Source: Gekko japonicus (lineage: Eukaryota). Taken from it: a stretch of DNA of 63,408 nucleotides. A program made the position numbers and the translations under genes. Below are positions 1-63,408 of the stretch, piece after piece. Numbering within the stretch: position 1 is the stretch's first letter; each line of letters begins with the position of its first letter. The stretch is taken from positions 122,447-185,854 of the forward strand of contig NW_015172050.1 of NCBI RefSeq assembly GCF_001447785.1. The letters are read 5' to 3'. The notes under the pieces were generated by a model. It did not search any database, was not told where the DNA came from, and was given only the letters and a program-made list of their open reading frames with translations.

Positions 1-498
1 ATTTCCTGCGGGAGCACACAGGAGCGGAGCTCCGGCAGTAAGGAGCTCAGGGGGCGGGCACATGCAACAAGCCCCGCCCCCTGCTCCCAGCAACCCTTAG
101 TCAGGCCAGGAGGAGCAAGAAGCAGCCAGGTAAGTTGCAGACACACACACCCCGGCCCGCCTTCAGGTGCAAGCTCTCCCTCCTCTTTGAGGGCAGATCT
201 GCACATCCCCTCCCAATAGCTAGCAATCCAAAAGAGTTCAGTGTCACCTTTAAGTCCAAGGTTTACTCAGGTACAAGCTCTCCCTCCTTTGCAAGGACAG
301 TTCTTCATGTCTCCCCCCCCCCCATAGCTAGCAATCCAAAACTGTCCAGTGGAGACTGAGCGGGGGGTGTTGCCCCCTGCCCCCATTCCGGTGAACACAC
401 TTCCGGTGATGTCAGGGGGTGTGGCATATGCAAATAAGTTATACTAATAAGTTATGCTAATGAGCTCCTGCACCTCTTTTTCTACAAAATGACCACTG
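1..498 (-). mobile_element. hAT-like MITE (CAGGGGTCATTT-TIR family), partial
   Basis: Reverse-complement homology to 33624-34396; ends aaatgaccactg. Confidence 0.7.
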
Positions 499-1124
499 CT
501 ATCATGTAATTTTTTGCACCGCTTAATGTGTGGTGCTCGTACTTACTCTTTGCTCCACTTCGGTCTTCAGATTCCTGATTGGGTCTACAACCCTAATCCT
601 ATTGCTTTGCCTATTGGAAAATCTCATCCGGTTGTTTGCACTGACTCACTCGGCATAATCTTGCCTTGAGGGCCAGTGAGGAAGGCAGACCATAAATAAC
701 ATACCAAATCTCTGCCCCAAAACTAGTGCCGCTATTTTATATGAAAAAAACCTAAGAAAAACACTGTAATATCTTATTGCAAGTACAACTAAATTTACCA
801 GTTCCACTGAACAAAATCTATAAAGGATCACAATTTGTTTAAGGCCTTCACAAAGTCCATCAAATGAAGAGATCAATATACAGTTACTGTTGATGATGTG
901 ACAGCAGAAATAAGTTCTTCACAGTAAGCATGCAGCTGTGTGACGCAACAACAGGCGCATCCGGATCTTGGAAGACCGCTTCAAATTAGAAATCCTTCCC
1001 CTCAAGGTCATACTGAGGAGCCAATGGCGTTATCAGTATTTCACGTGCAGAAAGAAATTCACGAATTTTGCAGGCATGTGTCCGCTGTCACATTACACGG
1101 CTGCATGCGGTGAAGAATTTGTTT

Positions 1125-1340
1125 CTACTGTAAAAACAATAGTAAAAAGCCCACTAGCACTTTTAAAACAAAAACTTTATTGTAGCATAAGTTTTTGAGA
1201 AACACAACTCTTCGTCAGATGCACGAAGAGAGCTGTGTTTCCCAAAAGCTTATGCTACAATAAAGTTTGTTAGTCCTAAAGATGCTACTGGGCTTTTTTA
1301 CTATTTTGCAGCAACAGACAAACATGGCTAACTTCTCTAA
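1125..1340. mobile_element. Inverted pair of Penelope-like element ends with degenerate hammerhead motifs
   Basis: Palindromic arrangement centred near 1220; CTGACGA-stem-(G)AAA-gctt-atgc relics. Confidence 0.7.
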
Positions 1341-1348
1341 ATCAACAA

Positions 1349-1790
1349 CTGTTGTTGTTGTTGTTCAGTCGCACAGTCGAGTCCGACTCTTCGCGACCCC
1401 ATGGATCATCTCCCGCCAGGCCCTCCTGTCTTCCGCCGTCCTCTGAAGTTGGCTCAATTTCATGTTCGTTGCATCGATGACACTGTCTAACCATCTCATC
1501 CTTTGCCTTCCCCGTCTTCTTTGACCTTCAATCTTTCCCAGCATCAGGGTCTTCTCCAGGGAGTGCTCCCTTCTCATTTGGTGGCCAAAGTATTTGAGCT
1601 TCAGTTTCATTATCGGGCCTTCCAGGGAACAGTCAGGGTTGATTTCTTTTAGGATTGACTGATTTGATCTCCTTGCAGTCCAAGGGACTCTCAAGAGTCT
1701 TCTCCAGCACCATAGTTCAAAAGAATCTATTCTTTGGCGCTCGGCCTTCCTTATAGTCCAACTCTCGCAGCCATACATGACTACTGGGAA
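1349..1790 (-). mobile_element. RTE-BovB LINE 3' fragment
   Basis: Open ORF FPVVMYGCESWT...FELWCWRRLLRVPWTARRSNQSILKEI...EKTLMLGKIEG...RWLD; (CAA)n tail. Confidence 0.95.
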
Positions 1791-2172
1791 TAACTGTATA
1801 TTGATCTCTTCATTCGATGGACTTTGTGAATGCCTTAAAACAAATTGTGATCCTTTATACATTTTGTTCACATTGGAACTGGTAAAGTTATTTGTACTTG
1901 TAATAAGGCATTACAGTCTTCTTTGTTTTTTCATTCTGTATACACTGTAAGTCCTGATTGTTTCAAGGTATTTTATATGAGGCAGTACCCGCCACCCCCA
2001 GCCTGTTACATGATATTTTAATGGAAAAGCAGAAGAGGATGGATTTTCTAGGCGCTTCCGTCAATAGTATTTCTAAGGTGGTGACATATACAGCAACCCC
2101 TTCCAAAGTTTCATTACCCAAGCCGGGTTAGGAAATTTCCATTACCACGTAGCTGGTTTATCTGGACATAGT

Positions 2173-2178
2173 TTTATT
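2173..2178 (-). promoter_or_regulatory. Candidate VAMP1 polyadenylation signal (AATAAA)
   Basis: tttatt on plus strand at the distal end of a non-repetitive UTR-like stretch; would give a ~3.7 kb 3' UTR. Another candidate lies near 3009. Confidence 0.4.
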
Positions 2179-4087
2179 TTGCTCACAATCAGGACCCAGA
2201 GAATTTGGGTGGCGGTGGATGAAAAGAAAGACAAGGGAAAAAAACAAATGAACAGAAGATTGCATTGTACCAGTAGGGTAAGTAAAGGCAGGAAAACTGG
2301 ACACACGGGAGCTAAGCATGAGACGGAAGGTCAGAGGCTACTCTGGACCCAACCCAACACAGGCCCCCAAGCCCACATCTGCTGTCAGCCAGTCCTGGCT
2401 GTTCAAAAGCATCCCCGCCACCCCACTTTATGGAGAAGGGTCCACACCAACCGCTGCCAGCCGTTGACACAATAAGTCCATACTATAACAGAACAACACT
2501 AGGTAGAAGTCCTCGAGTGCAGTCAACTGGGCAGGTCGGCTTACAGTCCGCCGAGCAGCTGCCCGGCTTTGGTGATACAGCCAACACTAGGGGCCCAAAT
2601 GCCAGGCCTGGAAGGTTCTTCTGCTCTTCTCCAGCTGTGGCATAAGCATCTCTGCCAGAAGCAGCGCATACACCAAGAGACGGTGACCCCCTCTCACGCA
2701 CCGGTCATTCCAGTCTGGTTCCTTTCTACTTTGCCACCCGCCAGGAGAAATCACCCTTCCTGCTCCAGCACTCAGACAAGCCAGACGCGTGTTTAAGGTG
2801 ACACACAGGAGTGTTTGTTAGTGGAGGTTGGCAGGAGTACATGAGGCGGGTTTGTTACACATGCCGGAGGAAGAGTTAACAGCTGCATTCGTCACAAAAA
2901 AGACAGGAAACCACACACGCGTGTGAGAAAGCGGCTGAAGTCCTTGTGCATAGAGAAAAAAACAGTCCCTTGCTTGAAGGTGCAGAGGGGCCCTGGGCAG
3001 GTGTATTATTTATTAATTCTTTTCCTTTTTTTTGCCCATGCATAAAGAGATGGAAGAGGTAGATGAGGGGGAGGGGAGAAGAGGCTACACACAACACCTA
3101 TGAGAACGAATGAGAAGAAAACAGAACAAGGATTCTCCCCCGGGGGGGGGGGGAGAGACAGCAGCAGCAGAGCGGACCAAAAAAATCTCGTCCAAGAGAG
3201 ATGGAGAGGGGGCCTGTTATACTTTACTGTGCTTCCTTGCCATCCAAACCCAGCTTCCCGACGGTCGTCGTACGCCTGCCAGCACAGCTCCACTGAGAGT
3301 CGTCCAAAGACGTTGGCAGCTTTGTTCCTGTTCTTCTCCGTCCTCCACCGCCTCCCCCAAGGTGGAGAAAGAGATGGGGAATCGCAGGGCGATGGACTTG
3401 GCGAGTGAAATGCATGCGCATGACAGCAGACATTAAAAAAAAATCAGCACCTGCGCGGCATGCTCTGAGACGCTAGTCCAAGTACATCTCGATTTAGGCA
3501 ACTCGGGGACCAGACAAAACCCGCTCTGAAGGCAGGTTTACCCACCCCTTCCCTGGAAGATTACTCGCTCCTCCATTTCCTCCAACCATATTCTCTACCT
3601 TGCTGCTTGAGTAGAATTTTATCTTTGGCATCCTCTGCGTGGCGCTTACCTGGCAATTACCCATGGGCTGAATGGCCCTCACAAGCCAGGTTTCATAGCT
3701 GTCCGCTGAGCAGGTGCCCCTATGCAGGAGCCTGGGCAAGCTCACCCTTACAGACTGGCATTTCTTGCAACACGGAATAATGCACTCTCCCTGTGACATG
3801 GTTGGTAACCAAGCAGGTACTCACGCGTGCATGCTCACCACCAAAAATATCTCCAAAGTGATGGCCTGGGCGTGGAACTGCTAGCCCTGGACATTCTGTC
3901 TCTAACTTGAGACCGATATATATTTTAGAATTAGGAGTCTAATCCTGCTGTAGGAGCCTTCAGAAAGCAAAGCTTACGAGGACTCCTGCATCTCTTAGAC
4001 CTGCAGAGGTCCTGGGATCTGCACGGCTTTAGAGGAGCAGCTCCGCTTGCTCTCCCGGTTATGTACATAGCAAGCCATGCTGATCCG

Positions 4088-4301
4088 CAGGCCCGTAGCT
4101 ACAGTGGGGGCATTTTGGGGCCCGGCCCCCCTGACTTACCACCAAGGCCCCTCCACTTCCCATCCAGCCCAGGCCTCCCAACTTCCAATTTTTTATTTTA
4201 TTTGTGGTGCTCCCAGGTGTGTGTGGGTGTGTCTGCGCGGGGTGCCCCTTGACTTATTTAAAGAACCCCCCCGAATTAAAAAAATCCTGGCTACAGGCCT
4301 G
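4088..4301 (+). mobile_element. hAT-like MITE (CAGGCCCGTAGC TIR); relatives at 8659-8826 and 26013-26589
   Basis: TIR caggcccgtagc/gctacaggcctg; 8-bp TSD ctgatccg/ctgatcca. Confidence 0.8.
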
Positions 4302-5069
4302 CTGATCCAGCTATGCGTCCCTATCCACCCATCAGAGGAGCCAAAAGCAAGGCCAGAGAGGGGCATAATTTTACCCCACCTCTTGGTTTCTACAAGGAAC
4401 GCAGACCTTGCTTCAGTTGCCCCCAACCATGGATGCCGGGCGAACTGGGAAGAACAGCAGCCGTGGGAAAAGCCCCCTTCCGCCTTTCCCAAGGATGGAG
4501 GGATAAAAGAACCTGCCTAGCCAGCCCCAGGCAGCTTGGAAAGGTGACTCCTTTGCCATTCAGGGGTGAGGCAGGGGGTACTGGCTAGCAGCGGCCATTC
4601 ACCCCCCACTCCAGGGGATAAGGGGACAGCCCTCACCAAGGCTTGCCAGCTCAAAGATGGGAACTACCTGGAGACTCTGGGGGCGGAGCCTGAGGAAGGT
4701 GGGGCTTGCGGAGGGGAGGGACTTCAGTGGGACCTAATGCCACAGAGTCCACCCTTCCAAAGCAGCCGTTTCCTCCGGGGGAACTGATCTCTGCTGCCTA
4801 GGGATCAGTTGGGATCCCAGGAGATCTCTAGCCACCACTTGGGAGCTTGGCAACTCTACCCTCACGTGAGGCTGGAGTGGCTCCAGCCAGGGGAGCAGAC
4901 CCTACAGGCCAGCGGCCCTAGCCCAGGGGCATTAACGCACCCCCCGCATGGCCCCGGAATCGAAGACCTCCTTGTCGTGATGTCAACAGTAAGAGAGGGT
5001 TCACCAGATCTTACACAGTCATCAGAAGCTTAGAGCTCATAAGGTTGAAAGGAAAACCCCACCGCTGTA

Positions 5070-5235
5070 GCCCTGATCTGAATTAGCCCAGGCTACCCCG
5101 ATCTTGCCAGATCTCGGAAGCTAAGCAGGGTTGGCCCCGGCAAGTACTCGGAAAGGAGACCCTCCAAGGGATACCAGGGCTGCAACGCAGAGGCAAGCAA
5201 TGGCAAACCGCCTCTGAAACGTCTCTCGCCTTAGA
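5070..5235 (+). mobile_element. 5S rRNA-derived SINE with RTE-like tail; further copies at approx. 6357-6540, 10277-10980 (split by CR1), 14310-14505, 19045-19203, 34540-34720, 36460-36655, 45910-46090, 48527-48718, 58793-58940
   Basis: 5S-like core gatctcggaagctaagcagggt...agtact.gga.gggagacc followed by gcaatggcaaacc tail. Confidence 0.8.
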
Positions 5236-5858
5236 AACAAGTCTAGCTCCGCCACCTAGTGGTGCATAACACTAAGGAGCTAGAACTCCTAACTGCCAGA
5301 CAATCTTAGGATCTCCTGGCTAGACTACACACAATCCCATACAGTAATTAATTAATTCCACTCCTGTGGTCACAACATTGGGGACCTCCACTGTGGGGAG
5401 AGGGCCAGGCCTCTTCCTGCACCCCCGATTCCTACCTTGTCCTTCCGAGCAACAGCATCAAGGTCAGGCCGAACAAAATTGCCCTGAAGCACCAGGGTAA
5501 GAAGAAGCGGAGAGCGGAAACTCGCATGGAAACTGAAACCCGCATATAATCGGCAGAGTCTTACCGGCCAACCCACTCACCCCCCATCCACGTCTACGAG
5601 GCCCCATTGCTACTTTCAAAAAAATAAACAGAAGAGCTGGTTCTCTCAGGGGTGGCGGCAGCTATGAAGGGGGTTCAACTGAAATCCAGGAAGAGCACAT
5701 TGGTGTCTCTATGGAAGGCAAGCAAAAGTAAACGGGGGCACCGATGAGGAAGCCGGAATGACGGGGAGAAGGGAAGAGAAAGGGGAGAGGGGGCGGGGCT
5801 AGGAAAGGGAGGACGGGGGAGGAGGCGGCAGACTGGAGGGAAGAGGGGAACCACGTTT

Positions 5859-5875
5859 TCAGGTAAAAAAATAAA
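5859..5875 (-). CDS. VAMP1: VAMP1 exon 5 coding part (LYFFT*)
   Basis: ccgcag|TT TAT TTT TTT ACC TGA. Confidence 0.93.
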
Positions 5876-8800
5876 CTGCGGACAGGAGATGGAAAAGAAG
5901 AGAGAGAACAAGAGGGCACATTACACCAGACGTCCCACACTCCAGGCCGCCGGAAGATCCGGGGAAGGAAGGCCCACACCCTCCCCTCCCCATCCTCCGG
6001 CCTTCCCTTCAGCAGAGAAAGACACCCTAAAGGGTAACGTGACCCCTTCACGGATTTGCTGATCTCGGCTACCACCCGGAGGAGGAGAAAGCCGGCAGAC
6101 GTTGTTTCCCCTGCACCCGTGGCCGGCAGGCAGATGGGCCCCTGCTGTCCAGAGCTTGCGGCTCAGTCGCCCGGCTCCCCGTAGTACTTACGTGCAATTG
6201 CAATCACCACGATAGCGCAGATCACTCCCAGCATGATCATCATCTGGAGAGAAGAGTCGCCGGGTTAGACACAGCCCTTCGTCTACAGCGCAACTCTCTC
6301 CATCTTTAAGGGTCATTCACGCTCGACTCCAAAGCCCCCTTCCCCCACCCCGGATACTAGCCCAGGCAAGCCCGATCTCGTCAGAGCTCAGAAGCTAAGC
6401 AGGGCCAATCCTGGCGAGTACTTGGGTGGGAGACCTCCAAGGAATAACAGGGCTGGGAGGCAGAGGCAGGGAATCGCAAGCCAGCTCTCTGAAACGTCCG
6501 GGGTCGCCAGGAGTCAACCATGACTCAACCACAGGCACACTCACAAAAGAAAAAATACAAAAAATGTTCTCTCAAAGCTCCCCCCCCCCAAAAAAAAACA
6601 CCTCCCCCCATGTTCAGACAGTCTCCTTCTGAAGTCTCTCAAGAGACCCTCTCACACAAGGCAACTCAACACGTCACCCATTATCGGGCTTGCCTTAACC
6701 CAACTCAGATCACTGGTCTATCCAGTTCTCTACTGATCCCCAACAGCAGTCCCCCTAAGGCGTACTATTTCCCAGTCCTGTCCAACCCAGGCCAGGCGCC
6801 AGAATGCTGCCGTCCGCTCAGAACGGTGGCTCGACCCGGCCTCTTGAACGCTCACCTTACAGTTTTTCCACCAGTACTTCCTCTTGAGAGCTGCTGCGCT
6901 ACTTTCAAACACCTGGGCCCCAGCTTGGAGGGCATCCGCTCGCTCGTCGAGTTCTGATAGCTTCTGGTCTCGCTCCAAGACTTTGTCCACATTCACGCGC
7001 ATGATATCCACCACCTGGAGAACGAAAAGGGGCCGTTCTGTCTCTTTTCCTCTCAAGGGCCAAGGCAGTCCCCACATGAGGATGCTTCATACCGAGTCAG
7101 ACCACTGGTCCATCGAGGTCAGTATTTTTTTTTCCATTTTTTTTTCAGTTTTTCACACATATAACATTTCAGTTTCTCAGATTACATAAATTTTTAGAGT
7201 TGTTAACACAAGTTGCAAGTTTTATACGCCTTATTACATAGTTATTTATACAACCATTTCATCTTTTATCCATTTATATACCCTTATCCATCTGTTATCC
7301 AGTATACTTTGATCTTTACCTTGGAGAATTAAACTCAGACCGTCCATTTGTGCTAATTCTAAGATTTTTGCTATTAGGTCCTCCTTAGAGGGTATTTTAT
7401 CTGTTTTCCAGTTTTTGGCCACAAGAATTCGTGCCGCCGTTATAATATATACTATTAGGTATATGTCTTGTTTTCCATAACCTTTTGGGACCATATTCAG
7501 TAGATAAATCTCCGGAGTTAACTCAACTTCTACATTCAATATTTCTACCATAATTCTATATACCATTTTCCAATACTTTTGAATTTCACTACATTTCCAC
7601 CACATGTGGTAGAAGGTCCCCACATTCGCTTTACATTTCCAACATATGTTGGATGCTTGTGGATAGCACCAATACCACCTATGGAACATTTTGTAAATAT
7701 TTTCTTTGTAGGAAATGGCCCTCATAAATTTGATAGATTTCCATATTGTGTCCCATTGTTCAAATTCCATCTCCTTTCCCAGGTCTTGCATCCACGAGAA
7801 CATGACAGCTTTAACATTTTCATCTAACTCGTAATCGTCTAATAAAAACCTATACAACTTCTGAATTAGCTTGTCACTGTATGATAGCCAAATCTTGCCC
7901 AGTTGATTATTTTTATCCTCAAATCCTCTTATTTTATCTTTACCGTATCTATCTTGTAGGAGGTTTTGTTCCCACCATGCTAAACTAATTTGATGTTCAC
8001 TATTCAATTTTTCTTCTGTTTTTATATTATCGTTTCTTTCTAATAGTATGTTGTAGTTAACTATCTTATTTGATGACAAAAGTGAAGGTTTCACGAAAGC
8101 TTCCAGTAGCGATGCCCATCTTGGTACTTTTCTATAAAATCTCCTTTTTATATCACTCCAAACTTTATTTAATGCTCCTCTTAATACATGGCGATTAAAG
8201 ATTTTATGATTTTTTTCCTTTTTGTACCATACGTACGCGTGCCAGCCCATATAAAGATCATGACCTTCTAAGGCAAAGTCCTGGTATCTTCCAGTAATAT
8301 CCATTCTCTTATCCAAGTTAGGGTGGCTGCCTGATAGTACAAAGTCCCATTAGGAATGCTCATTCCTCCTCTTTCTTTTCTATCCTGTAGAACTTTCCAT
8401 TTGATTCTTGCTCTTTTAGGACACCAGATAAACTTTCTAGTAATCCTATCTAGCTCTGTAAAGTATTTTAAATTCTTTAAGATAGGAATATTTTGGGCTA
8501 GAAACAGGAATCTAGGAAGTACATTCATTTTTATTGTCGCAATTTTGCCCATCGAGGTCAGTATTGTCTACTCAAACCGGCCGCAGCTCTCCAGGGCCTC
8601 AGGCGAAGGTCTTTCCCATCACCTGCTGCCTGATCTTTAACTGGAGATTGCGGGGGATCAGGCCCGTAGCCAGGATTTTTTTAATTCGGGGGGGGGCTTT
8701 AAATAAGTCAGGGGGCACCCTGCACACACACCCAAGGGAAGCGCCTGTGCTGGATGGGAAGTGGGGGGCCTTGGCAGTAAGTCAGGGGGCCAGGCCCCGA

Positions 8801-11800
8801 GGTGCCCCACTGTAGCTAAGGGCCTGCCAGGGATTGAACCGGGGAACTTCCGCATGCCAAGCAGATGCTCTGCCACTGAGCGCAGCTTCGCTCCTCCCCT
8901 CTACCAACTTACTTCCTCTACTTGGGCTTGAGTCTGTTGCAGACGGCGATTGCTGGTCAAGTTTGGAGGCTGCCCCGGGGCGCCTCCTGCCCCATCACCA
9001 CCTTCTCCTGCCCCAGGGGCAGGTTGCTGAGCTGGGTCAGACCTGGGGAAACAAAAAAAAAGAAAAGAAAGGTCGCAGCTGTCAATCCTCAGTATTCGCA
9101 GATCGAGATCGGGAACCAAACAACTATGAAAGGAGGCAGTCCTGGGTATTGCACAGCAAGCAGCCTGAGGCAGCCAAGGATATCAGAACCAGAAGAGGTA
9201 CAGAAGGCCAAGATGACCAGGAGGAAAGGACAACTAAAGGGCACTGTGAAAGGAATTTAGAAGACTGCACACTGCATGGTGTAAGATCAAGATAGGTAGT
9301 CATGCTAGTCTGCCTGTAGCAGTAGAAAAGAGTAATAGTCCAGTGGCACCAGAAACACTAACAAAATTTGTGGCAGGGGGTGAGCTTTTGTGCATCACTG
9401 CTCACTTCATCAGATACATTTCACACAGTTGATGGGTTTCCATTCTGTACGGCTAAATATGGTGCCTTCCATGGAGACAGATCAAGGTGGGTAGCTGCGT
9501 TAGTCTGTTGGTAGCAGTAGAAAAGAGCAAGATTCCAGTAGCACCTTAAAGACTAACAAAATTTGTGGCAGGGTATGAGCTTTTGTGAGTCATGGCTCGC
9601 TTCTTCCGATACGGTTCACACGGTTGATGGGTTTCCATTCTGTACGGCCAAATGTGGTGCCTTCCGTGGAGATAGATCAAGACTGGGTAAGCCGTAATAG
9701 TCTATCTGCAGTAGTAAAAAAAGAGCAAGATTCCAGTAGCACCTTAAAGACGAACAACATTTGTGGCGGGGTATGAGCTTTTGTGAGTCATGGCTCACTT
9801 CTTCCGATACGGTTCACACGGTTGATGGGTTTCCATTCTGTACGGCTCAATGTGGTGCCTTCCATGGAGACAGATCAAGACTGGGTAAGCCGTGTTAGGT
9901 CTATCTGCAGCAGTAAAAAAGAGCAAAGAGTCCAGTAGCACCTTAAAGATGAACAACATTTGTGGCAGGAGACAAGCTTCCGTGAGTCACTGCTCACTTC
10001 TTCCGATACATTTCACAAGACTGATGGGTTTCCATTCTGTACGGCTCAATGTGGTGCCTTCCACGGAGACAGATGGGTAGGCGTGTTAGACCGTCGACGG
10101 CAGCGGAAAAGAGCAAGAGTCCGGTAGCACCTTAAAGACTAAAAAAAACTGCGGTAGGGTATGAGCTTTCGTGAGTCACTGCTCACTTCAGGTATCTTCA
10201 GGCATCTGAGGAAGTGAGCGGTGACTCACGCTACTGGATTCTTACTCTTTCCTAGTGTGGTGTAAGTGGAGGGTTTTCCCTGACCTGGATGGCCCTGGCT
10301 AACCTGCTACCATCAGAGCTTGGAAGCTAAGCTGGTTACTGCTTGGACAGGAGACCACCGAGGAATTCCAGGGTCTCCGCGCAGAGGCAGGTGATAAGAA
10401 CATAAGAGATGCCAATGTTGGATCAGGCCAAAGGCCCATCCAGGCCAACACTCTGTATCACACAGTGGCCAGAAATACCAGGTGCCATCAGGAGGTCCAC
10501 CACTGGGACCAGGACATTAGAAGCCCTCCCACTGTTGACCCCCCCCCCCAAGCACCAAGAAGACAGAGCATCACTTGCCCCAGAGCCCCTATCTATACCT
10601 TGTGGCTAATAGCCACTGCTGGACCTCTGCTCCATATGCTTATCTAATTCCCTTTTGCAGCCGTCCATGCTTGTAGCCGCCACCATTTCCTGTGGCAGGG
10701 AATTCCAAGTGTTAATCACTCTTTGGGTGAAGAAGTACTTCCTTTTATCCATTCTAACCCAACCGCTCAGCAGTTTCATGGAGTGCCGACGAGTTCTTGT
10801 ATTGTGAGAAAGGGAGAAAAGTACCTCTTTCTCTACCTGCTCTTTCCCATGCATAATCTTATAAACCTCAATCATGTCTCCCCTCAGTCGTCGTGATGAC
10901 ACAACCACCTCTGAACATTCCTTGCCCCGAAAAGCCTATGGAGTAAGTCGGCTGCAACTGGACAGCACTTTTCACCGCCAAGCGGAGAGTTCATCCTCTT
11001 AGTATGGGAATTCAGGGCCACACAACGACATGGACTGACAGCACATCCTTCAGACCGGGCGTAATCAACTCATGAAATGCAGCAATACAAGAACCATTAG
11101 GATGAATCCCCTATGGGCCATAACCAGATGTCCCTGCTCAAAGGAATACTTTTTCTGGCCACAAGGTGTTGAAGGCCTGTCTGCCTCTGTAACCTTTGAG
11201 TGCTTCCTGGCTGCCCAACCTTGGCGATAGAATGCAGGACCTGACGTCCCATCCGTCCAAACCAGCAGGGCTCTTTCAAACCCGAGAAGGAAGGCAGCAG
11301 AGATTACAGGAATACAAAAGTTAGCCAAGTAGGGTTCATCAGACCCCACAGAAAGAAACCGAGGGGAAGCGACGCGACTGTGTCGTGCCCATCTCGCAAA
11401 GAGCTTTGCCGGGTGCAACTTTCTCCTTAACGTGGGAAAGACAGGTAAGGCAACACAGAGGTGCCAAGAGCCATCACAGAATCGTAGGCCTGAAAGCCAC
11501 CACCCTTCAAACTGCATCTGAGCCAGCAAGTTGCGGGGACGGGACGGGACAAGCCTGCCATTCTCAGCCTCCCTGATCCCCTCGGCATTATGGAAACAGC
11601 CGGTCTAGCAAACAGGGCCAGGGCGAGAATCACAAAGAGAACAAACAGGAAGCACTCCGATACTCGGAAATGCACCCTGTTTGCCTTGCCGGAATCGTTA
11701 GCCGCAAGCTCCTCGGGTCCTTGCTGCAAACAAGGTCACAGAGAGAGCGAGAGGATGCCTCCTTTTTACCATCGTCCCAGGAAGCCAGGCAGGAGCTCAG

Positions 11801-13262
11801 GGCTGCTACCGTTGAGGCAGCCACACAAAGGAACTGCTGTGTCACACAAGAAAGGAACGGGTAGCGCCAGGAGAGAGCCGGCAGCGAAATCCCTTGGCTT
11901 TCCTGCTCCCCCTATTCCTACCCGCAAGAAGCCAGCAGTGGAGTGCTAGTTCTGAACACGGAGCAGAAATTCTAGCTGGGCAACAAAAGGAAGAATTGGG
12001 GGGGTCCCACCAATACGGGCCATCCAGTGTAAGATTCTGCTTTGCGCACCAGGCGAGTGGGGTGGAGGGCTGTTAGGTCCCCGCCAGCTGGGGATAGGGG
12101 GACAGGGTTGCCAGGTCCAGGTTGGGAAACTCCTGGAGATTTGGGGATGGAGTCTGGGGAGGGCAGGGACTTCTCAGTGAGACACAACGCCATGGACTCT
12201 GTCCTCTAAAGCATCCATTTCCTCCAAGGGTCTGATCTCTGCGGGATGGAGATGAGTTGTAATTCCAGGGGATCCCCAGGTCCCACCTGGAGGCTGGCAT
12301 CCTTAGCGGGGAAGCATCAGCTATGCCCAGGTTCAGCCGACGGATAGCCCTAAAGCAAAGGGAAACAAGTCCCCTTGGAAAGCAGGCAGGTCTGTTTGGG
12401 CTCCCCCCCAGGGAAAGCAGGGCGCCTCTAAGGGCATCCGTCACGCTCCACCCTATCAGAAGGGGTCGACCCTCCCAGTCCCATCCCCTTCACACACACG
12501 TTGCTACCAGTGTTCCCTCTAAGCTGAGTTAGTGTGAGCTAGCTCACAGATTTTTAGCCTCAGGCTCACACATTTTTGTCTTCGCTCAGGAAGGAGGGCT
12601 CCAGAGCAAACTAACATGCAGTATAGCCAAATCGCTCACTCACAGCTTGAATGCCAGGAGCTCACAAAGTAGAATTTTTGCTCACAAGACTCCACAGCTT
12701 AGAGGGAACGTTGGTTGCTACCACCCTTGCAAAGGTAGGCTTCCTCCGGGGCAGCGCTTGCCTACCCCGCACCGGGTGGTGATTCACACCCCACTCCCAG
12801 CTGCCTTGCGGCAGTCCCCGTCCCTCTCTCGGCAGCCACGCGTGAGCCCCTACCCCTGTCCGGAGCGCCACCCCAGCCCGCGGGTCAGCCGCACAGAAAA
12901 CGAGGCGGGTTGGCACGTCACGTGCGAACGCAAGCCTGCCCCCACCTTCGCAACTCCGTCCCGGGTTTGCCCCCCGATCCAAATATCTCTACGGGGCGGA
13001 CCAAGGCTCGAAAAGTCCCACGCCCGGGAGGAAAATGCCCTGCAGCTCGAAGGGAAGGCAGCCCGCCCGGGGGACGGCGACTCAGGGCTCGGCCAAGGCG
13101 ACGCGCGGCCGACCCGTCCCCATCCAGACCGGACAGCGGCGGAGGATGGCGGGGAGGGGGGGGGGGGGTGGTGCAATGCGCCACTCGGCAGGTGCCGCAA
13201 CGGTGCCCAGGCAAGCGGCGGCGCCTATGCGGGGGGCCTCCGGCTGGCTCCTCTACTCACAT
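5859..13262 (-). CDS. VAMP1: Vesicle-associated membrane protein 1 (synaptobrevin-1), 119 aa; join(13261-13262, 8913-9042, 6856-7014, 6192-6243, 5859-5875)
   Basis: All introns are GT-AG and frame-consistent. Protein [44 protein letters not shown]|[53 protein letters not shown]|[17 protein letters not shown]|LYFFT*. KNCK and YFFT are VAMP1-type; synteny with MRPL51/NCAPD2 agrees. Confidence 0.97.
6192..6243 (-). CDS. VAMP1: VAMP1 exon 4 (transmembrane helix)
   Basis: tctccag|ATGATGATC ... GCAC|gtaagt; 52 bp. Confidence 0.96.
6856..7014 (-). CDS. VAMP1: VAMP1 exon 3 (R-SNARE motif)
   Basis: ctccag|GTGGTGGAT ... TGTAAG|gtgagc; 159 bp, 53 codons. Confidence 0.98.
7127..8548 (-). mobile_element. 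5'-truncated L1/Tx1-type LINE in VAMP1 intron 2
   Basis: ORF2 C-terminus ([11 protein letters not shown]..., CWKC...[10 protein letters not shown] zf-RVT-like); poly(A) tail; 17-bp TSD ccatcgaggtcagtatt at 7110-7126 and 8549-8565; inserted into a tRNA-derived SINE. Confidence 0.92.
8913..9042 (-). CDS. VAMP1: VAMP1 exon 2 (Pro/Gly-rich N-terminus, start of SNARE motif)
   Basis: ttccccag|GTCTGACCC ... GAGGAA|gtaagt; 130 bp. Confidence 0.96.
9285..10250 (-). repeat. Tandem array of five ~195-199 bp units, each a Penelope-end fragment with a degenerate minimal hammerhead plus a ~65 bp spacer
   Basis: Unit starts at 9285, 9480, 9675, 9873 and 10072. Confidence 0.9.
10396..10890 (-). mobile_element. 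CR1 LINE 3' fragment
   Basis: [16 protein letters not shown]...TRRHSMKL...[17 protein letters not shown]; tcttatgttcttat tail. Related fragments at approx. 15780-15895, 20535-20990, 35170-35630. Confidence 0.92.
12060..12305. mobile_element. TAGGGTTGCCA-TIR non-autonomous DNA element family; other copies approx. 4640-4860, 16856-17050, 17510-17685, 37287-37505, 51082-51335, 52627-53230, 53540-53645
   Basis: Recurrent agggttgcca...tggcaacccta termini and shared internal sequence. Confidence 0.65.
12508..12713 (+). mobile_element. ~205-bp hAT MITE (CAGTGTTCCCTCTAAGCTG TIR)
   Basis: Perfect 8-bp TSD gttgctac. Confidence 0.9.
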
Positions 13263-13620
13263 GGCCGGTCTCCCTTCCAGGCACCTCCTTCGCGGCTCGG
13301 CGGGCGGGCGAGCAGGGGCTGGCGGCGGCCGGGGGGCTCCTGGAGTCGGCGCCAAAGCAAGAGCCTCCCCCGCGGGCGACGGAAACTGCTGCAGAAGGAG
13401 CCGCTCCGCCACCCCCTCCCTTTTATAGGCGGGGGGCTCTTTCATCTTTGGAGGCGGGGCGAGAGTTTCCTCCAATCCGGACCGCGGTCGATCGGAACAG
13501 CTCCGCCTCCTTCCTCCGGCCGCAGACCTTCAAAGGAAGACTCCGGAGTGGAAGTGCTGAATCGGGATTCCTCGTAGGTTTGACGCGGTGCTGGGAAGCT
13601 GCCGTACACACGTTAGGGGG
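12740..13620 (-). promoter_or_regulatory. VAMP1 CpG island / promoter with TATA box
   Basis: CpG-dense; TATAAAA on minus strand at 13421-13427, ~160 bp upstream of the ATG; GC boxes nearby; GTCACGTG E-box at 12917-12924 in intron 1. Confidence 0.75.
13261..13262 (-). CDS. VAMP1: VAMP1 coding exon 1 (split start codon AT|G)
   Basis: Minus strand ccggccAT|gtgagtag inside a CpG island; exon 2 begins with G. Confidence 0.9.
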
Positions 13621-13972
13621 AACGCGCTGTTTGCACACCACTTTAGAAAGGGCCGATGCCTGCATAAATGCGGGGGTTAGATCGTGCTTTCAGCCACACC
13701 TGCTTTGAATATAACCCTTGATTAAGCCCTTTTCAGACACTGAGGGCAGGCGAAACCCTAGCCAATACAGGTAGTCACCAGGCTGTCTGAACAAAGGCGA
13801 CACGTGTATTTTTGCATGTACCTACCGCTTGGATAAGCACCGGCAGACCACTGGATCCTTCTGTTTCCCCACTCGACACGTGTATTTGGATAAGCACCAG
13901 CAGACCACTGGATCCTTCTGTTTCCCCACAACCTGAAGCTGTGCACCTATGGAAAATATGTGCATTGCCCAT

Positions 13973-14178
13973 CAGTGTTCCCTCTAAGCTGTGTTGGTGT
14001 GAGCCAGCTCACAGTTTTTTAGCCTCCAGCGCACACATTTTTGTCGTCGCTCAGGAAGGAGGGCTCCAGAGCAAACTGATTTATGCAGTAGCCAAACCGC
14101 TCGCTCACAACTTTAATACCAGGTGCTCACAAAGTTGAGTTTTTGCTCACAAGACTCCACAGCTCAGAGCGAGCGTTG
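13973..14178 (+). mobile_element. Same ~205-bp hAT MITE family; other copies 14940-15090, 16359-16557, 30629-30830, 32801-33006, 43116-43321
   Basis: Perfect 8-bp TSD ttgcccat; near-perfect TSDs at 16359 and 30629. Confidence 0.9.
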
Positions 14179-17100
14179 TTGCCCATATTGACATAACATG
14201 GTGACTGCACATATCAAGGGCACTGCAAATAGTGTACCCTTCCAGCATAAGTGGCTGCCGAGCCCACAAGACGACATCGGCTTTGCTTTTCTATTTTGCC
14301 CTCGTCAGGTCAGGGCTGGCTTAAGGCGACCCCTGGTGGTATTTTCAAGACAAGAGATATTTCGGAGGTGGTCTGCCATGGCCTGCCTCTGCCTCACAAC
14401 ACTGGTCCTCCTTGGTGGTCTCCCACCCAAATACTAGCCAGGGCCAACCCTGCTTAGCTTCTGAGAACTGACAAGATCAGGCTAGTCTGGGCCATCCAGG
14501 TTGGGGAGACAGATTTACTCAAAGACAAACCACCATACACAGAATGTACCTTAGATTGCATATAGGGCTATGATTTCCCCCCTCCAAGGAACTGGGATTC
14601 CTCTGTCACGGCTGGGAGGAGTTAAGCCATGTTTGTGTGTGGCACCTTAAAGGCTAATGAGATTCTACCCCGTGTACATTTTTGCAGAGACTGGAATCAG
14701 GTGTTGGAATAAAATGTATTCAGTTATTAAGTGCATTCTTGTAATCCTCCCAGGAGTTCAGGGCGGTATAACTGGTTCTCTTCCCTACATACACACACAC
14801 ATCCCTCCATACTATTCTGGCAACAATCCTGTGAGATACATTAGGCTGAGAGGATAACTAGCCTCAGGTCACTTGGTCAATTTCACGGCAAGCTGGGTCT
14901 CAATCAACAAGCAGGCCCTTCCTAGACCAACACCACAACCAATGCTCCCTCTAAGCCGTGGAGTCTTGTGAGCAAAAAATCTACTTTGTGAGCCACCGGC
15001 ATTGAAGCTGTGAGCAAGCGATTTGCCTACTGCATAAATTAGGTTCCTCTGGAGCCCTACTTCCTGAGCGAAGACAAAAATGTGTGAGCTTTGTGACTTT
15101 GCACTGTCTCTTAGCCTCAGACTTCAGAGGGGGTCTATAGAGAGTCAGAGAGATAGACAGGCCAGGACTTTGATCTTCCCTTTTACTGCTCTGATACTAT
15201 CCCTTTGATGTGTAGATTGCTACTCTCAGGGAATCTTCCTTCCTTCCGGCCTGACACCTTCTGTCCATGCTGTGCTAGCCTTTTCCATCTTGGCATCATG
15301 AGGGCAGGACATGCTTCCTGCATCTCTATCCATCCTAGCTAGTTAGACTAGATTAGAATCCTATCTCTACTGTATCCTGTCTAGAATGGAATTCCTTACA
15401 GTAAAGGACTCATGTTAGCTTTTGCAAAGATAAAATAGGCTCTGTGTTACTTTGTTCCTGCAGCGCACACACTCCAGATGGGCTCTGCTGTGTTGTGAGC
15501 CTTGCACACTCTGCTAAACAACTGGAAATAATTCTAACACCTTCAGCATAAGGAGCCTCCCTTTGACAGAAGGCATAAGATGAAGAGCGCGGAAAAGGTG
15601 GCAAGCCTCTCTCACCCACAGCACCGTAGCTGTGTTTCTTGTCAGCACACACAAACCAGGCAGACTCTGCTGCGTTATGTGCCTTGAGCACTCTGCTAAC
15701 CCAAATAATCCTTTAACCTCTACACCACACTGCCTTTTTGGTTTGTCTTGATGGTGCCACTAGACTCCTGTTTATTCCACTGCCATTCCTTGTGGACCTC
15801 CTGATGGCACCTGATATTTTTGGCCACTGTGTGACAGAGTGTCGGACCAGATGGGCCACTGGCTTGATCCAACATGGCTTCTCTTATGTTCTTCTGAGGA
15901 GGATTGTCCCTACTAACTGCTGCCTGGATGGTCACTGCACTTTTCTGGATCGCCTTTGAATGTGGCATAGTTACCTCTCACTCCGTACTTCCTGCCTTCC
16001 ATAGCCGCTTGACCCTGTTGTTTAGAATGTCTTTGTCTTCAGAGCCTCCTGTTAGGGAGCCGGTGTGGTGCAGTGGTTAGAGTGTCAGACTGGGATCTGG
16101 GAGACCCCAGGTTCAAATCCCCACCCTGCCATGGAAGCCTGCTAGGCCAGGCACACAAGCTCCGCCTGAATCTACCTCACCAAGGCTGCTGTTAGGATAA
16201 CATGGAGGCAGGGAAGACGGTGTTGTAAGGTGCTTTGGATCCCCACTGGGGTACAAAGTGAGGTGTGAATATCTAAATAAATATGAGTATCTGCCTATCG
16301 AGGACCCACAAAACGCATCCGATGGAGTCCAGAGCTTATGCTGAAATACAGTCTTGTCCAGGGTTCCCTCTAAGCTGAGTTAGTGTGAGCTAGCTCACAG
16401 TTTTTTAGCCTCTGGCTCACACATTTTTGTCTTCGCTCAGGAAGGGCTCCAGAGCAAACTGATTTATGCAGTCGCCAAATCACTCGCTCGCAACTTTCAT
16501 GCCCGTAGCTCACAAAGGAGAATTTTTTGCTCCCAACACAGCTGAGAGGGAGCATTGGTTTTGTCCGTTATGAAGGTCCCACTGGACTCCTCTTCATTTT
16601 GTCAGCCTAAGGTACCCTTTCTCTCTCCTTGCTCCTCCCAAGCTCTTACCAGCCAGGTGCACTGCAGTTTCTGAGACTTTAGGAGCAATCCTAAGCAGGC
16701 CTACTCAGAAGTAAGCCCCATGTTGTTCAATGGGGCTCCCTCCCAGGAATGTATTCATAGGACTGTGTCCTACATTGCCTTTTGAAGCCAGTAAGAATCT
16801 CTGTGGTTTGGGTTGCCTCCACACCATCCTCATGCAGTTCTTTAGGAGACCACCCTAGGGTTGCCAAACTCCAGGCGGGGCCTGGAGACCTCCTGGAATT
16901 ACAACTGGGCTAAAGAGAGCAGTCCCCCTAGAGAAAGGGCCTGCCTTGGAGGATGGACTGTATGGCTTTGTGCCCTGTTGAGGTCCTGTCCCTCCCCAGG
17001 TTCCAACCCCACGTCTCCAGGAGTTTCCCAAACTGGAGCTGACAACCCTGCCACCTACACGTGCTTCGAAAGCCTTGCCACTTTCCTGCAGAGGACAGGA

Positions 17101-18052
17101 ATGGGGTGGGGCAGCCCTTGTGCATCACACGATCCGATTCCCCCTAGCCAGCCTTGTAACACAGAAGGACTGGCCCCCATGATGAAGCGCTGGAATGTCT
17201 TAAGAAGGAACCCGAGAGGCACAGCTGGTTAGAAATGCAGCTGTGCTGTGACCTTCGGCCCTGTGGCCTCATCGGCCTTCCCCCTCCCATCCTGCTGGAT
17301 ATGTCTGTCCTTTGTGTCCGGCGTAGCTTAGCTGGGGGCCTTCCTTTTTTGCACCTCTGCAGTGAAAGCAACCCTTTAGGATTTGGACATTCGGGTTCAA
17401 ACGCTAAGCACGCATTCCCTTTTTGAGATCAAGGCAGCATCTGCAGCACAGAAAGGACTGGAGCCTGCCGGGGGCCTACGGAGCAACTTGTTAACTTCAA
17501 AATGCATTGAGTTGCCAACCTGGAGGGGGGGGAAATGTCCTGTCCTTTTAGTAGAGGCTCAGTATATAGCAATGGGCAGATTAAGCTTTTCATGGCATGG
17601 AGGTAAATAAGACCACTCGGCAAATAACACGAAACTTTTATTAAAGGCACAAAGCATTCTTCTCCAGGCCAGCTGGCAACCCTAAAATTTCCTCCAGTGG
17701 TCTTGCAACAATGGTTAAGCATTTAAACAGTGACCACAAGTGTCACCGGGAGAGGAAAAGTGGGGTTTGAGCCTGCCCAGCTCTTTGAACATTTTTAATG
17801 TGGGTAATACTAATGAATAATTATTGTATGGCCTTGTGTGTGTTGTTGAGAAACAAGACTCATTTTATGATTTATATCTGCTACACACAACAAATGGACT
17901 GTGCACAAACTTGTATACCGTGAGCCTAGAGAAAGCGGTTTGGAATTACATACTGTGAGACAGAATTCACATAGGAACCACTTGCCTGCATTTTATGTTA
18001 ATGTAGCTTGCACACATTCAGCTCAGAGAGAATCATGGGAAGAAGAAGCACA

Positions 18053-18946
18053 TGTTAGCCATTGTTAGCAGAAAACGACAACTCAGAGAAGAAGATCCCC
18101 CATTATTGCAAAGACGAGATGTCACGTAGAGCATGGACTTTATCTGCATCTGTATAGCAGTTTCCTGTTGACGGTACCAAACTGGCCTGGGAGAGCCAAG
18201 ATTCATTTGTACTTCAAAGGAGAAACAGGAAGAAGTGACTTCGCACCTAGCCAAATGGTATTCCATGAGCTAGAGTATAGTATTTCAATATTGGCCCAAC
18301 CCATAGGGACACCTGCCCCTTTCTACATTCACCAATCCGGTAGTTCATGGAATGGACTTGTGAGTAGGTGGGACCACAGCTTGGCAAGGTGCCACCCACC
18401 TGGAAGTTCCACTATAAAAGTAAAGACCCAAACTCTAAGTCTTTGCTAGCCACCCTTTCTCCACGACCTCTATCTTCTTTACCACCTCTTAAGCCCAGCT
18501 TCCTATACCACAATCCTTTGTCTACTTTAAGATCTCTTGGACTGCAGCCAATGAGGTCCACATCTTGTTAGCAGGTTCTAGCAGGTGTGAGTTAGTTTAA
18601 ATCCCTAGGAATTCTTTTATCCCCTATTCTTCCATTGCAACAGACAAGACTTCTGGAAACAGGCAAGTATAAATCGAAATATACCTACCTACCTCCAAGT
18701 AACTGATAAACTATATTCTTTCTGTAACTCTAAAGGAACCTTGAGTGTATGTGAAATGAGAGACTGATTGTTTTGTATGTGTGAACTCGAAATCCTTCAG
18801 TAAAAAGATTATTTTGTTTTGGAAAAACACCCGTGTGGTCTCCATTACTGGGTCTCTATTGGTAGACACAACCTTGGTATAGTTGGCCAGCACTCATGTT
18901 AAAATATAGTTGGCCTCAGCTGTAGATAAAGCTGTTTGGCGTAACA
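18053..18946 (+). mobile_element. Probable solo LTR (ERV/Gypsy-like)
   Basis: TGTTA...TAACA termini, CCAAT then TATAAAA near 18413; TSD not resolved. Confidence 0.5.
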
Positions 18947-21281
18947 GTGTAGAATAGCCAGGAGATCCTAAGATTGTCTGGCAGCCAGAAGTTCTAGCTC
19001 CCTTAGCCTTATGCACCACTAGGTGGTGAGCTAGACTTGTTTTTAAGGCAAGAGATGTTTCAGAGGTGGTTTGCCACTGCCTGCCTCTGAATAAAGCCTT
19101 GGTATTCCTTGGAGGTCACCCTCCCAAATACTAGTCAAGGCCAACCCTGCTTCGCTTCTGAGATCTGATGGGATGAGGCTATCCTTGGCTATCCAGGTCA
19201 GGGCTTTACTGTGGGTATGCTAAACAGGATACCTGTTCCTAGTCCCACCCCTTACCATTGTGACTGCACACCATTATGGCCACTGCTAACATCACTCCTC
19301 CTGTATTTTCTTGTAAGATGTGAGGATACAGCCTTGCTCTACCTTATGGAAGTTAGATCAGCTAGAGCCTGGATCAGAGCCTTTTTTGGGGTGGCACAAA
19401 CATTCTGGAACCTACTTCCTAGGGTTTTCAGCCAGGCCCCCTCTGAGTTCCCTGTATCACTAATAACCCATTTTTTAAAAAAAAAACAATAGAGAACTTT
19501 AGATAAAGGAGACCTAGATGAATGTAATTCTGCTCTGCCTTTTTCAGTTCAAGGCTTTTACACTTTTAGGCTGAATTTTGTAGGGATTATTCTTCAAGGG
19601 GTCTGTGGAACTGTTTGCCTGCAGAGTTTGCTCTTATATATAACTTCTAAAGTCCGCTTTCATAGACTCCCAGTGAAATGCTACCGTTAAAATCAGGCCT
19701 TCTGAAGGAGGACAGGATCACATGAGTACACAGATCTGCCTTATGAGTCAGACCCTAGGTCCACCAAAGTTCAATATTATTTATTCAGACAGGCAGTCTC
19801 GGGGTTAGGGTTATGGTCTTTCCCATCATCTACGACCTGTTCCTTTTAGATGGAGATGCTGGAGGCTGAACCTGGGACCTTCTCTGAGTGGCAAGCAGGT
19901 GCTTTACTGAATCACACAGTCCCTTCCCATTTGATAAAGATACACAGAGCAGCTGATTGCCACTGGAGTCACATGCCTTTCCCCTGGGATCCCACTGTGT
20001 GGGAGGGAGGGAAGGGTGGTATTTAGGGGATTGCAGGAGAAGTTTGGTCTCATTCCAGAGAAATCAGCACCCTGTTCCTTTGGAATGTTTTTAACAAAAC
20101 CTGCAACTGCGTTGTGTGTCTGTCTTCTGTCACAGTTAACAAATTCCCCACCCCACACTTCTACATGCACACACCACTCTGCAGTGTTGATACGGCATGC
20201 TTGTAGGAGGAGGAGCCAGGATGAAGGGTCTGCCCCTTGACCAGAACAGCTGGAGCGTCAGCAAGGGTGGAAAGAGAAGCCCTAACAGCTTCCTGTCTTG
20301 CCAGCTCCTGTGTTTACAATTAATGTGCTAACAACCCAGGGAGTGGAGGTCTATTTGAGAGCAGAACAAAGTCTGCTCAGGCTACCAATGAGAGCTATGG
20401 GTAGTCAGTCAAATGAGCAGGGAGGGAGAGGTGGCGAAGCTTGTGAGCCCACTGAGTTTCCTGGGGCAAATTCCCTGGAAAGGCAGCTCAGAAATGTTCT
20501 TCAAATAAAGACATGAATACCTGAAGGAGGCTTATAAGAACATAAGAGAAGCCACGTTGGATCAGGCCGATGGCCCATCCAGTCCAACACTCCATGTCAC
20601 AGAGTGGTCAAAACCCAGGTGTCATCAGGAGGTCTACTGCAGGGCCAGAACTCCAGAAGGCCTCACACTGTTCCCCCCCCCACCGAGCACCAAGAATACA
20701 GAGCATCACTGCCCCAAACATAGTGTTCCATCTATACCACGTGGCTAATAGCCACTGATGGGCCTCTGCTTCATATGTTTATCCACTCACCTCTTGGAGC
20801 TGTCTATGCTTGGAGCTGCCACCACTTCCTACAGCAGTGAATCCCACATGTTAATTACTCTTTGGGTGAAGAAATACTTCCTTTTATCTGTTCCAAGCCT
20901 ACTGCTCATCATGGGTTCTTATACTGCGAGAAGGGGAGAAAAGTTCTTCTTTTGCTACCTTCTCTATCCCGTGCATAATTTTGTACACCTGGAACTGACT
21001 GCCTCTTTTTGCTAAGAATCTGGATTGAACCTGTGACCTCACATGAGCTAAACCTCGACTTGTTCCATCGGACTGCAGCACCATGTCAACTTCCCCAGCT
21101 TGGGTCTGGATGCACAGAGGTTGTGAAAAGGGAACGGGAGCAAGTCAAAGGCTGAGAACTCCCTCTCCCCCCACACAACACACTGCATCATATGGCTTTT
21201 GCCAGTTTCTTCCAATATTACCATGAGTACAGATTTTGCTGATATTATTATTATCATCATCATCATCATCATCATCATCAT

Positions 21282-21675
21282 CGGGCTCTTTTTGTAGAAA
21301 AAAAACAGTAGGAACTCATTAGCATAATAGGCCGCACCCAACCGCAGATACTCATTAGCATATTAGGCCACACCCCTAACAGCACAGCTCATTAGCGCAT
21401 TAGGCCACACCCCCATGTTACCAGAAGTGTGGTTATCCAGCCACACCCACCTTTTGCTTGTTATTCTGTTTACCTTGTTTGTTGTCAAAACCCAGGACTT
21501 TTTTGTAGCAGGAACTCCTTTGCATGTTAGGCCACACACCCCTAATGTAGCCAATCCTAATGAGTTTCTGATGTTGGGTGGGGCCTGTTATGCTAATGAG
21601 TTCCTGCTGGGCATGGCCAACTTGGGAGCCAGCCGGAACTCCGTTCCTGTGCGTTCCTGCCCAAAAATAGCCCTG
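21282..21675 (-). mobile_element. hAT-like MITE (CAGGGCT TIR, ctcattagcata repeats)
   Basis: Homologous to 28922-29248; inserted in an (ATC/ATT)n microsatellite. Confidence 0.7.
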
Positions 21676-22164
21676 ATTATTATTATTAACCACCCTCCCC
21701 CATACTCATGGGAAGTTTGGTGTAATAGTTAAGAGTATTGGATGAGTATCTGGAAGACCCAGGTTCAAATCCCTGGTCATGGCATGGAAGCTTGCTGGGT
21801 GACCTTGGGCCAGTCACCTGCTCTCAGCCTGACCTACCTCACAGGGTTGTTGTGAGGATAAAACGCAAGACAGGAGATTGATGTAAGCTGCTTTGGGTAT
21901 CCCTTGGGGGGAAAGGCAGAATATGAATTCAATAAATAAGTCTGGGTTGTAGTACAGCTCCCCCTTTCCTCTATGGTCTCACAGACCTGGCACATCACCC
22001 AAAAGGTGAGCTTTGACTTGGGAACGTTGCTCCAGTGCTTATGCCCTTCTCAGTTCAAACCTTCGTCATAAGGCTCCCACCCACGTCATAAGGCTCCTGT
22101 ACAGAGGGGCCTTGGCTTAAAGCATGCAGAGGGTCCCAGGCTCAGGCTCCAGCATCACCAGGCA

Positions 22165-22425
22165 AAAGAAGAAGAGGAGGAGGAGGAGGAGGAGATTGGA
22201 TTTATACCCCACCCTTCACTACCCAAAGGAGTCTCAGAGCGGCTTACAAACTCCTTTTCCTTCCCCTCCCCCCAACAGACACCCTGGGAGGTGGGTGGGG
22301 CTGAGAGAGCTCTGACAGAAACTGCTCTTTTTCAAGGATAGCTGTGCCAGAACTATGGCTTGGCCAAAGTCATCCAGCAGGTGCAAGTGGAGGAATGGAG
22401 AATCAAACCCAGTTCTCCCAGATTA
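22165..22425 (-). mobile_element. Squam3-type (Ther1/MIR-derived) tRNA SINE; other copies 29915-30200 (-) and 32620-33105 (+, MITE inserted)
   Basis: Family members show a tRNA head tggtgtagtggttaa, core ctctcagccccacccacctcacagggtgtctgttg and a (CTT/CTC)n tail. Confidence 0.75.
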
Positions 22426-24448
22426 ACCAAAAAGGTTAAGGTGACACGAAAGACCTCCATCTCAGACCTTGGAGATCCGCTGCCAGTCAAGAGCAGACAA
22501 AACTGACCTTGGCAGACCCAGGGTCTGAGTCAGCTGGAAGCCCTTTTATGATCTCACGGATGCCACCAACATCCTGGCTGCATGGAGTGTTCTGACAATC
22601 GTCTCTATTGGAGCGCTGTACCATTGCTTGGTGTTCCATCAGCCTCGACCCAAGACCTGCCTGAAGTTCATTAAATGCACCAGGCAACTACTTAACCTAT
22701 GTTCATAAAACCAAAGATGAACTGAGCCAGTATACCGCAAGTGTTTTTGTATTTTCTCCCCTTACATTCCTGACTTTGTGTTCTTTTCTGTTATTCTTGA
22801 AGGGCCCTTGAACAGTTATGAGTTTATCATAATGAATAACACAGTTCTGGTTAAAACCAGCATAAAGCATTGACTCACCCGGTTTGCCTCCACATAGATA
22901 ATGGTTTGGATGTTAAGGTCGGAAGGCCGCTGTATTATAATAGTGCGAAGTGCATAGACTTCATGAGAGTTCCACGTATACCTCTTTGTGGTCACCAAGT
23001 ATCCTAACCTATCCAGACTTAACAAGATTTATTCTGTCACACTCCTTTGCGAGCCAGAGAACACCCCCGAAAGCTTAGTCTGGAATAAAACCAGTTGGTT
23101 TTTGAGATGCCGCTGGGCTCCTGTTTTGTTTGGCTGCTATGGACTATCAGGGCTACATTTCTGGGATTATCCACATTTTATTCCAAGATGATTTTTTGTG
23201 AATTAGAGCTCACTTCTTCAGATGCAATGAGCCACTCCTTGCTTCTAAAGAAGTGAGCTCTGGCCGTGCAACGATGTTAGTTTTTAGGGCGCTGCTAGAT
23301 TGTTTTCATTTTGCTGCAATATACACAAATGGCTACTCTTCATGGAACAATTTTGGGGCTATGTTTTGAGATACATGCTATCCGGGGTTTTCTTTTTTCT
23401 TTTAATGCCACTAATATGATGCAATTAGACACACCCCTCTTAATTGCAGGAATGAGCAGATGTGCCCCCCAAGGAACAGTCTTGCACCCATTTTTGTGGT
23501 GTCATCCAGGATCCCAGAACATCCCCAACCAACCTGATAACAGTCCACCCAGCTGGCTTTCTGTAAGAATGATCTCTGCCTTGATCTGTCTTTGCCCCTC
23601 CTCCCTTTTTCATGTGCCATAATGATTTGGATGAATTCACAAAGTGCCATGCCCAGGTAAATGCTGATCGCCACTTCGAGGTCAGGAAACAATTTTTCTC
23701 CAGGCCAGTTTGGCTGGAGATCCCATGGGTTTTTGGCATCTTCTGGGTGTGGAACAGTGGTCACTGGGTAATGGTGGGGAGGTATTTGTGAATCTCCTGC
23801 ATTTCACAGGGGGTTGGACTAGATGACCCTGGAGGTCCCTTCCAACTCTGTGATTCTATGATTAATAGTTTGGCCGCATGTGTTTGAGACAGGGGAGGGA
23901 GGTATCACTTGAGGGAGCTGCTGTCCAGGGTGCTGAAACTTTGATCCATCAAGCTGTATGAATACAGATGCCATTTCTGTAGCTTTGTACTCTCCTGGTT
24001 AGATGTCAGGAGAAATGTGAAGCTGACACCTTGGAACATCTGCTCGACCAGCCTGACAAATTTCTCCAGTTCTACAATTGTTAAAATGCTCACCGTAACT
24101 ACGGAATCTATGTTATCTGATGCAGCTCTTGCAAAAGATCTCAGGGCCTACCAGCCTATTTTTCACTTTTCCACAGAAATATCACAAACCAGGCTTGGTT
24201 CACAGATGTCTTCCATTCTTCTCTCTGTACAAAAATCTTTCCAACTAAGAATCCATTGCCTCTGGTCCACTAAAGCATTGGTTAGTCTTTATGGTACCAC
24301 CTGAGCCTTAAACAGACACACATACACACACATGCACAAAAGTCACTGGACACAGCACATGATGCAACCTCATAGTGCTGTGGATCATCCCATACGATCG
24401 GCTACCAGTGGCAGAGAATACCATAGTCCAGCATTCCAACTACTACAC

Positions 24449-24839
24449 CAGGGGTGTCAAACATAAGGCCCGGGGGCCAGAACTGGCCCATCCAGGGCTC
24501 TTACCGAGTCCTCAAGCAACTGGTATGTCTGTAAATGTAAGGTACTCCCCCATTTATGGTATCCCTTGGGGAAAAAACTAGTCTTTCATATGATTAAATA
24601 CATTTATTGGGGCTTTTGTGGGTTCCCCAGTAAATCAATTGCTTTCACTGCTAGGAATCAATTGCTTTTGTTTGTATTTTGAGTAAAAGATAGTATTGTT
24701 AATTGGGTTTGCCAGTGTCCTTTATAAAGTTTATATCTCTGCTACCTGGCATTACATTTTATGGCACACATGTCCCGGCCCAGCAAAGTGACATCTATGT
24801 CAGATCCGGCCCTCGTAACAAATGAGTTTGACACCTCAG
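24449..24839 (+). mobile_element. hAT-Charlie-like MITE
   Basis: TIR caggggtgtcaaac/gtttgacacctcag; TSD tactacac/cactacac. Confidence 0.8.
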
Positions 24840-25929
24840 CACTACACTATACTGGCCCTTGGGTCTGGTGCCATCTGTAGAGGTCCGTGGGTCATGCAGA
24901 AAAAGGAGCATTGGCTCTCCCTCTGTGCAAAAGGGGGTCAGAACACATTACACCGTGACCTACCACACAGGTCCAATCCTGATCATGCCTTTCGCATTCT
25001 TTCTGCCTGACAAACCTCAAGGGAGACCGCACTTCCATCTCATGCTCAGAGAGTGGAGGCAAACACAGGAGCCAGAGAAGTGTTTATTAGAAGAGCTGAT
25101 TCAGAGGACCCAGGCTAGTTATTACACAGGACCAGGAAAGAGGACAGCGACAGTTGTGTGCACGGGCAGAAATCACCCACGGCCGCAAGAGAGCTGGTGA
25201 GCTTCTGAGCATATGCTTGCTTTGGATGCAGAGGGCCTGAAGGTGGGACATCTTTTGGTGCATACATCCACAGATGCAGCAGCAGAGAAAGGAAAAGGAC
25301 ACACCCATGAGGATGAGCAAGAAATGCAGCCAAGGCAGCCCCTTCCCAACAGAGCCAGCGGAAGATTCGATGCGTATCCAGGAGAGACTGAGGGGCCCGT
25401 GCGTTGACTAGACTGTCAATCCCATCATCACCTGGCCCTCCATCTAGGTAGTACTTCTGACCCTCCAGTGAGCTGAGAGAAAATGGCAGCTTCAGAGAGA
25501 AGACAGTAGAGCTTCATTTTGGGTTCGCTCTGTTGTCCCTTGAGGTGGGGAAAGACAGGAAACTGCAAGGAGGTGGACTCTGAGCAGATGAAATGGGCAT
25601 GACTCTTTATGCTGCAGGGGAAAGCAGAGGCTGTTCACAGCACAGCCACCAATGGAACCCTCTCTTCCTCACTGTCCTGGTGGGATTCTCTCTCTTCTTT
25701 CGGACCTGCTTGGCATCGCAGCAAGACAGGGCTTTGTACACCCAGCTGACACCTTCTCTGGCTACAACACTTAGACATGCTGCTCCTTTTCCCCGCCACT
25801 CAGTAGACCATGGAATGATGCGAGCAGCATTGGTAGAGCTTCAGCAGTTGGTTCTGCTTGCTCAGGGCTGCCAGCAACCCTCCAGGATGGTGGTCCCACC
25901 AGGAAGTTAAACTAACAGGGAAGTGGGAC

Positions 25930-25973
25930 NNNNNNNNNNNNNNNNNNNNNNNNNNNNNNNNNNNNNNNNNNNN
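25930..25973. other. Assembly gap (44 N)
   Basis: Run of n. Confidence 1.
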
Positions 25974-27074
25974 TGTACTCCTTTCAGCTGGAAGCAATGG
26001 ACTGGATCCGACCAGGCCTAGAGCTACAGTGGGGCATTTGGGGGTCCTGCCCCCTTAATTAAAAGCCTTGCCCCCCACACACAAATAGCCATGCCAGAAA
26101 CCTTATTCCCGAGGACAGACCCCTGCACTGAGAGCACCACGGCTTCCCCCTCCCTCCCACTGTAGAATTGGGGGGAGGGATTATGAGACCTAGGAAGAGA
26201 CAGCTCAGAGGGCACTTAAATGCCTTCTGAATTCCCTTCCACAGGTCAAGAAAGCTTAGGAGAACACTCAAGAGTAGCACCTTCAGTACATCTCCAACAA
26301 ATCCCCCTTTCTGCTAGGCCAGTCCTGCTGTAGACCACCTAGGTCATGGTGAGCCTTTCAAAAGCATTCCCATGAGCCTTTGGGAAACATGCAAATTAAT
26401 TTCCCTTCTGAAGGCAATTAAATGCCCTCTGAGCTCTTTTTCCCTCGCTGCCCTGTCCCTTGAAAGGAAGGGCTAGAAACGGGCTCGGAGCCTCTCCCTC
26501 TAAAGATTAATTTAATTAACTGAACTATAACTGCCCCCTTAAAAATTTAAATGCCCCCCCAAACAAAAAAAATCCTGGCTACGGGCCTGGATCCAACCAG
26601 CTTTTCCACTAGTGACAGTGGGACAAGGAGACCACTGAAAAAGTGGGACAAAGAGCCACATGAAGTAAGGAAGGGGAATGAGGACAGACGGAGCAGAAAA
26701 ACTGGTAGGATCCAACGCACAGGCTTCTCCGTAGCCGGGCACCAGCAAAGGTGAGTTCACGCGTGCTCACCACTAAACCAGTGCATCGTCAGACGATGAC
26801 CGGCACAAGAGAGCAACCTCAGAGCTGACAGAACTTTGATATCTCCCGATGGCATACCGGGCTGGATCCTGCAGGCCCACTGCACCAACTTGGGTGCTTT
26901 CCCTTGGGCACGTGGAGCCCTTGCCTGATGGAAGAAACCCGGAAGAGGGAAGGATCCTAGTGCTGGGGGGAACAGATCCACGGGATCCAACCCACCTGGA
27001 TGAAGACTGTTCAGGTTCACAGCTCGGATTTTCATCGCAAAACAGGTGCGTGCGAGATCGTCCCTTGGAAAGAT

Positions 27075-27454
27075 CGGGGGTCGTTTCGTAGAAAAAGAGC
27101 TAGGGGAACTCATTAGCATAACTCATTAGCATATGCCACACCCCCTGACATCACCGAAAGTGTCATAAGGCCACACCCCCTTACATCACCGGAAGTGTGT
27201 CATAAGGCCACACACCCCGCCCCCAACGGTCCCGGCCGCCACCGCTGGCCATGCAGCTCCACTGCCGAGTTCAGGCAGGCAGGGGTGGGGAGAGGCGGGG
27301 AGGAAGCAACTTACCCTCCCTCTTCTCCTGCCTCCTCCTGGCTGAATGAGGGCCGGAAGCGGGGTGGCCGGAAGCAGGGGGCGGGGCTTCGTCATGTGCC
27401 CCGCCCCCCATACCTCACCCAGGGGAACTGCGATCCCCCCTGAAATGACCTCTG
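27075..27454 (+). mobile_element. hAT MITE (CAGGGGTCATTT family)
   Basis: Degenerate TIRs; TSD ggaaagat/ggaaagac. Confidence 0.8.
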
Positions 27455-27634
27455 GGAAAGACCATCATGACATGCCCACTCTCCTCTCTCTAACACCGCC
27501 TTATTCTTACAAAACCCAAGGCTGATTCAGATATTATTTTCCACCCAGGATTGGGCCCTAGGAGAGAGGGGGCATGGGCCATCACCTCTCTACTCGCGCT
27601 CTTCTCTCCGAGGGGAGAAGTAACTCACTAGACT

Positions 27635-27845
27635 GCAAATTTCAAGTCCAGTGGCACCTTTAAGACCAACAAAGCTTTATTCAACACATGAACTTTCATG
27701 TGCAAGCACACTTCTTCAGATACAGTGTACGTGCACATGAAAGCTTATACCTAGAATTAAAGATTGTTGGTCTTAAAGGTGCCCCCAGGCTCAAGCTTTG
27801 TTCCGCTGCTTCAGAACAACACGGCTACCCACCTGGATCTATCAC
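27635..27845. mobile_element. Inverted pair of Penelope-like ends; near-intact minimal hammerhead on minus strand at 27686-27723
   Basis: Minus strand GTAT-CTGAAGA-A-GTGTG(CTTG)CACAT-GAAA-GTTC-ATGT. Confidence 0.75.
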
Positions 27846-28689
27846 TAGACCGCAGCGACTGCATTTATTAGGGATATCCCAATTCTGTCGATTAATCCTT
27901 CAGAGAGACTTGATTCTTGGCAGGGCCGAGGGAATATCTCCCATTCAAAGAAACAAAAAAATCATCTTTTGGTCATCAGTTTCTCCTTGTATCCAGGAAG
28001 CCAGATGAGGGACACGTCCTGATCCTGGCTCCACCCTGGGAAGGAAACGCCACCTAAGGCGATGACTTCATAGCCCGTGAATGAGTTCATGGCAGAGTGA
28101 CAGATTGAAACAAGAAGCAGAGTCCCAGATCCAGGGGCATACGCTCTTGCAGCAGCCTCTGACTTTGCCAGTTTTTCATTTAAGGCTCTTCAAAACTTGG
28201 GGTGCTGTTAAATGCCAAAAGCACTATTGAGCTGGCAACATATCTGGCCTCAGTGGAAGCAAATAGTTTTAGAAGGGCATTTACTCTAACAATATGTTCC
28301 GCTCTCCCTTCTGTGGTTACTGAGGGCAGGTATAATAAAATCCCCTGCCCAGAAAGGTTATTATCTTGCTCCCTAGGGGAGGTTGAGCCTGTAGAGCACA
28401 TGTTTTTTAGCTGCCCACTCTGCAGGGAGGTATGTCTTGGAATTATTTCTCCATGACCTGAGATGATCCCTGGCCATATAAACCCAGCTAAAGCAAGGCT
28501 TCACTAGTTTTTATCTGACACTAATTCTAAGATCACATGGCAGGTTGCTAAATTTTGTGTCTTAATTTTCAAGTTACGGGAATTGCACTTTAAAAGCTCT
28601 TAATTTTGAATTTTTAAGTACTGTATTTTATGTCTTGACTAAACTGTATGCTGGTCTAAAGACAATAATAAACAACAACTACTACTACT

Positions 28690-29487
28690 ACTACAGCGGG
28701 TGCAGAGGAGAGCCACGAGGATGACCGGGGGGCCTGGAGACCAAGCCCTAGGAGGAAAGGCTGAGGGGACTTGGGAATGTTCAGTCTGGAGAAGAGGAGG
28801 GGGAGGGGGGACAGAATGGCTCTCTGGAAGCATTTGGAGGGCTGTCGCTTGGAGGAGGGCAGGGCAGGGAGCTGTTCCTGTGGGCAGCAGAGGACGGGAC
28901 TTGCAAGAATGGGTTTAGAATCAGGGCTATTTTGGGGCAGGAACGCACAGGAACGCAGTTCCGGCTGGCTTCAGAGTTGGCCACACCCACTACAGCCAAA
29001 ACCTCTGTGTGCGTGCCTACAGAGGGAAGGCCTGGAGAGCGACCCCCCCAGCGACTCTGAGGCGGGAGGGCCATTTAAATGCCTCTCCCAGCCTGTCCAA
29101 GGGCTGGCTTGTCCGGGCTTCCCGCAGCCGCGGGGCGCCCAGGCAAGCCAAGGGAAGGCATGTGGTGTGGCCTAATATGTGCTGTCAGGGGTGTGGCCTA
29201 TTATGCTAATGAGTTCCTGCTGGGCTTCTTCAACAAAAAAAAGCCCTGTTTAAAATTAAGGGCGGGGAGGTACCGCCTGGATATTTGGGAAAACGTTCTA
29301 CAGTAAAAGTTGTGCGACAGTGGAATCAGCTGCCTAGGGAAGTGGTGAGCTCCCCCTCTCTGGCAGTCTTCAAGCAGCAGCTGGACAAACACTTGTCAGG
29401 GATGTTCAATCTCGGCTGATCCTGCCTTGAGCAGGGGGTTGGGCTAGATGGCCCCTGTATGGCCCCTTCCAACTCTGTGATTCTATG
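28690..29487 (+). mobile_element. CR1 3' fragment interrupted by a hAT MITE (28922-29248)
   Basis: LGMFSLEKRR..., (ATTCTATG)-type tail; MITE TSD tttagaat/tttaaaat. Confidence 0.85.
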
Positions 29488-31358
29488 ACATCTAAGGCTT
29501 GGTCTACCTGCTGGAACACAATCAAGGTGCACAGCCAAATGGGGGGGGGGATCTCCAGAGACCTGTTCCATCCCATCTCAGCCTCCTCTTTGATGAGGTC
29601 TTCCCCGAGAAGAACAGTTATCAGGGAGTGACCCTCACATATCCCGGCGACCCTGTCCCAATAACCCTCTTTAGGAGCTGACGAGAACAACCCCAGACCC
29701 TTTTCTCCTGGCGTTCGTAGCACCAGACGCTGCCACACAAACAGCGAGAAAAGGCTGTGGGGCCGGGCTCTGTGTTTGCACGCCGAGGACGGGGGGGGGG
29801 GGCTCTCCAATCTGTCAACTTGGCACCCTTTCCACTAGTCACATCTCAGAGAGATGCTTTGGACTGAGCGCTGTCGGGCTCGGCACCCTCCCATAACTGT
29901 CTCCCGGATAAGGTGGTGGTGGAGGAGGAGGAGATGGGATTTATACCCCGCCCTTCACTACCCAAAGGAGTCTCAGAGCGGCTTACAAACTCCTTTCCCT
30001 TCCCCTCCCCACAACAGACACCCTGTGAGGTGGGTGGGGCTGAGAGAACTCTGACACAATCTGCTCTTTTTCAAGGACAGCTGTGCCAGAGCTTGTGACT
30101 GACCCAAGGTTACATCAGCAGGTGCAAGTGGAGGAGTGGGGGAATCAAACCCGGTTCTCCCAGATTAGAGTCTGCGCACTTAACCACTACACCAAACTGG
30201 TCCGCCCGGTCATCATGGAACACATCGATAAGCTATTTAAGTGTCAGTATCTGAATCTGCTTGCTTTTCTCTTCCCTCTTCCGTCCCCTTTTCCTTTTGT
30301 GTGGTCGTATACTTTATCGTGGGTGTCATAATCGTCCTGAACTGTGGTATGTCAACAGATCATATAAATTAGTTTGGGGAACACAGTACTGGACTCCTCT
30401 TTTTTTGGGGGGCCCTGTCGAGATCCACCTTCCCTCTTGACCCTCTCTGTTACTTTAGCGACGCCCAGGCCGGTAGCCAGGATTTTCTGGCTTGTGGGGC
30501 AAACTTTTTTGGAGGGTGGGGCTTGAATTTTACAGTTTTTTAAAAAAATAAATCCAGCTCCCAACAATCTCCTCACCTCACCTCTCCTTGGCTGTAATTT
30601 CACTCCCCAGCAGGCAAATACTGTGGACCAGTGTTCCCTCTAAGCTGAGTGTGAGCTAGCTCACAGTTTTTTAGCCTCCGGCTCACACATTTTTGTCTCA
30701 GATCAGGGAGGAGGGCTCCAGAGCAAACTAATGTATGCAGCAGCCCAATCGCTCGCTCACAACTTTAATGCCAGCAGCTCACAAAGTAGAATTTTTGATC
30801 ACAAGACTCCACAGCTTAGAGGGAACGTTGTTGTGGACTCCTTCCCAGCAAGCAAGCCCCTTCCTGAGGCAACCCACACGGGATCATGGCCATGAGAGCG
30901 CCTGGGAGACAGTCTCCTTCAGATCAAGGGGCCTGTCTTGTGCTGCCTTGTGGGGCTGTTGCTTTAAGGAAGGGGGCAAAGCCCCAAGTAGCCCCGCCGT
31001 AGCTACGGGCCAGGCTCACCGCCAATGGAAGCTCTCCACCCCACTGAAATCTTCCAGTCCCCTCACAAGAGGCAGGGACAGCAATGGCCTACCTCGCCAA
31101 CCAATCCCCCCCAGTGACTATCCTGACAGGAACCCGCTCTCAGCGTCTCCTCCACACCGTCCAACGCCATCCTCCCAGCTGAACAGACCCTGTCAGGGGC
31201 TGCGGTGAAAGGGTCTTGGGAGGGAAACGAGTGTGCAGAGTCACCTGTGGAGGGAAAAGCAGAGGATCAAGCCAGAATGAGAGCGTCTGGGGGGTGGAAT
31301 GTGTGGATGAGGGAAAGGAGGGAGGGAAGCTGCAGAGGGGAGGGGAGGGGCCCGAGTC

Positions 31359-31375
31359 TCAGGTGAAAAAGTAGA
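31359..31375 (-). CDS. VAMP1-like paralog exon 5 (VYFFT*)
   Basis: ccgcag|TC TAC TTT TTC ACC TGA. Confidence 0.9.
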
Positions 31376-34300
31376 CTGCGGGCCGAAGCAACAAAAGGAA
31401 GAAAAAGAGAAAACGAGAGGTTACGAGAAGAGAGATCACTGCTGGGAAGCCCTCCTGCCCTGCCAGGCCTGTCTGTCCATCACTCAGCAGGCCAAACCCC
31501 CCAAGCCCCAAGGTCTGCCCATCCCTGCCACCGTAACTCACAGATGCTGCCACTGACTCACAGACGGATGGCACTCTTTATCCAGGCCTTACAACTCAGG
31601 GACCTGGCGATCCTAATTCCCCATGGTAAAAAGGTAAAGGTAAAGGTTTCCCTTGCTCGAAAGCCAGTCGAGTCCGCCTCTAGGGTTGCGGTGCTCATCT
31701 CCGTTTCAAAGCCGAAGAGCCAGCGCTGTCTGAAGACGTTTCCGTGGTCATGTGCCGGCATGACTAAACACCAAGGTGCACGGAACGCTGTTCCCTTCCT
31801 GCCGAAGTGGTACCTATTTATCTACTTGCAATTTCTTGCTTTCGAATTGCTAAGTTGGCAGGAGCTGGAACTAGAGACGGGAGCTCACTCCGTCATGCGG
31901 CACACTCGGGTCTTGAACTGCTGAACTACCGACCTTCCACAGCCTGCAGTTCAGCGTCTTAACCACTTGAGCCACCGCAGCCCCACAGTACTTACCTCCA
32001 ATTGCAATGGCCACGATACTACAGATCAATGCCAAAATAATCATCATCTGGAAAGAGAGAGAGAGAAATGCAGTGCATTAGAGCGTCACGTCTACTACTA
32101 CAGGCCGCCCACAAAAAGCAACATGCCCAGTACCGTTCTCGGGAACTGTCCGTTGCAAGCTCACCTTCATGTTTTGGCACCAGTATTTCCTCGCCAGGGC
32201 GGTCGTGCTGTTTTCAAACACTTTGGAGCTCTCGTGGAGAGCATCTGCTTTGTCATCCAGGACACTGAGCTGTTCATCTCGCTTTATGACTTTCTCCATG
32301 TTGTCACACAAGATGCCCACCACCTGAGAGGGGGGGGGAAGAGGAGAGGAAGGAGCCCCCCTCATTAACGGGCAGAGAAACAGGTGCCATTCCGAGGCCG
32401 TTCCGAAGAAGCTGGGATATCACGGACTCACTTGGTTCACTTCAGCTTGAGTCTGCTGCACGCGGCGGTTGCTGGTCAGGTTTTCTGGCTGTTGGGGGGG
32501 ACCTCCAGAAGACTCTCCCCCATCTGGTCCTGCCCCAAGATCAGGTGGCTGTGCTGGCTCAGACCTACAAAGGTCACAAGGCAAGTACAAAAAGAAAGTT
32601 TGGGTATCCGTTACCAATAGAGACCCAGTTTGATGTAGTGGTTAAGAGTGGCGGACTCTAATCTGGGAGAACTGGGTTTGATTCCCCTCTCCTCCACATA
32701 TACCTGCTGGGTGACCTTGAGCAAGCCACAGTTCCCTCAGGAGCTGTTCTCTCAAGAGCAGTTCTCAAGAGAACTCTCTCAGCCCCACTTACGTCACAGG
32801 CAATGCTCCCTCTAAGCTGTGGAGTCTTATGAGCAAAAATTCTACTTGGTGAGCTAGTGGCATTAACGTTGTGAGCGAGTGATTTGGCTGCTGCATGAAT
32901 TAGTTTGCTCCGGAGCCATCCTTCCTGAGCTAAGACAAAAACGTGTGAGCCAGAGGCTACAAAACTGTGGGCTAGCTCGCACTAACTCAGCTTAGAGGGA
33001 ACACTGCTCACATGGTGTCAGTTGTGGGGAGAGGAAGGGAAAGGAGATTGTAAGCTGCTCTGAGATTCCGAGTGAAGGCCGGGGTATCAATCCAATCTCT
33101 TCTTCAATAATCACCCCCACAAGTCACACAGATGCGAGCAACCAAGCAGTCCCCGTTCATAACAACAGTCTGGGACCAGCGTACCTCTGGAACTCCCTCA
33201 CCTGGTACACCCCTCAAAGAGTGTTACGCTCAAGTAATAAAAACCTGCTGGTGATCCCCGGTCCTGAGAGCGTCCAGCTGTCCTCAACCAGAGACGGGAC
33301 TTTATTTTTGCCCTGCCTCCAACTTGGTGGAACGCTCTTCATCAGGGCCCTGCAGGACTTAATACAATTCTGCAAGTCTTGTAAAACAGAGTTGTTCCGC
33401 CAGGCATACAGCTGAGGAGAGCAGCGGCTATTTCCGTCAGGATTTGGCCTCCTCTCTCCCTCCTGCTCCCCTCCCCCCCTCCTTCTTATCAGGCAGTTTT
33501 AGTTCTTTAGATATTTACTCCCTCTTGAGAGTTTACGTCACCAATTGATTTTTGATTATATCTGATTGCATTTTATTGTATCTATTACACTTAAATTACG
33601 AATGTTTTAAACTGTATTTTATGCAGGGGTCATTTCATAGAGAAAGAAGTGCAGGAGCTCATTAGCATAACTCATTACCATAACTTATTTGCATATGCCA
33701 CACACCCTGACATCACCGGAAGTGTGTCAGACAGCAACACCCACCGCTCAGGCTCCACTGGACTGTTTTGGATTGCTAGCTATTGGGGGGGGGGGGAACA
33801 TGCAGATCTGTCCACGCTGTCAGGTTCCACAGCCAACAACTGAGTACACGCTTTCTGGAAAGGTTATACTTTATTGAAGAGCTATAGATGCATTAACAAA
33901 GGCACTGTTAAGAATGGCGTCACTTCTACAAGCATAATGGGATATAGGGTATTTGTATGCATCCCCCCTTCCTTAGGCCAATTAGCCACATTCCCACGCA
34001 CGGGAGAAGGAGCCCCAGGTCGTTAGAGCCGAAGCTGAGAACCGAAAGCGCTCCCACGGTTCCCTAGAATCCCAGACACAACACCCACCTGCAAAGCCAT
34101 AGATAAGCGAGCATTACAGAAGCTGAAAAGGAATGCAGCAGTACTGGCAAGCAAGCACCCCACCCCCAACTCAGCTTGTACCTGAATAAAAGCCGGTCTT
34201 AAAGGTGCCACTGGGCTGTTTTGGGCTGGGTGGCCGGGGGGGGGGGCTCTGCAACTTACCTGGCTGCTTCTTGCTCCTTGTAGCCTGACTGAGGGCTGCT

Positions 34301-37300
34301 GGGAGCAGGGGGTGGGGCTTGTTGCATGTGCCCGCCCCCTGGCCTCCTTACTGCTGGAGCTCCGCTCCTGTGCGCTCCCATAGGAAATGACCCCTGATTT
34401 TATGTATCTCAGATGTTGTCACCCGCCCTGAGCCCAGAGGGCGGGCTATAAGACGTCTAACGTAATAATAAATAAATGAATGTCCCTGGGCGTTTCGATC
34501 ATTCCGCATGGCTTTCTTATGAACTTACTGCCCAATCTTAGGCTAGCCTGACCTTCTCTGATCTTGGAAGCCAATCGGGGTTGGCCCTTGGCTGCTATTT
34601 GGATGGGGGACCACCAGGGCTGTGACGCAGAGGCAGGCAACGGCAAACCGCCCCCGAACACCTCTTGCCTTGACAACCCTGCGAGTTTGCCCTAAGTCGG
34701 CTGTGACTTGGTGGCAACAACAACACAGCCTTGGTTCAAAATCAGTTTGAAAGGAGAAAATAAAAGGGACACATCATTCCCTAAGAGATTTTTAAAAAGA
34801 TAATAAGGCCAAGGCCACTGATACAAGTTAAGTAAAGTGTGTGTAAATTACTACTCAGCTGAAACTTCCCTGCACGTTTCGCCAACGAGCTTCTTCAGGG
34901 GAATCCATAATATAATTTGTTGTTCAGTCGCACAGTCGAGTCCGACTCTTCGCAACCCCATGGACCAGATCACGCCAGGCCCTCCTGTCTTCCGCCATCC
35001 TCTGAAGTTGGCTCAACTTCATGTTCGTTGCATCGATGACACTGTCTAACCATCTCACCCTTTGCCGTCCCCGTCTTCTTTGACCTTCGATCTTTCCCAG
35101 CATCAGGGTCTTCTCCAGTGAGTGCTCCCTTCTCATTTGGTGGCCAAAGTATTTGAGCTTCAGTTTCAGTTCTAAGCCTACCGCTCATTAATTTCATTGA
35201 GTGCCTGTAAGTTCTTCTACTGTGAAAAAGTGAGAAAAGTACTTCTTTCTCTTCCTTCTCTATCCCATGCATAATTTTATAAACTCCTATCATGTCACCT
35301 CTCAGTCGTCATTTCTCCAAGCTCAAGAGCCCTAAGCGCTTTAACCTTTCTTCATACAGAAGGTATTCCATCCCCTTAATCATTTGAGTTGCCCTTTCTG
35401 GCATTTTTTCTAATGCTATCTCTTTTTTGAGGTGCAGTGACCAGAACTGTACACAATATTCCAAATAAGGCCACACCATACATTTATAAATGGGCATTAT
35501 AATACTGGCTGATTTGTTCTGAATCCCGTTCCTAATCATCTCCGGCACAGCATTTGTCTTTTTTTTTTTATCACACGTGTGTTTTTTTTAATCTCAGACA
35601 CATTTTCAGTGAGTTATCAACCACGACTCCTAATTAGTCCTAATTGGTGATTTTAAATTTTGGGGGGTTTTATGTATTTTATGTATTCTATCTACATCGT
35701 AAGCCCCCTTGAGTTTTATAATGTGGCTAATAAACATTATAAATAAATAAGTAAACTCCAGAAGATCTGCCTTGATTCGCAGGAAGATTTGATTTATAAA
35801 GTCAATAAAACAGTTTCTTGCAGTAATAAAATGTGCCAAAGCAAAATCAGTGTTTGTGGTGGCAGAAGTCGCCGTGTTTCACAACCCCCTCAGAGTTTAT
35901 TTCAAACATCTGTCATTAATCATCACTAGCATTTTTGATATTGGGGGGTGTCTCTTTATACCCCTAGTACAGTGATAGCGAACCTTTTAGAGACCAAGTG
36001 CACAGACTGTGACCCAAAACCCACTTATTTATCGCAAAGTGCCAACACGGCCATTTAACCTGAATACTGAGGTTTGACTTTAGAAAAAACAACTCATACA
36101 TTAACTTAAGATGATCCAAACAAAGTAAGGAAAGCAATCCCAAATGCTTTCATTTACTTAAAATTATTTGGCAGAGAATTCAACACTTTAATGATGGTCT
36201 GGGCCTGGCTGGGGCGATGGCACGCGTGCCCACGGAGAGGGCTCTGAGTGCCACCTCTGGCACCCGTGCCATAGGTTCGCCACCACTGCCCTAGTATATC
36301 TCTGTCTGGGGTGAGAGAAATGGTGTCCATCAAAGCTTTTAATGACGATGAGATTTCACTGCAGTACTTCCCTGGATCAGGGTTCGTCAGCAAATACGAA
36401 CAGGTCCTTTCTCATCCCACCGTCTGAGACGGAAAAAAAACTATCCCAGTTGCAAAAAGCCCTGATTTGGATAAGCTAGGCCAGCCTGGTCTCAGAAGCT
36501 AAGCAGGGTCGGCCCTGGTTAGTATTTGGGTGGGAGACCACCAAGGAAGTCCAGGATAGCTACACAGAGGCAGGCACTGGCAAACCACCTCTCAGTGTGC
36601 TTTTGCCTTGAAACTCCCACAGGGTTGCAATAAATCAGCTGGGATTTGACGGCAACAGCACGCAGAAATATCTCAGATTTTCTTCTCCCCTGGGTCTGCT
36701 TTCCGGCTACAGAGAGGGGAAATAACCTACTGACCCCCACTTTGGCGCTATTGTTTTTTGACCACGTTTTTGAGCCTGATGACTCCTGACCCAGAGATTT
36801 TGCTTAGAAGGGGGGAGGGCTCCCTCTCACTTTCGATCCTGCACTGAAACAGTGGGAACCACCCGGCCAGTAGTTATACACCACTTTTAAGCCTCAAGGG
36901 CTGCATGCATACTTTTTAAAAATTACAGAAATTGTACCCCGATTCCCCATCCACAGGGGTTAATACAGCTGGGGGGGGGGGCTCCTTTCCAGTGTAACAA
37001 AAGCAAGGGAGGGAAAAACCTCCCCCCACGCACAACATTCTCCCCCTTGATAAAGCAATCCTGGAGTCCCAGTTTGCAAAAAAAAAAAGTGCTTCAAAGT
37101 AATTTTTGGCCTCCCAGGGAAAGAAGCTGGCTGGATCCTAGCAACAGGCTGCACCTCTGGCTTGGCCCCCAACTAGCCACTTTCCCTGCTGCTGAAGGCT
37201 GGGACCCAGCCAGGACCCTGGGGGTGCATCTCCGCCTGCCCCACTGTGCCACCCTATGGTGGCTGAACCTCAGTGGGCTTTGGCCATAGGGTTGACAACT

Positions 37301-38876
37301 TTCCAGCTGCGGGGAAATCCCTGGGGATTTGGGGGTGGAGCCTTGGGGAGCGTGGGGTTTAGGGATGGGAGGAAGCTCAGTCGGGGATATGATGCCATAG
37401 AGGGCACCCTCCAAAACAGCCATTTTTCTCCAGGGGGACTGTTCTCCGGAGACCAGCTGTCATTCCGGGAGATCTCCGGGTCTCATCTGGAGGCTGGCAA
37501 CCCTGGCCGGTCAACACCTTCTCCAGCTGCCATCCGAAGGGCACCTTACTTCGGAGGAGATCCCTGCTTGGGATCGGGCCCTGGGAGACCCTGCCGCCTC
37601 CTTGCCCCCGCGTCACAGGCGCCCGGCTGGATCCTGCTCCGCCCAAGGCGCGGCCACCGCCCCGGGTCCACCGCCTCGAGATCGGGAGGGAAGAAGGGAG
37701 GCTGGGAAGGGCGGTGGCTGGAGGCGCCGCCAGGGGGTTGCTCCTCCTCGCATACAGCCTGCGAGGGAGAAAGCGAGAGGCGCAAACCGACTTCTGGCGC
37801 CGACCGCGGACGACCAGGCGAGGGGACCCTCCAAATACGTTGCGTGTTCGAGCGCCCCCCCCCCCAAAAAAACCCGGAGGTTCCGGATTCAGCCCAAACC
37901 TCCCTTCAGCCGGCGAGCTCTGCGGCTGTCGCAAAGCCCAGGACTCCTTGCATGACGCTAGACCTCATGGCGCATTCTTCGCAGAGCCAGGCACGTCTAG
38001 GGCGCTTCCCGAAGCGCTTAGCTCTCTTTGGCTGCGGCCGCGCACCCTGAATAATCCACGCTCCGTGCACTTTTCAACTCGAGTTCCCTGCGTGAACGGG
38101 CAAAATCCCGTTGGAAAGTGCACTGAATGTGGATTATTTACTATGCGGGAGTGACCGCAGCCTTTGAGAAAGCCGCCGCCCCAAAACGGCGCCCCTCTGA
38201 GTGAGGCAGGCCACAGAGCGGAGAAACGCCCCGGAACCTGGACTCAGACTAGCCGATTTAGCTGGCCATCCATCCCTCCCTCCCGGGAATTCCAGATAGC
38301 CAACACGATCCTCCCTTACTCCTCTGTGTCACGCCAACCCTGTGAGGTAGGGTCGGTTGGAGAAAATGTGACTCTGGCCCAGGACGCCCCGATGAATTCC
38401 GTAGCAAGAAATCTGAACCTGGGTCTCCTCGGTCCTCCTGAATCACACCGCGCGCACACACCCCGCTCCTCCCAAGCCTCTCCCTCCATTTTGTCTCCTA
38501 ACAACCCTGTGAGGTAGGTTAGGGGGAGAACTATCGGCCCGAGGATGAAATAGTCCGCAGCTTTCCTCTTCCACGATCCGGGGTTGCCTGGCTGCGTGGA
38601 GAGACTAAGCTTTCCCCCTCCCCATAAAACTAGCCCCCAGCAGCAATTTATTGCACCCTCCCCCCCCCCCCTCGCCCCCTCTCCCCCACTTTTCACCCTT
38701 TCTGATGCAACAGGTGAACCCCCGGTGCAAAAATGTAGAGGAAGCTCTCGGATCTGGGAGGTTCGGGCAGATACTAAAGCTGGGTGGGAGATGCCAGGCG
38801 GACGGTGGACCGGCCAGGGAAGAAACTGTTGCCACGCATCACTCAGGAGGGGAGTCGGACCCCCCTGTACTCACAT
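31359..38876 (-). CDS. VAMP1-like tandem paralog (divergent synaptobrevin), 120 aa; join(38875-38876, 32432-32564, 32165-32323, 31996-32047, 31359-31375)
   Basis: Same intron phases as VAMP1 and the same exon sizes except exon 2 (133 vs 130 bp); canonical splice sites; no stops or frameshifts. Protein MSEPAQPPDLGAGPDGGESSGGPPQQPENLTSNRRVQQTQAEVNQ|VVGILCDNMEKVIKRDEQLSVLDDKADALHESSKVFENSTTALARKYWCQNMK|MMIILALICSIVAIAIG|VYFFT*. Confidence 0.9.
31625..31984 (-). mobile_element. Sauria SINE (Squam1) in the last intron of the VAMP1-like paralog
   Basis: tRNA-like head gctgcggtggctcaagtggttaag; (ACCTTT)n tail; very similar copy at 56900-57247. Confidence 0.88.
31996..32047 (-). CDS. VAMP1-like paralog exon 4 (TM helix)
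   Basis: ttccag|ATGATGATT ... GGAG|gtaagt; 52 bp. Confidence 0.92.
32165..32323 (-). CDS. VAMP1-like paralog exon 3 (R-SNARE motif)
   Basis: ctctcag|GTGGTGGGC ... ATGAAG|gtgagc; 159 bp; zero-layer Arg retained (VIKRDEQL). Confidence 0.94.
32432..32564 (-). CDS. VAMP1-like paralog exon 2
   Basis: ttgtag|GTCTGAGCC ... AACCAA|gtgagt; 133 bp. Confidence 0.92.
33624..34396 (+). mobile_element. hAT MITE (CAGGGGTCATTTC TIR)
   Basis: TIR caggggtcatttc/gaaatgacccctg; perfect 8-bp TSD attttatg. Confidence 0.9.
34918..35168 (-). mobile_element. RTE-BovB 3' fragment
   Basis: About 95% identical by eye to the copy at 1365-1610. Confidence 0.93.
35970..36288 (+). mobile_element. hAT-Charlie MITE
   Basis: TIR cagtgatagcgaacct/aggttcgccaccactg; perfect TSD ccctagta. 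Confidence 0.88.
37520..38250. promoter_or_regulatory. CpG island in intron 1 of the VAMP1-like paralog
   Basis: High CpG density 0.6-1.3 kb downstream of paralog exon 1. Confidence 0.55.
38875..38876 (-). CDS. VAMP1-like paralog exon 1 (AT|G)
   Basis: gcagccAT|gtgagtac, the same arrangement as VAMP1 exon 1. Confidence 0.75.
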
Positions 38877-39687
38877 GGCTGCCCCCGCCTCAGTCCCTGG
38901 AGATGGCTCGGCTTCCCCCCAAAGCCTTTCCTCGCGGGCTCCTGGAACTTGCCTTAGACGAACACCTTCCCGAGGGGGAACCAAGCCACAGAGGGGACAG
39001 TGTGCTGTCGCCACACCCACACGAGCCGGCGATGGCGTCACCCCCAGCCCTTCCAGCCGCCGCCCTCCCGGACCTGTGCCAAGTGACTCACTCACTCCTC
39101 AGCAGAGAGGACAGGAGTCTGGCTTCGGCCTGCCTTTCATCTTCCCCCTTTTCTGCTGTGCCCAGCGATCAGCTAACTGGCCAGGACACTGCGGCTCTTT
39201 CTTTCAGCTTCATTGTCACACATAAGGCAGCAAAAGGACTTGGGGGGGGGGGGGAGTGCCGGCCTGTACTCACCAATTTGGAAATCTAACCGGAGAGATT
39301 CCAGTCCAGTAGCACCTTGGGGACCAGAGATTTTCATGGTATATGCTTTCGAGAGTTAAAGGTTTATGGGCCAGGTACCTTTGAGGCTTGAAAGCTTACA
39401 CAGTTGGAAAATCCTGTTGGTCTCGAAAGCGCTACTGGACTCAAATCAAACTGTTCCATTGCTGACCAGCACAGCTCCCTCTGAAACTAATTAATTAAAA
39501 TAATTATCCTATGGCATTGTGTGTAGAACGGCCAGGGGAGCCTAAAATTGTCTGGCAGCCACAAGTTCTGGCTTTTAGTGTTATGCTAATGGTGAGCTAG
39601 ACTTGTTTTTAGGGGCTGACAGAGCTCTGAAAGCACTGTGACTGGCCCAAGGTCATCCAGCTGGCTTCATGTGGAAGAGTGGGGAAT

Positions 39688-40325
39688 CATAGAATGCTAG
39701 AGTTGGAAGGGACCTTGCAAGTCATCTAGTCCAACCCCCAGCACTCTGCAGGAGCATAGCTGAAAGATAGCCCTACAACATACTCGAAAGATGGTCATCC
39801 AGCCACAGTTTGAAAACGTCCCGCGAAGGAGCATCCACCACCTCCCAAGGCAGTCTGTTCCGCTGCTCAACCACTCTTACAATTAGGAAGTTTCTCCTGA
39901 TATTTAGCCGGTATCGACTCTCTTGTAATTTCCACCCATTAGATCTAGTCTTGCAATCCGGAGCAAGATAGATCTGCTCCATCTTCTACATGAGAGCCCT
40001 TCAAATATTTGAAGACTGCAATCGTGTCCCCTCTAAGCCTTCTCTTTCCCAGGCTAAACATACCCAACTCTTTGAGCCTTTCGTCATAAGACTTGAATTC
40101 CAACCCTCTCACTATCCTGGTTGCCCTCTTCTGGACATGCAAAAGCTTGTCCGCATCCTTCCTAAAATGTGGTGTCCAAAACTGGACACAGTACTCCAGG
40201 TGAGGCCTGACCGTAGCAGAATAGAGTGGAACTACCACCTCTGGACACGATGCTTCTGTTAATGCACCCTAAGATTGCATTAGCTTTCTTCGCAGCCACA
40301 TCGCACTGCAGGCTCATGTTTAGCT
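39688..40325 (-). mobile_element. CR1 LINE 3' fragment nested in a SINE
   Basis: [18 protein letters not shown]...[15 protein letters not shown]...YLKG. Confidence 0.92.
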
Positions 40326-42541
40326 TGAATCGAACCTGGTTCTCCAGATTACAGTGCACCGCTCTTAACCACTACACCAAACTGGCTCGTCCTCTGAAAC
40401 TACCTTAACCTGATGGCTCTGAGTCAATGGATCTCAGAATACATTATTTACTCAAATGCAAAACTACGGCTTTTTCCCCAAGTATGTCATCAAAGGGGGG
40501 AGGGAATCTTTGACATCACCTGCTGCCTGGTCCTTTCAACTGGAGATACTGGGAATGGAACCAGGGACCTTCTGCGTGCAAAGCAGGCGCTCTTCCACTG
40601 AGCCACAGCCCCTTCTCGAAAGCAGCCGCCGTCTCTGCCCACTGTTGGAAACAGGATGCTGGACTGGATGGACATTTGGTCTGGCAGGTCTCTTCTTTGA
40701 TTCCCCCAACTATAAAAATGCAGGAGTGGCTGTGGTAGATCAGGCCAGAGCCTTTACAACAGAGGCCCACCAGATGCCCCTGAGAAGCCCACAAATAGGA
40801 TCTGCAAACAGTCGTTTCTGACCATTAGAGGCACTCGGAATGTGGGTTTAGCATACAGTTAATAGCCCCCACAATATGTTTCTCTTCCATCATTCCTGTC
40901 CAACCTCCTTTTAAATCCATCTAACTCCTTGAGCAAGGCTGCCAGTAATGCACTCTGGAGGTCATTAATTCAGGGGGTTAACATTAAGTCAGAAGCAACT
41001 CGATGGCACATCACACACGCAACTCCGTGGGCATCAGACGACATCTCATGGCAGGAAGTTCCACAGATCACCTGCTGGGTGGAGAAGAACTTTTGTCCAT
41101 TTCAAATTTGCTGCCTATTGGCTTCGGAGGGTGATCCTGAGTTCTAGTATCATGAGAAAGGCAGAAACGTGTGTTTTCTCTGTACCATATATAGTTTTGT
41201 GCCCCCTTTTCTGTCAGCCCTTAGCAGCCTTCAAGCCATTCCAACCCCATTACCGTTTTGGTTGTCCTTCCTCCAGCTCTCACCTCTGCAGCACAGCTTG
41301 TGCTGGCAAAAGCTAGCCAGCACCCTGCGCTCATCAGGGCACACCAGCCATTTAACTTATCAGAAAAGGTGCCTGCGGGCCCCTGCACTGGACAACTGCA
41401 GATGGCCAGGAGCGAGCAGGGGCAAGTCCGTTTTTCTGCCTGTGCTTATGGGGCCACACAGCTCAGACCTGGACAGGAGCCCAAACCACAGGGCAGGTCC
41501 ATAGCTACGGCGGGGCATTTGGGGGCTCTGCCCCCTCAACTGTGAGGCACGCCCCACAACAGCTGCTGGCCCTCTCCCCTCCTGACATTAAAAGGGCCCT
41601 CCAATTGATCGGCGGGAGCATGTGGCCCACGGATCAGCTGGAGAGCCCTTTAAACCACTCCACTCCCTCCCCCAAGGGGACGTGCCAGTCTCAACGGTGT
41701 TTTCGCTCATGTTCTTTCATATTTACCTGAGATCTTTGCATGAGATCCCCTGAAACTTTGGAGTCAGCTCTTGTCAGTAGGCTCATAACACTCGGAACTG
41801 TAGTTCTGTGAGGCTCCAGATGCTTAATAGAGTGAAGAAGCCAAAACTGAATCCAGATTAAGAAGAGGCAATGCTGGCTGGGAAAGCAGATGTTCTGGAG
41901 GTGGTAGATCCACAACTTGGAGAAGGTCAAATCCCATTTGGGGAGAATTCCAGGACCTTCAAATGTCTCAGAGCTGTTAGGATTGCCTTCTATCCATACC
42001 TCAAGTTTGCTGACTTGGCCATACTGATCCCTGCCTCTGTAACCTCCAGACTTGAACTACTGTAATGCACTCTGCGTGGAGCTCTCCTTGGAGGCCATGC
42101 AGAAACTTCTAACTTGCATGTAATACATCAACATGCTTTCTGACAGATATTAGGTGTCTAATTCGAAAGACCCCAATTTTACAACAGTTGCACTGGCTGT
42201 CCAGTTTTTCGAAGGCTCATTTCAAGGTGTTGCTCTTGACCTTTAAAGTTCTTCATGATTCAAGGCCCTCATACTTAAATGACCACCCAGAACAGGGTAC
42301 TTAGCTTCGGCAAGCACACCAGCTTTCTCATGGGTAGCCTCCATCCTATGAACTGGTCTATGGGAGACACATAAAACAGACTTGGCTTTAGGGGCATCTG
42401 GCAGTCCCTTTGACAAGTCAGGATCTACGGAGGGCACTTGGTAAGTGCCACTTGTTCTGGCAAGTGCTGGTCTCTTTATTTGTTTTCCAGCTGCCAAGTT
42501 CAAACTGCAGTTGTCTGGGTTGAAGTTCTAGAGGTCAGGTC

Positions 42542-43606
42542 CAATGTTCCCTCTAATTCCCCCCCCCCCACTGAGCGGAGCAGTTCACATCCTGAGGAGC
42601 ACATAACAGCTGTAATCTTAAAATGTTAATTTTAAAAAGGTTACACAGTGCAAAAATATGTAATAAATATTGTATCATTATAAAGGCTATAAAGTGTGCT
42701 TTATCCCAAATATAATAGTAAGTATAAATAAGACAAGGGAGCAGGAAGTTACGGAATTTATACTAGAGATTTACGAAAAGAAATATGACAAAGATCAAAA
42801 ATATGATGTTGGCCACCTTAGAGGGGGGAGGGAAAAATAGGGGTAAAAGAAGTATCAAAAATTTGTGGAATTAAATTGTAATGTAATAACAATATTGTGA
42901 TACAATAGAAACACATAAAAAGTAAGTATAAATAAGATATAATACATATAGAACTATGTTTAAGTCAAAAGTCAATCTCAAAGATGTCCATTCCGAACAC
43001 TTGAAAAATCTGACAGAGGAAAACTTTCCAAAAAAATTATCCTGCAGTGTAAGAAAGTTCACTTCCTCCCAACCTCATTAGGGTGATGAAGCTTGTAGCA
43101 AGTAAGGATCCACACCAATGCTCCTTCTAAGCTGTGGATTCCTGTGAGCAAAAATTCTACTTTCTGAGCTACTGGTATTAAAGTTGTGAGCAGGTGATTT
43201 GGCAACTGCATAAATTAGTTTGCTCTGGAGCCATCCTCCCTGAGCTAAGACAAAAACTGTGTGAGCCAGAGGCTAAAAAACTGTGAGCTAGCTCACACTA
43301 ACTCAGCTTAGAGGGAACACTCCACACCTAGCGACACTTTTGATTTAAATGTAGTTCTATAATGTATTATATATTATTTATACTTACTATTATATTTGGG
43401 ATAAAGCACACTTATATGAGTTTATTTCATATTTTTGCACAGTGTAACCTTAAGTTCACTATTCATAGCTGTGTCCCCTGTTTACATAGTAATTTTAAAA
43501 TGGGCAACGGGTGGTGCAAGACCCTGCGTGGCTCCAGACCGCTGCTGAGCGGGGCTTCCTGTGTTAATGAGCAGCCACTCACGTACACAGCTAAGAGGGA
43601 ACACTG
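42542..43606. mobile_element. Composite hAT-like element with internal ~100-bp inverted repeats and a nested MITE
   Basis: Termini caatgttccctct/agagggaacactg; arms 42640-42731 and 43374-43450 are reverse complements. Confidence 0.55.
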
Positions 43607-44559
43607 TCTGCTTCTGGCCTGTGTACTGCTCTGAGAAGTTGCCTCAAGCACCATTAGAAGTAGGGTAGCTTTTAACTTCCAACAGAGGACTTAAAGTGCT
43701 ACATGTGTGTCCACAGCCGGGGCAGATATTTAATTTTCTCCATGTTTAAAATGTATGTTTCCCAAAGTGACACAGGACCAATTCAAGGAAGGTAATGGCT
43801 TTCTGCTAGCTACCTAAGACACTTCTGTACCACCCCTCAATCAAGGAGCTGCACAGAAAGCATAGGTGAAACAAGCTGGAGCCTAGCATGCACAGAAAAA
43901 GCTCGAGCCAAGACGGTTCTGGAGTGAAGAAACTGTTGACCCTCTTCTGCACACACCAACCCTGCAAGGTAGGTAGGATCAGCTGAGACTGGCCCAAGGC
44001 AACCCAGTGAGTTTTATGGTAGTGAGTTTTATGGTAGAGCAGAGATACTGTGGTAGGGTGCAGGATAATGGCCATGTTTCCCAGATCACCTCTTCTCCCA
44101 TAACCCATGGCACAGTGCAGTCACTTGTAGCACAACACTCCACTGTCAGAGCTTTAGGAAAGTAGTATTTTTTGATGCCAAAGCAGCATAACACCCAGGG
44201 ACACTGTACAAAAACAAGGATCCTGGGCATGATTTCATCCAGTTGGTGGCTTCTGCACTGGGAACAGAATATGCAATGCAATAGGAAAGGAAGCACCCCC
44301 TGCGTGACCAAGATGCAATAAAAGATGGGAATCAAGACCCTCCCCATTCTGCAGAAGAAGCCAGTCTGAAAACTGCTATATTTGTACATTTCATATAACA
44401 ACATTCACAAATGGCATTTTAGGGCAGTAGGTGGGCTACGCAGGAGTACACTGGCGGAAGAAACAGAAGTCGATGGACAGTGAGGAATGTCACCAGGAAA
44501 CTCACAGGTTAAAATAACTGGAATACTTTCACAGATCCATCACTCCTTGTGGGGCATTC

Positions 44560-44756
44560 TTAGCGGTGCTTCCCGGTTCGGTTCAAGCGTCTGTACAAAA
44601 ACCTTATCCGTTTGTTCAGGTTCTTATAATCCTCTACGAACATCCGGTCACCCACGATTTTCTTCTTACGGATGCATCTCTGCAGTTCATTACCCCGCCA
44701 GCCACGTAACCATACAGGGCCTCTGATCAGGTCCTTGGGGTGAGCCTGGAAGTTTC
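44560..44756 (-). CDS. MRPL51: MRPL51 exon 3
   Basis: cttag|GAAACTTC ... CGCTAA; encodes [16 protein letters not shown]. Confidence 0.96.
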
Positions 44757-47700
44757 CTAAGAGGAAGGGGGGGGGGAGGTCATCAGGCAGAGGGGAGAAA
44801 GGTTAGTTTTGGAGTCCATCACTTTCACCAGGGTCTACAACTGGTAAACAAATGTGCTGTTGATTCAACTCCTTTCTTTCTTTGCCCAGTTAGGGGTAAC
44901 GGTCAGAGTGCTGGATTCGGATCTGGGAGACCCAGGTTCAGATCCTCACTCTGCCACAGCAGCTGACTGGGATGTCATACGGAGGATGGTGTGGAGTTGT
45001 TTTCTGTTGCCCCAGAAGGTCGGACCAGAACCAACAGGTTGAAATTAAATCAAGAGTTTTCGGCTAAACATTAGGAAGAACTTTCTGACAGTAAAAAAAA
45101 AGGTTCCTCAGTGGAACAGGCTTCCTCGGGAGGTGGTGGGCTCTCCTTCTCTGGAGGTTTACAAACAGAGTCTAGATGGGCCATATGACAGCAATGCTGA
45201 TTCTGTGAACTTAGGCATGTCATGAGAGGGAGGCTGCAGGAAAGGTTGCGTCAGTGCTTAGTTCTCGTGACCCTTTCTTACACGCCCAGGGAAATGCTGA
45301 TCACCACTTGGGGTCAGGAAGCAATTTTTCTCCAGGCCAGTTTGCCTGGGGATCTTGTAGGGGTTTGTTGTCATTTTCTGGGTGTGGAACAGGGATCACT
45401 GGTGTGGGGGGGAGGTATTTGTGAATTTCCTGCATTGTGCAGGGGGTTGGACTAGATGACCTTGGAGGTACCTTCCGACTCTATGACTCTATGACCCTGG
45501 GCCAGTTACACAATCTCAGTCTAACCCATCCCCACGAGGTGGTTGTTGTGGGAATAAAATGGAAGACAGGAGCACGGCATGTGCTGCTTTGGGTCTACAC
45601 TGAGGAGAAAGGCAGGACAGGAATTAAATAAATAAATATGATAGCAGCTGATGCAGAATGTTCCCTTCAAGCCACCCTTACCATCCCTCAGGAGCACAAC
45701 ACCTAGTACAGTGTTTAAAGTGTCAGACTAGTTGACTTTAAAAATGCCAGTGCCATCGCATCAAACTTATTGATACAAGCAGAAACGGTGAAAACGGCAG
45801 AGAAGACAACACTGACGTGTTCAGGTACCCTGCTGCTTTTGAGTTCACTTAATTCCAGAAAAGATAGTATGGTGGAACCGACAGAGCGCTGGACTAGGCC
45901 CGGAAAGTGGTGGTGCAACGTGCCATCAAGTCACAGCCGCCCGATAGCAACCCTGTCGGGTTTTCAAGGCAAGAGACAAAACAGAAGTGGTTTGCCATTG
46001 CCTGCCTCTGTGTAGTGATCCTGGCCTTCCTTGGTGCGCTCCCCCAAGAGCTAACCAGGGCTGACCCTGCTTAGCTTCCAAGATCTGACGAGAAGACACA
46101 AGATCAAATCCTGCTTGCCAAAAAAAAAAAAAAAATCCATACTGGGTAACCTTGGACCGATCACTCTCCCCCAGCCTGACCTATCTCACAGGGATGTTGT
46201 GAGATTAAACTGGAGTCTATCACCCTGAGCTCCGTGGAGGAAGGACAGGATAAAAATGTAATAAATAAAATCTAGCTCGTCCAAATTAAACTGTCACTAT
46301 CATCACCCACAACCTGCACGCCCAGCCTTCAGAATAACACCTCACTGTAGCACTATTTTAATGGGACCAGTGAAAACGTTTCCAGTTTACTGCACAAAAG
46401 CTTTAACCTGCTGATCCCGTTTACTGCCAAAAGCATAATTTCTTTCATCCATTGAAATTCTTTGTCTTTCTTATACTTACCCAAAATTCCAATGTTGTCA
46501 TAGACCCCAAACAGGGCTCGTTTTTCTGTCCATCGATCAACTGGTTTGGGCTTGGGAGGCTCCTTCACGCGGAATGGGTACGGATTACCTGGGGGAAAGG
46601 GAAAAGCGAGAATTAGAAAATGATTGATTGGAAAACTCCACATCTGAGGGCCTTTCCTCTTGCATTCAGAGGGAAGGAACTTCATAATCCAAAAGCCCTT
46701 ATCTAAGAACTAGTGCCCTGTCAACAAGAGAGTCAAAAGCGGGCCTCAGAGGTTGGTGACGGTGCGCCCAAGGCGCCGGGAAGGACTTGGGGAGCCGCTG
46801 CCAGTCTGTGCAGACAAGGCTGCCCTTTGCAGCCGCCCGGCCACCCTCTCCCGCCGACACGCCACCCCTCCACCCACCTCGTTCTCCGCCTCCTGGGCCC
46901 CCTCGGCACCGGGCATCACAGGGAAGGGAAGAGAGCAGCGTGAGTGGCTGCCGGGGCCTGCTGACCGGCCATCGGGGGAGGATCCAGACACACAGAGTTC
47001 CCCAAGCTGCCCGGGCGCCCTCCCCCGCTGACGCGCCACCCCTTCGCCTGCCTCGCTCTTTGCCTCGCCCCCGCGTGCTGGGCACCACAGGGAAGGGAAG
47101 GGAAGAGAGTGGCGTGCATGGCTCTCCAGGCCTGTTGACCAGCCATCAGGGGAGGAGGATCCAGTCGAGTTCCACTGGAAAGCAGAGCGGAGGAGAAGCC
47201 CAGCGCCACTCGGGGAGCACGCCTGCCCCCCCAGCCTCTCCAGACCCAGGTAAGAACAGTCCCAGCAGCTCCCCACGCGGCGCGCGTGGCTCCCCAGGCC
47301 TGCTGACCGGCCGTCAGAGGAGGCTGTCAGGGGAGGAGGATCCAGTCGCGCCAACAGCAGAGGCACTGAACCCCCAGGCCAAGAGCCCGCCACTAGCTAC
47401 AGCAGATCGGGGACTTTCTTCTCTCCAGGCCCCGCCTAGAGGTTGGCAACCCCGTAATTGGGCACACGGGGGGGGCGCCAGAAGGTAGCCCCGCCTAGGG
47501 CACAAAAAAACCTCAGGCTGGCCCTGGGTACAACAGGGAGCATCATCTTCACATAACAGCGTTATCTCTTTGATGCATTTATATACTGACTATGCCAACA
47601 AATAAAACAATGGCACATAGATTGGAAACGGTTGATTTACATTTCAATTCTGAAAAAGGAGAGCAAAGATTGCAGCAACTATAGAACTGTTGCATTAATT

Positions 47701-50700
47701 TCTCACACAAGTAAAGTGATATTCAAAATCCTACAACAAAGACTGTTACCATACATGGAACAAAAAATGCCAGATGTTCAGGCTGGATACAGAAAAGGAA
47801 GAGGCTCTAGAGATTATATTGCAAATTTATGTTGGTTACTGCAACATATGAGAGAATTTCAAAAGAAAATCTGCATGTGTTTCATACAGCAAAGCTTTTG
47901 ATTGGATAGATCATGAAAAGCTATGGTTTAAAAGAAATGGGTATGCCACAACATCTGATTGTTTTGATGCACAACCTGTACTCCAGACAAGAGATTACTG
48001 TTAGGACAGAATATGGCGAAACAGAATGTTTTCCAATTGGCAAAGGATTCAGACAAGGATGTATTTTATCTCCCTATCTCTTCAATCTATAAGTAGAATG
48101 TATCATAAGTTAAGGTGGAGTTGTCAGACTCCTGCAACAATCAGAATCAACAACTTGCTTCTTTAGAAGAGAAGTTTATTGATCAGTATTGGCAGAACGT
48201 CAGGATCTGTGTTAAGACTAACAGGGAAAGTGCGGGGTTCAAAGGAGGGCACAAGGCGGCAGGGAGCCAATCAAGCTAAGAAGCGGGGCCCGCCAGACCA
48301 CTGGTTCCCAGAGGATGTTACAGCTAGGCACCAAGGAACCAAGGTCATACACATAAACCATACAGATAAGGGAGCATCACCCAGACACTACATTCCAAAG
48401 AAACCCTTCCCCCTCCACATCAGTCTTCATGGCAGCGAGCTGAAAGGAGTAGATTTAGATGAAGGTAGAGTGAAAATTGGTGAAAACATTAACCATTTCA
48501 GATGTGCAGATGACACCACATTAGTAGTTGTGGAAAGTACCGTCATGTCACACCTGACTTATTGCAACCCAGTAGGATTTTCAAGACAAAAGACATTCAG
48601 AGGTGGTTTGCCATTGCCTGCCTTCACGTCACAACCCTGCTATTCCTTGGAGGTCACCCATCCAAATACTAGCCAAGATCTGACAAGATCGCGCTAGCCC
48701 GGGCTATCCAGGTCAGGGTAACACCACATTATGGACAAAAAATAGTGAAGACTTGATGAAAGTTAAAGCAGAAAATGCCAAAGGAGGATTACAGCTGAAC
48801 ATCAAGAAGACAAAAGTAATGACTACTGGGGAATCGCACAACTTTAAGATTGATGAAGGAGAAATTGAATTTTTCCGTTCCTTGGCTCCATCATCAACCA
48901 AAAGGGAGATTGCAAACAAGAAATCAGAAGAAGACTGAGACTGGGAAGGGCAGCTATGAAGAAGCTTCCAGCCCTGGGTGGGGGCGCTGTTGATGCCAGT
49001 GTGGAGGGTGAAAAGCCTAAGGATGATTCTGGATGCCTCATTTTCCATGGAGGCCCAGGTCACCAACAGTGCCAGATCAGCCTTTTAGCATCTTCGGCTG
49101 GTCAGGCAACTGGTTCCCTATCTCTCCTCCCGGGACTTCGCTACAGTGACCCATGCAATGGTCACTTCCAGGCTGGATTACTGTGACTTGCTCTACACAG
49201 GGCTGCCCTTGAATCTGACCTAGAAACTGCAGCTAGTGCAAAATACGGCAGCGCACCTGTTGACTGCAACGTCTGCGACATATTCAGCCAGCACTGCGCC
49301 AATTGCATAGGCTGCCAAATGAGTACCAGATCTGGTTCAAGGTTTTGGTATTAACCTTCAAAGCTCTATGAGGCCAGGGACCAGCATACCTACGGGACTG
49401 TCTCTCTTCATGTGTGCCCCAGAGATCCTTGCAGTCTGCAGATCAACACCTTCTGGTAGTCCCCAGCCCAAAAGACATCCACCTAGCCTTGACCAGACTG
49501 GTGGAACTTACTCCCACCTGAGATCAGGGCCCTGTGGGATCTATTACAATTCTATAGGGCCTGTAAAACAGAGCTGTCCCGCCAGGCCTTCAGCTGCTAC
49601 AGCAGACATCCAACCATCTCAGCCTCTTATGCTCATACTGCCCTATTTAATGGCCCTATGATGCTAAAAAGATCTGCACAGCATCTTCTGGTGAATTGGA
49701 TGCCTTATTGAACATTTAGCCGGCACTCACACAGAAGGCACTCTGGACTACCACAAACCAGCCTGCCATCTTATTCTGAATTGGTTTTGAACTGGATTTA
49801 AACTTCATATTTTAGGCCCCGATCACACGGACAGGAAAATGCGGGGGGGGGGGGGGCATGTTGGTTGTCAAAGCGGCCTCTCTAGCAAAAGGCTCTGCGG
49901 GTTTAACCCCTTCCAGGGCTGCAGAGGAATGCAAACTGTGTCCTCTGTCCGGTCCCCTCCAGGAGAAGCTTCAGCCGGGCCGCCCTCCCGCCATGCCCCC
50001 CTGCACCTCCCCCTCTGCCGCCCGGTGCAGAGAGTTCCCTTCGAGCAGGCCGAGCCAGGAGTGGGGGGGGGGTACGGAAAAGAGGAGGGGGCTGTGTTGT
50101 TTGCTTTTAAACGAAGTGTGCGCATGCGCAGTTGGGTGCTTGTGCGCATCCCATGGAGACTTGGGGGGAAAAACCTTTTAGCGATGGGACATGGGCGGGC
50201 GCCGGATGCCACGATCTACCACCGGAAACGCGATCAGGCGCCCGCCCTTGCCCTGCGGTTTCCGGAAACTAGTACCTCAGAGGCACTAGTTTTTTACCCC
50301 GCATCTTCGTCGGGAAGCCTCGGGTTCACCACAGCTCTACGCTTCCCAGATGTGGCGCTGTGATCGCACCCGGAAAATCCCCCTATCTTCCGTCTCTGTA
50401 GAGTGGCTAATGCTCCGTGTGACCTCAGCCTTAATATTGTTTTTACCTGTCGTGGCCCACCCTGAGTCCACTTTCGAGGAGGGCAGGATATAAATCAAAT
50501 ATATAAATAAATAAGCTAGCAAAGCTAGAAAATATTCTTAAGTGTAAGAGGATGTGTCACTGGTGACCAAGGTCAAATTAATTCATGCCTTCATTATGTA
50601 TGGATGTGAAAATCAATGAAGAAAGTTGATTCATTCAGAATGTGGTGTTAGAAGTTTTACAGATACCGTGGACTACCAAAAAGACAAATAAGTGGGTTCT

Positions 50701-51623
50701 TGATCAAATCAAGCCTGACCTCTCCCTAGGGGCTAAATTGACAAAATTGTGGCTATTGCACTTTGGGCATAGGAGAAGGAAAGAGTCACTGGCAAATAAT
50801 AGTAGGACAAGTTGAAGGCAGCAGGAAAAGAGGAAGCCCCAACATGAGATGGATTGTCTCTATATAGCCACAGCCCTCCGTCTGGAAGGCCTGAGCAAGG
50901 CTGTTAACAATAGGATGTTTTGGAGAGTGTTAATTCATAGGGTCCCCAGTGACTTGACAGTACTTAATGTGCACACACCACCCTTCAACTCAGGTTGCTC
51001 CTCTGTCTCCCAATTTTACCCTAACAACAACCCTGAGAAGAAGGTTAGGCAAATAGGAGGTTAGGTCTCCTAGATCCTAGCTAGGGTTGCCAGGTTCCCC
51101 CCTAGCCACCAGCAGGGGATGGGGGGGGGGGATTGGGTTGCCAGTTCCAAGCTGGAAAACTCCTGGTGATTTGGGAGTGGAGCCTAGGGAGGACAGGGAC
51201 CTCGGTGGGGCACAATGCCATTAAGTCCACTATCCAAAGCAGCCATATTCTCCAGAAGAACTGATCTCTGTAGTCTGGAGATGACCTATGATTCCAGGGG
51301 ATCCCCAGGTCCCATCTGGAGCCTAGCAACCCTAAACTATTACACCACACTGACTTTAACTAGTGTGACTTGCTTTAATCAAACATCGAGAGATTTGGGA
51401 AGGTCAAGCAAAACTATGCTTTCCTCTCCCCAATCAGTTGACCGCAAACGAAACAAGGTCAGGCGACGGCCGTGACATCATCTACATGCGACAGCCTCCT
51501 AATCATTGCTCGGGCGCTGTATCTTGACTCACCAGTACTGGACAGCCTACAAGCCTGGGGAGAGAAGAAGCTGCGGCTTAACAAGCCCCTTGCGGCCGTT
51601 AGGAACAGCCACGACGACGCCAT
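44560..51623 (-). CDS. MRPL51: Mitochondrial ribosomal protein L51 (mL51), 131 aa; join(51533-51623, 46481-46588, 44560-44756)
   Basis: [30 protein letters not shown]|[36 protein letters not shown]|[65 protein letters not shown]. Matches recalled MRPL51 motifs; 396 nt in frame; N-terminus resembles a mitochondrial presequence. Confidence 0.96.
44990..45490 (+). mobile_element. CR1 3' end with long UTR; related piece at 23630-23860
   Basis: ttaggaagaactttctgacagt...gggttggactagatgacc...actctatg repeats. Confidence 0.8.
46481..46588 (-). CDS. MRPL51: MRPL51 exon 2
   Basis: ccccag|GTAATCCG ... TTTTGG|gtaagt; encodes [20 protein letters not shown]. Confidence 0.96.
46790..47526. repeat. GC-rich imperfect tandem repeats (~170-190 bp) within a probable DNA-transposon remnant
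   Basis: Three copies of gcctg(c/t)tgacc(g/a)gcc...ggaggatccag; right end ggctggccctg. Confidence 0.55.
48122..48445 (-). mobile_element. Solo LTR (Gypsy-like)
   Basis: tgtcag...ctgaaa termini; 5-bp TSD ggagt; AATAAA on minus strand. Confidence 0.7.
49815..50430 (+). mobile_element. Non-autonomous DNA element (Harbinger-like), inverted homolog at 54127-54487
   Basis: ggccccgatcacac terminus; ~170 bp reverse-complement homology between 50230-50400 and 54160-54330. Confidence 0.6.
51533..51623 (-). CDS. MRPL51: MRPL51 exon 1
   Basis: ATGGCGTCG ... ACTG|gtgagt; 91 bp, phase 1. Confidence 0.88.
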
Positions 51624-52251
51624 CGAGCCCGCAATATTTGTCGCCCTCAAGGAACCGCACGCTTACTAAACGGGTTCCGCCATATTGGATTTTTCCCGGA
51701 ATGCACCACACTATGAACATCGCATTAAGAAGCAACAAGAGCGGAAACCAGTTCAATTCGAGACCGGAAGTGTCGATAAGGAATTTTTTTACCGATCCGT
51801 GTGGCTGAGAGTGGCGCCGGCAAACTTCGACTCGCATAATCCACTCTCCGGAATTTTTAAACTGCTATGCTATCTCTTTTTCAGCATCGCCGTTTGTTCT
51901 AGAAATTTAAACTTCAGCCGTTGAAGAATATTGTCTCCTGAACCGCCATTGGCTGATAAGTTCTAATTTAGGAATCTGATTGGCTAAGCGGCCAGAATTC
52001 GAAATGGTTGCCCCGCCTTCTTCCTCGCGGCTGGCGCGCGCCACAGAAAGAGACAAACTGGCTGTTTTGGCTCGTTTCGGCTGTTCCGCCCGTCTTGCCC
52101 CTTTTTCTGAACGACCAATCAAGAAAAGAGAGGTCTGGAGGGTGATTGGCCCGCATCGTGTTCTGAGAGCTGTGATAGGCTAGTGCTTGTGATGGGGATC
52201 TGTGGCGCGGGATTTTTGAGCGTCAGTCTGCTTCCGGTCGCGGAGGTAGGT
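51624..52251. promoter_or_regulatory. Bidirectional MRPL51/NCAPD2 promoter (CpG island; NF-Y, ETS, CHR-like sites)
   Basis: 628 bp between divergent ATGs; CCAAT/ATTGG at 51948, 51979, 52115 and 52145 (pairs ~30 bp apart); CCGGAAGT at 51764; TTCGAA (CHR variant) at 51998; GGCGCGG-N4-TTTGAG near 52204. Confidence 0.8.
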
Positions 52252-52396
52252 ATGGCTGAGTTGTCCTCGGAGGCTGTTCCCGCTTGGGAGTTCCATTTGC
52301 CGCTGTCTGCTGACGATTTGCTACGCAGTGATGGGCCCTCGCAGTACGCCGTGCAGGAGGTGCTGCCAGTCAAGGAACTCCGGGGACAGCTGGCAG
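52252..52396 (+). CDS. NCAPD2: NCAPD2 coding exon 1
   Basis: MAELSSEAVPAWEFHLPLSADDLLRSDGPSQYAVQEVLPVKELRGQLA; donor G|gtctgt. Confidence 0.9.
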
Positions 52397-55300
52397 GTCT
52401 GTGGGAAAAGGAGGGGGGGGGACGAAGGCGGGAAGACTTCTTGCGAAGACACAAAGGATGTTGCTGGAGCAAACAAAACATTCTCAGAGAAGGTGGCTGG
52501 AGGAGGGGGGCATAAGATTGTCTTGTTGCACTTTAGTCTAGGTATCTAGATTTTTTTTCTCCAACAGCTGCCAACTTGTAGCCTTTGAAAATACCATCAA
52601 GAGGCCCAAGATGGCTGGTGCTTGCATAGGGTTGCCAACCTCCAGGTGGTGGCTGGAGTTCTGGGATTACAATTCAGAGATCGATTCACCTAGAGTAAAT
52701 GGCTGCTTTGGAAGGTGGGCTTTATGACATTACTAGGAAAAAGGCCTGTTGTGGAAATAAATACAACGGCCTCTAGAAAGATACTCTGGGCGGGTGCCCC
52801 GGCCTTGGACACTCAGTGTCAATTTGCTGTGGCGACCTCAGCAGGGTATAATGACACTGAGTCCACCATTTTCTCCAGAGGAACTGATCTCTGCTACCTA
52901 AAGAACAGTTGTAATTTTGAGTGATCTCCAGCCCTCACCTGGAGACTGGCAACAATGGTTCCCCAGAAGGGAATAGTTGGTTTGGAGGGTGGAGTCTATG
53001 GCTTTGTACCTGTCCAAGGTCCCTTCAGCTTTTCACCCCCTACACACCTGCAGCCTCTCCCCTGCTCTGAAGCCCTGACTGCTGCGTCACATTGGCTGTC
53101 ATACGGGGGCCACCTCAGCAGCATATAAGGATACAGAGCCCACCATTTTCTTCAGGGGAACTGATCTCTGCCATCTGGAAAGCAGTTGTAATTCTGAGTG
53201 ATCTCCAGCCCTCACCTGGAAAGTGGACACATTTTACCTCAGAACAGCAAACTGTTTAGAATGTTAGAGGCAAAATCCAATCAAGTCACATATGCAAATA
53301 ACCTCTGTGTTCCGAGGCAAAGGCCAATGAGGCTGCATATGCAAATAACCTCTGTGTTCTGACTGGCTATGGCGGGGAGAGGAACAGCAAACTGTTTAGA
53401 ATGTTGGAGGCGAGACTCAAGCAATGCAGCCAGTGGATAGGGACAGATACTGAGTGACACACCAGGGCGCCAACCAATTCCGGAGCATGTGGAATGTCAT
53501 AGAGAAGTGCCACCACCATTTGGCTTTTATTTATAAGGGAATGCCCTGTTGAATTCTCTCTTCTCCAGAAACCCAGCCCTCCTCAGGCTCCGCCCCCCCC
53601 CCCCCAAGTCTCCAGGTATTTTCCAACCCTTAGCTGGCAACCCTATGCTTGTAGCAAATTGCCTCTGAATAAAATGACTCCATTTAGCCATAATAATGTG
53701 ACATAATAGCATTTGCGTAGTGCTACTGGTGTGTTCAAAGCATGGCATGATCCTGTGATTAGCCCATAAGGTACTGGATCTTAGAGTGTGGGTTGTGGGT
53801 AGGATTGTGAACAAACTGGTGAAGAAAATGTCCTGTCCCTTGCATGTGATTAAAAAAATAAGGCCAAGACCGATGGTGCACAATCAGGTTAAAAACTATG
53901 TTTTATTACTTAGTTAAATTTCCAAAAATTCCCTATGTGTTTCGCCAACAGGCTTTGTCGGGAATTTGTTCGCCTTGCAGTAGTTCTTCAAAAAGAGTAA
54001 AAGATCAGTCTTTTACAATCGTTTGATCATTTACTTGTTTTGAAGAACTACTGCAAGATGAACAGACTCCCCTGACAAAAGCCTGTTGGCAAAACATGTA
54101 GGGAATTTTTGGAAATTTAACTAACTGGGGCCCTGTTCACACGGAGCATTTGCCACGCTAAAGATATGGATGGTAGGTGGATTTTCCGGGCACTATCACA
54201 CCGCTACATCTGGGAAGCGTAGTGCTCCCGTGGCTAACCCGTGGCTTCCCGACGAAGTTGTGGAGTAAAAAAACTAGTACTTACGATGTACTGGTTTCCG
54301 GAAAACGCGGGGCAAGGGCGGGCATCTGATCAAGTCCCCACAGGATGCGCACAAACGATCATGCACAAACTTCGGTGAGACAAACAAAAAAACCCATTTG
54401 CCACAGAAGCGGCGCGGCGCAATTGCCGGTGTGAACGCGCTGTGCTGCTTCTTTGCCGCACTGCAGACTAGCCGTCTGATCGGCACCTAACGCCCAGCTA
54501 CAGGACCTCGACAGGACGTCTGATTGGGCTGCCGCACGTTACTTTGTTCTGGGGCAAACAGCCACGCCTCCATCTGATTGTGCACAATCGGTCTTGGCCT
54601 TTTTTCCCATCTCCTCTGACTGGTGCAGCTCTTTGTCTTCTTGTCTCTGACCCTTGAATAGGCACCTAATGTGTACAGTTGGACAGCAAAGCTTTTCCTG
54701 GTATGCAGATAAATAACATTGCCTGGTAAATAATGTAGCATGAAACCTTTATTTAAAGGGTAGGAGATTTGTTTTCCCCCAGGCTGTTGGAAACCTTCAA
54801 TGTGAGGGTGAGCTGAGATGGTGATCTTGAGTTTGTCTCTGCGTAATCTGCAAAACATCCATGCAGTGAAGCCTGTTGTTTAGCAATTTATCCAATATTA
54901 GACATCCAGAAAAGTATATGTTCGTTCATTGTTAATCCATATGACACTGCTGCCTTCTGTCCTACCTGAAGTTTTCAGTAGGCCAGTTTTGCATTAATAC
55001 AAGGGCTTCGTTACCTGTGGACAGGCTTGGCCTTCTGGAAGGTGACTGGTGTCATAAATGATCTCTTTTCTCTCCCCTGGCAGGATTCCAGGCAGGATTC
55101 CGCACCCAAGGAGCTCTTGCCATCCTACAGCACTTTGATACCTTGTACAGCATCCTACAGTGAGTTTATACACTTAGTTGAGTGGTTAATACCATGGGAG
55201 GTTTCTGATATGAGGGGTGGGGGTTAGTTGGGCAAAAGGCCTCTGGCTTTTTCTGATATTGATGGAAGTACAAAGGCTTTGCAGAGGACGTGGAAGGGTA

Positions 55301-58300
55301 GAAAATCTTCTCAGTGAGGCGTTTTAAATGGCTGGACGATGAGATCAAGCAGTACTACGGAACTGCTTCCTCTTTGTAGCAGTAAGAGAGCTTGGTGTGT
55401 GTAGGCAGCCGCTGTGAGACTAACAGCCTCCCCCTTCAGGTGTTTCAGATGCAAATATTTAATTCATTTGGAGGTTTGTGTCCTGTACTTTCTCCTTAAG
55501 AGAAAGCTCACAAGAAAATCTGAAGCGTCAGAAGAAAGTTCAGACCATGTTGGTCTGAAGCGTCAGAAGAAAGTTCGAGTCCAGTGACACCTTTAAGACC
55601 AACTAAGCTGGTCTTGAATAAATTAAAATCTTGTGGGTCAAAGGTGCCACTGGACTCGAACTTTGACTTGTGTATAATCAGACACACTCTTGCAACACTA
55701 TAGGAAGTATTGTTTATATCAATTTTTATTAGAATGTTCACTGATTTGGCGGGGATGGATGATTATGTATAGTAATGAGCACAAACTGGCCTAACAACTA
55801 AAGTTCATCATGGATTTTGGGTTATTTGTGGTTCATGAAGCAATGACTGCAAACTGAAAAACTACCACGAACATTTGATGGCGGTTCATGAAGAGCAGAA
55901 AGCAGGGGTTTAAACCTGCTTTCTGTTCTTCAAGGGGAGCTCCCCGCCGCTCAGCTGTTTTGTTTAAATGGCTCACAAACCAAGTTGGTTTGCAAACCAC
56001 CCTCCTGGTTCGTATGGGTTTGTGGTTCAGCCACAAATTGAACTGCAAATATGCCATTCATGCCCATCCCTAGTTTACTTTTAAACTATTTGTCCATCTC
56101 TTGGAAGCTAACCAACAGTCAATGAAAATGCATCCTCCGTGTCCTTACTGCAACTAAAAGACTTGTATTACAACACTGGAAAGGTAAATAATGCCCACTT
56201 CCTGTGAATCAGTGAATTGAGGACCTTAGGACTTTATGGACACATGGCATGCAGATGACAACTGCATGTGGACTTATGTTTTAGATATTTGGAAACCTTT
56301 TATAAAACTTAAATGTAGGTCTGCCACCACTCTTGTTATATACTTGCTTCTATTTCATACTTCCCCCCCTTCCCCCCCCCTTTTTTAAAGTAGTTGCTGA
56401 ATTTGAGTTCTTTTCATGTTTTTTAATACTTTTTTTTAAAAAAACTGATCTAACTTGATAATTTTAATATTTTATGTTTTTATTGTGCTTTGTAAGCCAT
56501 CTCGAGCAGGTTCCCTGGTGTAAAAATTTTCCAAGTATAGAAATTGGTGTGCCTGTTTGACCACTCATCCTTTTCCTCAAATCCAGTGGCACATGATCCA
56601 TCGTTTTCTATGGCAGTTAATTCTGTTGACACCCCTTGCGTTGACATTTCAATACCAACTAAATGGGTACTCCTCCCAGGTGCTGTGGGGATCTTCTAAA
56701 ATTCCCCATATTAATTTACTCAGTTGTGGTTTTTTAACAAATTTATTTATGATTTTCCATTACAAAACCTCAAAAAGAAAGTAAACATAAAAATAAAAAC
56801 CATATAGAACAGTAACAATATTTTGTGTATGAAATATATTTATGGAGTTACACATTTTCTCCCAACCATTTATTAACTCTAAACCATCTTATTTGAAAAG
56901 CTGCGGTGGCTCAAGTGGTTAAGACGCTGAACTGCAGGCTGTGGAAGGTCAGTAGTTCAGCAGTTCAAGACCCGGGTGCCGCAAGACGGGGTGAGCTCCC
57001 GTCTCTAGTTCCAGCTCCTGTCAACCTAGCAGTTCGAAAGCAAGAAATTGCAAGTAGATAAATAGGTACCACTTCGGTGGGAAGGTAACAGCGTTCCGTG
57101 CGCCTTGGTGTTTAGTCATGCCGGCCACATGACCACGGAAACGTCTTCAGACAGCGCTGGCTCTTCGGCTTTGAAACGGAGATGAGCACCGCAACCCTAG
57201 AGTCGGATTCGACTGGCTTTCGAGCAAGGGAGACCTTTACCTTTACCTATCCTCTTTACCTGAAAGAATCATGTTCAACTTGTCCATTTCTGCCACATCA
57301 CAGATTTTTATAATCAACTCCTCTCTAGCAGGTAGGTTTTCAGATTTCCAACACTTGGCAACCAATATCCTGGCTGCAGTTAGGATATATGACAAAATAC
57401 ACAGTTCATCATGCCTATATCCATCTGGTATTATATTAAGTAAATAGATTTCTGGTACTAGCTGCAATTCAATGCCCATAATCTCTGTTATTAACTGCTT
57501 AATACCCTTCCAAAATTTATAGATCTTTTCACACCGCCACCGCATGTATTATTTTTATTTGAAAGTAGAACACCTAAATATTTGATCTTGTTGACCACCT
57601 CGATACCTCAATGTCTTAAAAACAAACCCCCTTCTCCACACACATGTATGCAGTCTTTGAAGATTGGGCCATTCTAACTGTAGGGCTGGATCGCACTTGT
57701 CCCATACGTCTTTATCTTCCCTACAGCCACTTCAGGAGCGTGGAAGCTTCCGTTAAGGAGGATGCCCTGGAATTGATGCGGAAAGGTGAGTTAGTCCCCC
57801 CTTCAGAATGATCATTTCTCCTTTTGTTTCTTACTGCTTCATGATGATATCAAGGCAATTGTGACTCCACCGGCAGGCTGCTCCAGCAACCTGTTCCCTT
57901 CATACAGGTCTGTAATCTTGGTGGGCAATGCAAAGCACTGCATGTTCACTGTAAGGGCAGACCGACATTATCTCCCGTTCCTTGCAGCCTCTGCTCCAGA
58001 GGGGCTGTCTGCTTCTTTGCAAAGCGGGCCATCTGGCAGACCAGGGATACGGGTACAGGGCAAGCCTAAAGCGTCCAGGTAACAGTTTGCTGTGTGTGGC
58101 CAGACCTATGGCTGGTGGGGCATCATGAGCACAAGTCTTTGGTAATCTGAAAGTGGCGCAGAGTTTGCCTCTGAAGAACCCCGTAAAGGCTGTGATAACA
58201 TGCTAGGGAACGGTATGTTGTCCCCTTCTCTTCTCCAGTGGTGTCCAGTCACTCCAACGCCCTGACAGCCATCTTGGACAGTGCCGACCTGACACCCTCA

Positions 58301-60491
58301 CTCCGCACTCTTCACTGCAACGCTCTCAAGATGAACTGCTATGTGCTTGTGCGGCTCGTGGAGGCTTTCGAAACAGAGGCCAGCAGGAGCGGCCTGGTGG
58401 GGCTGGATTCCAAGAAAAAGGTAGAAGGCTGAAATCCGTAACTGATGTGGCCTTTTTCCCTGAAGTCCATCTCGGGTACCCAAAGATCAAGTTAATGCCA
58501 GTTTTGGGGTCTGTATAAGAAAACTAACAGTGCTGTCCTAAGCAGAGTTATACCCATCTAAGCCCATTGATTTCTGTGCATTATCCTATGAGTGTCGCGG
58601 GCCGCAGAGTGAGCTCTACAGCGAAGGCACAAGGACTACTGGTTAGGGGAGGTGCTATAGACCTGATTTCACTCTTTGTGGCCTCTGATTGGCCAGATTG
58701 TCCCTCATGTGACAGCACTATACCATAGCTTTCCTTCCAGTTCCTGCTGGTTATTAGGGGAAGTCTCTTATTAACAAAAGCTTTGTTTTCAGGCCCTGGC
58801 CTGGATAGGCCAGGCAAGCCCAATCTCGGAAACCTCCAAGGAATACCGGATCTGGGACACAGAGGCAGGCAATAGCAAGCCACCTCTCTGAAATGTCCAA
58901 GCCTCACTAGGGGTCACCAGAAGTCAACCATGACTTCTAGGCACGCACACGTACACACACAAAATACCCTTTAAAAACAACAACCAAAAGCTTTGTTTTC
59001 TGAAAGCTGCATTTGTAATGCAACCTGGCATTCCTCTAGAACGGAGGTCCCCAACGTGGTGTCCCTGGATGCCATGGCGCCAACCAACAGCTTTCTTGGT
59101 GCCCGTGACGAAATGGCATTTACCTGGGTGTGTTAGACGGAGGCCGTCTGTACCTGGTGTTTAAAATGGTTCCCCATAAGGGTAAGTGGCCTGTAGTTCC
59201 AGACAAGGGCCTGCAGGGATAACCCTCATCAGGTTGATGGGACTGCCTCATTTGCCTGCCTACATTTCCCAGAAGCTCTAGGGGAAAAGGGCGGGGAAAT
59301 ATGGACACGCCCCAGGGGTGGACCTAGGGGGATAAAGGCTTTGGCCCTGCGGGGGGAGTGCAGTCTTCAGCCTTTGGCTCAGCGTGGACGGCAGCTGCAA
59401 GGGAGTAGACAGGTGGGGGCTCCTGTTGCCTCAAACTCCAGGGCATCCAGGCCACTATAAACGGTGGTGGACAGCCAGGAGGGCAACAGTACCAGTGACC
59501 AGTCCTGTGAAGGGCTGGGGTTTCTCCACAACCTCCAGAGATAGTGAGAGTGTGTGGAGGACAGAGGAATGGCGTTTTACATCGTATTTATTTTCTGCCC
59601 AGGTTGTGTTAATGTGCTCTTGTTTATTTTCTGCGCTTAACTTGTACATAGTTAAAACCTTTTTTGAGTGCCTTGTCCACTTAGTCCTCCCTGCTCAGCA
59701 CGTCACCAGGGGCAAATGGAGGCTAGGGAACACAAACGGGCCCAAATCGGAGGGGTTGCCAACTCTCCAGGAAGCCTCAGGACTGTGTGGCCTTCGCTGT
59801 ACATGAATTTGACTCACGTGGCTTTTGCCTACTAGGAATGTTTATAGTATGCAGCAGTCAGAAGTCGCTATCAAATTCTAAATAGATAAAGTATTGAAAG
59901 CTAGCTTCCTGGACTGTCTTAGAGAACCTTGACTCTCTGAGTCACCTTGGCTTAACCCAGGTTTCCTTGACTTTCCTGACCCCAGAGATAGAAATAAAGG
60001 GCTGACTTTGTTGTATACGTCAGATGTATGTCAAATGCTCATCACAGACTTGACTGACAGTTCCATTAGCTTCAGTGGGTGAAAGAAAGAGTATTTAATT
60101 TATTTATATTTATTTATATTTATTTATATTTATATCCCGCCATTCGGCAGGCTCAGGGTGGCTAACAGAATATACGAAAATACATTAAAATTCTGTTAAA
60201 ACTATCAGTCAATGTAAAAATCATACAACTTATTTTAAAAGATGGTGAGTCTTCCGATGTTGGCTGTCAACTGAACACTGTCGGGATTTAGTCTTGTTCT
60301 TTGTTGTTCTGATCAACTACCTTCAGTTATGGGTCTTAGCAGAACAACCAAGGATATCCTTTATAGAAGTACAAGTGCCACTGTTTATGTATTGGAGTTG
60401 TATTGAAATATTCTGTGTTGAATATTACAATGCTACAAAAATGTTTTCTGACTTAAGAGTGTGTAATGAAGTAAACTGTTTTGGTGTAGAA

Positions 60492-60542
<51 letters not shown>

Positions 60543-62051
60543 GAGCGCGGATTGCCCCCCTCCCCACCAGCTTCTCTCCCTCCCCAAACTGAACGCAGTG
60601 GGAATGAGGGTGCATAAAAAGGTTCCTGTACCCTTCGTTTCCCCACTACTCCGCCTCCTGCAGCAATTTTGTGGTTCCTCCCACCCACCCCCATGCCAGA
60701 ATTCTAAAGGTGACCCCAGGCTCCCGAAAGTCAGGAGGCCATGCTCTAGAACCACAGTGCCATTGTCCGAAGGAAGTGTGTGCACACCCCCTGCCCTGCG
60801 TACGTCTCTACCCGAAGCCGATGTCCCACCTTTGCCTTCCAGAACAAGAAGAGCCAGAGCACCAGCTTCCTCTGGGAGGAGGAGAGGCAGCCCATCCTGC
60901 AGCTGCTCACACAGTTGCTGCAGCTGGACCTCCACCGTCTGTGGATGGGCTCGGTAGTGGAGGAAGAGTTCGTCAGGTGAGGATCCCGCAAGGGATTTGA
61001 ACGAGGAGCCGCATTCAGGCAAGGCCCTTGAAAGCGGGCTTTCGTGCGCTGGAAGAAATTGCCATGAATCTTGGTGTTCTGTAGGGAAGGGAGGAATGAC
61101 CAGATCGGCGAGAGAAACGAGCTGGAGTGGGATGAGGTTCAAGGGATCGATTCAGTGTGCTAACGAGCAGCAAGTAGTACATGGGCTTGGGGCTCCTGTA
61201 GGCCTTGTAGTGCCCCCTGACCTGGATGGCCCGAGCTGGCCTGGTCCTCATCAGGTCTCAGAAACCCTGGGGGGGGGGGACCCCCATATTGACTGCAACT
61301 CATCACAACACCTTCCGCTACCAGACTTTGTAGCAGAGTCCCTGCATTGCTCTGCTGAAGGTGAGCCACTTCTGTTGTACATCCCTGCTTCCCTTCCTCC
61401 AGTTTAATGACCGGCTGCTGTTACCACATCCTGGAAAATCCCAGCATTGGCCACCAGAGGCATCGGCCCACCCGAGAGGCGGCCATTCATCTGCTAGGGG
61501 TGGCCCACCGGCGCTACGACCACATGCTCAGTAAGTCCTCTCGGGGCGCCCCACCCAGGCCTGGCAGCTGCTGCTGCTGCACATAGGCCTTGGCCTGCTG
61601 CTCCTGCTCCCAACCTGTCCCCCCCCTCTCTTTCCCAAAGTGGGGCCTCGCTCAGCACGGCTCTCTCCGACCTGTCCCCTTCTTGCAGATGCCACTCTGA
61701 AGGTCACCCAGATGCTCCAGCACTTTGAGCACGTGGCGCCAGTGTTTGTGGAGGCTGTGAGCTTGTGGGTCAAGGAGTACGGCATGAAGAGCATCGTGGG
61801 GGAGCTGCTGAGGTCAGACCCCTCTTCCGCCACCCTCCCCCCCCCTCACACACACTAATTTTCCGCAGTTCTGTCCGGTTTGACCCCTTTGTTCGTCCCT
61901 CAGGGAAATTGGGCAGAAGTGCCCTCAGGAGCTGGCCCGGGATGCTTCGGGAGCGAAGGGCTACGCCGTCTTCCTCGCTGAGCTGGCAGAGCAAGCGCCA
62001 GCCATCGTACTCTCCAACATGAGTGTCTTGGTGCATCACCTGGACGGAGAG
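52252..62051 (+). CDS. NCAPD2: Condensin I subunit CAP-D2, 5' part (continues beyond window); join(52252-52396, 55084-55159, 57727-57785, 58239-58420, 60843-60976, 61403-61530, 61689-61812, 61904-62051)
   Basis: Frame-consistent GT-AG exons encoding WEFHLPLS, LQHFDTLYSILHHFRS, NALKMNCY, WEEERQPILQLLTQLLQLD, TGCCYHILENP, QMLQHFEH, YGMKSIVGE, EIGQKCPQEL...HLDGE, all matching recalled NCAPD2. Confidence 0.97.
53912..54123. repeat. Palindromic pair of Penelope-like ends with degenerate hammerheads
   Basis: Arms are reverse complements; inferred consensus ttccc-CTGACGA-a-gcctgttggc-GAAA-cgcgta-gggaa. Confidence 0.75.
55084..55159 (+). CDS. NCAPD2: NCAPD2 coding exon 2
   Basis: ggcag|GATTCCAG...CTACA|gtgagt; FQAGFRTQGALAILQHFDTLYSIL. 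Confidence 0.93.
56726..57547 (-). mobile_element. L1/Tx1-type 3' fragment with an inserted Sauria SINE (56900-57247, +)
   Basis: PEIYLLNII...[14 protein letters not shown], homologous to the 7246-8316 ORF. Confidence 0.85.
57727..57785 (+). CDS. NCAPD2: NCAPD2 coding exon 3
   Basis: ctacag|CCACTTC...AAAG|gtgagt; HFRSVEASVKEDALELMRK. Confidence 0.93.
57836..58155 (+). ncRNA. SCARNA10: scaRNA U85 (hybrid C/D-H/ACA guide for U5 snRNA)
   Basis: C box ATGATGA 57841-57847 followed by TATCAAGGC; hairpin GGTCTGTAATCTTGGTGGGC...GTTCACTGTAAGGGCAGACC; H box ACATTA 57965-57970; ACA 58055-58057; U5 antisense TCTTTGGTAAT plus D box CTGA 58147-58150; NCAPD2 is the known host gene. Confidence 0.95.
58239..58420 (+). 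CDS. NCAPD2: NCAPD2 coding exon 4
   Basis: VVSSHSNALTAILD...NALKMNCYVLVRLVEAFETE...KKK|gtagaa. Confidence 0.94.
59104..59707 (+). mobile_element. Probable solo LTR inside a hAT fragment
   Basis: gtgacg...cgtcac termini, gataaa and ttaaaa signals; no clean TSD. Confidence 0.45.
60494..60537. repeat. (CT)n microsatellite
   Basis: Direct observation. Confidence 0.98.
60843..60976 (+). CDS. NCAPD2: NCAPD2 coding exon 5
   Basis: NKKSQSTSFLWEEERQPILQLLTQLLQLDLHRLWMGSVVEEEFV. Confidence 0.95.
61403..61530 (+). CDS. NCAPD2: NCAPD2 coding exon 6
   Basis: LMTGCCYHILENPSIGHQRHRPTREAAIHLLGVAHRRYDHML. Confidence 0.95.
61689..61812 (+). CDS. NCAPD2: NCAPD2 coding exon 7
   Basis: ATLKVTQMLQHFEHVAPVFVEAVSLWVKEYGMKSIVGELL. 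Confidence 0.95.
61904..62051 (+). CDS. NCAPD2: NCAPD2 coding exon 8
   Basis: EIGQKCPQELARDASGAKGYAVFLAELAEQAPAIVLSNMSVLVHHLDGE|gtactg. Confidence 0.95.
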
Positions 62052-63408
62052 GTACTGGGCTCCGATGAAGGTCCCATGGAATATCCATTGGCAGAGCTGA
62101 AACATGCAGAGGAACCAGAGTGCCAACTGTTTAAAGGAAATAACTCCGTTATTTAAACTCTGATAGAGGAGAGGGAGAGAGGCTCAACTTACTGTCTTAA
62201 CAGCTGTGAGAGACTGGAACGAAGGGGAAGGGCTCAGTTGGAGGAGGAAGTCTCCAAAGGGCCAATCAGGAGACAGGAAGGACAGCATTTGAAATTCTGG
62301 GAAGTCCCTAATCTAGCTATGCTGACTAGCAGTCCTTTAGTTGTCTGATCTTCTTCAAGTACATGCACGATAGACCTTGTATATTCCAACAATATCTATC
62401 TTGCCTGTTGCCTCCATTGCTCAGCTCTTCTTCGACCCAAGATTTTGGGTGTACGTGAGAATTTGCTTCTGAGTCTCCTTTCTACCTTGTGTTAGTCTCC
62501 TCCTTCCATCTCCCTGAGTGCATTGCTTTTTTCTTTTTTTTTTGCTCCACTGTTCTTCTGTTTATGCTTGCGGCCGCTCTTCCTAGATGTGGCTCTTGCT
62601 GCCTATCTCACTTCATGCCTTGGCACATGCAAGCGGAACGCCCAGACTACTACTGCCTATGTCTTACTCTCCCCCCCCCCCAATAACGTAGCATTCTTCT
62701 CAAGAGGGAGCAGTGTGGTGCCGCAGTTAGAGTGTTAGAAACCCACGATCTGGGAGGACCCCAGTCGGAAACCCCCCCCCCTTCTGCCGCGGAAACTCGC
62801 TGGGTGACCTTGGGCCAGTCACACCAGACTCAGCCTGCCCTCCCTCAAAGGGTTGTAGAGAGGATGAATGGTGGAGAGAATAGCGTACGCCATTTTGGGT
62901 CCTCATCGGGAAGAAAAGCAGGGTGTAAATGAAGGAAATAGACTGTCTTGGTGCTCCTGAACGCTTGGCCCTTCTTGTTTCACTGCTCTGTAGGGTCATC
63001 TCTCTGAATGACTGAAGGCCGGGGTTCTTCTGGTCTCGGTCCTCCATGTGCATGCTTAGAAATGAGAGCAGTTGCCTCTAGAATTGTCTTTCAAGTAGCC
63101 TGACTGGAGATCCATAATCCTGCGCTGCAGGTGGCCTGCCCCGGGGCTCACCGGTGCCAGCTCTGAACCACTAATTCAGCTGATTTCTTTTTTAAAGGGG
63201 GAGGGGGACTTCCTAATCCTCTTTGCCTCTCAATCATGACTCATCGAGCAGTCCTCACATTCTGCCAAGAAGGCAGCATTTGGCTGGCTTTTCCCTCCGC
63301 AGTATTTGGCAGGTCATGACTAATAAGGCGAGTTCAGCCTGGCTCAGAGCCGCTGCTGTCGTGGGCGTCCGGCCCACAGCTGCGGCACAGATGATGCAAA
63401 CAGATGAT

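What the first reader, a model, noticed from the sequence alone, without database searches (positions are those of the whole stretch)
31359..38876. Intact, rapidly diverged tandem duplicate of VAMP1: a candidate extra synaptobrevin
Seen: a second gene ~18 kb upstream of VAMP1 with five exons, the same phases and near-identical sizes (2/133/159/52/17 versus 2/130/159/52/17), canonical splice sites and an open 120-aa frame. Exon 3 is only 28/53 identical to the neighbouring VAMP1, and many synonymous sites differ too, so the duplication is old and the frame has survived. It shares the local VAMP1's V76-F77 and A83 (VAMP2 numbering) and YFFT end, so it derives from VAMP1, not VAMP2/3/8. The SNARE layers stay compatible (V,Q,V,V,L,M,V,R0,L,L,A,L,S,F,T,L) while outward-facing residues change. 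Known: the mammalian locus has a single VAMP1 between TAPBPL and MRPL51, and synaptobrevin SNARE motifs are normally almost invariant. Inference: a neofunctionalised lineage-specific R-SNARE, possibly non-neuronal (testis, gland or skin).
Basis: partly seen in the sequence, partly recalled or inferred. Interest (0 to 1): 0.88.

Follow-up and report, generated by a model that had tools for sequence, protein, structure and literature searches.

The report
Old fast-evolving VAMP1 duplicate in lizards
Next to the normal synaptobrevin-1 gene this gecko carries a second, intact and spliced copy that arose in early lizards, has changed about 25 times faster than its neighbour while keeping its membrane-fusion core, and is already auto-annotated in databases but, in the searched papers, never studied.

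Summary
On the minus strand at 31359-38876 there is a five-exon, 120-codon synaptobrevin gene with canonical splice sites. It lies about 18 kb upstream of the canonical VAMP1 (5859-13262) and downstream of MRPL51.

- **Already annotated.** Its product is identical to the public record 'PREDICTED: vesicle-associated membrane protein 1-like [Gekko japonicus]'.
- **Not gecko-specific.** Orthologues exist in five further geckos and two scincoid lizards (Tiliqua, Hemicordylus), named inconsistently as VAMP1, VAMP1-like or VAMP2-like.
- **One old duplication.** These eight form one clade (100/99) nested with squamate VAMP1 (99/98). Independent duplications are rejected (AU p 0.006 and 0.001). No copy was found among annotated proteins of teiid, lacertid and amphisbaenian lizards (Laterata), iguanians, varanids, snakes, birds, crocodilians, turtles or mammals.
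- **Fast but constrained.** The canonical squamate VAMP1 core is invariant; the duplicate's root-to-tip path is about 25 times longer. The 0-layer arginine and most core layers are kept, all eight frames are open, and in geckos the C-terminal SNARE half and juxtamembrane region are 85-94% conserved.
- **Transcribed.** One assembled contig from a run of unrecorded type joins exon 3 to exon 2 exactly. Three RNA runs show almost no reads.

Verdict: a real, uncharacterised squamate R-SNARE paralogue. Neofunctionalisation and tissue remain untested.

The parts
38875..38876 (-). Paralogue exon 1, coding part (AT of the start codon). The 5' UTR lies at higher coordinates, at least to about 38918.
   Evidence: AT|gtgagt donor. 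The upstream 45 nt translate to a match with the N-terminal extension of the Euleptes orthologue. The spliced contig of run X1 has 89 unplaced letters beyond exon 2.
32432..32564 (-). Paralogue exon 2 (133 nt): proline-rich N-terminus and start of the SNARE motif.
   Evidence: AG/GT boundaries, 44 codons. Equals residues 2-45 of P0156. Joined to exon 3 in an X1 contig.
32165..32323 (-). Paralogue exon 3 (159 nt): core of the SNARE motif, including the 0-layer Arg and the juxtamembrane region.
   Evidence: Pfam Synaptobrevin 56.6 bits against a cut-off of 26.4. Best solved relative is VAMP2. Equals residues 46-98 of P0156. The spliced contig begins exactly at 32165 and jumps from 32320 to 32429, which equals 32323/32432 because the 3-nt 'gtg' occurs on both sides.
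31996..32047 (-). Paralogue exon 4 (52 nt): transmembrane anchor.
   Evidence: AG/GT boundaries. Equals residues 99-115 of P0156. Kyte-Doolittle 19-residue maximum is 2.84 at residues 101-119.
31359..31375 (-). Paralogue exon 5 (17 nt): completes the V codon, then YFFT and the stop. The 3' UTR continues to lower coordinates.
   Evidence: AG acceptor and TGA. X1 contigs cover 31103-31570 and 30171-30647 at depth 5-7.
5859..13262 (-). Canonical VAMP1: coding exons at 13262-13261, 9042-8913, 7014-6856, 6243-6192 and 5875-5859. A TATA-like box lies near 13420.
   Evidence: tblastn and direct reading. The exon 3-4 product is identical to VAMP1 of 12 other squamates.
46356..46685 (-). MRPL51 exon, the upstream neighbour that fixes synteny.
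   Evidence: Pfam MRP-L51, E 2.1e-10, 41 bits against a cut-off of 25.

Best explanation
This is a functional, transcribed, brevin-type R-SNARE gene, a paralogue of VAMP1 (call it VAMP1L). It arose by one tandem duplication inside the VAMP1-MRPL51 interval. The duplication most likely happened on the squamate stem, after squamate VAMP1 acquired V76 and A83, and before geckos split from other lizards.

After duplication the copy changed quickly at solvent-facing positions of the SNARE helix and in the juxtamembrane linker (fixed changes Q71H, A72D/E, G73S, A82T, K85A; in geckos also W90C and K91Q). It kept the 0-layer arginine, the hydrophobic layers and the tail anchor. In geckos the new C-terminal half then came under purifying selection.

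Inferred mechanism: it still zippers with Q-SNAREs to drive vesicle fusion, but with altered recognition by proteins and lipids that read the synaptobrevin surface and linker. It would therefore serve a specialised or differently regulated secretory route. Shown: gene structure, identity with a public model, orthologues, phylogeny, conservation pattern, one spliced contig. Inferred: fusion competence, changed partner specificity, tissue.
For: - **Structure and frame:**
- **Family:** Pfam Synaptobrevin on exon 3 and alignment to VAMP2 chains with Arg at the 0 layer.
- **Public model and orthologues:** product identical to P0156, Gekko japonicus VAMP1-like. Orthologues in Heteronotia, Sphaerodactylus, Euleptes, Eublepharis, Paroedura, Tiliqua and Hemicordylus score 181-304 bits, against at most 154 for any canonical VAMP. 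In the profile search they score 204-234, against at most 188.
- **Phylogeny:** the paralogue clade has support 100/99, and with squamate VAMP1 99/98. Its stem is 0.29 and its tips 0.04-0.42, against 0-0.06 for canonical tips. AU tests reject a gecko-only duplication (p 0.006) and a scincoid-only duplication (p 0.001).
- **Core kept, surface changed:** R56 is invariant and 9-14 of 16 layers are unchanged, while 17-27 of 40 non-layer positions are changed. This is significant in five of eight species.
- **Constraint in geckos:** pairwise identity is 0.85 in the C-half and 0.94 in the juxtamembrane region, although these parts are only 0.50-0.57 identical to canonical VAMP1.
- **Selection estimate:** pairwise dN/dS between the two window copies is 0.29 with dS 0.93. 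All non-synonymous change falls on the paralogue, because the canonical protein is invariant. That implies roughly 0.5 on its lineage (inference).
- **Transcription:** a 449-nt contig of run X1 joins exon 3 to exon 2 at the predicted boundaries.
- **Synteny:** MRPL51 lies upstream.
Against: - Three RNA-seq runs of the species, sampled at 3-12% of reads, give depth of only 0-0.45 on exon 3. Expression is therefore low or restricted in those samples.
- The kind of run X1 is only guessed to be RNA. It also holds an unspliced contig across exon 5 and part of intron 4.
- No copy was found in most squamate lineages, so the gene is dispensable there.
- The N-terminal SNARE half stays variable even among geckos (0.69). 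Two species (Euleptes, Paroedura) show as many layer as non-layer changes.
- An origin before the amniote VAMP1 radiation is disfavoured but not rejected (AU p 0.088).
Confidence: 0.72

Rival explanations
1. A slowly dying redundant copy: transcribed at low level, under relaxed constraint, with no function of its own. It has already been lost in most squamates and merely has not yet been disabled in geckos and scincoids.
For: Protein evolution is about 25 times faster than in the neighbour. Depth is near zero in three RNA runs. The copy is absent from annotated proteins of Laterata, Iguania, Anguimorpha and snakes. The lineage dN/dS is roughly 0.5, not far below 1 (inference).
Against: Eight species separated by the deepest splits among the squamates sampled here all keep an open frame of 119-120 codons, the 0-layer Arg and the tail anchor. 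A neutral 360-nt frame would be expected to collect many frameshifts over a synonymous distance near 0.5 per lineage (inference). Gecko copies are 85-94% identical in exactly the parts that differ most from VAMP1. That is the signature of constraint on a new sequence, not of drift.
Confidence: 0.13
2. A modulatory or inhibitory R-SNARE: it enters SNARE complexes but fuses poorly, because the juxtamembrane linker has lost a basic residue and, in geckos, one of the two tryptophans. It would then tune or compete with VAMP1/2-driven exocytosis instead of driving a route of its own.
For: K85A is fixed in all eight species; W90C and K91Q occur in all six geckos. The layers are kept, so assembly is plausible. 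The importance of the linker for fusion efficiency is my knowledge of the synaptobrevin-2 literature and was not tested here.
Against: The tail anchor and R86, K87, Y88 and W89 are intact. The scincoid copies keep WW. There are no functional data of any kind.
Confidence: 0.1
3. An older amniote paralogue, not a squamate-stem duplicate: the duplication preceded the split of amniote VAMP1 lineages and the copy was lost in mammals, birds, crocodilians and turtles. The V76 and A83 shared with squamate VAMP1 would then come from gene conversion or convergence.
For: The AU test does not reject a tree with all canonical VAMP1 as one clade excluding the paralogues (p 0.088). Long branches make the placement uncertain.
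Against: The free tree puts the paralogues with squamate VAMP1 at 99/98. The N-terminal variable region of exon 2 is closest to squamate VAMP1. This rival needs several extra losses.
Confidence: 0.05

Closest known systems
VAMP1 (synaptobrevin-1), the adjacent parent gene
   Same: Same locus and strand, and the same five-exon layout and phases (2/130-133/159/52/17). Same domain order: proline-rich N-terminus, R-SNARE motif, basic-aromatic linker, tail anchor, YFFT end. It shares squamate VAMP1's V76 and A83.
   Different: Only 28/53 identical in exon 3, whereas canonical VAMP1 exon 3-4 is invariant in 12 squamates. The root-to-tip path is about 25 times longer. Clade-specific substitutions are fixed at positions 71-73, 82 and 85.
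VAMP2 and VAMP3 (synaptobrevin-2, cellubrevin)
   Same: Brevin-type R-SNAREs. VAMP2 chains are the best solved relatives of exon 3 (E about 2e-11). Layer residues are largely the same.
   Different: The VAMP2 sequences form a separate clade (100/99), and the N-terminal region is unlike VAMP2. Some database names of the orthologues ('VAMP2-like') are therefore misleading. VAMP3 was not sampled in the tree.
Divergent brevins VAMP5 and VAMP8 (from memory: tandem neighbours in mammals with non-neuronal roles)
   Same: They are a precedent for a tandem brevin pair in which one member has a much-changed SNARE surface and a specialised role. VAMP8 chains match exon 3 weakly (E about 1e-5).
   Different: No specific relationship: the paralogue is VAMP1-derived and much younger. 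The comparison rests on my knowledge and was not tested here.

Membership tests
Brevin-type R-SNARE (Pfam Synaptobrevin PF00957) | SNARE motif matching the family profile above the curated threshold | tested here: met
   Exon 3 alone scores 56.6 bits against a cut-off of 26.4, E 2.4e-15.
Brevin-type R-SNARE (Pfam Synaptobrevin PF00957) | Arginine at the central 0 layer | tested here: met
   The R of the KRDE stretch aligns with VAMP2 R56. It is invariant in all eight paralogues.
Brevin-type R-SNARE (Pfam Synaptobrevin PF00957) | Hydrophobic heptad layers -7 to +8 compatible with a four-helix bundle | tested here: met
   In Gekko 12 of 16 layers are identical to VAMP1 and 4 are changed (L32V, M46L, A74S, A81T). 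Across the clade 9-14 of 16 are unchanged. The layer register comes from my knowledge of the published structure.
Brevin-type R-SNARE (Pfam Synaptobrevin PF00957) | Single C-terminal transmembrane anchor, short N-terminus without a longin domain | tested here: met
   Kyte-Doolittle 19-residue mean is 2.84 at residues 101-119 of 120. The 44-residue exon 2 product has no Pfam domain.
Brevin-type R-SNARE (Pfam Synaptobrevin PF00957) | Forms a fusogenic complex with Qa, Qb and Qc SNAREs | not testable with these tools
   Needs biochemistry.
VAMP1 lineage (as opposed to VAMP2/3) | Genomic position beside MRPL51 and VAMP1-type exon structure | tested here: met
   Order on the minus strand is MRPL51 exon 46356-46685, paralogue 38876-31359, VAMP1 13262-5859.
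VAMP1 lineage (as opposed to VAMP2/3) | Groups with VAMP1, not VAMP2, in a tree | tested here: met
   VAMP1 plus paralogues separate from VAMP2 at 100/99. Paralogues plus squamate VAMP1 group at 99/98. The finer placement within VAMP1 is not decisive (AU p 0.088). VAMP3 was not sampled.
VAMP1 orthologue (the gene itself) | Near-invariant SNARE motif, as in all sampled canonical VAMP1 | tested here: not met
   53% identity in exon 3, and the true orthologue sits 18 kb away. It is a paralogue, not VAMP1, whatever the name given in Hemicordylus.

The most novel reading that the evidence does not exclude
Early lizards gained a second synaptobrevin-1. It kept the fusion core but rebuilt the whole regulator- and protease-facing surface and the membrane-proximal linker. 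Geckos and scincoids have held it under selection for well over 100 million years while other squamates lost it. That would make it a dedicated v-SNARE for a lineage-restricted secretory process, and a natural experiment on which synaptobrevin surface residues are free to change without losing fusion.
Probability: 0.35. Interest if true: 0.6.

Novelty: new member of a known kind. Interest (0 to 1): 0.45.

Why it matters
Synaptobrevin SNARE motifs are among the most conserved vertebrate protein segments. In this data set the canonical squamate VAMP1 core does not vary at all across 12 species.

A sister gene from the same locus changed half of its SNARE-motif residues, mostly off the core layers, and then froze a new C-terminal half in geckos. 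It is a ready-made map of which surface positions are dispensable for the fold and which may encode partner specificity.

It also corrects inconsistent public names: the same gene is called VAMP1, VAMP1-like and VAMP2-like. Finally, it gives a clear presence/absence character across squamates. It does not by itself open a long-standing question, and its function is unknown.

Tried and rejected
- **Exon-only search.** Scoring exon 3 alone against 1.84 billion cluster representatives gave no hit above 58% identity. That could have been read as 'no orthologue', but one hit (P0007, Hemicordylus) carried the paralogue's derived residues and led to the family.
- **Fetching orthologous loci.** No synteny or codon analysis of the other species could be done.
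- **Length limit.** The search for homologous proteins cannot use a 53-residue exon to reach 120-residue proteins. I used alignments whose rows were public proteins plus the window's exons as separate referenced rows.
- **Joined model.** The joined spliced model was never built or searched. Identity to P0156 was shown piece by piece.
- **Alternative C-termini.** The alternative C-terminal tails of the Euleptes, Sphaerodactylus, Eublepharis and Paroedura isoforms were looked for in the window. No convincing match was found.
- **3' end.** Only one ATTAAA at 30769 was found, and repeats mask the depth profile. The end of the 3' UTR is unresolved.
- **Literature.** Six searches for any description of the duplicate found nothing relevant. 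A search to confirm the layer numbering found nothing, so the register rests on my knowledge.
- **Further copies and neighbours.** A third VAMP copy in the window is rejected: tblastn finds only the two. TAPBPL and NCAPD2 were looked for among long ORFs without success.
Full report

Yes. Reading the minus strand and checking boundaries by script gives five exons:
- 38876-38875: the AT of the start codon, followed by gtgagt.
- 32564-32432: 133 nt.
- 32323-32165: 159 nt.
- 32047-31996: 52 nt.
- 31375-31359: 17 nt, ending in TGA.

Every intron begins with GT and ends with AG. The exon translations are a proline-rich N-terminus, a synaptobrevin SNARE motif, and a hydrophobic anchor ending in YFFT.

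tblastn of the exon products against the window finds exactly one other copy. This is the canonical VAMP1, with coding exons at 13262-13261, 9042-8913 (130 nt), 7014-6856, 6243-6192 and 5875-5859. It has the same phases and sizes except for one codon in exon 2. Exon 3 is 28/53 identical between the copies. The duplicate's stop lies about 18 kb upstream of the canonical exon 1.

Exon 3 alone passes the Pfam Synaptobrevin threshold (56.6 against 26.4 bits). Its best solved relatives are VAMP2 chains, with the arginine of the 0 layer aligned.

**2. What is it?**

I searched exon by exon, by reference.

Exon 3 against 1.84 billion cluster representatives gave nothing above 58% identity. One hit, P0007, shared the paralogue's unusual residues. 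It is a Hemicordylus capensis protein that NCBI names 'vesicle-associated membrane protein 1', with five isoforms that differ only at the C-terminus.

An alignment of that protein with the window's exons as separate rows retrieved a sharply separated group scoring 181-304 bits, against at most 154 for any canonical VAMP:
- Gekko japonicus 'VAMP1-like' (P0156)
- Heteronotia binoei
- Sphaerodactylus townsendi
- Euleptes europaea
- Eublepharis macularius
- Paroedura picta
- Tiliqua scincoides
- Hemicordylus capensis

P0156 is tiled exactly by the window's exon translations: residues 2-45, 46-98, 99-115, the split V codon, and 117-120. The window is therefore G. japonicus or something nearly identical. 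The gene model has been in public automatic annotation for years, as the 'PREDICTED' prefix suggests.

A profile of the eight paralogues found no further members. After them come only canonical VAMP1 of Salvator, Rhineura, Sceloporus, Phrynosoma, Phrynocephalus, Varanus, Zootoca, pythons, boas and colubrids, then birds, crocodilians and mammals.

**3. Age and origin**

The canonical VAMP1 product from exon 3 to the end of the anchor is invariant in all 12 squamates sampled. These include second copies from Euleptes, Sphaerodactylus, Tiliqua and Gekko kuhli. Those species therefore have both genes.

In a maximum-likelihood tree of 28 sequences and 115 columns:
- The eight paralogues form one clade (100/99).
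- That clade groups with squamate VAMP1 (99/98), apart from bird, crocodilian and mammalian VAMP1.
- All of these are separate from VAMP2 (100/99).

AU tests reject a gecko-only duplication (p 0.006) and a scincoid-only duplication (p 0.001). They do not quite reject a position outside all amniote VAMP1 (p 0.088).

The shared V76 and A83, which among the sampled VAMP1 sequences occur together only in squamates, favour a duplication on the squamate (or lepidosaur) stem. So does the squamate-like N-terminal region. Tuatara was not sampled.

An MRPL51 exon at 46356-46685 on the same strand shows that the copy sits between VAMP1 and its usual neighbour.

The apparent absence from Laterata, Iguania, Anguimorpha and snakes suggests loss in their common ancestor. 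This rests on annotated proteins only.

**4. Rate and constraint**

From the split, the path to the Gekko paralogue is about 0.78 changes per site. The path to the canonical Gekko kuhli protein is about 0.03, so the ratio is near 25 (branch lengths).

The change is not random:
- R56 is invariant.
- 9-14 of 16 layer positions are unchanged, whereas 17-27 of 40 non-layer positions differ from VAMP1. This contrast is significant in five of eight species.
- Positions 71, 72, 73, 82 and 85 carry clade-wide replacements: H, D/E, S, T and A.

Among the six geckos, the C-terminal SNARE half is 85% identical pairwise and the juxtamembrane region 94%. These same parts are only 50-57% identical to VAMP1. 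The N-terminal half is 69% identical pairwise. That pattern is early change followed by constraint.

Nei-Gojobori dN/dS between the two window copies is 0.29, with dS 0.93 near saturation. The canonical protein has not changed, so all non-synonymous change belongs to the paralogue. This implies roughly 0.5 averaged over its whole history (inference).

All eight species keep an open frame of 119-120 codons in at least one isoform.

**5. Expression**

Laying reads on 28900-34800 gave the following.
- **Run X1** (assembled contigs; its kind is only guessed to be RNA) has a 449-nt contig at depth 10. It runs 32165-32320 and then directly 32429-32564. This is the exon 3/exon 2 junction, with a 3-nt ambiguity because 'gtg' occurs on both sides.
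- The 68 letters before and the 89 letters after were not listed. Their lengths fit exon 4 plus 16 nt of exon 5, and exon 1 with its 5' UTR. This is an inference.
- The same run has contigs at depth 5-7 over 31103-31570 (exon 5 with part of intron 4, unspliced) and over 30171-30647. Unique intron 1 sequence is near zero.
- **Three bona fide RNA-seq runs** of the same species label, sampled at 3-12% of reads, show only 0-0.45 depth on exon 3.
- The tool warns that conserved genes can lose reads to its filter. The large depths elsewhere in the stretch are repeats.

Splicing is thus shown once, and the level is low or tissue-restricted. Tissues are coded and unknown to me.

**6. How it probably works**

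Everything that defines a fusogenic brevin is present: the motif, the 0-layer Arg, the layers, the linker with R86, K87, Y88 and W89, and the tail anchor. The most likely reading is a working v-SNARE.

What changed is the outside of the helix and the linker. In synaptobrevin-2 these are contacted by regulators and membrane lipids and are recognised by proteases (my knowledge, not tested here). I therefore infer altered regulation or partner choice, not a new fold.

The rivals are a decaying redundant copy, a poorly fusogenic modulator, and an older amniote paralogue. Each is scored in the Rival explanations section above.

**7. Comparison and novelty**

It works like VAMP1/2 and descends from VAMP1, but it is not the VAMP1 orthologue. 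It fails the near-invariance that marks every canonical VAMP1 here, and the true orthologue lies beside it.

Six literature searches found no description of it. It is a new, uncharacterised member of a well-known family, already present in automatic annotation under inconsistent names.

**8. Limits**
- The layer register could not be confirmed from a paper.
- The 44-N run at 25930-25973 was left alone.

Noticed in passing
window 46356-46685 (-): An exon of MRPL51 (Pfam MRP-L51, E 2.1e-10). The order on the minus strand is MRPL51, the VAMP1 paralogue, then VAMP1.
   Followed up: partly
window 5859-13262 (-) and proteins P0056, P0274-P0284: The canonical squamate VAMP1 product from exon 3 through the anchor is identical in 12 squamates. 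It carries E65, V76 and A83, where bird, crocodilian and mammalian VAMP1 have D, Q/I/V and K.
   Followed up: partly
Positions 54-55, 58-59, 66 and 81-82 are changed. V76 is already present in the canonical squamate gene. This is descriptive only; cleavage was not tested.
   Followed up: partly
window about 31660-31985, 32600-32700, 29885-30278, 30476-30869: tRNA-derived SINE-like and other repeats inside and beside the paralogue's introns draw RNA depths of hundreds to thousands and many false joints. One repeat starts 13 nt after the exon 4 donor.
   Followed up: no
window 47632-47898 (+): A reverse-transcriptase fragment (Pfam RVT_1, 28.5 bits, just under the cut-off), probably a LINE remnant.
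   Followed up: no
proteins P0007, P0152-P0155, P0159-P0162: Orthologues in Hemicordylus, Sphaerodactylus, Euleptes, Eublepharis and Paroedura are predicted with several alternative C-terminal ends after the anchor. This recalls the alternative last exons of mammalian VAMP1 (from memory). No counterpart of those tails was found in the window.
   Followed up: partly
window 38874-38918 (-): The 5' UTR just upstream of the paralogue's ATG translates to a 15-residue match with the predicted N-terminal extension of the Euleptes orthologue. Exon 1 is therefore homologous between geckos, and some models start at an upstream ATG.
   Followed up: no
window 25930-25973: A run of 44 N between the two VAMP genes.
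   Followed up: no
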